Source of the DNA: Candidatus Nanopusillus sp. | Lineage (GTDB): Archaea; Nanobdellota; Nanobdellia; Nanobdellales; Nanobdellaceae | NCBI GenBank assembly: GCA_036845085.1 | Contig: DAIUEN010000001.1 | Span: forward strand, 1-32,000 | Direction of reading: 5' to 3' | DNA length: 32,000 nt | Part shown: positions 1 through 32,000 of the stretch, piece after piece | How positions within the stretch are numbered: the stretch's first letter is position 1 | How the letters are laid out: every line of letters starts with the position of its first letter | The notes under the pieces: model-generated | The model's database searches: none | What the model saw: only the letters and a program-made list of their open reading frames with translations | What the model was told of the DNA's origin: nothing | Program-made: the position numbers and the translations under genes

Positions 1-235
1 AAGTATATATATCCGCTATATAAGTATGGTATAAATGTATTAAAAGCGCTAAAAAATAGCTTTAAAACTAATAATATATAAAGTAAGAAAATATGCTTTT
101 TAGAATTTCTTAATATTGGATAAATTAATAATAAAACTATGGAGCTAGCTGTAATATATGGGGAAAAGTTGCTTATAATTATGGAAGATAAGAATAATGT
201 AATTAATATTATTAGTATCAAAATTTCTCTTGTTT

Positions 236-1699
236 TTACCATGTTCTTAATATTGCTGTTATATATGAGCCTATAGGATAATCTATTGGATAGTAAAAGT
301 AAAAAGTATATACCGTTACTCCTTCTGGTATCTTATAACCCAATTCTATTGGCTTTCCTCCACCTTCTGCTATATATTTGTTTAATTCATGTACTTTTCC
401 CTCTTCAGTAATGCAGAATAATCTTAAAAAAGAAATTCCATTTGGACCTAGATGAGGATCATTATATACATTTGAAACAATTATGTAGTTAGTATCTGGA
501 TCTCTTTCTTCAATGACCCACTTAGTTATATTTATCTCCGCACCGATTACACCATACGGAGAACCACATGGAAACGCTCGTAGGTTTGGATTTATCAATG
601 GACAGGTCTTTCCATCTCCTTTTTCTGGACAATTATTAATACATTTGAATCCAAATAAATATACATAATCTGGTTTTTTATTTTTGTTTAAGTAAGAAAT
701 ATATACCCTAGCAACCTCGTGGCCAAATATATCTATATAAACTTGTTTGCAAAATGATGGTATTTTTACGGTACCTCTATAATATGCTTGTACAACGGGA
801 TTTTTATAGTATTTATCTATGTTAATTAAATCTAAATAAACAGCTAGTAATGTTATATCTGTACCAGTTTTATAATTTGGTGGTCCTGGATAATGAACTA
901 AGTAGTAATTATATCTTACAAATTCTGGTAAATTTGGATCTGACTTTGCGTTTATAGCACCAAAAACATTCCATTCTCCCTTTGGACAGTATATAGATGC
1001 TTCAGTAAAGTTAGAATTTGGTAATAATCTGCTTAATGGAATACATCTACCAGATTGTACTGCTTGAATTGTGTCGCCAGTACCTGCTAATAATTGTGTT
1101 ATTCCCCAAGAAGCTATAGAACCATATTGGTAAAAAGGAGCTGTAGCATTAATCCATCCAGCTCCTATCAAATTTTGAGCTACATAATAATTTTTTACAA
1201 ACATGTAATTATAATCAAATTCATACCAGTTCTTTCCATTTTCATCTTTTGGTGGATCAAATCTTCCAGGATCCCATGCTTCGGCTTTTGGACCTTCTAT
1301 GGGTTCTCCTATAACTAAAAACATTTGAACATTCCATCCTGTCAATGGAGGAACTACAAATATTGTTAAATTCCACCTATCTCCATATATTTTATTAAAA
1401 TATTTAGTAACTTCTTCTTTTATATTGACACATCTCTCAGAATTTATACAATATGTTTCATTATTAGAAGTAGAGTAATATGCTATTAAAAATCCTAAAG
1501 ACTTATTTACTGGCGCTATATCTACATATGGTAATAATAAAACAGAATTTTGTAATGTTTTAGAGAATTGACTATATTTTATACTTTCCTCTATATTTTT
1601 TCTATTAGAATTTCCAGATAATATTATATATAACATTAAAGCAGATAATATTGCTCCAACTATTATTGTTAATAATAAATAGTTAATTTGATTCTTCAT
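236..1699 (-). CDS. Hypothetical N-terminally membrane-anchored surface protein (487 aa); last gene of the surface operon
   Basis: Long ORF whose start overlaps the upstream gene's stop by 4 nt. The N-terminus MKNQINYLLLTIIVGAILSALMLYIIL is a single hydrophobic helix. The rest is Tyr/Asn/Pro/Cys-rich with many N-x-S/T sequons. I recognise no family. Confidence 0.6.
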   Translation of the reverse strand: MKNQINYLLLTIIVGAILSALMLYIILSGNSNRKNIEESIKYSQFSKTLQNSVLLLPYVDIAPVNKSLGFLIAYYSTSNNETYCINSERCVNIKEEVTKYFNKIYGDRWNLTIFVVPPLTGWNVQMFLVIGEPIEGPKAEAWDPGRFDPPKDENGKNWYEFDYNYMFVKNYYVAQNLIGAGWINATAPFYQYGSIASWGITQLLAGTGDTIQAVQSGRCIPLSRLLPNSNFTEASIYCPKGEWNVFGAINAKSDPNLPEFVRYNYYLVHYPGPPNYKTGTDITLLAVYLDLINIDKYYKNPVVQAYYRGTVKIPSFCKQVYIDIFGHEVARVYISYLNKNKKPDYVYLFGFKCINNCPEKGDGKTCPLINPNLRAFPCGSPYGVIGAEINITKWVIEERDPDTNYIIVSNVYNDPHLGPNGISFLRLFCITEEGKVHELNKYIAEGGGKPIELGYKIPEGVTVYTFYFYYPIDYPIGSYITAILRTW

Positions 1700-2538
1700 T
1701 TTTTCTTAACTATATATATAATCAACAATATAGAGCCTATTAAAAATGTTATCAAACCTATTATTATTCCAGTAAGGTCTCTATTGGCCTCTTGTTTTAA
1801 TCTAGTAATATTTGAAGTATAATTATACATTATTTGACTTATTTCATTATCTTCTTTCTTTTCCAAACATACGAATCTTCCATTACATTCTATATTTACT
1901 TTTCCTGAAGGACAAAATTTTTCTATAAATATATTATACAGATAAGTTAAATTATATTGTTTTGGATTGATATACCATAAAGTTCCTAATTCTTCTGGAT
2001 TTTTTATATCTTCTATAGATATATTTCTATAACATCCTGCCATACTTCTCCAATAATATATATCGTTTGGAGGATTTATTATGTATGGGGGATCAAAACA
2101 TGGATAGTTATAATTTGAACATCCTTGGTATAACCATGGTTCATTTTGGCATTCTAGCAAATTAGAACAAGTTTTATTTTCAAGAAATAAATCTTGTAAA
2201 AGTTCTATTGGCAATAAATAGTCTACCAAAACTTGAGTACCATTTGGAAATACACAATGTAATTCTGGATAATCTGCTACATATTCTATTTTTGGTGATA
2301 AATTTAGTTTATTGCATAAAGAATATTCTAAACCTTCTAATCCTCTATAAAATTTTTCAGCATCAAAATATATACCATTAATTATACAGTAAGTAGAACC
2401 ATTATCTGCTAAATAAAATTTTCCACCAACATATTCACAATATACTGCTATAGGGTTTCTCAGAGAAAATGTATTATTAACAAGTATTAAAAGTATGACA
2501 AGAAAAGTCATTAACTTTAAAAGAAGATTGTATTTCAT
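1696..2538 (-). CDS. Cys-rich surface protein with an N-terminal signal, a DUF333-like domain and a C-terminal TM anchor ending in KKK
   Basis: RNPIAVYCEYVGGKFYLADNGSTYCIINGIYFDAEKFYRG resembles the DUF333 pattern NPAsvYC...GGk...G...C...G...eW.FfrG. I count 12 Cys. The C-terminus is LTGIIIGLITFLIGSILLIIYIVKKK. Confidence 0.6.
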   Translation of the reverse strand: MKYNLLLKLMTFLVILLILVNNTFSLRNPIAVYCEYVGGKFYLADNGSTYCIINGIYFDAEKFYRGLEGLEYSLCNKLNLSPKIEYVADYPELHCVFPNGTQVLVDYLLPIELLQDLFLENKTCSNLLECQNEPWLYQGCSNYNYPCFDPPYIINPPNDIYYWRSMAGCYRNISIEDIKNPEELGTLWYINPKQYNLTYLYNIFIEKFCPSGKVNIECNGRFVCLEKKEDNEISQIMYNYTSNITRLKQEANRDLTGIIIGLITFLIGSILLIIYIVKKK

Positions 2539-2547
2539 TGATAAATT

Positions 2548-3858
2548 TTATATAGTAACATTTTTAAGTCCAACCATTGCCCATCCAAAACCAAATACCT
2601 TCGCAGATACCGGAAATGTACATCCAAATGGGGTCTTTTTTATGTCACAATATGGTACATACATGAAGCCATCTCTATGTATATAACCATAAGCCCTCCC
2701 ATTTATTGATCCCCAAGAATTTTGTATAATCCAACATTCAGAAACACCATAAGCCTGTCTACATATTTCAGAGTTATCATCAAATCCTACCAAAAGTACC
2801 GCATGTCCTCCACAATCATAACCAAAATAGCTAATTAAACAACCAGAAATAGCTATAGGACCATAGCATAATAAATATTTTTTTATAGTTTCCGTGTCTT
2901 TTTCATCTGTAGAAAATGCTATGATATCTGCAGATTTTATTTTATATTTTAAATTGAATTTCGAAGGATCTTCACATACAGCTCCACAGACATTTGCATT
3001 ATAAGCTCTTGGAGCTCCACTACTGGAAGGACAATTTCCTAGTCTATATGGATTTTCATCTTCTGAAGATACGCCATATCTGTTCATATAACTTATGAAA
3101 GAGTCTACAGGATATCCACCGTCACATCCAAAACTTCTACATGATCCATATGGAGAACCATAATTGCAGCAAACTGTAATTTCTTGTCTAGATATCCTTA
3201 AGTTCATATTAGGTTTGTCATTTCTTATCATATATACAGAAGCAACTAAGTTTGCTGCAGCATTGGCCCAACAATTTCCACATATCCCTTGATTTTGAAC
3301 TGGTGGTAAATAATTTTTTCCATTTACATTACCCCAAAAAAATCTTTTTTGTCCATTGTATTCAAATAAACATCCTTCTTTATTCATTTGATTATTGTTA
3401 TTATTTTCGTTATTATTTTCATTGTTACTTTCTTTTTCTTCTGTACTTTCGTTTCCAATTATATTAAATATGTCTACTAGTGGTTGGGGTGTAGAAACGT
3501 TAATTATTATGTAAGGTGGATTTATATAAAAGTTTATTTCTTTTCCTTCTTTATTAATTAAGGAAACATTTTCTGGCAATATAATTGAGAAATTTTTACC
3601 ATAATACTCAAAAATTAGACTATTATTTTCTTTATATACTAATACACCTTCTGGAATATTTAATAATATAATATAGTTGTACGGAAAGGAATACATTGCA
3701 TATACCAAATCTTGTAAGTTGTTTAAATAATTTTGAAATAAAATATATTCTTGTTGTTTTTTTGTATTATAACTATATGAAAAATATATCATTAAAGCCA
3801 ATCCAACAATTAATAATAATATACCAACGTTTAATATATTTAATTGAGATCTATTCAT
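2548..3858 (-). CDS. Membrane-anchored papain-like cysteine protease (peptidase family C1) with an N-terminal TM helix, an unknown domain and an Asn-rich linker
   Basis: Papain motifs are intact: VQNQGICGNCWANAA (Gln190, Cys196), GCDGGYP, CGGHAVLLVGFD (His352) and IIQNSWG (Asn380). The N-terminal anchor is NILNVGILLLIVGLALMIYF and the linker is SNNENNNENNNNN. Confidence 0.85.
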   Translation of the reverse strand: MNRSQLNILNVGILLLIVGLALMIYFSYSYNTKKQQEYILFQNYLNNLQDLVYAMYSFPYNYIILLNIPEGVLVYKENNSLIFEYYGKNFSIILPENVSLINKEGKEINFYINPPYIIINVSTPQPLVDIFNIIGNESTEEKESNNENNNENNNNNQMNKEGCLFEYNGQKRFFWGNVNGKNYLPPVQNQGICGNCWANAAANLVASVYMIRNDKPNMNLRISRQEITVCCNYGSPYGSCRSFGCDGGYPVDSFISYMNRYGVSSEDENPYRLGNCPSSSGAPRAYNANVCGAVCEDPSKFNLKYKIKSADIIAFSTDEKDTETIKKYLLCYGPIAISGCLISYFGYDCGGHAVLLVGFDDNSEICRQAYGVSECWIIQNSWGSINGRAYGYIHRDGFMYVPYCDIKKTPFGCTFPVSAKVFGFGWAMVGLKNVTI

Positions 3859-3882
3859 AATGAAAATATAATTAAAAAGTTT

Positions 3883-4341
3883 TTAAGTCTTTATGGGTAA
3901 TAACGTTATTGTCACCGTATCTGGTTTTGTTTTTTCAATCAATAGGTTTAGTATTTGATAATCTTTTCCATAAAAAGCGTAATAATATGTTCCGTTTTTA
4001 TAGTATTTTAATGTTTTATCTTCAGAGTTTATTTCTATTTTACAAGTAGACTTGTATGTATGATTTTTGTTATAATTTCCATAATTTATAGAACATATCA
4101 ATTCATAGTCTCTAGATAAAACAAAATTCAAATATTTATATGCATAAAAGTCATAATATATTTTAGTTTCGTTAATAGAATAGCAAACTCTTTCTATATA
4201 TTTATATAATATTTGACATTGATTTATTTGTTCATATAAATTCTTAGTTTGGGTATTTATATTTAGAAATTTATAATATAGTCCTAAAGATATTGCAAAT
4301 ATGGCAATTCCAATACCTATCCAAAGCCATTTATCCATCAT
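3883..4341 (-). CDS. Small N-terminally anchored hypothetical protein (152 aa); surface operon
   Basis: 4-nt start/stop overlap with the upstream gene. N-terminal helix WLWIGIGIAIFAISLGLYY. No recognisable domain. Confidence 0.5.
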   Translation of the reverse strand: MMDKWLWIGIGIAIFAISLGLYYKFLNINTQTKNLYEQINQCQILYKYIERVCYSINETKIYYDFYAYKYLNFVLSRDYELICSINYGNYNKNHTYKSTCKIEINSEDKTLKYYKNGTYYYAFYGKDYQILNLLIEKTKPDTVTITLLPIKT

Positions 4342-4745
4342 TGTAATTCTAATTCAATATATTGACCATTATATTTGATTATAACAAAACTTTCATCTTT
4401 TATTGTAAATGTACATCTTTTCATTACTACATCTGGATTATAGCTTTTTACAAGGTCTAACAATTCATCGCAGTTTATATCTTCTCCTTTATATTGTACA
4501 ACATAACAAGTACCAATCTTTTTTTGATTATAGCATGAAATAATATTTAGGGCTAATGTATTTGGATTATCTACATTTCTTTGTACATTTACATCGGCAG
4601 TATTATTTTTATTAAACATTGTGTCTATATAACTAGAAGCATTTGTTTTAAATTTTACTATTAAACCGATTAGCGTTGCTGTTACAATTAGTCCCATAAT
4701 TATTAAAAAAGTATATTTTATAGGATCTTGACTTTTCATTGCCAT
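4338..4745 (-). CDS. Small N-terminally anchored hypothetical protein (135 aa); surface operon
   Basis: Overlaps both neighbours. N-terminal helix YTFLIIMGLIVTATLIGLIV. Confidence 0.5.
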   Translation of the reverse strand: MAMKSQDPIKYTFLIIMGLIVTATLIGLIVKFKTNASSYIDTMFNKNNTADVNVQRNVDNPNTLALNIISCYNQKKIGTCYVVQYKGEDINCDELLDLVKSYNPDVVMKRCTFTIKDESFVIIKYNGQYIELELQ

Positions 4746-5221
4746 AATATTATTTTACTTTCATTGTATATTATAAATATACTTCTCATTGGATAAAATT
4801 CATTGCTATTATTTGAGGAATAAAAGTCTAATCTATCAGGATTAAATTGAGAATACTTATTTACATATTCTTTTATTTCGTTAAAGTTTATTATTGTATC
4901 ACTATTGCTTATATAAAAGTCATAACACAATGAAAATAATAAATCTGAACCGTAATATTTGTTATAGCAACTAACAATTAAACCAGTTATAATCTTTAGT
5001 ATTTCATCTTTATTGGAGGAATTTATTTTTATTTTTTCTGTATTTGGATAATAATCTTTACATTCTGGAGAAAATGCTTTTTGGGTGGCTAGCTGACTAC
5101 AATAATAGTTTTGAGATTTACTTAAGAATAAAGTATAAATCATATATATTAATGTTGCAATTGAAAATAATGCTATTATTAGTATAAATATTTGATCAAT
5201 AGTTAAATCACTTCTTTTCAT
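4736..5221 (-). CDS. Small pilin-like N-terminally anchored hypothetical protein (161 aa); surface operon
   Basis: N-terminus MKRSDLTIDQIFILIIALFSIATLIYMIY is a short basic leader followed by a hydrophobic helix. It resembles the N-terminus of the first operon gene. 4-nt overlap with the upstream gene. Confidence 0.5.
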   Translation of the reverse strand: MKRSDLTIDQIFILIIALFSIATLIYMIYTLFLSKSQNYYCSQLATQKAFSPECKDYYPNTEKIKINSSNKDEILKIITGLIVSCYNKYYGSDLLFSLCYDFYISNSDTIINFNEIKEYVNKYSQFNPDRLDFYSSNNSNEFYPMRSIFIIYNESKIILWQ

Positions 5222-5502
5222 TTGTAAGTAATATTACCTTGATATATATAAATTATTCTGTATCCTTCTGGTATTTCAATTCCATTTATAGTACAATTAC
5301 CCCTAAGATAACCTTTTTTTTGAACGACTCTATAATAACTTTCATTATAATATCTATATATATCAATACAAGTTATAATAGATTCTTCTTTTTCTTCTGT
5401 TAAATTCTTAATTTTACTCAGATAATAGAAAGAAAATATAGCTCCTATTAATATTAATATAAAGGATAAAGTGATCCAGTAATAGTTATATTGATTTTTC
5501 AT
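5218..5502 (-). CDS. Small N-terminally anchored hypothetical protein (94 aa); surface operon
   Basis: N-terminus MKNQYNYYWITLSFILILIGAIFSFYYL shares the MKNQxNY start with the 487-aa protein. 4-nt overlaps on both sides. Confidence 0.45.
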   Translation of the reverse strand: MKNQYNYYWITLSFILILIGAIFSFYYLSKIKNLTEEKEESIITCIDIYRYYNESYYRVVQKKGYLRGNCTINGIEIPEGYRIIYIYQGNITYK

Positions 5503-7469
5503 ATTTGGAAAGACGTTGGTATATATGGGCCAAATATTGTATTTACGGCTATTAAACCAAGAGTGGAAAATATTACATAGAATATTGTACCAACTATTAA
5601 GTTTCTTCCTATATAATAATATATCATTGTTTCATCGAATCCGTATTTAATACCTGCTGTGAAAAAAGAGGTTATTATTACAAATTCTATGAAAAATATA
5701 CCAATTATTGCTTGGAAATATGATGGGGGAATTAAATTAGCTAAATTAAATGTTGAAATTATTAATTGAGATAAATCTGCAGCCCCCGATAGACCAAAAG
5801 CTGCGCTAATGGTCTGGAAAAAATACGCTATTGCAAATAGCATAGATATTATTGCACTATTAAATATTGTTACTAAAGAAGACATAAATGGTACTATACT
5901 TTTTGATACATTATCTAATAACCCTATAACTTCATCTAACATTCTTCTTACCTGAATTCTTATATCTACAACTTGCTCTAAATTCTTAGATACGTTATAA
6001 CATATTTGAGATAAAACTTTAGGTCCTTTATTTGTGGAATATATAATTAGCTGTAATGTTTCATAAATAATTTTGGAAGGATAATAATTAATAGATCCAT
6101 AATTTTTGTCGAATATTGATTGTATTAGATTTAATCCTTTCCTTAAATTAAATATTGTGAGCTTTAAAAAATTTTCTAATATTCCTGAAAGTTTTATAAT
6201 CTTATAATTTTGATATGTTTTTTCTAATACTATTTCCATTGGATATCCATCTTCTAATAATGATGCAAACTCGTATACTATAACAGGGAATTCAAATTCC
6301 ATTTCTTCTATTTCATTAGCTCTTTTAACCTTTTGGAAGGAATTTAAATAAAAATAAGATCCTATAGATAATCCAATACCTAATGGTAGAGTTAGCATTA
6401 TTAATGCATTTATTACAGATCTATCTTGAAAAATAAAGTTAAGATAAGTGGATAGAGCTCCTTCTGGAATATAAAGTAATTTTATTGATATTTGTGCTAA
6501 ATGATATATTGCAGGAATTGATAATGTAGCAAATAATATTATGAAAGGAAAGATTGATACTTCTTTATTTCCAATTTTAACTCTATTCTTTTTTGGTAAG
6601 TCTTTAGCTAATGAGAGATCTGGAGTTGAAAATGCGAATGGATTTTGAGATAATAAATTTTGTATAACTAAAAAAGTTAATATTGGTAAGATAATTATAT
6701 ATCCAAATGCTATAAAGTAAAAACTAACATTATTTAAAAGGAATACCGACATTATTGGTAGCATAAGTATACTAACAATTGGCAAAACAATTAAAAAAGA
6801 AGTTATAGCAACAGCAGGCTGTTTTAGTTTTTCTACATATTCATACGATTTTTGGTAAGCTTTTTTTAGTATCCAAGATAATAATCTATCTAATAGCGCA
6901 TTTATTTCTTCCTCAGTTCTTCTATATTTTATATTTAATAAGTGAGACATTATATATACAAAATCTGGTGATAAATAGAACCATCTTATTGCATAATATT
7001 CTAAAGCTTCTTCTAATATTCTAAATCTTTTGTTTTCTAAATCATATAATAATTTTTTAAAATCTGTTGCTATGATACCTTTCATATAATATGCTACGTA
7101 TTGTATTGCTTTTTCTAAATTTGGATTTCTCTTTAAATATAAAACTAAGTATAAAGTAACCCACACAGATTCTGAAGTTGCAGCAATTTTTACTATTTTT
7201 GTATAAAATATGGGAAAATATGCTAAATAAAAATCTATGATTAATAATGCAATTAGTAAAGAAAAAGCAAATTGAAAAGAAATAAGTGATAATATAAAAT
7301 ATAATATAAAAGATAATATTAATAGAAATAAAACTGATGAAAAAATATTTGTAGAAGTAGTTTCTAGTTTATTTAACCATAAATTAAAATTATAAATTTT
7401 TTTAAGTTTTCCGGGAGGGTCTATTTTAAATAAAGAAAAAGTATTATAAAAAAATTCAAAAAAATTCAT
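5499..7469 (-). CDS. Polytopic membrane protein, FlaJ/TadC/PilC-like (putative type IV filament platform protein)
   Basis: 656 aa with about 9 predicted TM helices. Two large soluble helical segments (roughly aa 91-215 and 376-530) sit between TM bundles, the architecture of archaeal FlaJ/TadC (two T2SSF-type repeats). The assignment rests on architecture and loose motif resemblance only. Confidence 0.5.
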   Translation of the reverse strand: MNFFEFFYNTFSLFKIDPPGKLKKIYNFNLWLNKLETTSTNIFSSVLFLLILSFILYFILSLISFQFAFSLLIALLIIDFYLAYFPIFYTKIVKIAATSESVWVTLYLVLYLKRNPNLEKAIQYVAYYMKGIIATDFKKLLYDLENKRFRILEEALEYYAIRWFYLSPDFVYIMSHLLNIKYRRTEEEINALLDRLLSWILKKAYQKSYEYVEKLKQPAVAITSFLIVLPIVSILMLPIMSVFLLNNVSFYFIAFGYIIILPILTFLVIQNLLSQNPFAFSTPDLSLAKDLPKKNRVKIGNKEVSIFPFIILFATLSIPAIYHLAQISIKLLYIPEGALSTYLNFIFQDRSVINALIMLTLPLGIGLSIGSYFYLNSFQKVKRANEIEEMEFEFPVIVYEFASLLEDGYPMEIVLEKTYQNYKIIKLSGILENFLKLTIFNLRKGLNLIQSIFDKNYGSINYYPSKIIYETLQLIIYSTNKGPKVLSQICYNVSKNLEQVVDIRIQVRRMLDEVIGLLDNVSKSIVPFMSSLVTIFNSAIISMLFAIAYFFQTISAAFGLSGAADLSQLIISTFNLANLIPPSYFQAIIGIFFIEFVIITSFFTAGIKYGFDETMIYYYIGRNLIVGTIFYVIFSTLGLIAVNTIFGPYIPTSFQI

Positions 7470-7478
7470 TATCTAAAT

Positions 7479-8258
7479 TTACGAAGTTCTTTTTGCACCA
7501 CCAGAATAAGAATTTAATATATGTTCTGGAATATGAGTTAATACATCACATAGAGGCAGAATATTTACATCCCCAGTAAATCCTAATTCTTTACATTCTC
7601 CACTTGCTTCTACATTTAGACTTCTTGTTTCGTCATCTATGACTATATTGAATTCTACTCCGTCACATTTTGTTGTACTATAATAGTTTAGTACGTTCTT
7701 AATTGCTTTAAATATTTGATTTTCTATCCAAGTAGGTATTCTACCACCACATGATCTTTGAGGTCCAGGATTTAATATTTTTGAAGGATTTGAGAATGAA
7801 ATAGATATAGAATTTTCTCCAAATTCTATATTAGAATATTGACCAAATACTTCTTTTGTAGCTTTATCTGGATCAAAATTTAAATCAAATATATAGTATT
7901 TACACATTATTTGCATACAGTAAACTGGAGTCAAAGAATATCCTTTATAAGAACAGGCTGTATCTCTTCCATATTGTTGCATTACAACAGAACATGGTAC
8001 AGAATCTGCACAAACGTAATAACCACTTGTTAGCTCTGTAAATCCTCTTCCAATTGCTACATATCTTTGACAAAATTCTACTGGACTGTTACATACTTCA
8101 GAACATGTAGAAACAGCTTGTTGTATTTCTGTATTAGCTATAGTACCTACTTTTGAGGCTTGCTGTGAAAACATTCTTAATGCAATTACTACTATTACTA
8201 ACATTACAATTATTATAAATACTAATTGTATAGCCATGTCTAATGCTCTTTTCCTCAT
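7479..8258 (-). CDS. Cys-rich secreted/anchored protein with a pilin-like N-terminus (259 aa); first gene of the operon
   Basis: N-terminus MRKRALDMAIQLVFIIIVMLVIVVIAL has a basic leader, a small residue and then a hydrophobic helix, like a class III signal peptide. I count 12 Cys in the extracellular part. A TATA-like element lies upstream. Confidence 0.55.
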   Translation of the reverse strand: MRKRALDMAIQLVFIIIVMLVIVVIALRMFSQQASKVGTIANTEIQQAVSTCSEVCNSPVEFCQRYVAIGRGFTELTSGYYVCADSVPCSVVMQQYGRDTACSYKGYSLTPVYCMQIMCKYYIFDLNFDPDKATKEVFGQYSNIEFGENSISISFSNPSKILNPGPQRSCGGRIPTWIENQIFKAIKNVLNYYSTTKCDGVEFNIVIDDETRSLNVEASGECKELGFTGDVNILPLCDVLTHIPEHILNSYSGGAKRTS

Positions 8259-8281
8259 AACAATACTAGAGGTTTCGAATC

Positions 8282-8299
8282 TTATAAACTTTATATATT
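8282..8299 (-). promoter_or_regulatory. TATA-like promoter element for the surface operon
   Basis: The minus strand reads AATATATAAAGTTTATAAG. The TTTATAAG centre lies about 27 nt upstream of the ATG at 8258, consistent with a leaderless or near-leaderless archaeal transcript. Confidence 0.35.
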
Positions 8300-8312
8300 G
8301 TGAATTTATAAA

Positions 8313-8720
8313 TTAATATCTTATTATAAAAGAAAATTCTTTTTCTTCTCTTATTTTTTCAATTACTTTTCTTTCTATATCAATAGCTGATTTTTCTGAA
8401 TTGATTGCTATAGTTCTACTATCTATGTAAGTGCTTTTTCTTATTACAATACTATTTTTATCTGAAAAAATTAAATTTTTATGGCCGTATGCGTAAAATT
8501 TGTCTATAATGTCGTCAACTTTTATTATTATTTCTATTTTGTTTCCATTTAGTAAATATTCTTTTAAATCATTTGGTAAATCACTTGCAGAATGGGAGGC
8601 CTTTATTCCTATTATACAGTCTCCTCTTTTTGTTAAATAGTTGTCTTTAGTAATTTCTAAGGTAGATTTGTGTGTTGCTCTTATATTTTTATGTCCATAA
8701 ACCTTAATTACGAATTCCAT
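8313..8720 (-). CDS. DUF371 family protein
   Basis: HKNIRATHKSTLEITKDNYLTKRGDCIIGIKA matches my recollection of the conserved archaeal DUF371 N-terminal motif (H..T.E.T.d..LT.rGDCI.G). Confidence 0.6.
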   Translation of the reverse strand: MEFVIKVYGHKNIRATHKSTLEITKDNYLTKRGDCIIGIKASHSASDLPNDLKEYLLNGNKIEIIIKVDDIIDKFYAYGHKNLIFSDKNSIVIRKSTYIDSRTIAINSEKSAIDIERKVIEKIREEKEFSFIIRY

Positions 8721-9573
8721 TTAAATATTTCAATATATCTCTCATTACATTTTTACCAACATATTTTTCAAAACCTTCAAATTGAAATATGTGATGTATG
8801 TCTATTACATAATACTCATTATCTTTTATTAATATGTCGAAGGCAAATATTTGTAAATCAAGTTTTTCAGAGATTTTATAACATATTTCTTTTAATTCTT
8901 CATTTAGTTCAAATGGTTTTCCATATCCGCCCTGGCTTATATTAGCTTTAAATGTTCCTTGATTTATTCTTTGCATACCCCCATATGGTTCCCCTATGAA
9001 TATTATTCTTACATCTTTTTCATATGGTATATATTTCTGGAAAATTAAAAATGGAAGCTTTCTTATATTTTCTGGATTATTCATGAAGAAATCTTTTAAT
9101 TCTTCTCTATTATTAATTAAATATACAAATTCTCCTCTATGTCTTAGAGAATGTTTTATTACTAATGGATAACCAATATATTTTTCTATAAGATGTAAAT
9201 TATTCATAGAATATATCTTGATAAATTTTGGTATATTTACAATTTTATTAACGCTATCATACATCAAAGTTTTATCTATTAGTCTGTACTTTTTATATAT
9301 GCCATTTATTATGATTTTTCCATTTTCATCTAAATATTTCGCTAAAAAATTTGTATCATATTTTGTTGATGCGCCTACAAAAAAATAGTAGATATCATCT
9401 TTAAGTATATCTTCGTTAAAAGGATATGTTATTCTAGATTTTAATTCTATTATTTTTATATTTTTGAAGTTTGCTATTTCTTCCTTTAATCTTCTAATTC
9501 TATAATCTCCATCATAATAACTTCCAATTAAAATTGTAATATTTGCCATAATTTTTATAGAAAAATTAGTCAT
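8704..9573 (-). CDS. ATP-grasp family ligase (RimK-like)
   Basis: ATP-grasp signatures are present: GYPLVIKHSLRHRGEFVYLI, FLIFQKYIPYEKDVRIIFIG, FKANISQGGYGKPFEL and FAFDILI. The true start could be the internal Met at 9549. Confidence 0.7.
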   Translation of the reverse strand: MTNFSIKIMANITILIGSYYDGDYRIRRLKEEIANFKNIKIIELKSRITYPFNEDILKDDIYYFFVGASTKYDTNFLAKYLDENGKIIINGIYKKYRLIDKTLMYDSVNKIVNIPKFIKIYSMNNLHLIEKYIGYPLVIKHSLRHRGEFVYLINNREELKDFFMNNPENIRKLPFLIFQKYIPYEKDVRIIFIGEPYGGMQRINQGTFKANISQGGYGKPFELNEELKEICYKISEKLDLQIFAFDILIKDNEYYVIDIHHIFQFEGFEKYVGKNVMRDILKYLNGIRN

Positions 9574-9599
9574 AAAAATTTTTTTAACTCAATAGTATA

Positions 9600-9926
9600 A
9601 TGGTATCTTCTAAGAAAAAATCTAAAAAAGATAAAGAAAAATACGAGAAAAAAGTTGTAAAACCTGTTAGAAAGCCAGAAGAAATTGATATTTCAGAACA
9701 TTTCTTAGTTCCAAAACATATATTACTAAATGAAGAAGAAAAGAAAGAGTTATTGAATAAATTGGGTTTAAATGAGAAAAACTATATGATGTATTTGCCA
9801 AAAATAAAGGCTAGCGATCCTGCAATAAAGAAACTAGGAGCAAAACCTGGAGATATAATAAAGATAATAAGACCTTCCCAAATTTCTGGAGAAAGTATAT
9901 ATTATAGAGTTGTAAAAGAAGATTAG
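9600..9926 (+). CDS. rpoH: DNA-directed RNA polymerase subunit H (Rpo5) with a Lys-rich N-terminal extension
   Basis: HFLVPKHILLNEEEKKELLNKL...LPKIKASDPAIKKLGAKPGDIIKIIRPSQISGESIYYRVV is the canonical RpoH/RPB5 C-terminal domain. It sits directly upstream of rpoB. Confidence 0.93.
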   Translation: MVSSKKKSKKDKEKYEKKVVKPVRKPEEIDISEHFLVPKHILLNEEEKKELLNKLGLNEKNYMMYLPKIKASDPAIKKLGAKPGDIIKIIRPSQISGESIYYRVVKED

Positions 9927-9928
9927 TC

Positions 9929-9940
9929 TTATAAATATAT
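9929..9940 (+). promoter_or_regulatory. TATA-like element upstream of rpoB''
   Basis: TTATAAATATAT is centred about 27 nt upstream of the GTG start at 9959. Confidence 0.3.
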
Positions 9941-9958
9941 TTAGTAAATATCTCTAAA

Positions 9959-11482
9959 GTGGCGGGAGATATAAGAGATAAATATATTTTGTTGTATAAA
10001 TATTTAGAAGATAAGGGGGTTATTGAAAGCAATATTGAATCTTTTAACTATTTTGTAGATCATGAAATGACAAAAGTCGGAAGGGCAATGGGATTTTTTT
10101 CTCCGAGAGTGTTACCGCAAGGACTCCACGATTTGAAATTCAAAATAGAGAGATTGTGGTTAAGCAAAGCAGATTTTATGGAAAAAGAAGGTATTATTAG
10201 AATTATATACCCAAATGAAGCTAGGATAAGAAATATAACTTATAGTGGTACTGTTTTCATGGAATTTTCTGTATATGAGAATGAAAGTTTCAAGAATAAA
10301 TACCAAATAAGTATAGGAAAGCTTCCTATAATGGTTAGATCAAAATATTGTAATACTTATGGATTATCCCCAGAAGAATTAATAAAAATTGGCGAAGATC
10401 CATATGACTTTGGCGGATATTTTATAATAAATGGTAGCGAAAAAGTCTTAGTTCTTTCTGAAGAGTTATCTACAGATAAATTTTTTGTTCAAGAAGAAAG
10501 TGGTGGGGTAGTTAAGTACAAAGGATTTTTATTATCTGAATCTTTGGTAGTTCAATATCCACATAACATAGAAATGACAAAAGATAGTCTTTTATATGTA
10601 TCATTTGAAAAATACAAGAGAATTCCTCTAATTCCTCTACTTAAAGTTTTAGGTATGGATAGAGATGATGAAATATATAGTTTTATTAATGAAGATGATA
10701 ATTTTGAGGAAACATATATTAACTTATTAGAATATCAAGATCTTCAAACACAAGATGATGTTATAAAATATCTAGCAGATAAGTTAAGATTGACTGGTTC
10801 TTTCGAAGTTAAAAGAGAAAAATTATATGGAATTATTGATACAAAATTATTACCTCATGTAGGGACATCTCCTAATGATAGAATGTTTAAAGCATATATA
10901 TTAACAAAATATGCTAGAAAAATATTACTGTTAGCTCATGGTATTATAGGAGAAGATGTTAAAGATCACCTAAAGAATAAAGTAGTAAGGACACCCGGAG
11001 ATTTAATTAGGGATTTATTTAGAGTAGTTTTAAAGACATTCGTACAAGATGCAATGTCTCAATATGATAGATTGGCTAGAAGGGGTAAAATACCATCTTA
11101 TACTTCTATATTTAGAGCAAAAGTTTTTACAGATAGATTCCAATCAGCATTTGCTACTGGTAAATGGACTAGAAATAGAGTAGGAGTTTCACAACAATTA
11201 GATAGAACAAATAGGTTGTCTGTTCTTTCTCATCTTACTAGAGTTTGGTCCTCTATAGAAGGTGAAGCTGAGCTATATGAAGCTAGAATGGTTCATGGTA
11301 CCCATTGGGGAAGATTGGATATGATCGAGACGCCAGAAGGTAAAGAGACTGGATTAAGAAAAAATTTAACTTTGTTTGCTAAGATAAGTTTTGAAGAGAT
11401 AGATATTAATAATTTTATTTCACAACTAGAAAAGCTTGGATTGAAATCAGTTAAAAATAAAAACTTTTCTAGAAATAATTAA
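9959..11482 (+). CDS. rpoB2: DNA-directed RNA polymerase subunit B'' (N-terminal part of split Rpo2)
   Basis: Strong resemblance to the RpoB N-terminal half (PYDFGGYFIINGSEKVLV, ISHLTRV-like LSHLTRVWS, ARMVHGTHWGRLDMIETPEG). GTG start. It is followed 2 nt later by B'. Confidence 0.95.
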   Translation: MAGDIRDKYILLYKYLEDKGVIESNIESFNYFVDHEMTKVGRAMGFFSPRVLPQGLHDLKFKIERLWLSKADFMEKEGIIRIIYPNEARIRNITYSGTVFMEFSVYENESFKNKYQISIGKLPIMVRSKYCNTYGLSPEELIKIGEDPYDFGGYFIINGSEKVLVLSEELSTDKFFVQEESGGVVKYKGFLLSESLVVQYPHNIEMTKDSLLYVSFEKYKRIPLIPLLKVLGMDRDDEIYSFINEDDNFEETYINLLEYQDLQTQDDVIKYLADKLRLTGSFEVKREKLYGIIDTKLLPHVGTSPNDRMFKAYILTKYARKILLLAHGIIGEDVKDHLKNKVVRTPGDLIRDLFRVVLKTFVQDAMSQYDRLARRGKIPSYTSIFRAKVFTDRFQSAFATGKWTRNRVGVSQQLDRTNRLSVLSHLTRVWSSIEGEAELYEARMVHGTHWGRLDMIETPEGKETGLRKNLTLFAKISFEEIDINNFISQLEKLGLKSVKNKNFSRNN

Positions 11483-11484
11483 AA

Positions 11485-13293
11485 ATGTCTTCCGAAGTTT
11501 ATCTAGATGATATCTTTATAGGATATGTAGATAATCCGTTAGAGTTTATTGAGAAATTTAAAGAAAGTAGAAGAAAAGGTGTTATTCCATATTTTATCAA
11601 TATAGGATATGACGAAAAAACCAATACAGTTCATATTTCTGCTAGAAAAGGTAGATTACTGAGACCCTTAATTGTTGTAAAAAACGGAAAACCTCTATTA
11701 ACTGAGGAACATATAGAAAAATTGAAAAAAGGTGAGATTAGATGGAAAGATTTAGAAGAACAAGGAATTATAGAGTACTTAGATCCTTTGGAAGAAGAAA
11801 ATGCTGTTGTTGCTTTGGAAGAGAAAGATATAAATGAAAATACAACGCATCTGGAATTATCTCCTTTGGTTATATTCGGTATTATAACTTCTTTAGCTCC
11901 GTTTTCGAATCATAATCAATCTGCTAGATTAAATAGGGGAATAAGGCCTATGAAACAGTCTCATGCTATTTATTCTTTAAACTACCCCATTAGATTTGAT
12001 ACTGATATATCTGTTGCATATTATCCTCAAACTCCAATTGTTAGAACTTTTTCTCATGAAATTTTCAAAGAACAAGATGCTATAGGACAAAATGTCATTG
12101 TTGCGGTAATGACTCAAGAGGGTTATAATATAGAGGATGCTATTATTCTTAATAGAGCCTCTGTAGAAAGAGGGTTATTTAGATCTGTATATTTTAGATC
12201 ATATGAATTAGAAGCATTGAAATATCCTAGTGGACTACAAGATGATATAACTATACCAGAACCAGATGTTTATTTATATAGAGGAAGAGATAAATACAAA
12301 TATTTAGAAGATGATGGAATTGTTGCATTAGAGTCTTATGTTAAAGAAGGTGATGTACTTGTAGGAAGGGTTTCTCCTCCAAGATTTAGTGGATTGGTAT
12401 CTGAAAGTTTAACTGGTTCTCTTGGAAAAAGGGATACTTCTTTAGCTGTTGAATATGGACATGAAGGTTATGTAGATTCTGTAATTTTAACCGAATCTGG
12501 AGATGGAAATTTATTAATAAAAGTTAGATTGAGAAGTTTAAGAATTCCTGTTTTAGGTGATAAATTTGCTGTCAGGCATGGACAGAAAGGTGTTGTTGGT
12601 ATGATTGTAGATGAATCAGATATGCCATGGACAGCTTCTGGAATAAAACCGGATATAATTTTTTCACCTTTTGGTATTCCTTCTAGAGAAACGGTGGGAT
12701 TGTTACTAGAATTGCTTGCTGGAAAAGTGGGAGCTTTAAGTGGAAGATGTGTTGATGGTACTCCTTGGTTTGGTGAAAAAGAGGAAGACTTAAGAAAAGA
12801 GTTACTAAGATTAGGTTTTAGAGAAGATGGAACAGAAACAATGTATAATCCTTGGACAGGTGATGAATTTAAAGTTAAAATATATATTGGAAGCTTATAT
12901 TACATGAGATTGAAACATATGAGTAAAAACAAATTACAAGTTAGAGCAATAGGACCTGTTACTTTGTTAACGAAACAACCTACTGAAGGAAAATCTAAAG
13001 GTGGTGGTCTTAGGTTGGGAGAAATGGAAAATCTTGTTTTAGCAGGTCACGGAGCTTCCATTTTATTAAGAGAAAAATTCTCCTCTGATGACTGGGTTAT
13101 ACATGTATGTGAAACTTGTGGTTCCATAGCTGTTGAAGATAAAGCTAGAAATAGAGTTTACTGTCCAGTATGTAATGAAACAGAAAAAATATCAAAAATT
13201 AAAACATCTTATGCCTTTTTTGTTCTAATTAGAGAATTGATGTCTTTAGGTATATGGCCAAGACTTAAACTAAAGTATAAATTTGAAAAATGA
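11485..13293 (+). CDS. rpoB1: DNA-directed RNA polymerase subunit B' (C-terminal part of split Rpo2)
   Basis: GDKFAVRHGQKGVVG, PDIIFSPFGIPSRETVG, GGLRLGEME and a C-terminal Zn ribbon CETCG...CPVC. Confidence 0.96.
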   Translation: MSSEVYLDDIFIGYVDNPLEFIEKFKESRRKGVIPYFINIGYDEKTNTVHISARKGRLLRPLIVVKNGKPLLTEEHIEKLKKGEIRWKDLEEQGIIEYLDPLEEENAVVALEEKDINENTTHLELSPLVIFGIITSLAPFSNHNQSARLNRGIRPMKQSHAIYSLNYPIRFDTDISVAYYPQTPIVRTFSHEIFKEQDAIGQNVIVAVMTQEGYNIEDAIILNRASVERGLFRSVYFRSYELEALKYPSGLQDDITIPEPDVYLYRGRDKYKYLEDDGIVALESYVKEGDVLVGRVSPPRFSGLVSESLTGSLGKRDTSLAVEYGHEGYVDSVILTESGDGNLLIKVRLRSLRIPVLGDKFAVRHGQKGVVGMIVDESDMPWTASGIKPDIIFSPFGIPSRETVGLLLELLAGKVGALSGRCVDGTPWFGEKEEDLRKELLRLGFREDGTETMYNPWTGDEFKVKIYIGSLYYMRLKHMSKNKLQVRAIGPVTLLTKQPTEGKSKGGGLRLGEMENLVLAGHGASILLREKFSSDDWVIHVCETCGSIAVEDKARNRVYCPVCNETEKISKIKTSYAFFVLIRELMSLGIWPRLKLKYKFEK

Positions 13294-15965
13294 TGAACGA
13301 GATTTTTCCTAAAAGAATAGGATTCATACAATATTCATTATTGAGTCCTGACGCGATTAGAAAAATGTCTGTAGCTAAAATTATTGTTCCAGAACTATAT
13401 GACGAAGAAGGAATGCCAGTGAGAGGTGGTTTAATGGATTTAAGACTTGGTGTTGTAGATCCTGGTCTTGTATGTGAAACCTGCGGGAAGAGTGTTGGTA
13501 AATGTCCTGGTCATTTTGGCCATTTAGAGTTAGCAAGGCCGGTATTTCATATAGAATTTATTCCAATAATTAAAGAACTTGTTAATGCAGTATGTACAAA
13601 TTGTGGTAGGGTTAAATTGACCGAAGAGGAAATTGATTTTGCAGAGAAAAAAATTGAAAAATATAGAAGAAATAGGAACTGGAGGCTATTAGATAAATTT
13701 TTAAGAAAATATGTCTATTATAAGGCAAAAAAAAGATTGAAATGTCCGCACTGTGGATTTGAAAATCAAAAGATAGAATTCAGAAAGCCATATATATTTT
13801 ACATTAAGACACAAGACGGAGAAAGAAGAATATTTCCTACGGAAATAAGGGCTATATTTGAGAAAATACCTGACAGAGATGCTTTCGTTTTAGGATTTCA
13901 TCCAGTTTATGCTAGACCTGAATGGACGATATTGACCGTTTTACCAATACCTCCAGTTACAATTAGACAGTCTATAATATTAGAAACTGGAGAAAGATCT
14001 GAAGATGATCTTACTCATAAGCTTGTAGATATAGTTAGATCAAACCAAAGATTAAAGGAAGCTATAACAACCGGAGCTCCTCAGACAGTAATTAGAGAAT
14101 TATATGATCTGCTGCAATATCATATTTCTACATATTTCCACAATAATGTTGCTGGTTTACCAGTAGCAATTCATAGATCTGGGAAGCCAATAAAATCTCT
14201 TGTAGAGAGAATAGTTGGTAAAGAAGGTAGAATAAGATATAATTTACTTGGAAAGAGAACAAATTATAGTGCAAGAGCTGTTATATCCCCAGATGTAAAA
14301 ATAAAATATAACGAAGTTGGAGTTCCTATTAAAGTTGTAATGTCTTTAACAATTCCTGAAAGAGTTACAGAATATAATATAGATAAATTAAAAGAATATG
14401 TACTTAATGGTCCTAATAAGTATCCTGGGGCGAATTATGTTATTGCTCCTGATGGTAAAAGGAGGGTTATAACTGAAGAAAATAAAGAAACACTTGCGTC
14501 TCAATTAGAACCTGGATGGATTGTTGAAAGGCATATATTAGATGGAGATATTGTGTTATTCTTAAGGTATCCATCTTTACACAGATTATCTATGCAAGGA
14601 CATTATGTTAAGGTTCTTCCTGGCGATACATTTAGATTACACCCCGCAATTGTTAAACCATATAATGCAGATTTTGATGGAGATGAAATGAATATATTTG
14701 TACCTCAAAGTGAAGAGGCTAGAGCTGAAGCAGTGTTATTACTAGAAGCATCTAATCATGTAATATCTATAAAACACGGAGAATTTATGGTTGGAGCAAT
14801 TCAGGAAGCAATTACTGGTTTATACTTATTGACAAAAGACAATCCAGAAATACCAATAGATATTGCAATGCAATTAGTATATTGGTCTGGAAATAAAGAG
14901 GTATATATAAATAAATTAATAAGATTCATTAAAAAAGCAAGAGAAGAAAATAGAGATTATTTGACTGGATATGAAATAGCATCAGTATTTTTACCGGATG
15001 ATTTAAACTATAAAGATGATAAAATTACAATAGAAAATGGAGTTATTGTTGACGGATATCTAGATTCTTCTTTAGTAAAAGCAGAAAAAGGAAAATTATT
15101 TGCTTATGTATATGTAAATTATGGAAAAGATATTGCTTCCGATTTAATTAACTCATATTTTTTACTAGGGGTTTATTATCAGTATATATTGGGAATTACT
15201 ATGAGTATTTCAGATCTAGATTTACCTGAAGAAGCCAAATTAGAGATAAATAACATAATAGAAGAAACGATGAAGAAGATAGAAAAGATATATGATGACT
15301 TCAAAGAAGAAAAATTAGAAAGAATACCTGGCAAAACATTAAAGGAAACATATCAATTAATGACAATTCATGAAATATCAGGATCTTTAACACAAATACA
15401 GAAGGTATTAATGAAATATATGAAAAAAGATACCGGAACTTACGTAATGTCTATTACAGGAGCAAGAGGAGACTGGACAAATATAACAAAAATGGTGGGA
15501 TCTCTAGGTTTTCAAGTATTTAGAGGGAAATTCATAGAATTTGGATATAATGATAGGAATCTATCTATATTTCCAAAGGGATTATACCATCCTCTTTATT
15601 ATGGTTGGGTTGTTTCATCATTCTTAGATGGTTTAAAATCTTGGGAGATGTTTTATCACTCACTTACCGGAAGAGATTCTTTAATGGATACTGCTATAAG
15701 AACGGGACAATCTGGATATTTCTATAGAAGATTATCTCATAGTTTATATGAATTATATGTAAGTTCTAATTTGGTTGTAAAAGATAATTTTGGCAGAATA
15801 GTACAATTTTTATATGGGGATGATGGTATTGCAGTACATAAAACACCATCTGGAAAAATTGATATTAACATGTTTATCGAAAAGGCTTTAAAAATGTATT
15901 CTGAAAATAAGAAGAAGGATGGAGATACCAAAAAAACTACTAGAAGAACTAAGAGAAAAAATTAA
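13290..15965 (+). CDS. rpoA1: DNA-directed RNA polymerase subunit A' (Rpo1N)
   Basis: Catalytic NADFDGDEMN motif, Zn-binding CETCG...CPGHFGH and RYPSLHRLSM. ATGA overlap with the rpoB' stop. Confidence 0.97.
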   Translation: MMNEIFPKRIGFIQYSLLSPDAIRKMSVAKIIVPELYDEEGMPVRGGLMDLRLGVVDPGLVCETCGKSVGKCPGHFGHLELARPVFHIEFIPIIKELVNAVCTNCGRVKLTEEEIDFAEKKIEKYRRNRNWRLLDKFLRKYVYYKAKKRLKCPHCGFENQKIEFRKPYIFYIKTQDGERRIFPTEIRAIFEKIPDRDAFVLGFHPVYARPEWTILTVLPIPPVTIRQSIILETGERSEDDLTHKLVDIVRSNQRLKEAITTGAPQTVIRELYDLLQYHISTYFHNNVAGLPVAIHRSGKPIKSLVERIVGKEGRIRYNLLGKRTNYSARAVISPDVKIKYNEVGVPIKVVMSLTIPERVTEYNIDKLKEYVLNGPNKYPGANYVIAPDGKRRVITEENKETLASQLEPGWIVERHILDGDIVLFLRYPSLHRLSMQGHYVKVLPGDTFRLHPAIVKPYNADFDGDEMNIFVPQSEEARAEAVLLLEASNHVISIKHGEFMVGAIQEAITGLYLLTKDNPEIPIDIAMQLVYWSGNKEVYINKLIRFIKKAREENRDYLTGYEIASVFLPDDLNYKDDKITIENGVIVDGYLDSSLVKAEKGKLFAYVYVNYGKDIASDLINSYFLLGVYYQYILGITMSISDLDLPEEAKLEINNIIEETMKKIEKIYDDFKEEKLERIPGKTLKETYQLMTIHEISGSLTQIQKVLMKYMKKDTGTYVMSITGARGDWTNITKMVGSLGFQVFRGKFIEFGYNDRNLSIFPKGLYHPLYYGWVVSSFLDGLKSWEMFYHSLTGRDSLMDTAIRTGQSGYFYRRLSHSLYELYVSSNLVVKDNFGRIVQFLYGDDGIAVHKTPSGKIDINMFIEKALKMYSENKKKDGDTKKTTRRTKRKN

Positions 15966-17037
15966 AGATTTACCAGAAGAAAAGCAAAGAGAAATAGAAG
16001 AAGAATTTATAAATTTCTATAAAAAATTTTTAATAGATCCTGGTGAACCTGTGGGGATTATTGCATCTCAATCTATTGCAGAGCCAACTACTCAGATGAT
16101 ACTAAAGTCATTCCACTTTGTTGGTGGTGGTTTTGAATCTAAAGCTTCTTTGGGTTTGCCAAGATTGTTAGAAATAGCTGATGCAAGAAAAAAAGTAAAA
16201 AATAAGGTTACTAAAATATATTTAATAGAAGAATATAAAAAAGATTATCAAAAAGCATATGAAGTTGCTTTGAGAATTAAAGAAGTTGTTTTGGAAGATT
16301 TAACTTCTGAAATAGCTTTGGATATATTCGAAAATAAGATAATTATATCATTGGATGAAAAAAAATTAGAAAAAAATAATCTAAGCGAGGAAGAAGTTTA
16401 TAACATATTAAAAAAGAAATTAAAAAAATATAAAGTAGAGCTAGAAGGAGGAAATATAGTCATATTTGCTGAAAAAATAAAATCAAAGGATTTGTATTTG
16501 CTTAAAAACAACATAAAGAAAATACACATAAAAGGTATACCTGGAATTAAAGATGTTACTATAAAAAGGGAGGATGAAGAATATGTTATATACGCATCTG
16601 GTTCTAATTTAATGGAACTAATGAAAATACCAGAAATAGATTATAGAAAGATATATACTAATGATATAAAAGAAATAGAAAAAGTTTTTGGTATAGAAGC
16701 AGCTAGGGAGGCTATATTTAGAGAGCTAGTAAAATTATATGCTGAACAAGGTTTTAAAGTAGATCCAAGACATTTCGCATTATTAGCAGATGTTTTAACC
16801 TGGCATGGAGAATATCTCGGTATCAATAGATATGGTCTACAATCTGAAAAGGCATCGACATTATCTAAAGCATCATTTGAAGTACCTATTAGGATATTAA
16901 TGACTGCTGCTTTAAGAGGGGAAGAAGATCCTGTTAGTTCATCGATAGATAACTTAATAATGAACCAAGTTATTCCGCTTGGTACTGGTCTATATGACAT
17001 ATATTATAAAGGAGAAATGAATAAAAAAGTTTCATAA
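15919..17037 (+). CDS. rpoA2: DNA-directed RNA polymerase subunit A'' (Rpo1C)
   Basis: GEPVGIIASQSIAEPTTQM (trigger-loop region) and the C-terminal LMTAALRGEEDPVSSSIDNLIMNQVIPLGTG. With the only available ATG start it overlaps the rpoA' 3' end by 47 nt. Confidence 0.93.
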   Translation: MEIPKKLLEELREKIKDLPEEKQREIEEEFINFYKKFLIDPGEPVGIIASQSIAEPTTQMILKSFHFVGGGFESKASLGLPRLLEIADARKKVKNKVTKIYLIEEYKKDYQKAYEVALRIKEVVLEDLTSEIALDIFENKIIISLDEKKLEKNNLSEEEVYNILKKKLKKYKVELEGGNIVIFAEKIKSKDLYLLKNNIKKIHIKGIPGIKDVTIKREDEEYVIYASGSNLMELMKIPEIDYRKIYTNDIKEIEKVFGIEAAREAIFRELVKLYAEQGFKVDPRHFALLADVLTWHGEYLGINRYGLQSEKASTLSKASFEVPIRILMTAALRGEEDPVSSSIDNLIMNQVIPLGTGLYDIYYKGEMNKKVS

Positions 17038-17049
17038 ATATACCTAAAA

Positions 17050-17325
17050 ATGGTCTCGTTTGATGATATAAAAAGAATGATTAATATGGAGAAAAATAGA
17101 GTAATATTAGGAACAAATATGACTATAAAAATGATTAAAAATGGAAAAGTTGAAAAAGTATTTTTAGCAAAAAATGCTCCTGAAGAAATTAAGAGAGATA
17201 TATTATACTATTCAAAGCTAGGTAATTTTGAAGTAGAGGAACTAAATTATACCAATGAAGAAATAGGGATTATATTGAAAAAGCCTTTTAAAATATCTGT
17301 TATTTCTATATTAAAAAATGGGTAA
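17050..17325 (+). CDS. rpl30e: Ribosomal protein eL30 (L30e)
   Basis: [47 protein letters not shown]...[11 protein letters not shown] fits the L30e/L7Ae-fold family. It sits in the canonical position after rpoA''. Confidence 0.9.
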
Positions 17326-17746
17326 TGGTTTGTTTGCTGCTAAAAAACTAATTGAAAAGAGAAAAAAATTTAGATGGGCTAAAAAAGAGTGGAAAAGGAG
17401 AATACTGAGATTGAAGGAAAAATATGATCCATTTGGAGGCGCGCCAATGGCTTCTGGAATAGTATTAGAGAAAGTTCAGATAGAAAAAAGGCAGCCATAT
17501 TCTGGTATGATAAAATGTGTGAGAGTGCAGCTAAAGAAGAATGGAAAAGTTGTTACTGCATTTGCACCAGGAGATAAGGCAATAAAGTATATAGATGAAC
17601 ACGACGAAGTTTTACTAGTATACATAGGTGGTCCTAAAGGTAGGGCTATTGGTTCTATTCCTGGAGTAAGGTATAAAGTTGTATTAGTTAATGGTCAACC
17701 ACTAGAGCTTTTAAGAACTGGAAAAATAGAAAAAGCAAGGAGGTAG
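17318..17746 (+). CDS. rps12: Ribosomal protein uS12
   Basis: [14 protein letters not shown]...[21 protein letters not shown]...[31 protein letters not shown]. It overlaps the rpl30e end by 8 nt. Confidence 0.93.
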
Positions 17747-17748
17747 AA

Positions 17749-17767
17749 ATTTTTATTTGTTATTTTT
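17749..17767 (+). terminator. T-tract terminator candidate after rps12
   Basis: ATTTTTATTTGTTATTTTT lies immediately after the rps12 stop. Archaeal termination commonly uses oligo-T tracts. Confidence 0.3.
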
Positions 17768-17788
17768 CAGTAAATAAATTTTGTAATT

Positions 17789-17800
17789 AAATATATAAAA
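17789..17800 (+). promoter_or_regulatory. TATA-like element upstream of the inserted membrane-protein gene
   Basis: AAATATATAAAA is centred about 26 nt upstream of the ATG at 17821. Confidence 0.35.
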
Positions 17801-17820
17801 TTTCTTTACTAAATTATAAA

Positions 17821-18636
17821 ATGGTCTTTAGCGATACTATCATGGCCTTTGTGTATTATTTTGGATTTTTGGTAGTATCATTAGTAGTAGCATTGATAGT
17901 AGGATTTGTAGCATATAGAGTATTAGATAGAGTATTAGATAGATTAATAGAACCATACTATAATAAGTTTTATGAAGAATTAGGAACAAAGAGACCAGTA
18001 GATTTTTCAACAACGGTATCTGTAATATTAAGTGTATTATTTGGAGTATTGTCTTTTACTTGGGCATTTAACAATTTAATGAGTATAGTATCTTTAGATT
18101 ATTATACGATATTGACTCCATATATTGAAGTAACTTTAGCTGCAGCTGCTACAATATTTGGAGTTACTGGAGTAATATTTCTAATATTTGTAGGTACATT
18201 CTTTGCACTATTCTTTAGCTGGTACATATATAGGATGGTTTCTCCATATAGAGAAGATGTAGCATCACTACTAAGATTATTGCTATTCATAGGTTTAGTA
18301 TATGTTGTTTCTGTATCTTCATTAAGTGCATTAAACCTTGATGATGCAGAAATATTTGGATACATATTGGGAGCATTTGTAGTATTGTCAATAGGATGGG
18401 CAATTATAGAATTTGTTATGGAAAAAGTATCGAATACAAAGTCATTTGAAGAAATAAAACCATTCTTAGAATATTTCCTATTTGGAATCTTTATACTTTC
18501 AGCTTTATCCGTTTTAACCTTAGGATATAATGCAATTTCACAATCAACAATAAATATATTTGCCTGGGCCTTTGTTTTGATATTAGTAATAGCATTGGTA
18601 CCTTTTGTTATAAAGGCAATAAAATCTATATATTAG
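17821..18636 (+). CDS. Polytopic integral membrane protein of unknown function (271 aa)
   Basis: About 7 hydrophobic helices. Codon usage matches the neighbouring genes. No motif I recognise. Confidence 0.65.
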   Translation: MVFSDTIMAFVYYFGFLVVSLVVALIVGFVAYRVLDRVLDRLIEPYYNKFYEELGTKRPVDFSTTVSVILSVLFGVLSFTWAFNNLMSIVSLDYYTILTPYIEVTLAAAATIFGVTGVIFLIFVGTFFALFFSWYIYRMVSPYREDVASLLRLLLFIGLVYVVSVSSLSALNLDDAEIFGYILGAFVVLSIGWAIIEFVMEKVSNTKSFEEIKPFLEYFLFGIFILSALSVLTLGYNAISQSTINIFAWAFVLILVIALVPFVIKAIKSIY

Positions 18637-18667
18637 TTTTTTAACCTTTTTCTTAATATTTTTTTAA

Positions 18668-19270
18668 ATGAATAATATAGATGAATTAAAATTCCTTGGA
18701 AGATGGAAATATGAGATAGATGTAGAAGATGAAACATTAAGGAGAGTAATGAATCTAAGACCGTATATTTTACCTAGGACAGCTGGAAGATTTCAAAAGA
18801 AGAAATTTGGTAGAATTAATATTCCAATAATAGAAAGATTAATTGGTAAGTTAATGACACCTGGACATCTTGGTAAAAAACATAAATTTACATCTTATAG
18901 GGCAACTGGAAAGTATTATAAAAATTTACTAATTGTTGTTAAAGCATTTGAAATTATAGAAAAAGAACTAAAGGAGAATCCTATAAGGGTATTAACAAAA
19001 GCCATAGAAAATGCTGCTCCAAGAGAAGAGATTACTACCATAGAAATGGGTGGTGCTAGATATCCAAAAGCAGTTGATATATCTCCATTAAGAAGAGTTG
19101 ATTTAGCAATTAGACATATTGTGATTGGAGCATATCATAAATCTAGGAACAAATCCGATATGGCTAGTGCATTAGCTAAGGAAATAATCTTAGCTTATAA
19201 GAATTCTGTAGAATCTTTTGCAATTCAAAAGAAGTTAGAGTTAGAGAAATTAGCTTCTTCATCTAGATAA
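18668..19270 (+). CDS. rps7: Ribosomal protein uS7
   Basis: IIERLIGKLM..PGH..GKK...A..IVKKAFEII and NAAPREEITTIE.GGARYPKAVDISPLRRVDLAIRHI are the archaeal S7 pattern. Confidence 0.92.
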   Translation: MNNIDELKFLGRWKYEIDVEDETLRRVMNLRPYILPRTAGRFQKKKFGRINIPIIERLIGKLMTPGHLGKKHKFTSYRATGKYYKNLLIVVKAFEIIEKELKENPIRVLTKAIENAAPREEITTIEMGGARYPKAVDISPLRRVDLAIRHIVIGAYHKSRNKSDMASALAKEIILAYKNSVESFAIQKKLELEKLASSSR

Positions 19271-19284
19271 AAGATTATTTTCTA

Positions 19285-20115
19285 TTATTCAAATACTTTT
19301 TTGTATATATCTTTTAGTTGTGTTGGGACAACATGAGTATATACCTGTGTAATACTCAATGATGAGTGACCCAATAATTCTTGTATAAATCTAATATCAA
19401 CACCTTTTGACAGTAAAGTTGTAGCTAAAGAATGTCTAAGAACGTGTGGAGTTACTTTTTTATTTATACCAGCTTTAATGGTAGCGTTTTTTATTATTCT
19501 TTCTACTTGTCTAGTTGATAGCGGAAATATTCTATCACTATTAGTTTCTTTAATATATTCTCTTAATTCATTTAATAGAAAGCTTGGTATTGGAACAATT
19601 CTTTCTTTTCCACCTTTTCCATATATCTTTACAAAACCATCAGTCCAGATTATATCACTCTTTTTTATATTGACTAATTCGCTTACTCGGACTCCGGTAT
19701 AAAATAAAAACTTTATAATTAATCTATCTCTTTTATTATCTACAGCTTCTAATAATCTATTAAATTCTTCTAAAGTTATAAATTTAGGCAATTTTTTATC
19801 AACTTTTGGTGCTTTTATTTGTTTTGCTAATTGCTCATTATCTAAAAATTTTAAAAAAGAAGATATAGCTCTGACGTATAATCTTAAAGAATTATAATCT
19901 AGGTTTTTGTTTACTTTTATATTTGCAAGAAATTTGAATATCAAATTTCTGTTCATATATGTTTGTAATACGTACATATCTATTTCGTTTGCTTTTAGCT
20001 CATTTTTTAGGAAATCTAAAAGCTTTTTTATTACAATAGAATATGTTTTTATTGTATTTTTTGATTTACCCTGAAGTTCTAACCATACTTTGTATTGATC
20101 TAAGATATTATCCAT
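19285..20115 (-). CDS. xerA: Tyrosine recombinase, XerA/XerC/XerD family
   Basis: Catalytic motifs are present: TGVRVSELVNI (Arg), HVLRHSLATTLL (H-x-x-R) and ELLGHSSLSITQVYTHV (His and Tyr). The ORF extends to 20184. I place the start at Met24 (20115) because a TATA-like element lies about 30 nt upstream and the extension has no homology. Confidence 0.88.
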   Translation of the reverse strand: MDNILDQYKVWLELQGKSKNTIKTYSIVIKKLLDFLKNELKANEIDMYVLQTYMNRNLIFKFLANIKVNKNLDYNSLRLYVRAISSFLKFLDNEQLAKQIKAPKVDKKLPKFITLEEFNRLLEAVDNKRDRLIIKFLFYTGVRVSELVNIKKSDIIWTDGFVKIYGKGGKERIVPIPSFLLNELREYIKETNSDRIFPLSTRQVERIIKNATIKAGINKKVTPHVLRHSLATTLLSKGVDIRFIQELLGHSSLSITQVYTHVVPTQLKDIYKKVFE

Positions 20116-20164
20116 TGTTATAATGGAATACTTTAGAATATTTATATTTTTCTCTAAATAGAAT

Positions 20165-20223
20165 ATATTATCCCCACATGCCATGCACTAGGGATAATAT
20201 GAACTAGTTCCTCCATGTGGGGA
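20165..20223. repeat. GC-rich nested and alternative inverted repeats
   Basis: TCCCCACATG (20171-20180) pairs with CATGTGGGGA (20214-20223). Inside it, ACTAG (20187-20191) pairs with CTAGT (20204-20208). Alternatively, ATATTATCCC (20165-20174) pairs with GGGATAATAT (20191-20200). All were read directly from the sequence. Confidence 0.7.
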
Positions 20224-20886
20224 ACAAAAATGAAGATGTTGGCTTGAAGCTGAAGAGTGATGAATACGGCTACTCAGATAATTAAATAACCCGCAAATAT
20301 ATTCTTTAGCAGTTTTAGCATGTTTTTTATATTTATTAGAATATTTTTCAAATATGTTTGATAATAATTCTTCATTAATTCCATGTTTCATTGCTAAAGT
20401 AAGTAATGTAAATACATCCATCAGATCTTTTTCTTCTTTTCTATTTAAATATGTAAATATTTTATCAACTAATAGCCATTCTAATCTAGCAACCCTCACT
20501 TTGATTTTTCTTTTTCCAATTTTTATTTCTAAGTCTTCGTATGGTATTTCTTCATTACTAAATAATATACTTACTTTAGGACCATTTTCGTAAATTATTT
20601 CTATACCATCTTTTCCAAAAATTTTACGTTCTATTATTTTCTTTATGTCATTAATTCTATATACTATAGATTTAATATATATTATATCTTTTTCTTTTGC
20701 CAATAAGTCAATATCCTCTGTTTTTCTATATTTTATAACATCAAGTCCTGCATCTATTAAATATACCGCTACAGCCATTCCGCCCATTAGTATTGGTTTT
20801 TTATCATCATCAAATGACTTTAATATATCATCTAAGACTTTTATAGTTCTAGCTTCTGTTAGCGAATAAGTATATTTATTTGGCAT
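20188..20886 (-). CDS. Nucleotidyltransferase-fold protein (AbiEii/DUF1814-like)
   Basis: PILMGGMAVAVYL....RKTEDIDLL fits the GG-x(n)-D-x-D nucleotidyltransferase motif. LEWLLVDKIFTYLNRKEEKDLMDVF resembles the AbiEii C-terminal region. The last ~35 aa (HHSSASSQHLHFCSPHGGTSSYYP) are encoded by the GC-rich repeat patch and may not be genuine. Confidence 0.5.
   Translation of the reverse strand: MPNKYTYSLTEARTIKVLDDILKSFDDDKKPILMGGMAVAVYLIDAGLDVIKYRKTEDIDLLAKEKDIIYIKSIVYRINDIKKIIERKIFGKDGIEIIYENGPKVSILFSNEEIPYEDLEIKIGKRKIKVRVARLEWLLVDKIFTYLNRKEEKDLMDVFTLLTLAMKHGINEELLSNIFEKYSNKYKKHAKTAKEYICGLFNYLSSRIHHSSASSQHLHFCSPHGGTSSYYP
20230..20278 (+). ncRNA. Weak candidate C/D-box sRNA
   Basis: Layout is ATGAAGA(C-like)-13 nt-CTGA(D')-AGA-GTGATGA(C')-11 nt-CAGA(D-like). 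The inner boxes are perfect but the outer boxes each carry one mismatch. Spacers are 13 and 11 nt rather than 12. It overlaps the 3' end of the minus-strand ORF. Confidence 0.2.
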
Positions 20887-20952
20887 TACATTATATAGTA
20901 TAGAAAATTTTATAAAAGTTACTTAAGAATTATCTACCAAAAAATGATCATA

Positions 20953-21810
20953 TTATAGATTTAGCTTTTCTTTTAGCGCCAATGCCCTATTATTTGCAAT
21001 TTTCAGCAATAATTCTATATTTTCTTTAGTAGGTATACCTGTGTGTAGCGATAACTTTATAGCATTCTGGTACGTTTCTTTTAATAGCAATGACATATTT
21101 TCTTTAGTAGGTATACCAGCTTTTACTGATAATACTATAGATCTTCTAAATGCTTCTCTTAGATCTTCTACATATTTCTCTAATGGTATATTTAATATAT
21201 CTTGGTTGTAAAGTACATTTCCGTCATAAACTAGTACTAATCTTAATTTTACTTCTATCGGTTGTATATTGAATTTTTGTAATAAAGATGCCAAGGATTC
21301 GTCAACTTTATCTCCTTTTTTAGCGACTACATGATCTTCAGCAATAACAATTTTTCCTCCTTCTACTTTAGTTTTTATATTAAACTTTTTCAATTCTGTT
21401 AATATAGGACCAGGGGTAAAATTAGTAGGACCTGCCTTTATTACAACATCTTGATCTAATACATCTCCAACTCTTGCAGATCTATAACTTTTATTTTCAT
21501 CTAATATCTTTTTTAATAAAAAAGGATTTATATTATCTTTAGGTATCAATAATGCTACAGTAATTCTTTTGTTATTCTCTAATTCTTTTATCATCTCTTT
21601 CAATTTTTCATTATTTGTTTTTTCTAGAGTTTTTATTAATAAACTCTTTTTTACAACTTTTATAAAGAATCCTTGCTCTTTTAATTTTTTTCTTATTATT
21701 TGAAGTGCAGATGTTGGAACATCCATTACATTTGCTATTGCTATCACTTTACTTTTTGATATTATATCATACAAATTATTTACATACATTATTTTTTGTT
21801 GTGAAACCAT
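20953..21810 (-). CDS. rpl10: Ribosomal stalk protein uL10 (acidic ribosomal protein P0 homologue), with no acidic C-terminal tail
   Basis: The N-terminal L10 domain is VIAIANVMDVPTSALQIIRKKLK...VVKKSL. It sits after rpl1 in the conserved L11-L1-L10 order. It ends ...ANNRALALKEKLNL. Confidence 0.88.
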   Translation of the reverse strand: MVSQQKIMYVNNLYDIISKSKVIAIANVMDVPTSALQIIRKKLKEQGFFIKVVKKSLLIKTLEKTNNEKLKEMIKELENNKRITVALLIPKDNINPFLLKKILDENKSYRSARVGDVLDQDVVIKAGPTNFTPGPILTELKKFNIKTKVEGGKIVIAEDHVVAKKGDKVDESLASLLQKFNIQPIEVKLRLVLVYDGNVLYNQDILNIPLEKYVEDLREAFRRSIVLSVKAGIPTKENMSLLLKETYQNAIKLSLHTGIPTKENIELLLKIANNRALALKEKLNL

Positions 21811-21815
21811 TTTAT

Positions 21816-22469
21816 TTATAATATTCTGTAAGCTTGGCTCATTGTAAGCTTTATATAAACACTCCTTATTGCATTTTTTCCATCAGGTAGTCTATTTATT
21901 ATATAATTTAATGCATAATTGGCGTTTTCTAATAGATCCTCTACTTTCATTTTTTCTGTACCAATTGGAATACCAAATGTAATATGCTTTTTTACTTCTA
22001 CTCTAACATATTTCTGTAATTTATCATATAAAGATTTCAATTGATCTTTTGTAAAATTATCTGGGAATACCATACCATATTTGGGATTTGGCATTTTTCC
22101 TCTAGTGCTTAGATATTTACCCATATACTTACCTAAATCTATCATAGTTGATGCCTGTGCAACAAAAATATAATATTTTTTTGCTATTTCTTTAGCTTTT
22201 CTCTTGTTTTGCCCTATATCTTTTAATTCATCTTTTGTTATTACATAATCGAATACATCTCTAGCTAGTTTTTCTAATTCTGGACCAACTATTGCTGCAA
22301 TTGTATTTTTCTTTCCTCTACCTTTTGGCAGTTCTATATATTCTAAAAATTTGTTTTCATTTTTCTTTAGATCATATGTTTTTTTTAGATTTATTATTAA
22401 TTCAACTGTTTGTGTAAATTTTCTTTTTTTAGATTCTTTTAATAGTCTTTCTATGACAATACGGTCCAT
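21816..22469 (-). CDS. rpl1: Ribosomal protein uL1
   Basis: RKFTQTVELIINLK...LPKGRGK...IAAIV and GKYLSTRGKMPNP fit the L1 family. Conserved position. Confidence 0.92.
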   Translation of the reverse strand: MDRIVIERLLKESKKRKFTQTVELIINLKKTYDLKKNENKFLEYIELPKGRGKKNTIAAIVGPELEKLARDVFDYVITKDELKDIGQNKRKAKEIAKKYYIFVAQASTMIDLGKYMGKYLSTRGKMPNPKYGMVFPDNFTKDQLKSLYDKLQKYVRVEVKKHITFGIPIGTEKMKVEDLLENANYALNYIINRLPDGKNAIRSVYIKLTMSQAYRIL

Positions 22470-22500
22470 TGTTTGTTAAGTATAGATTATTTTTAAAAAG

Positions 22501-22983
22501 CTACTCTTTTAATAGGCGATCGTATTTACCTTCATCTATTTCTTTAATAATTTCTTTTGGATTTCTATTATCTACTGTTATACCCATAGACAATGCAGTT
22601 CCTAATACCATTTTTACTGCGTTTTTTAAATTTGAAGTATTCGTATCTTTAATTTTCATTTTTGCAATTTTGATTACTTGTTGTAAAGAAACATTTCCTA
22701 CAACTTCTTTACCAGCAGAATGGGCAGCAGTTTCTATCCCAGCTTCTTTTTTTAATAAAGAAGATGTTGGAGGTAAACCTACTTCTATAGTATATTTTTT
22801 TGTATCTGTATCTATTATTATTTTTACTGGAACCTGCATTCCTTTAAAATCTTTTGTAGCTTCATTTATTTTATTAATAACTTCTCCCACATTCAGTTTT
22901 AGTTGACTTAGTCTTGGTGCTATTGTAGGACCTGCTTTAGCATTTCCACCTTCTACTAATAGTTCTATTACTTCTGTGCCCAT
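22501..22983 (-). CDS. rpl11: Ribosomal protein uL11
   Basis: VEGGNAKAGPTIAPRLSQLKLNV...FKGMQVPVKI...YTIEVGLPPTSSLLKKEAGIE..AH fits the L11 family. Confidence 0.93.
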   Translation of the reverse strand: MGTEVIELLVEGGNAKAGPTIAPRLSQLKLNVGEVINKINEATKDFKGMQVPVKIIIDTDTKKYTIEVGLPPTSSLLKKEAGIETAAHSAGKEVVGNVSLQQVIKIAKMKIKDTNTSNLKNAVKMVLGTALSMGITVDNRNPKEIIKEIDEGKYDRLLKE

Positions 22984-23023
22984 TTTTTCAAATTTTATAA
23001 ATATATTTTAAAAACTTTGGAAT

Positions 23024-23218
23024 ATGGGTAATTTTATAGAATCTATAAAAAGACTTAAAGATATATATGATATAGCTTCAAAACCTAAATGGGAGGAAGT
23101 AAAGAAAATAGTATATATTACTATCTTGTTTTTCGCTTTAGTATCAATTGTTGCTTTTGCAGTATTAATATTTATAAACTTACAATTTAGTAGTTTATTA
23201 TGCCAATATATGCCGTAG
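23024..23218 (+). CDS. secE: Protein translocase subunit SecE (Sec61 gamma)
   Basis: 64 aa. KPKWEEVKKIVYITILFFALVSIVAFAVLIFI is a single C-terminal TM helix. It lies immediately upstream of spt5/nusG, as is universally conserved. Confidence 0.8.
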   Translation: MGNFIESIKRLKDIYDIASKPKWEEVKKIVYITILFFALVSIVAFAVLIFINLQFSSLLCQYMP

Positions 23219-23640
23219 TTGTAACAGCTGGAAAAGAAGAGTATGTTGCAGATATTATATATAATGTTGCTAAAAGATCAAAATTGGAATTATATTCAGT
23301 TATGGCAATACCTCAATTAAAAGGATTTGTATTTGTTGAAGCACCAAATAACTTAGAAGTTCAAAGGGCCATATTGGGTATAAGATATGCTAAAAGAGTA
23401 CTACCTGAAGAAATTCCTATAGATGAATTAAAAAGATACTTTGAAGAAGAAAAAATAGAAGTAAATGTTGGAGATATTGTAGAAATAATCGTTGGTGGGT
23501 TCAAAGGCGCTAGGGCAAAGGTTGTAAAAATAGATAATAAGAAACAAGAGTTATTAGTAGAATTACTCGATGTACCAGTTCCTCTAAATATATCGATACC
23601 TATTAATAATGTAAAAGTTGTAGAAAAAAGTTCTAAATAA
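23200..23640 (+). CDS. spt5: Transcription elongation factor Spt5 (NusG)
   Basis: NGN domain (IYAVVVTAGKEEYVADII...GFVFVEA) plus a KOW motif (GDIVEIIVGGFKGARAKVVKID). Confidence 0.9.
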   Translation: MPIYAVVVTAGKEEYVADIIYNVAKRSKLELYSVMAIPQLKGFVFVEAPNNLEVQRAILGIRYAKRVLPEEIPIDELKRYFEEEKIEVNVGDIVEIIVGGFKGARAKVVKIDNKKQELLVELLDVPVPLNISIPINNVKVVEKSSK

Positions 23641-24712
23641 CTTCTATTCCAAGTTCGCTCTCTAATTTTCCTTTTTCCTCTTTTGGTAATTCTGCTTCCT
23701 TTTTTATTCCTAATACAAAAGATGGTATTGACTTCAATTTTGTAATTACTACAGACACTCTCACATAATTTTTCTTATCTTCTTCAAAGGATATACCGTG
23801 TATTATCTTTGCTTTTGGATCTAATACCGCTTTTATATTTTCCAATATTTTATCTACATCTTGAGATGTTATATCTGGAGATGCACTAATCCTTATTAAT
23901 GCTGCCTGAGCTCCTGCAATATCTATGTCAATTAATGGATTATTTAAGGCTCTTTGTACAGCTTCTGCAACTCTGTTCTCAGAATTTGATTCTCCTATAC
24001 CAAATATACCATATCCAGAATTACTTACTATTGTTCTAAAATCTGCAAAGTCTACATTTATATATCCAGGTTTTGTAAGTAGTTCTGTTAATTCTTTTAG
24101 GGCATTTGCTAATAAATTATCTGCAGCTTTAAAAGCTTGTACAAGTGATAAATTTGGATATAATTGAAGTATTTTATCATTTGGTATAATTATTAGTAAA
24201 TCTACATTTTTTTCTAACCTCTCCAAAGAATATATAGCATTATCCCATATATTATTACCTTCAGAACTAAATGGCCATGTACATACAGCAATAACAATAG
24301 CTCCCATCTTCTTTGCAATTTCAGCAACAATTGGGGCAGATCCACCCCCAGTTCCTCCACCAAGACCACAGGTTACGAATACGACATCTGCTCCTTCTAA
24401 AACTTTCTTTATTTCTTGCTCTGATTCTTTTGCAGCTTCTTCTCCAACTTTTGGATCTTTTCCAGCTCCTAAACCTTTTGTTAGTTGTTTTCCTATTAAA
24501 ATCTTTTTATGAGACTTTGTTACTATAAGATGCCTAACATCTGTATTTATTGCTATTAATTCAGGACCTTGAACATTCATTTCATATAATCTGCTGATAG
24601 TATTACTTCCACCTCCACCACATCCAACAACTTTTATCCTTTTTACAGTCAAAGATAAAAACTCTTCCAACTCTTTATCAAATATGTTTGTATTCTGTCC
24701 CACATCAACCAT
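23633..24712 (-). CDS. ftsZ: Cell division GTPase FtsZ
   Basis: VVGCGGGGSNTISRL, the tubulin signature GLGGGTGGGSAPIVAEIAK, and NVDFADFRTI. Confidence 0.96.
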   Translation of the reverse strand: MVDVGQNTNIFDKELEEFLSLTVKRIKVVGCGGGGSNTISRLYEMNVQGPELIAINTDVRHLIVTKSHKKILIGKQLTKGLGAGKDPKVGEEAAKESEQEIKKVLEGADVVFVTCGLGGGTGGGSAPIVAEIAKKMGAIVIAVCTWPFSSEGNNIWDNAIYSLERLEKNVDLLIIIPNDKILQLYPNLSLVQAFKAADNLLANALKELTELLTKPGYINVDFADFRTIVSNSGYGIFGIGESNSENRVAEAVQRALNNPLIDIDIAGAQAALIRISASPDITSQDVDKILENIKAVLDPKAKIIHGISFEEDKKNYVRVSVVITKLKSIPSFVLGIKKEAELPKEEKGKLESELGIEVI

Positions 24713-24811
24713 TTAATTTAAGTATAAATAAATTTTATTAATTTTATTTTTATGGTTTAGCCAAGATGATTAATAAATACACATTTAAGCTTTTTTATTA
24801 TTTATTCTTCC

Positions 24812-25387
24812 ATGAGATGGTTAGAAATAGAATATGAAATATATTCAGACGATAATAGATTATTTGAAAAGACGGATAAACCTATAATTGTACCTATAGG
24901 TAAAAATCTTTTATTTGAATCTATAGAAAATAACTTAAAAGATGCAGAAGTTGGAAAAATATATAAATTCTTAGTTAAAAAACCTTATGGAGATAGATTA
25001 GATTCTTTAGTAATGATAGTTCCATTATCTGAATTCTTATCTAGAAATATAAATCCAATACCAAATTTAGTAGTTGAAATTGATGGGAAAATAGGAATTG
25101 TTAGGGCCGTGAGTGGCGGTAGAGTGATAGTTGATTTTAATCATCCTCTGGCTGGAAGGGATGCTATATTTTATATAAAAGTAAATAGAGAAGTAACTGA
25201 TCTAAAAGAAAAAATAAAAGGACTATTAAATCTATTATTTAAAATAGGCTATAATGATATAGATGTTTCTATAAATGACAAAAAAATAATTATAAAAATA
25301 AAAGATTATAAACCAAACGATAATTTAAAGTCTATACTAAAAGAATATATAGATGAAATAAAAGATTTTGAAATATCTTTTGAATAG
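24812..25387 (+). CDS. FKBP-type peptidyl-prolyl cis-trans isomerase (SlyD-like, with an insert-in-flap domain)
   Basis: VSGGRVIVDFNHPLAGRDAIFYIKV is the hallmark archaeal FKBP/SlyD C-terminal motif. The upstream sequence is FKBP-like (EVGKIYKFLVKKPYGDR). Confidence 0.85.
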   Translation: MRWLEIEYEIYSDDNRLFEKTDKPIIVPIGKNLLFESIENNLKDAEVGKIYKFLVKKPYGDRLDSLVMIVPLSEFLSRNINPIPNLVVEIDGKIGIVRAVSGGRVIVDFNHPLAGRDAIFYIKVNREVTDLKEKIKGLLNLLFKIGYNDIDVSINDKKIIIKIKDYKPNDNLKSILKEYIDEIKDFEISFE

Positions 25388-25440
25388 TATATATCAATTT
25401 AAACTTTTTAATTTATCAACAATAAATAATTATATAAAAA

Positions 25441-25516
25441 GGGCCCGTAGCTCAGCTGGCCTTAGAGCGTCGGGCTCTTAACCCGAAGGTCGGGGGTTCG
25501 AATCCCCCCGGGCCCG
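25441..25516 (+). tRNA. tRNA-Lys (anticodon CUU); no encoded CCA
   Basis: Hand-folded cloverleaf. Acceptor GGGCCCG/CGGGCCC, D stem GCTC/GAGC, anticodon stem TCGGG/CCCGA with loop CTCTTAA (CTT), T stem GGGGG/CCCCC with loop TTCGAAT, discriminator G. 53 of 76 nt are G+C. Confidence 0.93.
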
Positions 25517-25546
25517 ATTTAAAATTATGTATATAATATAATAATC

Positions 25547-26287
25547 ATGATAAAAGTTGGTACTTGTGGTTTTCCTATTTCTAGAAAAAGATATTACGCG
25601 GAATTTAAGGTTATAGAATTAAACAATACTTTTTACAAAATCCCGGATTTAGAATGGTTAAAAAGAATAAAAGAAGAATCTCCTAAAGATTTTGAATTTA
25701 CTTTTAAAGTATTTCAAGGAATAACCCACGATGTAAATTCACCTACATGGAAAAAATCAAATATAGAAAATTATATTAACTTAAAAGGTAAAGTTGGATA
25801 TTTAAGGAATACTGAAGAAATTTTTAATTTTTGGAAAATACAAGAAGAAATAGCAAAAATATTAGAATCAAAGATAATAGTAATGCAATTACCAAATAGT
25901 TTTACAGATAATAAAGAAAATATAAAGAATGCTAATGAATTTTTTAATTCTATAGGTAATAAAAAATATAGAATAGCTATTGAATTTAGGGGTTGGAAAA
26001 AAGAAAATATAATAAGATTATGTGAAGAATTTAATCTTATCCCAATATTAGATATAAGTCATGAAGATCCATTTTATGATAGTGATATAAAATACTATAG
26101 ATTACATGGGAAATATGAAAATTCTAGAATAATATATAAATACCATTATAGTGCTGAAGAATTAAAGAAAATAGCAGAAAAAGTTTTAAAATATAATAAA
26201 TTCTCTAGTTATGTAATGTTTAATAATTCATATATGTATAAAAATGCAAAAGAGTTTTTAGAAATATTAAATAATGAAGTCTTATAA
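25547..26287 (+). CDS. DUF72 (UPF0759) family protein
   Basis: The N-terminal IKVGTCGFPISRKRYYAEFKVIELNNTFYKIP matches the DUF72 pattern (GtsGW...yy..f..vEiNstFY..P). RLHG occurs near the C-terminus. Confidence 0.75.
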   Translation: MIKVGTCGFPISRKRYYAEFKVIELNNTFYKIPDLEWLKRIKEESPKDFEFTFKVFQGITHDVNSPTWKKSNIENYINLKGKVGYLRNTEEIFNFWKIQEEIAKILESKIIVMQLPNSFTDNKENIKNANEFFNSIGNKKYRIAIEFRGWKKENIIRLCEEFNLIPILDISHEDPFYDSDIKYYRLHGKYENSRIIYKYHYSAEELKKIAEKVLKYNKFSSYVMFNNSYMYKNAKEFLEILNNEVL

Positions 26288-27044
26288 TTATTTAGTTAGA
26301 ATAAGCTATATAGGAGAAGGATTTCATGGAGTAGTTTTACAAAGAGAACAAAAAACAGTTTTGGGTGAAATATTAAGATTCTTTAATATAAAAAATTTTA
26401 AGATTTCTATTGTTTCTAGGACAGATAAGGGTGTTAATGCTGATGAAAATTATTTTGTTATCTCTACAGATAAAGAATTGGATTTTTCTAAATTTAATGT
26501 GGAAAATATTAAAATATTAAATGTTTATAGATTAACTGGATATATAAATATAAGGAAATTTTCTACTGGGAAATTGTATGAATATAGATTACCAGTTAAT
26601 TTATTTGATAAAGTATATAAACCAAGATATTTAATAAAAGACGATAAAAAAATTATTTTAAACTATGAAAAGAAAGATTTTGATTTTAATTTATATCTCG
26701 AAGCTAGTAAAAGTTTTATTGGAGAAAAAAGCTTTCATAACTTTTGTAAGGGAAAATGTGATAAGCCGATATGTAAAATATTTAAATTTGAAGTAAAAAA
26801 ATTAGATAACTATTATATAAATATTATTGAAGGTAATAGATTTCTATACGAAATGATAAGAAGGATTATTACATTTTTAATATCTGTAGGACATGGTTTA
26901 TATCCAATACAATATATTGACTTGGTATTTGATTATAAAATAGACCCAAAACCATTTCCAGCTGAAGCTAAATATTTAACATTGAAAAAAGTATATCTTG
27001 ATTGGAAAAAACTATATAATTACATAGAAGAGATAGTATTATAA
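26274..27044 (+). CDS. truA: tRNA pseudouridine synthase A family (TruA/Pus1-like)
   Basis: ISYIGEGFHGVVLQ and VSRTDKGVNA (the catalytic Asp in the RTD motif), plus EGNRFLYEMIRRI (the FL..MVR motif). Confidence 0.82.
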   Translation: MKSYNYLVRISYIGEGFHGVVLQREQKTVLGEILRFFNIKNFKISIVSRTDKGVNADENYFVISTDKELDFSKFNVENIKILNVYRLTGYINIRKFSTGKLYEYRLPVNLFDKVYKPRYLIKDDKKIILNYEKKDFDFNLYLEASKSFIGEKSFHNFCKGKCDKPICKIFKFEVKKLDNYYINIIEGNRFLYEMIRRIITFLISVGHGLYPIQYIDLVFDYKIDPKPFPAEAKYLTLKKVYLDWKKLYNYIEEIVL

Positions 27045-27067
27045 AAATATGTTTTTTATGAATTTTT

Positions 27068-27391
27068 ATGATAATTGTAATAACATTTGTACCTAAGGGC
27101 AAAGGTGAGACAATTTCTAAAGAGCTGTTGAATAAGAGATATGCTGTAAGTATTAGCATTAAAGAAGTAAAAACCTACAAAATAGAAAATGAAAATATAA
27201 AAGAATATGAAGAAGAGATGTTAATAATAAGGACTAGAAAAGAACTTTTTGATAGAATAAAAGATTATTTGAGTGAAAAAAATTTTTATAATATACCAGA
27301 AATATTAGAAATTAAAGTTTCAGACTATAATAATGAATTTTACAATATATTAGAAAGAGAAACTTCTATAAAAAAGATAAGAAATGTATGA
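27068..27391 (+). CDS. cutA: CutA1-like divalent-cation tolerance family protein
   Basis: Its size (~105 aa) and the pattern IIVITFVP....ISKELLNKRYAVSISI...EEEMLIIRTRKELFDRIKDYLSEKNFYNIPEILEIKV parallel the CutA consensus (...E..l.iKT....f..l...i...HpYevPEi). Confidence 0.55.
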   Translation: MIIVITFVPKGKGETISKELLNKRYAVSISIKEVKTYKIENENIKEYEEEMLIIRTRKELFDRIKDYLSEKNFYNIPEILEIKVSDYNNEFYNILERETSIKKIRNV

Positions 27392-28268
27392 AGAAATAAA
27401 AAAGGCCGCAAATATAGCAAAAAAAGTTAGGATTTTTTCTGAAAAATTATTAAAGCCAGAAGAAAGCCTTTTGAATATAGCTGAGCAAATAGAGCAAAAA
27501 ATAATTGATCTTGGTGGTCTTCCAGCATTTCCTGTAAATATTTCTATAAATAATATTGCTGCACATTATACTCCAACATTTGATGATAAAAGTATACTAA
27601 AAGAAGGAGATGTAGTAAAAGTAGATTTTGGTGTACAATTTGATGGTTATATAATAGATACAGCATATACTGTTGAAATAAATGATAATAAATATGAAAA
27701 TCTGATAAAAGCTTCTAAAGAAGCTTTGGAAAATGTTAGGAAGAATATAAGAAGAGATATGACTTTGGGAAAAATTGGTAGTATAATAGAAAATACAATA
27801 AAGTCTTATGGATATAACCCCATATATAATTTATCTGGACATAGAATAGATAGGTATATATTACATGCTGGAGAAAATGTACCAAACTATAATAATGGGT
27901 CTGATATAAAACTTTCTAGGGGTTTATATGCAATAGAACCTTTTGCCACCAATGGTAGTGGTTATGTAAAAGATGGAGAACCATCAACTATATACATATT
28001 TATTAATATAAAACCGATAAGAGATCCTTCTATACGTAAATTTATGGAAGAGTTGTTCAACAAATACAAAACCTTACCATTTTGTTATAGGTGGTTATAC
28101 AAAGAGTATGGAAATAAAGTTAATGTTAAATTTGCTGTTGAATATCTGAAGAAGAATAAAATTATTTACGAATACCCTGTATTGTTGGAAAATCCTGGAT
28201 ATGTAGTAACTCAGTTTGAAACTACCTTTTTTGTAAATGACGGGGTAGAGGACCTCATGTCGGAATAA
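27384..28268 (+). CDS. map: Methionine aminopeptidase, type 2 (archaeal)
   Basis: AAHYTP, GDVVKVDFGVQFDGYIIDTAYTV, LSGHRIDRYILHAG, AIEPFATNGSG and VTQFETTFFV carry the MetAP2 metal ligands and motifs. Confidence 0.93.
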   Translation: MYEEIKKAANIAKKVRIFSEKLLKPEESLLNIAEQIEQKIIDLGGLPAFPVNISINNIAAHYTPTFDDKSILKEGDVVKVDFGVQFDGYIIDTAYTVEINDNKYENLIKASKEALENVRKNIRRDMTLGKIGSIIENTIKSYGYNPIYNLSGHRIDRYILHAGENVPNYNNGSDIKLSRGLYAIEPFATNGSGYVKDGEPSTIYIFINIKPIRDPSIRKFMEELFNKYKTLPFCYRWLYKEYGNKVNVKFAVEYLKKNKIIYEYPVLLENPGYVVTQFETTFFVNDGVEDLMSE

Positions 28269-28334
28269 TATTTTGGTTTATGTTGAGATCAAATAGTATG
28301 ATGAAGATCTTCCATCGAGGACAAAATAGAAAAA

Positions 28335-28345
28335 TTTTTATATAT
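28335..28345 (+). promoter_or_regulatory. TATA-like element upstream of the histone gene
   Basis: TTTTTATATAT is centred about 25 nt upstream of the ATG at 28365. Confidence 0.35.
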
Positions 28346-28364
28346 GATTATACAATAATTATAT

Positions 28365-28592
28365 ATGGCAAAGAGGCAAACTCCATTACCAGTAGCTCCA
28401 GTATATAGAATCTTGAGAAAGGCAGGTGCTGACAGGGTAGGACAGGATGCAAAATTGGCAATGGTAGAGGTACTATATGAAATTGCACAGAAGATCGCTA
28501 GAAGGGCGGCAGAATTAGCGAAACACTCAAAGAGGAAGACTTTACAGGAAGAAGACATAAGAATTGCAGTTCAAGAACTAAGGGGACTATAA
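28365..28592 (+). CDS. Archaeal histone (HMf/histone-fold family)
   Basis: LPVAPVYRILRKAGADRVGQDAKLAMVEVLYEIAQKIARRAAELAKHSKRKTLQEEDIRIAV is a canonical single histone fold, including RKT in loop 2. Confidence 0.93.
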   Translation: MAKRQTPLPVAPVYRILRKAGADRVGQDAKLAMVEVLYEIAQKIARRAAELAKHSKRKTLQEEDIRIAVQELRGL

Positions 28593-28600
28593 AAACCAAT

Positions 28601-28613
28601 TATTTATTTTTTC
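28601..28613 (+). terminator. T-tract terminator candidate after the histone gene
   Basis: TATTTATTTTTTC lies 9 nt after the stop codon. Confidence 0.3.
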
Positions 28614-28665
28614 AAAATATATTTTTATAATTTTTAATAAATTCTTGAAAAACTTAATATAGAAA

Positions 28666-29115
28666 CTATTTTTTAATATTATTTAGTTCTTTTATCTTTT
28701 CTAGTGCCCTTTCTGCATGTTCTTCAGGACTTTTCAAAGATTTTAATATATCAACTATATCTAAATCTTTATTTATTATATATGTTATTCTAGCAGCTCC
28801 TTTACCTCTATCACTTTTTGCATTAAATAAATTAATAATCTTTAGATCTGGATCGGCAATTAAGGGAAATTTTGCTCCATATTTTTCTGCAAATTTTTTC
28901 TGAGTTTCTATATTATCATGAGATACACCTATTATTTCTGTATTATATTTTTTAAATTCTTCATATAATTCTACAAATCTCTTTAATTCTCTTGTACAAC
29001 CACTAGTAAAAGATTTTGGATAAAAGTATATTACTATAAAATCTTTCTCCTTTAATATATTACTTAAATTAATTTTACCCATAGTGCTTTCTGCTTCGAA
29101 ATCTTTTATCTTCAT
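28666..29115 (-). CDS. bcp: Peroxiredoxin, Bcp type (thioredoxin fold, AhpC/TSA family)
   Basis: IVIYFYPKSFTSGCTRELKRF holds the peroxidatic Cys in a PxxxTxxC-like context. VIGVSHDNIETQKKFAEKYGAKFPLIADPD. Confidence 0.88.
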   Translation of the reverse strand: MKIKDFEAESTMGKINLSNILKEKDFIVIYFYPKSFTSGCTRELKRFVELYEEFKKYNTEIIGVSHDNIETQKKFAEKYGAKFPLIADPDLKIINLFNAKSDRGKGAARITYIINKDLDIVDILKSLKSPEEHAERALEKIKELNNIKK

Positions 29116-29165
29116 ACTAAAAAGATTTTGACAAATTTTAAAAAATATAACTATGTTATATATTA

Positions 29166-29780
29166 ATGGTGTTTATAGAGAGAAAGCCCATGTATTTTAA
29201 AAAAGAAAAGCCAGAGTTGTTTAGAATGAATGGGATTTCTCCTAGGACTGTAGAAGAGCATTTAAAACTTTATGAAGGATATGTAGCTAAATTTAATGAA
29301 ATTATGAAGAAAATAGAAGAATTATCTAATGAAGAATTAGAAAAAGCTAATCCAACATATTCTTTAATAAGATCTCTAAAAGTTGAAATGACAAGGTCTT
29401 ATGGAGGAATTATAAATCATGAAATATATTTCGGACATTTGGGTGGAAATGGTGGAAAGCCTGGGGGGAAATTAATGGATCAAATAGAAAAAGATTTTGG
29501 ATCTTACGATAGATTTTTAAAAGAATTGAAAGCTACTGCTATGGCTGCTAGGGGTTGGGCTTGGGTATTATGGTCTTATGATTTAGAAAGATTAATGATA
29601 TCTATAGGAGATGAGCAAAATACATATATGTTTCAAAATAGTAGGATAATATTGGCTATCGATATGTTCGAACATGCATACTTTATAGATTATGGAGTAA
29701 ACAGAAAAGGATATATAGAAGCTTTCTTTAATAATTTAGACTGGAGTATTGTGGAGAAGAACTTTGATAAAATAAGGTAA
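29166..29780 (+). CDS. sod: Superoxide dismutase, Fe/Mn family (divergent N-terminal motif)
   Basis: The C-terminal ligand motif is DMFEHAYFIDYG (canonical D-x-W-E-H-A-Y-Y). INHEIYFGHLG corresponds to N-H-x-x-F-W. GWAWVLW is also present. Confidence 0.8.
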   Translation: MVFIERKPMYFKKEKPELFRMNGISPRTVEEHLKLYEGYVAKFNEIMKKIEELSNEELEKANPTYSLIRSLKVEMTRSYGGIINHEIYFGHLGGNGGKPGGKLMDQIEKDFGSYDRFLKELKATAMAARGWAWVLWSYDLERLMISIGDEQNTYMFQNSRIILAIDMFEHAYFIDYGVNRKGYIEAFFNNLDWSIVEKNFDKIR

Positions 29781-29781
29781 G

Positions 29782-30282
29782 TTATATATTAATAAATTTT
29801 TTAGTTTTTTCATATTCCAATAATTTTTCTTTAAATTTTCTTCCTAATGGTGTATAATTAGATATATCATTTTCTTTAACAATTCTATGGCATGGAATTA
29901 AAATTATAAAAGGATTATTTCTTATAGCATTTAATATTTCTATCATACTATATTTTTTATTCAATTTATGATATAGCTGCTTATAGGTAATAGTTGCTCC
30001 ATAAGGAATCTCTAATATTTTTTCATATACTTCTTTATATCTATATATATTTAATTCTATGTTAAATTTTTCTTTATTGTTTAATATTTTAACTATTTTT
30101 TCCATAAAAAATCTATCTATATTTTCATCAAAAATAAGATCTCCATTTATTCTATGAAATTTTGCAATTTTTTCCAGATTTTTTATCAATATATCAATAT
30201 TTTCATTTAAAGAATAAGCCAAAATTTTACCACTAGCTATTATATATCCGGAATATAATTCGTAATCAAAAATTTTTATCAT
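29782..30282 (-). CDS. ogt: Methylated-DNA--protein-cysteine methyltransferase (Ogt/MGMT)
   Basis: Active-site IPCHRIV (the PCHRV motif), preceded by ITYKQLY...NPFIILIPCHR. Confidence 0.88.
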   Translation of the reverse strand: MIKIFDYELYSGYIIASGKILAYSLNENIDILIKNLEKIAKFHRINGDLIFDENIDRFFMEKIVKILNNKEKFNIELNIYRYKEVYEKILEIPYGATITYKQLYHKLNKKYSMIEILNAIRNNPFIILIPCHRIVKENDISNYTPLGRKFKEKLLEYEKTKKFINI

Positions 30283-30450
30283 AAATTTATATTATAAAAA
30301 AAGTTTATATTATCCAAATATTAATTAAATTTTATGGGTTGCAAAAGAAAAAGAAAAAATGCAAATAATTAAAAAAGATTTTGGCAGCTCTGGCTAAATA
30401 TAAAAATTTTATTTTATTTTTTAAATATTTTTTCGAATCTGAACGTTATC

Positions 30451-30458
30451 TTTATAAA
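30451..30458 (+). promoter_or_regulatory. TATA box upstream of the peroxiredoxin gene
   Basis: TTTATAAA is centred about 25 nt upstream of the ATG at 30480. This supports the internal ATG rather than the TTG at 30381 as the start. Confidence 0.4.
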
Positions 30459-30479
30459 GGTAATATAAAAAATTATTAT

Positions 30480-31169
30480 ATGGACGCCGAATTTTATGAA
30501 GAACCTTTAAGAATTGGAAGCAAATTTCCAGAAATAGAAGTAGAAACGACTCATGGAAAGATAAAGCTACCAGATCATTACAAAGGAAAATGGTTTATAT
30601 TATTTAGCCATCCAGCAGATTTTACTCCAGTATGTACTACAGAATTTGTAGAGTTTGCTAGGATGTATAATAAATTTAAAGAAATAGGAGTAGAATTAAT
30701 AGGTTTATCTATAGATCAAACATTTTCGCATATAAAATGGATAGAATGGATAAAAGAGAAGTTAGGAGTGGATATTCCATTTCCAATAATTGCTGATCAC
30801 ATTGGAACATTAGCAGACTTGTTAGGAATGTTGCCTGAAAATGGATCTACATCTACAGTAAGGGCTGTATTTGTTGTTGATCCTAATGGAGTAATAAGAG
30901 CTATTATATATTATCCAATAGAAGTTGGTAGAAATATTACAGAAATATATAGGTTAGTATTAGCATTACAAACCTCAGATAAGTACAAAGTAGCATTACC
31001 GGCAAATTGGAATGTAGATAAATTAGAGTGGAAATCTTCATCATTAGTAGGAAATAAAGTTATACTACCACCTCCAAGAACTATTGAAAAAAAGAAAGAA
31101 ATAGAAGAAAAAGCAAAGAAGAAAGAAGTAGAAATGTATGATTGGTGGTTTGTTTTCAAAGATTTATAA
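30480..31169 (+). CDS. Peroxiredoxin (archaeal Prx, Prx6/1-Cys-like subfamily)
   Basis: [19 protein letters not shown] (peroxidatic Cys), [13 protein letters not shown] and PIIAD. The start is moved from the track's TTG (30381) to the ATG at 30480 ([17 protein letters not shown]). Confidence 0.92.
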
Positions 31170-31178
31170 CTATAAAGA

Positions 31179-32000
31179 ATGATATTTTTATTTTTTGATC
31201 CTATCTATTTAGGATTAATGATTCTTGGTTATGCGTTAATGTTCCTATTAGCTTCAACGATAGCTCCAAAAGTAGCAGCAAAATTAAGTGGAAAGTTTAC
31301 ATTGTATACATCTATGATATTATTGTCTATATTAATAATAGGATCATTTTCTTTAGTTATTTATCTAATATTTTATTTTGCATTTCCAGAAACCCAAATA
31401 TCTATATTTGGTTTAATTGCTTTTGTTGTCTTAATGAACCTTATAACTTATTTAATATCCCCATATATGATAAAATTTATATATAGAGTAAAAGAGGATG
31501 AAGAAATACAGAAATATGTAGATGAAATAAAGGAAAAACTAGGATATAAAGGAAAAATTATAGGAGCTATAGCAGATGTTGATTTTCCAAATGCATTTGC
31601 TTTTGGTAATATATTATCTGGTAAATATGTAGCAGTAACTAGTAGCTTAAAAGAAATAATGGGTGAAGAAGAATTAAAAGCTGTCATTGGACATGAGATA
31701 GGTCATCATATGCATAGAGATAACCTTATAATGTTATTATTTGGTATATTACCTTCAATATTATTTTATATAGGTTATTCATTGCTATTAGGTTCTAATG
31801 ATAGAGAAAGAAATATTGTTTTATTAGCTTTAGGTATTTTTTCCATACTAGTATCTTTTATAATTCAAATATTAGTACTAGCATTTAGTAGATTAAGAGA
31901 ATATTATGCAGACTATGCTGGAGCTTTGGCTACAAGTAAAGAAAGTATGCAATCAGCATTAGTTAGATTATATTTACATTACAAAGAAAAACCAATAGAA
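31179..32000 (+). CDS. htpX: HtpX-like M48 zinc metalloprotease; 3'-partial (runs off the window)
   Basis: Hand-translated from the ATG at 31179: MIFLFFDPIYLGLMILGYALMFLL...DFPNAFAFGN...LKAVIGHEIGHHMHRDN...REYYADYAGA. It has an HExxH motif, four TM segments and the PNAFA motif typical of HtpX. It is open to the window end, so the ORF track omits it. Confidence 0.85.
   Translation, partial: MIFLFFDPIYLGLMILGYALMFLLASTIAPKVAAKLSGKFTLYTSMILLSILIIGSFSLVIYLIFYFAFPETQISIFGLIAFVVLMNLITYLISPYMIKFIYRVKEDEEIQKYVDEIKEKLGYKGKIIGAIADVDFPNAFAFGNILSGKYVAVTSSLKEIMGEEELKAVIGHEIGHHMHRDNLIMLLFGILPSILFYIGYSLLLGSNDRERNIVLLALGIFSILVSFIIQILVLAFSRLREYYADYAGALATSKESMQSALVRLYLHYKEKPIE

Follow-up and report, generated by a model that had tools for sequence, protein, structure and literature searches.

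The window, a 32-kb stretch of DNA analysed at its full length, derives from a member of the family Nanopusillaceae, which agrees with the expectation that the organism is a genome-reduced ectosymbiont. Nine consecutive minus-strand ORFs (g1 to g9) were found in a cluster spanning positions 236-8312, with junctions of +9, -4, -4, -10, -4, +24, +9, and -4 nt from g1 through g9. All nine coupled genes of the original prediction were thus present, with overlaps of 4-10 nt and gaps of no more than 24 nt. The TATA-like element that had been reported, TTTATAAG (8281-8288, minus strand), is centred approximately 27 nt upstream of the g1 ATG and aligns with TTTATAA in five of six orthologous upstream regions; because the DNA is AT-rich (25% GC), it was treated as weak evidence. 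The operon had been thought to end at position 236, and this was found to be incorrect, as a tenth gene, g10 (5' part only; 1-242, minus strand), begins at an ATG at 242-240 that overlaps the g9 stop codon (ATGGTAA) and extends beyond the left end of the window. It encodes a polytopic membrane protein of approximately 390-400 aa. Full-length g10 orthologues from five loci (L001, L010, L011, L012, and L016) possess conserved His motifs and 0-2 Cys residues with no Pfam match, and neither a conserved Asp pair nor a GxGD motif was found in g10. This gene always accompanies the operon in Nanopusillaceae loci, and the operons of relatives contain two more pilin-like genes, g11 and g12.

We determined that a collinear gene order holds at every one of the 30 Nanopusillaceae loci examined, which cover several species. 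Each of the 12 operon genes was found to be under purifying selection (dN/dS 0.09-0.40), with the lowest value of the operon recorded for g2 (0.09). Because collinearity extends across 30 loci and every gene is constrained, the operon represents more than a chance arrangement.

The g2 gene (5499-7469, minus strand) encodes a polytopic protein of 656 aa for which a FlaJ/TadC-like architecture had been proposed. The protein itself gave no significant Pfam or NCBIfam match (nothing in Pfam at E<=1). A profile search collected a g2 family of 1446 representatives, and 25 of 66 sampled members matched PF00482 T2SSF (best E=8.2e-10), with three of the 66 matching Spore_III_AB. Scanning ten family members singly yielded two T2SSF matches, at 16.6 and 19.6 bits, under the gathering threshold of 25.2 bits. 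In family member P0035 the T2SSF match covers profile positions 4-125 of 125 and falls, through alignment A3, on the first T2SSF-like repeat of g2 (6756-7151, minus strand; residues ~107-238), and the match of P0039 falls on the second (5871-6272, minus strand; residues ~400-533). The internal repeat was also recovered by hhalign (E=0.002, 114 columns), and the best PDB sequence match to the family profile was the GspF/EpsF cytoplasmic domain (E=0.007). When the AF2 model of g2 (pLDDT 85) was searched with Foldseek, EpsF/OutF domains were the sole high-probability matches (probability 0.95-1.00; target-normalised TM-score 0.46-0.69, the two best 0.67 and 0.69), among them 2vmb_A at a probability of 1.00 and a target-normalised TM-score of 0.67, with E-values that are non-significant (0.67). 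On the basis of the transitive family Pfam matches, the GspF match, the internal repeat, and orthologues that lie beside a T2SSE ATPase gene, we conclude that g2 is a divergent platform protein of the T2SSF/FlaJ/TadC type found in type-IV-filament systems. The T2SSF assignment holds at the level of the family, with the window protein alone falling under the Pfam threshold, and the proposed architecture is accordingly supported through the family profile and the GspF fold match. In known systems such as PilC/GspF, the ATPase docks on the cytoplasmic domains formed by the T2SSF repeats.

As predicted, seven of the nine products open with a short leader of polar or basic residues, after which comes a single hydrophobic segment of ~20-25 aa. 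These are g1 (259 aa; 7479-8258), g3 (94 aa; 5218-5502), g4 (161 aa; 4736-5221), g5 (135 aa; 4338-4745), g6 (152 aa; 3883-4341), g7 (436 aa; 2548-3858), and g9 (487 aa; 236-1699), all on the minus strand. The g1 N-terminus, MRKRA↓LDMAIQLVF, is a canonical class III signal, with the consensus [KR][KR][GAS]↓[ILV][DE]MA[IV][QE]L[IV]F across six genomes. Its Cys columns include 9 invariant and 12 near-invariant positions, it has no Pfam or NCBIfam match, and its sequence features mark it as a putative prepilin-type subunit. The leaders of g3-g7, g9, g11, and g12 follow a degenerate M-[KR]-x-[QED] pattern ahead of ~20 hydrophobic residues (MKNQ in g3 and g9, MAMKSQ in g5). A canonical [KR][GAS] cleavage site is absent in eight of the nine or ten N-anchored proteins and present in g1 alone; since the -1 residue of the other leaders varies (N, S, A, L, V, G, or Y), these may be plain signal-anchors. 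The pilin-like fold anticipated for the small proteins was not recovered, as the Pilin_N, Class_IIIsignal, and archaellin N-terminus profiles matched no product and the structure model of g9, the sole subunit modelled, was unusable (pLDDT 46.6). The ectodomains have no detectable homology among themselves or to Woesearchaeota pilins. The largest ectodomain of the nine belongs to g9, whose family comprises 23 homologue clusters, all nanoarchaeal and including Nst1_645, and is found only in Nanopusillaceae.

The composition of the ectodomains was compared with that of 17 housekeeping proteins from the same window. The predicted richness in Cys (3.7% vs 0.5%), Tyr (9.2% vs 5.2%), and Asn (9.3% vs 5.5%) was confirmed, along with the 12 Cys residues in each of the 259-aa g1 and 280-aa g8 products. 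An abundance of N-x-S/T sequons had also been claimed, and this stands for the ectodomains as a set (30 observed vs 16.5 expected from composition; 1.74 per 100 aa vs 0.58 in housekeeping proteins) but not for g1, which has none; g3 has four. Invariant Cys residues of the N-anchored ectodomains occur in even numbers, with two in g3 and four each in g4, g5, and g6, which suggests that these domains are disulfide-bonded. The sequon excess likewise suggests N-glycosylation.

Two products carry domains that had been recognised previously. In g7, a pilin-like N-module (residues 1 to ~119) is joined through an Asn/Glu-rich linker to a papain-family Peptidase_C1 domain (2677-3315, minus strand; residues 182-394), and this assignment is solid (E=7.6e-25; 88.7 bits against a cut-off of 20.7). 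The catalytic Gln190, Cys196, His352, and Asn380 are intact and align with those of dipeptidyl peptidase I (1jqp); no I29 prodomain was detected in g7. It was noted that the papain domain shifts between pilin-like modules across genomes, as the g7 N-module stands alone in proteins of 141 and 143 aa at loci L001 and L009, and the g6 module bears the protease domain in strain YN1. The g8 product (280 aa; 1696-2538, minus strand) was found to have the expected Sec-type N-terminal signal-like stretch and C-terminal TM segment, with nine sequons. Its DUF333-like Cys-rich domain (residues 26-65; nt 2344-2463) scores below the gathering threshold for PF03891 (21.3 against 25 bits; E=3.4e-4), yet matches at E<=0.1 recur in six of nine g8 orthologues and paralogues (best 1.3e-4). 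By sequence, g8 is a Sec-exported, C-terminally anchored, Cys-rich partner of the other products.

The window was confirmed to contain no FlaI/PilB-type ATPase, prepilin peptidase, or archaellin gene; archaellin, FlaH, and FlaI gave no match across the 32 kb, and the locus does not qualify as an archaellum locus. Likewise, no T2SSE ATPase or A24 peptidase was found within ±10 kb of g2 at any of the 30 Nanopusillaceae loci, a distance that reaches 24 kb on one flank in the window. At four complete type IV pilus-like loci of Woesearchaeota-type DPANN archaea (L003, L005, L007, and L015), orthologous platform genes (19-26% identity; E=1e-24 to 1e-55) lie directly after a T2SSE ATPase gene of 707-796 aa in every case, and are followed by 2-12 small proteins, several of them N-anchored as in Nanopusillaceae. 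The g1 pilin gene holds the ATPase position in Nanopusillaceae, and the subunits are large and Cys-rich, with one bearing a protease, whereas some of the Woesearchaeota-type proteins reach only 39-56 aa and most, with the exception of those in L007, possess K-[KR]-G class III sites. A Peptidase_A24 gene is encoded in L003 and L005, unlike in the Nanopusillaceae loci. Makarova et al. detected no A24 peptidase in two nanoarchaea (PMC4858521), and five type-IV-filament (TFF) ATPases have been reported for Nst1 and two for N. equitans, with cognate pilins not identified there (PMC4858521). As such ATPases are encoded elsewhere in these genomes, supply in trans is possible for the present operon.

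Several described systems share features with this gene set. The Sulfolobus bindosome (BasEF with BasABC), in which non-pilin cargo with class III signals is assembled by a TFF machine, is similar in principle according to the available descriptions, in that a TFF platform serves pilin-like proteins displaying functional ectodomains (PMC3047682, PMC3387779); polytopic membrane proteins of no assigned role are also present in its loci (PMC4858521 Table S5). However, the bindosome locus encodes its own ATPase, BasE, the system is PibD-dependent, and its cargo is made up of solute-binding proteins, in contrast to the protease and Cys-rich proteins here; Pfam identified no solute-binding domain in any operon product. 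The bacterial T2SS pseudopilus and the T4P minor-pilin/PilY1 tip likewise combine a GspF/PilC platform of two T2SSF repeats with a row of non-identical pilin-like subunits, the last of which is a large putative adhesin-like protein, but the operon has no secretin, no GspE/PilB in the locus, and no G↓F-x-x-x-E motif, and its subunits are without detectable homology to those of T2SS/T4P. FlaJ (arCOG01809; 549 aa in Nst1) resembles g2 in superfamily, polytopic architecture, and possession of two cytoplasmic domains; in contrast to the archaellum, the operon encodes no archaellins and no FlaF/G/H/I, and in Nanopusillaceae a bona fide FlaJ and an archaellum are encoded separately (PMC4858521, PMC11420986). 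The claim that no such system has been described was too strong as a category, since type IV pilus systems and several FlaJ/TadC homologues were already reported for Nanoarchaeota (PMC6142677, PMC4858521), although our literature search found no paper on this particular gene set.

We favour, with moderate confidence, the interpretation that the operon encodes a derived type-IV-filament (archaeal type IV pilus-like) assembly or surface-display module that is powered in trans. A PilB/FlaI-family ATPase encoded elsewhere would drive the g2 platform, which would pull the N-terminal helices of the anchored proteins out of the membrane. The extracted subunits would then assemble into a stalk, either a short filament or something like a pseudopilus, for which minor-pilin tip complexes, the T2SS pseudopilus, and the Sulfolobus bindosome offer parallels; the stalk would present adhesive ectodomains and the protease beyond the symbiont S-layer at the host-cell contact. 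The original claim of a divergent filament-like or surface-display apparatus is partly supported, through the platform, the g1 class III signal, and the synteny among relatives. As to function, we can only infer that the operon acts in attachment to the host or in remodelling of the surface, and because a motor ATPase and signal peptidase are missing, the operon is regarded as a candidate and not a proven host-attachment apparatus.

An unlikely competitor is that the operon has ceased to act as a filament machine and makes a static complex of membrane-anchored surface proteins, with g2 kept as a scaffold or chaperone after loss of the ATPase and peptidase. The disulfide-rich, N-anchored glycoproteins, the protease, and C-anchored g8 would remain type II or type I membrane proteins, for example as part of the cone or portal layer in the attachment organelle. 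The lack of both enzymes at every Nanopusillaceae locus is consistent with this proposal, as are the degenerate leaders of g3-g12, ectodomains that extend to 487-552 aa, unlike those of major pilins, the different, C-terminal anchoring of g8, and the constant presence of polytopic g10. However, g2 is the most constrained gene of the operon and keeps both T2SSF repeats, five TFF ATPases are encoded in Nst1, and the canonical site of g1 is retained in six genomes, which is difficult to account for if a peptidase and an assembly step are lacking.

We consider it very unlikely that the operon is a type II secretion-like exporter, in which a pseudopilus piston would push soluble cargo, the released papain protease and possibly the DUF333-like protein, across the S-layer to the medium or the host. 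The combination of a T2SSF-type platform with varied pilin-like proteins does resemble GspF with GspG-K, a hydrolase is encoded within the operon, and the protease could be released by cleavage in the Asn/Glu-rich linker that joins it to the g7 anchor module. Against this, five lineages have the protease joined to a pilin-like anchor, so that it looks like a subunit instead of a passenger, it is absent in L009 and L013 with the remaining operon intact, and an archaeal cell presents neither an outer membrane nor a secretin for cargo to cross. We also know of no T2SS described in archaea, which further counts against an exporter. That the locus is an artefact of annotation or chance, or what remains of a decaying pilus locus with no current function, might be proposed from the many products without family matches and the missing ATPase and peptidase, but is almost certainly wrong, being contradicted by the collinear order in 30 loci of several species, the purifying selection on all 12 genes, the invariant Cys columns, and the intact catalytic residues of the protease.

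The attachment organelle of Nanobdellales consists of a cone, a portal, and a 7-8 nm filament or tube, and has been described by cryo-ET only; its molecular identity is stated as not established, with no gene assigned (PMC11420986, PMC11104419, bioRxiv 10.64898/2026.06.04.730037). A link between the operon and this organelle is speculative, and the specific proposal that the operon encodes its extracellular filament or tube, or else the second 'rough' appendage of free cells, seems unlikely to us. The organelle belongs to the same clade, and the organelle-bearing strain YN1 carries the operon (L001/L014). Its membrane-rooted thin filament displaces the host S-layer, as a protease-bearing pilus could do. 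However, the organelle filament is described as extending from the symbiont cytoplasm, with similar 6.6-nm filaments inside the cytoplasm, and such an origin is at odds with an extracellular disulfide-rich pilus. If the operon did encode this structure, the platform would nucleate a g1-based fibre with Cys-rich subunits at its tip, and the papain protease fused to a pilin would cut through the host S-layer, giving the fibre access to the host membrane. Were this true, host specificity would be determined by the modular ectodomains, which evolve fast.

We examined the operon gene by gene, from g1 (259 aa) through g9 (487 aa). The nine minus-strand ORFs were found exactly as described in the original prediction, and the successive junctions between them measured +9, -4, -4, -10, -4, +24, +9, and -4 nt. 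However, a tenth gene, g10, had been overlooked; it starts with an ATG at 242-240, overlapping the stop of g9, and extends beyond the window edge. The TATA-like element TTTATAAG was present at 8281-8288, and the motif TTTATAA aligned to it in five of six orthologous loci, although this constitutes weak evidence because the DNA is so AT-rich (G+C of approximately 27% across the window). It was noted that RimK-like ATP-grasp and DUF371 genes (8313-9573, minus strand) overlap each other by 17 nt and are read in the same direction as the operon. Every Nanopusillaceae locus has this pair next to the operon, whereas the Woesearchaeota loci do not.

The architecture of the products also agreed with what had been predicted. 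In seven of the nine, a short leader of polar or basic residues precedes a single hydrophobic stretch some 20-25 residues long, the 280-aa g8 combines a Sec-like signal with a TM segment at its C-terminus, and the 656-aa g2 is polytopic. The ectodomains were distinctive in composition, with Cys at 3.7% compared to 0.5% in 17 housekeeping proteins of the same window and 30 sequons (N-x-S/T) against 16.5 expected from composition; the 259-aa g1 was without any sequon. Invariant Cys columns were even in number in each protein (2, 4, 4, 4, 12, 12-14, and 8), which would fit structural disulfides of extracellular domains, while the membrane proteins g2 and g10 contain 0-2 Cys. Direct scans of the nine products against Pfam, NCBIfam, and PADLOC returned nothing for seven of them. 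All-against-all hhalign comparison of the ectodomains revealed no paralogy beyond the common protease domain, and similarity to Woesearchaeota subunits was not detectable.

We sought to establish the identity of g2, which had been described as FlaJ/TadC-like. On its own, g2 had no match in Pfam, NCBIfam, or the PDB, where the sequence search gave noise only, and its close homologues are all unannotated, with orthologues (among them YN1_4460 of strain YN1) labelled merely "hypothetical" or "putative membrane protein". A profile built from 18 homologues, however, retrieved 1446 cluster representatives among 1.84 billion proteins, and 25 of 66 sampled family members matched PF00482 T2SSF (best E=8.2e-10), with three of the 66 matching Spore_III_AB. 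Depending on the member, the full-length T2SSF profile lands on either of two repeats, corresponding to g2 residues 107-238 and 400-533. The two halves of g2 align to each other (hhalign E=0.002, 114 columns), as expected of the duplicated T2SSF architecture. The best PDB match of a 134-sequence family profile was the GspF/EpsF cytoplasmic domain (E=0.007). The AlphaFold2 model of g2 was confident (pLDDT 85.4, pTM 0.84), and the EpsF and OutF cytoplasmic domains were its sole high-probability Foldseek matches (0.95-1.00), with E-values that were not significant; the two best matches had target-normalised TM-scores of 0.67-0.69 at an rmsd of about 3 Å. The family profile, the PDB match, the model fold, the internal repeat, and the context of the orthologues converge, and we conclude that g2 is a type IV filament (TFF) platform protein.

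Conservation was assessed across 30 Nanopusillaceae loci, the window among them, taken from strain YN1's genome, from four MAGs, from the contig of Nst1, and from 21 metagenome contigs. The order RimK, DUF371, g1, g2 and onward to g12, where g11 and g12 are further genes seen in relatives, was collinear in all 30 as far as the contigs reach. The sole rearrangement was found in Nst1, where g11 and g12 are inverted and lie about 4 kb off; the cluster's distal portion thus forms a module that can be separated. In that contig, the inverted segment (16949-19975, minus strand) also carries a gene for a 345-aa membrane protein, and ribosomal protein, UDG, and arginase genes lie between it and g1-g10. 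Between two Nanopusillus species, dN/dS ranged from 0.09 to 0.40 across all operon genes, being lowest in the platform g2 (0.09) and highest in g1 (0.40), with flanking housekeeping genes at 0.13. A genome scan with a narrower alignment of the platform family recovered mainly Nanopusillaceae. The g9 family comprises 23 clusters restricted to the Nanopusillaceae, and AlphaFold2 with 23 homologues failed to model g9 (pLDDT 46.6).

Four loci outside the Nanopusillaceae, from three DPANN-type contigs and one Woesearchaeota MAG, carry orthologues of g2 in more complete TFF loci. In all four, a T2SSE ATPase of 707-796 aa is encoded directly upstream of the platform, the position held by g1 in the Nanopusillaceae. 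After the platform come 2-12 small proteins with N-terminal hydrophobic helices, most of which, in three of these loci, bear class III sites of the form K-[KR]-G, and a Peptidase_A24 gene stands at the end of two loci. Complete pilus loci of the Woesearchaeota type contain, just upstream of the gene for the prepilin peptidase, a coding sequence for a peptide of 39-47 aa that is extremely rich in Lys and Arg and has KKHPYK.GG as a conserved motif (L003 16167-16310; L005 19544-19663). As originally stated, neither a T2SSE ATPase nor an A24 peptidase is encoded in the 32-kb window, and none was found within ±10 kb in any Nanopusillaceae locus. Among TFF features, the operon thus has the platform and, in one subunit, the pilin signal, with the ATPase and peptidase missing from the locus. 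Five secretion ATPases have been reported for Nst1 and two for N. equitans (PMC4858521 and its supplement), and these could cover part of what the operon lacks. The same study lists two nanoarchaea without a recognisable prepilin peptidase and one nanoarchaeal ATPase clade whose cognate pilins escaped identification (PMC4858521). Four FlaJ/TadC homologues with a high density of non-synonymous SNPs have been described in Yellowstone Nanoarchaeota (PMC6142677).

The single recognisable pilin signal belongs to g1. Its N-terminus reads [KR][KR][GAS]↓[ILV][DE]MA[IV][QE]L[IV]F in six genomes, and the classical archaeal class III site, cleaved in PibD/FlaK substrates, is marked by a basic amino acid at -2 and a small one at -1. 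Judged by this motif, g1 carries a classical archaeal class III signal. A homologue search with g1 returned only itself, the word filter being too coarse for a protein evolving so fast; its orthologues in the fetched loci share 32-45% identity. What the other N-anchored proteins share ahead of the helix is limited to M-[KR]-x-[QED], whose x-site is variable (N, S, A, L, V, G, or Y), and we take their leader Gln to recall the +1 Gln of EppA-type pilins.

The predicted papain C1 domain was identified in the 436-aa g7 (Peptidase_C1, E=7.6e-25); Gln190, Cys196, His352, and Asn380 are all preserved, and a prodomain is absent. The papain domain is joined to the g7 anchor module in the window (2548-3858), in three further loci (L010, L011, and L012), and in Nst1, but on the g6 module in YN1 (L001 13201-14940; 579-aa product), and is missing from L009 (13201-13971 and 14928-15359) and L013, where the g7 module is a free-standing 143-aa protein. 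The comparison of these loci indicates that the papain domain is mobile between pilin-like anchor modules. The g6 orthologue of L009 has a 100-aa extension instead of papain, with a weak DUF4625 match (E=2.3e-4). The DUF333-like assignment of g8 recurred in six of nine relatives, but its score fell below threshold. Present in part in the window (1-242, minus strand), g10 is full-length in L001 (18264-19466), L010 (17350-18516), L011 (17616-18827), and L012 (17596-18807). It is a polytopic protein of about 390-400 aa with no family match; LHTR, G[IL]H, GE..E, and IHG are its conserved motifs, along with a His at the C-terminus, and it may be a metal or haem binder or an unknown enzyme. A cryptic prepilin peptidase was rejected, since the conserved Asp pair is absent and the conserved residues are His. 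An archaeosortase acting on g8 was dropped because g8 orthologues have no common PGF/PEF-type C-terminal motif.

Elsewhere in the window, rpoB and rpoA are split, and rpoH and genes for ribosomal proteins are present; the closest relatives of the window's proteins are from the Nanopusillaceae/Nanoarchaeota, with Candidatus Nanopusillus, Nanobsidianus stetteri Nst1, and strain YN1 among them. Between the genes for ribosomal proteins S12 (17318-17746) and S7 (18668-19270) stands a 271-aa ORF (17821-18636, plus strand) for a polytopic membrane protein without a Pfam match, which is rich in Val, Ala, and Gly, its neighbours being rich in Ile, Asn, Lys, and Tyr. A tyrosine recombinase (Phage_integrase, E=3.8e-42) and, adjoining it, an AbiEii-type nucleotidyltransferase toxin (E=1.3e-10) occupy 19285-20886 (minus strand), in the interval between S7 and the L10/L1/L11 block; the pair may represent either a small element that has integrated or a Xer recombinase beside a toxin-antitoxin gene. 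An oxidative-stress set at 28666-31169, comprising two peroxiredoxins (28666-29115 and 30381-31169), an Fe/Mn superoxide dismutase (29166-29780), and an O6-methylguanine methyltransferase (29782-30282), suggests an aerotolerant lifestyle.

As a category, type IV pilus-like systems are already known in archaea, DPANN among them; we found no paper that describes this gene set. What is new is a platform family invisible to standard annotation, a pilin gene in place of the ATPase gene, subunits that are large, mutually unrelated, and apparently disulfide-rich, and a papain domain swapping between pilin-like anchors. We consider it probable that the operon is a TFF-derived module. An ATPase encoded elsewhere would energise the g2 platform in trans, the platform would build a short fibre or stalk from g1 and the other N-anchored proteins, and this structure would show adhesive ectodomains and the protease outside the S-layer. 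The original interpretation, a type-IV-filament-like or surface-display apparatus, is thus supported in part: the identity of the platform, the class III signal in g1, the way the proteins are anchored, the intact protease, conservation, and selection are shown, but the ATPase acting in trans, polymerisation, surface display, and host targeting are features that we infer. By analogy of function, the module would come closest to minor-pilin tip complexes, to the T2SS pseudopilus, and to the Sulfolobus bindosome (PMC3047682, PMC3387779). The main rival, a static envelope complex anchored in the membrane, in which the platform was retained as a scaffold, appears unlikely. A secretion piston is improbable, since the protease has a subunit-like anchor of its own and one lineage does without it. 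An artefact or decaying remnant is contradicted by the conservation and selection data. A defense-system reading was rejected with PADLOC.

Nanobdellales (Nanoarchaeota) in culture fasten onto a single host species through a large organelle, in which cryo-ET shows a cone, a portal (20-25 nm), and a filament or tube (7-8 nm), and its proteins are stated to be unknown in YN1, N. aerobiophila, and YN4 (PMC11420986, PMC11104419, bioRxiv 10.64898/2026.06.04.730037). The operon is present in the organelle-bearing YN1. That it encodes part of this organelle is an attractive but speculative and rather improbable idea, disfavoured because the filament origin is reported to be cytoplasmic and similar filaments occur intracellularly. 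The operon adds a previously unrecognised platform and about ten pilin-like surface proteins, conserved family-wide, and its products form a concrete, short candidate list for study of the contact site. If true, protease hopping between pilin-like anchors would be an unusual display of an enzyme by type IV filament machinery, and a pilin-anchored protease would supply a simple model of the way in which a symbiont of 0.4 µm gets through its host's S-layer.

Follow-up and report, generated by a model that had tools for sequence, protein, structure and literature searches.

Positions 2548 to 3858 (minus strand) of the window, i.e., the whole 32,000-nucleotide stretch analyzed here, encode a 436-aa modular cysteine peptidase that, judging from its sequence, is a member of the papain family (C1A). 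Its catalytic residues are intact and conserved in its family, its modules have been shuffled in a related strain, and its gene lies in a conserved syntenic cluster. We propose that it is an active protease displayed on the cell surface as part of a type-IV-filament (TFF)-like apparatus, where it would cut host surface proteins; taken as a whole, this model is about evenly balanced between right and wrong.

The open reading frame (ORF list, Pfam PF00112) starts with ATG and ends with a stop codon at 2548-2550, and a protein in public collections (P0001) is 100% identical to it. Residues 1-28 (3775-3858) comprise the charged leader MNRSQ followed by a hydrophobic helix of ~22 residues (sequence, AF2), and residues 29-125 (3484-3774) contain the remainder of the N-terminal module (N-module), i.e., the C-terminal half of a long helix and 6-7 beta strands, which form an orphan domain. 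A low-complexity linker spans residues 126-162 (3373-3483) and includes the Asn-rich run S144-N156, which occupies exactly 3391-3429. Residues 163-436 with the stop codon (2548-3372) form the papain-family catalytic domain, in which the codons of Gln190 (3289-3291), Cys196 (3271-3273), His352 (2803-2805), Asn380 (2719-2721) and Trp382 (2713-2715) were located; a conserved C-terminal NVT sequon starts at Asn433 (2560-2562). All of these features are on the minus strand. The ORF, the motifs and the residue numbers quoted in the original prediction were correct on a coordinate check, and the N-terminal hydrophobic helix, the unknown domain (~100 aa) and the linker that it described are all present. 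It had also placed the gene inside a surface operon of a minimal genome; the genome is indeed a reduced nanoarchaeal one, and the gene is part of a co-directional, overlapping gene string that encodes surface proteins.

The catalytic domain matched Peptidase_C1 (PF00112) over residues 182-394 (88.7 bits; gathering score, 20.7; E = 7.6e-25). In the PDB, 152 sequences matched the protease at E ≤ 0.01, the best being cathepsin C (1jqp), Blo t 1, falcipain-2 and cathepsin K, and its catalytic Cys, His and Asn columns aligned with those of the PDB C1 sequences. When the protease was compared with mature papain using BLASTP (E = 2e-12), Q190, C196 and H352 paired with Q19, C25 and H159. The motif QNQGICGNCW holds both Q190 and C196, the latter of which also aligned with the catalytic Cys of cathepsin C, and the N380-S-W-G segment aligned with the NSWG of cathepsin C and Blo t 1. 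Alignment of Cys, His and Asn with the papain set, on which the identification had been staked, was thus found, for Cys and His in the BLASTP comparison and for all three in the PDB sequence matches. The alignment also placed C193/C245, C230-231/C276 and C349 of the protease at papain C22/C63, C56/C95 and C153, respectively, with the partner of C349 not resolved. The catalytic residues were kept in all eight orthologues. Overall identity among 40 family clusters was only ~35%, and still Cys and His were each conserved in 40/40, Asn in 39/40, and Gln and Trp in 38/40. Pfam, the PDB matches, the papain alignment and the conservation across 40 clusters all bear out the complete papain catalytic set that had been claimed, indicating that the window protease is probably a complete and enzymatically active C1A peptidase. 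The protease showed no Inhibitor_I29 match at E ≤ 0.1 in Pfam and contained no ERFNIN or GNFD motif, in agreement with the missing I29 propeptide noted previously. I29-type propeptides are typical of eukaryotic zymogens and are not universal among prokaryotes. A full-length AF2 model built on a four-sequence alignment had a pLDDT of 47 and was unusable for active-site geometry or domain docking.

Relatives of the window protease occur in Nanopusillus, Nanobsidianus and strain YN1, which originates from a spring at 78 °C and pH 2.7 (PMC11420986). Homologues have already been auto-annotated as C1 peptidases, and one family member is labelled "Peptidase C1A subfamily [Candidatus Nanobsidianus stetteri]"; a literature search combining Nanopusillus or Nanoarchaeota with papain, C1A, cysteine protease or peptidase returned no paper discussing the gene. 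Scanning a genome collection with two short peptide patterns, we found relatives of the C1 domain also in Methanospirillum, Methanothrix, Methanoregula, Thermoplasmatales, Bathyarchaeota and Altiarchaeales; this distribution is a lower bound, because the two-pattern scan missed YN1. Papain-family enzymes had been described as uncommon in archaea, which does not hold: relatives occur in many archaeal lineages, in agreement with Kordis & Turk 2023, who reported the family from every major lineage of archaea, with DPANN among them (PMC10380794). Meanwhile, the exact architecture, for which commonness in archaeal families had been named as one of two refuting conditions, is represented by about 40 clusters at 90% identity, and these are found only within Nanopusillaceae. 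A recent horizontal origin of the protease was not pinned down, the closest relatives outside the family (P0065 and a protein of an Altiarchaeales MAG) being only ~30-40% identical. Altogether, the enzyme identity and the operon of the original prediction stood and its targeting module was favoured, and archaeal rarity and a novel prodomain were not supported.

The N-module was modelled by AF2 on a shallow 7-sequence alignment (residues 1-138; mean pLDDT, 78.5), and the model predicts one continuous helix at residues 3-56 followed by strands within residues 62-121. A profile of the N-module searched against 1.84 billion representatives found six proteins, all of the protease's own family. Using hhalign, we linked it to the N-terminus of the downstream protein p487 (residues 3-74 against 2-72; probability 79-86%, E about 5e-6 to 2e-5). 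The leader consensus of the family is MK[RK]xQLNLLS..., in which M1, Q5 and N7 are nearly invariant across the 40 clusters, and position 4 is Y, N, D, S or L, with G in one cluster of 40 only. The N-module matched none of the pilin families in Pfam, and in a Foldseek search against the PDB its best hit was the ribosomal uL6 beta-domain (E, 0.01), with no pilin in the top 50. The linker that separates the N-domain from the enzyme is hypervariable among family members, in length (30-90 residues) as well as in composition, being N/G/Q-rich with NQT repeats or made of Gly runs, and Pro/Ser-rich in YN1; pLDDT was <50 over the linker. Within the Nanopusillus/Nanobsidianus group, mean pairwise identity was 79-80% for the N-module and 66% for the enzyme domain, which points to constraints on the N-module beyond simple anchoring. 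In YN1, the two parts are dissociated. A 579-aa YN1 protein is 37% identical to p152, the neighbour encoded upstream of the window protease, over its residues 1-142 and 39% identical to the C1 domain over residues 285-568; i.e., the catalytic domain is carried there by a p152-type module plus an Ig-like segment, and the N-module is encoded by a separate 141-aa gene. Since YN1 grafts the catalytic domain elsewhere and keeps the N-module as its own gene, we interpret the N-module as a display or anchor module and not as a prodomain; of the two roles offered for this domain in the original prediction, the targeting module is the one that the evidence favours.

The genes of the cluster are co-directional and overlapping, with intergenic distances of -10 to +24 nt, and all those listed here lie on the minus strand. 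The cluster keeps its synteny at L002-L005, L007 and L008 and in the complete genome of YN1, i.e., in every Nanopusillaceae locus examined. Downstream of the protease lie p280 (1696-2538), which has a Sec-type signal peptide, two DUF333-like Cys motifs and a C-terminal transmembrane anchor, and p487 (236-1699), a large bitopic protein syntenic in all loci, whose N-terminus, MKNQIN..., is the one related to the N-module and which had no Pfam or PDB match. Upstream are p152 (3883-4341), a small bitopic protein whose homologue in YN1 carries the C1 domain with its N-terminal part, and p135, p161 and p94 (4338-5502), three small proteins that are anchored by their N-termini, have MK(S/N)(Q/D)-type leaders and are encoded by overlapping genes. 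These are followed by p656 (5499-7469), a polytopic membrane protein and putative TadC/FlaJ-like platform, and by p259 (7479-8258), a Cys-rich protein with the textbook class III (prepilin-type) N-terminus MRKRA/LDMAIQLVFIIIV (the slash marks the end of the leader). The orthologues of p259 likewise begin with a class III N-terminus, MKRRG/IDMAVQL..., and p259 had no match in Pfam or the PDB. The small cluster proteins belonged to no curated family in Pfam, NCBIfam and PDB searches. Among the cluster families, hhalign convincingly linked only the C1 N-module and p487; the links between p94 and p152 (57%) and between p161 and p135 (52%) were weak and may reflect similarity of transmembrane helices.

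The protease very likely faces outward. It is predicted to be extracytoplasmic because it has cysteines at the papain disulfide positions and because 17 Cys and 7 N-glycosylation sequons occur in it and its neighbours, whereas the cytoplasmic neighbours RimK and DUF371 have 0-1 Cys. The cluster itself is probably TFF in nature. In the window, p656 showed no significant T2SSF match and belonged to no curated family (Pfam, NCBIfam, PDB). In its family, T2SSF matches were sub-threshold and occurred in 4 of 15 members (best E = 1.8e-4), and a GspF cytoplasmic domain match had E = 0.33. Distant homologues of p656, P0020 (24% identical) and P0028 (19% identical), have a PF00437 T2SSE ATPase gene upstream and class-III-signal genes downstream; the ATPase gene is directly upstream in L087 and L088 and separated by one MFS gene in L085, where a Peptidase_A24 gene is also in the neighbourhood. 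Neither a T2SSE ATPase nor an A24 peptidase was found in the 32-kb window or the 22-kb YN1 locus. The leader of the protease (MNRS/Q; family, MK[RK][YNDSL]/Q) lacks the canonical Gly/Ala prepilin end, and its neighbour p259 has KR[GA]/. The N-module model fits the pilin "lollipop", with a helix of ~50 residues that has a hydrophobic start and is followed by a beta-sheet head, and Raynaud et al. regard a helix plus beta-sheet topology as a hallmark of pilins (PMC8179133). In Nanoarchaeota, several diversifying FlaJ/TadC homologues have been reported (PMC6142677), no cognate pilins have been identified for the nanoarchaeal TFF ATPases, and two nanoarchaea were reported to lack a prepilin peptidase (PMC4858521).

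In the model that we prefer, an N-terminal display module would carry the catalytic domain (163-436) on a linker that is flexible and rich in Asn. This module would consist of a charged leader of 4-5 residues, a hydrophobic stretch continuing as a helix of ~54 residues, and a small beta-sheet. The gene would be part of a translationally coupled cluster that goes back to a TFF system and has been conserved by vertical descent, with a TadC/FlaJ-like platform, one canonical class III signal protein, 4-6 small bitopic pilin-like proteins, the DUF333 membrane protein and, in p487, a further large protein that also bears the N-module. The display module would fix the protease at the surface of the cell, as a membrane protein beside the apparatus or as a minor filament subunit, and the protease would cleave external proteins, most likely S-layer or other surface proteins of the host, at the contact site. 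Taken separately, incorporation into a filament is rather unlikely, and the host envelope as the substrate is a tentative assignment that falls short of even chances. A thiol protease facing an oxidizing, acidic exterior may also need protection or activation that the model does not explain.

The protease could instead be a nutritional exoprotease, held by a type II signal-anchor in the symbiont's own membrane with no filament and digesting environmental or host-released proteins for an auxotrophic cell; its position in the cluster would then reflect only co-regulation of surface proteins. A noncanonical leader, the lack of a pilin fold or family match (Pfam; Foldseek against the PDB) and the absence of both an ATPase and a prepilin peptidase nearby would be expected of such an enzyme; other prokaryotes commonly have secreted C1 peptidases, and YN1 lacks essential metabolic processes and relies on host resources (PMC11420986). 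However, the gene position beside the TadC-like platform and the class-III-signal protein is strictly conserved in all loci, YN1 re-grafts the catalytic domain onto a small cluster protein and not onto a generic anchor, and the N-module is more conserved than the enzyme that it would merely anchor. We therefore regard the nutritional role as unlikely, while giving it an appreciable minority chance. The tight translational coupling to 8-10 surface proteins is also consistent with an enzyme that trims or degrades the symbiont's own pilin-like or S-layer proteins. Transglutaminase-family surface peptidases are strongly linked to archaeal T4P loci, with a suggested function in pilin processing or degradation, and a recognizable prepilin peptidase was reported missing in two nanoarchaea (PMC4858521). 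Nevertheless, we consider maturation or turnover of the cluster's own products improbable, as the exposed parts of the neighbours showed no conserved candidate cleavage motif and the enzyme diverges faster than they do: full-length identity among loci was 32-38% for the protease and 40-65% for the other cluster proteins, which is more in keeping with an enzyme whose external target changes. Topology speaks against it too, and was our reason for rejecting a replacement of the missing prepilin peptidase by this protease: prepilin leaders are removed on the cytoplasmic side of the membrane, whereas the protease domain is of a disulfide type and predicted to lie outside.

Two further readings concern the enzyme itself. 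As the recognizable I29 propeptide is absent, another control of latency is expected, and residues 30-140 could be a new type of prodomain, inhibiting the enzyme by blocking its active-site cleft for as long as they stay attached. This is very improbable: the catalytic domain of YN1 is fused to a different N-terminal module, the N-domain stands alone as a gene in that strain and is, in the model, contiguous with the membrane helix, the low-complexity linker parts it from the enzyme, and a related N-terminus also heads p487, which is not a protease. The other reading, a catalytically dead pseudo-protease serving only as a binding (adhesin) domain, would suit the clusters P0062 and P0063, in which the oxyanion-hole Gln is replaced and Trp382 is changed to Phe; it is scarcely credible for the window protein, which keeps Gln, Cys, His, Asn and Trp together with 38 of the 40 clusters.

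Returning to the surface-displayed protease of a TFF-like apparatus, we note that the proteins of the YN1 attachment organelle and its way of permeating the outer layer of the host are unknown (PMC11420986). For the make-up of this apparatus and the breaching of the host S-layer by nanoarchaeal ectosymbionts, the protease is a concrete candidate tool, i.e., a conserved, apparently active cysteine protease on a cluster-specific anchor, present also in the locus of one cultivated strain. Its presence in that strain and the conserved cluster make it directly testable in existing co-cultures. In addition, the cluster may hold the "missing" cognate pilins of the nanoarchaeal TFF ATPases, and the protease may show that in archaea, too, an enzyme can be grafted onto a pilin-like carrier. 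If the rival explanations are true, it would merely belong to a well-known protease family, in a membrane-anchored form specific to this lineage. A more specific reading combines several assumptions and has only a small chance of being correct in full: the protease would be the tip or a minor "modular pilin" of a nanoarchaeal type-IV-like filament, perhaps the intercellular one that belongs to the attachment organelle (cryo-ET, YN1 and Nanobdella), and would breach the S-layer of the host, allowing a cytoplasmic bridge to form. The cluster proteins with MK(N/S/R)x(Q/D) N-termini would then constitute a new pilin class, with a leader of 4-5 residues left uncleaved or unconventionally processed, in organisms reported to lack a prepilin peptidase, and the DUF333 partner would be the cognate inhibitor of the protease or an immunity factor.

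The window protease was also compared with known systems. It shares with papain/cathepsin-type C1A enzymes the Pfam domain, the catalytic residues in the motifs QGxCGxCW, GHA and NSWG, and the cysteines at the disulfide positions. However, its identity to them is only 25-30%, it lacks an I29 propeptide and a Sec signal peptide, having instead a membrane helix and an orphan domain at its N-terminus, and the stretch from its His to its Asn contains an additional Cys-bridged loop (DDNSEICRQAYGVSEC). The secreted prokaryotic C1A enzymes (Methanospirillum, Methanothrix, Altiarchaeales, Syntrophia, Dehalococcoidia and others) are 22-30% identical in the catalytic domain and extracytoplasmic, as predicted for the protease, and the Altiarchaeales and P0065 relatives have the His-Asn loop and a downstream DUF333 gene in common with it. 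Unlike the protease, these secreted enzymes begin with a cleavable Sec-type signal peptide, have about 80-120 residues ahead of the domain and are extended at the C-terminus by adhesion or Ig-type parts; the N-module is absent from all of them, and no examined member is encoded in a TFF-like cluster.

Modular type IV pilins, i.e., Streptococcus sanguinis PilB/PilC and predicted pilins of bacteria with an S74 or M26 peptidase module (Raynaud et al. 2021, PMC8179133), resemble the protease in that a functional module is grafted by a linker onto a small carrier, predicted in our case to be likewise an N-terminal helix plus sheet; their genes lie among minor-pilin-like genes beside a platform protein, and their modules swap carriers. 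The protease differs in lacking a canonical class III signal peptide, an IPR012902-type motif and a pilin fold match; it belongs to an archaeon, and a C1A cysteine peptidase is not among the architectures listed in the text of that paper. The transglutaminase-like surface peptidases described by Makarova, Koonin & Albers 2016 (PMC4858521) are likewise clan-CA-type thiol peptidases genetically linked to archaeal T4P clusters (in our case a probable one), whereas they have a transglutaminase core and occur in methanogens; the window protease is a C1 enzyme of Nanopusillaceae and is fused to a cluster-specific anchor module. Possible functional analogues are SPEARE of Nanohaloarchaeota, a membrane-anchored extracellular DPANN protease (PMC6642349), and the membrane-anchored thermopsin-like proteins of Nanobdella aerobiophila (bioRxiv 10.1101/2023.10.27.564410), for both of which a part in breaking down the S-layer of the host has been proposed. 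These belong to the serine and aspartic classes, in contrast to the cysteine class of the window protease, and are giant multi-domain or C-terminally anchored proteins; SPEARE was reported absent from Nanoarchaeota (PMC6642349).

We also examined the partner gene p280, which starts 9 nt after the protease gene. Its match to DUF333 (PF03891) in Pfam was below the gathering score (21.3 bits against 25; E = 3.4e-4), and sub-threshold matches were obtained for six of eight p280 orthologues. Meanwhile, p280 was 35% identical over 111 aa (E = 1e-14) to a protein at locus L091 that has PF03891 on record and that follows a C1 peptidase in a lineage other than Nanopusillaceae. A literature search on DUF333 returned only unrelated DUF333x families. 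A C1 peptidase is also paired with a DUF333 gene in the Altiarchaeales MAG, suggesting that C1-DUF333 is a conserved gene pair and would provide the first functional lead for DUF333.

The protease gene occupies 2548-3858 of the minus strand and codes for a protein of 436 aa. Its reading frame, residue numbers and coordinates in the original prediction were all confirmed against the sequence, with the codons of Gln190 (3289-3291), Cys196 (3271-3273), His352 (2803-2805) and Asn380 (2719-2721) and the Asn-rich run S144-N156 (3391-3429) on the minus strand. In the Pfam search, residues 182-394 matched Peptidase_C1 at 88.7 bits against a gathering score of 20.7 (E=7.6e-25). A phmmer search of PDB sequences matched 152 papain-family chains, the best being cathepsin C, Blo t 1, falcipain-2 and cathepsin K, and the Cys, His and Asn-Ser-Trp-Gly columns lined up with these chains. 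BLASTP against mature papain gave E=2e-12; Q190, C196 and H352 were paired with Q19, C25 and H159, and further cysteines with the papain disulfide positions C22/C63, C56/C95 and C153. The claim of a complete papain catalytic set was correct, as was the reported absence of an I29 propeptide, none being detectable by Pfam or motif inspection. Judged by its sequence, the protease belongs to family C1A, with every catalytic feature present and the optional I29 propeptide alone missing. A C-terminal N-glycosylation sequon, (A/V)(I/V)QNVT(L/I), was kept in 39 of 40 family clusters (here residues 433-436, 2551-2562, minus strand).

Full-length relatives were found solely in Nanopusillus, Nanopusillaceae and Nanobsidianus assemblies and in the cultivated strain YN1. 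The catalytic-domain profile retrieved approximately 40 clusters (90% identity) of a Nanopusillaceae-specific family (470-568 aa, 348-529 bits), beyond which scores fell steeply to generic C1 peptidases (≤118 bits). No other member is as short or as divergent as the window protein, which does not have the ~45-residue Cys-rich insert that follows NSWG. Since members already carry the labels 'Peptidase C1A subfamily [Candidatus Nanobsidianus stetteri]' and 'C1 family peptidase [Nanopusillaceae archaeon]', the C1 assignment itself is not new. The expectation that papain-family enzymes are uncommon in archaea did not hold: domain relatives occurred in many methanogens, Thermoplasmatales, Bathyarchaeota and Altiarchaeales, and the C1 family has been reported across all major archaeal groups, DPANN included (Kordis & Turk 2023). 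However, those relatives have Sec signal peptides and C-terminal extensions, an architecture that the window protease does not share. Two of the family's clusters, P0062 and P0063 (outside the window), have S or T for the oxyanion-hole Gln and Phe for Trp382 but keep Cys, His and Asn; they also contain very long Gly/Ser linkers, and their activity may be altered or reduced.

The gene order around the protease is RimK, DUF371, p259, p656, p94, p161, p135, p152, C1, p280, p487 (proteins named by length in aa); between neighbouring genes from p259 to p487 there are overlaps of 4-10 nt or gaps of 9-24 nt. Six further loci keep this order, and so does the complete YN1 genome, except that there C1 sits on a p152-type carrier and the N-terminal module is separate. 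The overlapping pair ahead of the cluster, a RimK-type ATP-grasp ligase and DUF371 (8313-9573, minus strand), was present in every locus reaching that far upstream (the window, L002, L005, L007 and YN1). A textbook class III signal peptide opens p259 (MKRRG followed by IDMAVQLIFVII in orthologues), which has the only canonical KR(G/A) prepilin site within the cluster. Most other members begin with MK(N/S/R)x(Q/D) and then ~20 hydrophobic residues; this short leader is common to at least eight cluster proteins, e.g., MKNQIN, MKSQE and MKNDI (236-1699 and 3883-5502, minus strand; also downstream genes in L003 and in L089, the YN1 locus). Such leaders, in a lineage reported to be without prepilin peptidase, could represent a separate and possibly uncleaved class of signal.

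Pfam and other curated-family searches gave no match for p656. Of its distant homologues, P0028 (19% identity) is encoded immediately after a PF00437 T2SSE ATPase gene, and P0020 (24% identity) also has a PF00437 ATPase upstream, with one MFS gene between; P0020 is followed by a series of small genes whose products start with K/R-G class III leaders, and these by a Peptidase_A24 gene. Because of this context, and of weak T2SSF matches in 4 of 15 family members, we take p656 to be a putative, divergent platform protein of the TadC/FlaJ type, and the cluster to be the probable pilin/platform part of a type-IV-filament (TFF)-like system with its ATPase encoded elsewhere. This fits published remarks that Nanoarchaeota have several diversifying FlaJ/TadC homologues (PMC6142677), and that nanoarchaeal TFF ATPases occur without identified cognate pilins and a recognisable prepilin peptidase is missing from two nanoarchaea (PMC4858521). 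The P0020 locus, on a distant DPANN contig (CAXCYK010000032.1, 6452-20566), looks like a complete TFF locus: besides a T2SSE ATPase, an MFS transporter, a p656-family platform and Peptidase_A24, it has ~9 genes whose leaders are of the class-III-signal type. The locus shows the unannotated p656 family as a likely platform-protein family overlooked by Pfam T2SSF.

The product of p280 (1696-2538, minus strand), the gene directly after the protease, carries a Sec signal peptide and two DUF333-like Cys motifs and is anchored by its C-terminus. A DUF333-type membrane protein follows C1 in two other lineages too. The nearest outgroup protease, P0065, has a 40% identical catalytic domain and also an N-terminal TM helix; the protein encoded after it (L091, 1544-2290), for which PF03891 DUF333 is recorded, shares 35% identity with p280. 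In an Altiarchaeales MAG, a DUF333-like ORF (L009, 10614-11255) after the C1 gene was the sole match to the p280-family HMM among ORFs of 80 loci (E=1.1e-14), and YN1 has two copies of the DUF333 gene (283 and 172 aa). The Nanopusillaceae, P0065 and Altiarchaeales proteases have an extra His-Asn loop in common. With the partner gene and this loop present in three lineages, the C1-DUF333 two-gene cassette is probably older than its capture by the nanoarchaeal cluster. Protease-partner gene pairs are familiar from the staphostatin/staphopain and Spi/SpeB operons; by analogy, the DUF333 protein could serve to inhibit, chaperone or anchor the protease, which would answer how a propeptide-less enzyme is restrained.

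The N-terminal module (residues 1-125) had been proposed to be a novel prodomain or a targeting module. By profile search it is an orphan, with 6 matches among 1.84 billion representative proteins, all in the same protease family. In YN1 (L089, AP031373.1), a 579-aa protein (13201-14940) joins the catalytic domain (39% identity) to a p152 homologue, with an Ig-like segment and a Pro/Ser linker, whereas a gene of its own later in the cluster (15785-16210) encodes the Nanopusillus-type module (141 aa). The N-terminus of p487, a non-protease, is related to the module (hhalign probability 79-86%), and the linker to the catalytic domain is hypervariable across the family. This evidence, with the YN1 refusion decisive, indicates that the module is an interchangeable carrier or anchor and no dedicated prodomain, so that the second half of the proposal is favoured; a prodomain-regulated zymogen is highly improbable, as the YN1 domain is fused to another carrier with the module in a separate gene. 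Within the family, conservation was 0.79-0.80 for the module and 0.66 for the catalytic domain, but closely related Nanopusillus/Nanobsidianus sequences dominate these figures and the divergent window protein shows the reverse (29-36% vs 40-45% identity); we draw no selection argument from them.

The AF2 model of the module (pLDDT 78.5, moderately confident; seven sequences, all models being built from shallow alignments of 4-7) predicted one helix, residues 3-56, with the hydrophobic segment as its first half, and then 6-7 beta strands, resembling the 'lollipop' topology of type IV pilins (PMC8179133). The protease is nevertheless not placed among the type IV pilins, since it failed the tests for cleavage site and for fold or family: a pilin-type leader end (Gly or Ala) was not found in the module's leader, Pfam and other family-profile searches gave no pilin family match, and Foldseek gave no pilin fold match. 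Modular pilins and the modelled protease alike graft a functional module on a helix-plus-sheet carrier with a platform gene adjoining, and predicted peptidase-bearing pilins with S74 and M26 modules are known in bacteria (PMC8179133). What is new is the combination of a C1A peptidase with a pilin-like carrier in an archaeon, with DUF333 as partner and within a conserved cluster specific to the symbionts; this is no new category. We found no paper discussing this gene in the literature searched.

The protease has a complete conserved C1A domain, a flexible-linker modular build and interchangeable carriers, and its gene keeps its place in a conserved cluster of surface-protein genes. Across 40 clusters, Cys and His were invariant (40/40 each), and Asn (39/40), Gln (38/40) and Trp (38/40) were nearly so, indicating selection for activity; a pseudo-enzyme is hardly credible given the invariant Cys and His. 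From the cysteines at disulfide positions, and 17 Cys and 7 sequons vs 0-1 Cys in cytoplasmic neighbours, we infer that the catalytic domain faces outward. The carrier would keep the domain at the surface, either membrane-bound next to the apparatus or built into its filament as a minor subunit, and there it would cut external proteins. A plain nutritional exoprotease is possible, if unlikely. Maturation of the cluster's own products, for which transglutaminase-like peptidases linked to archaeal type IV pilus loci offer a comparison, seems decidedly unlikely. For the surface-held protease, the most attractive substrate would be the host S-layer at the contact site, which the symbionts must breach (PMC11420986). 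In other DPANN, proteases of other catalytic classes have been proposed for this breach, whereas the class here is C1A cysteine. A superoxide dismutase and two peroxiredoxins cluster at 28666-31169 in this very reduced genome, which suggests oxygen exposure and bears on how an external thiol protease stays reduced.

The G+C content of the window is 24-33%, and outside the cluster it carries housekeeping genes, among them those for RNA polymerase subunits, ribosomal proteins and FtsZ and one tRNA-Lys gene. A gene for a 271-aa polytopic membrane protein without a family match (17821-18636, plus strand) separates the genes of ribosomal proteins S12 and S7, an unusual insertion in a conserved gene string. 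A tyrosine recombinase (Phage_integrase, 299 aa) adjoins an AbiEii-type nucleotidyltransferase toxin (232 aa) at 19285-20886 on the minus strand, flanked by ribosomal protein genes; the pair is a small mobile islet, or else a housekeeping recombinase of the XerA type beside a remnant of a toxin-antitoxin or defence system.
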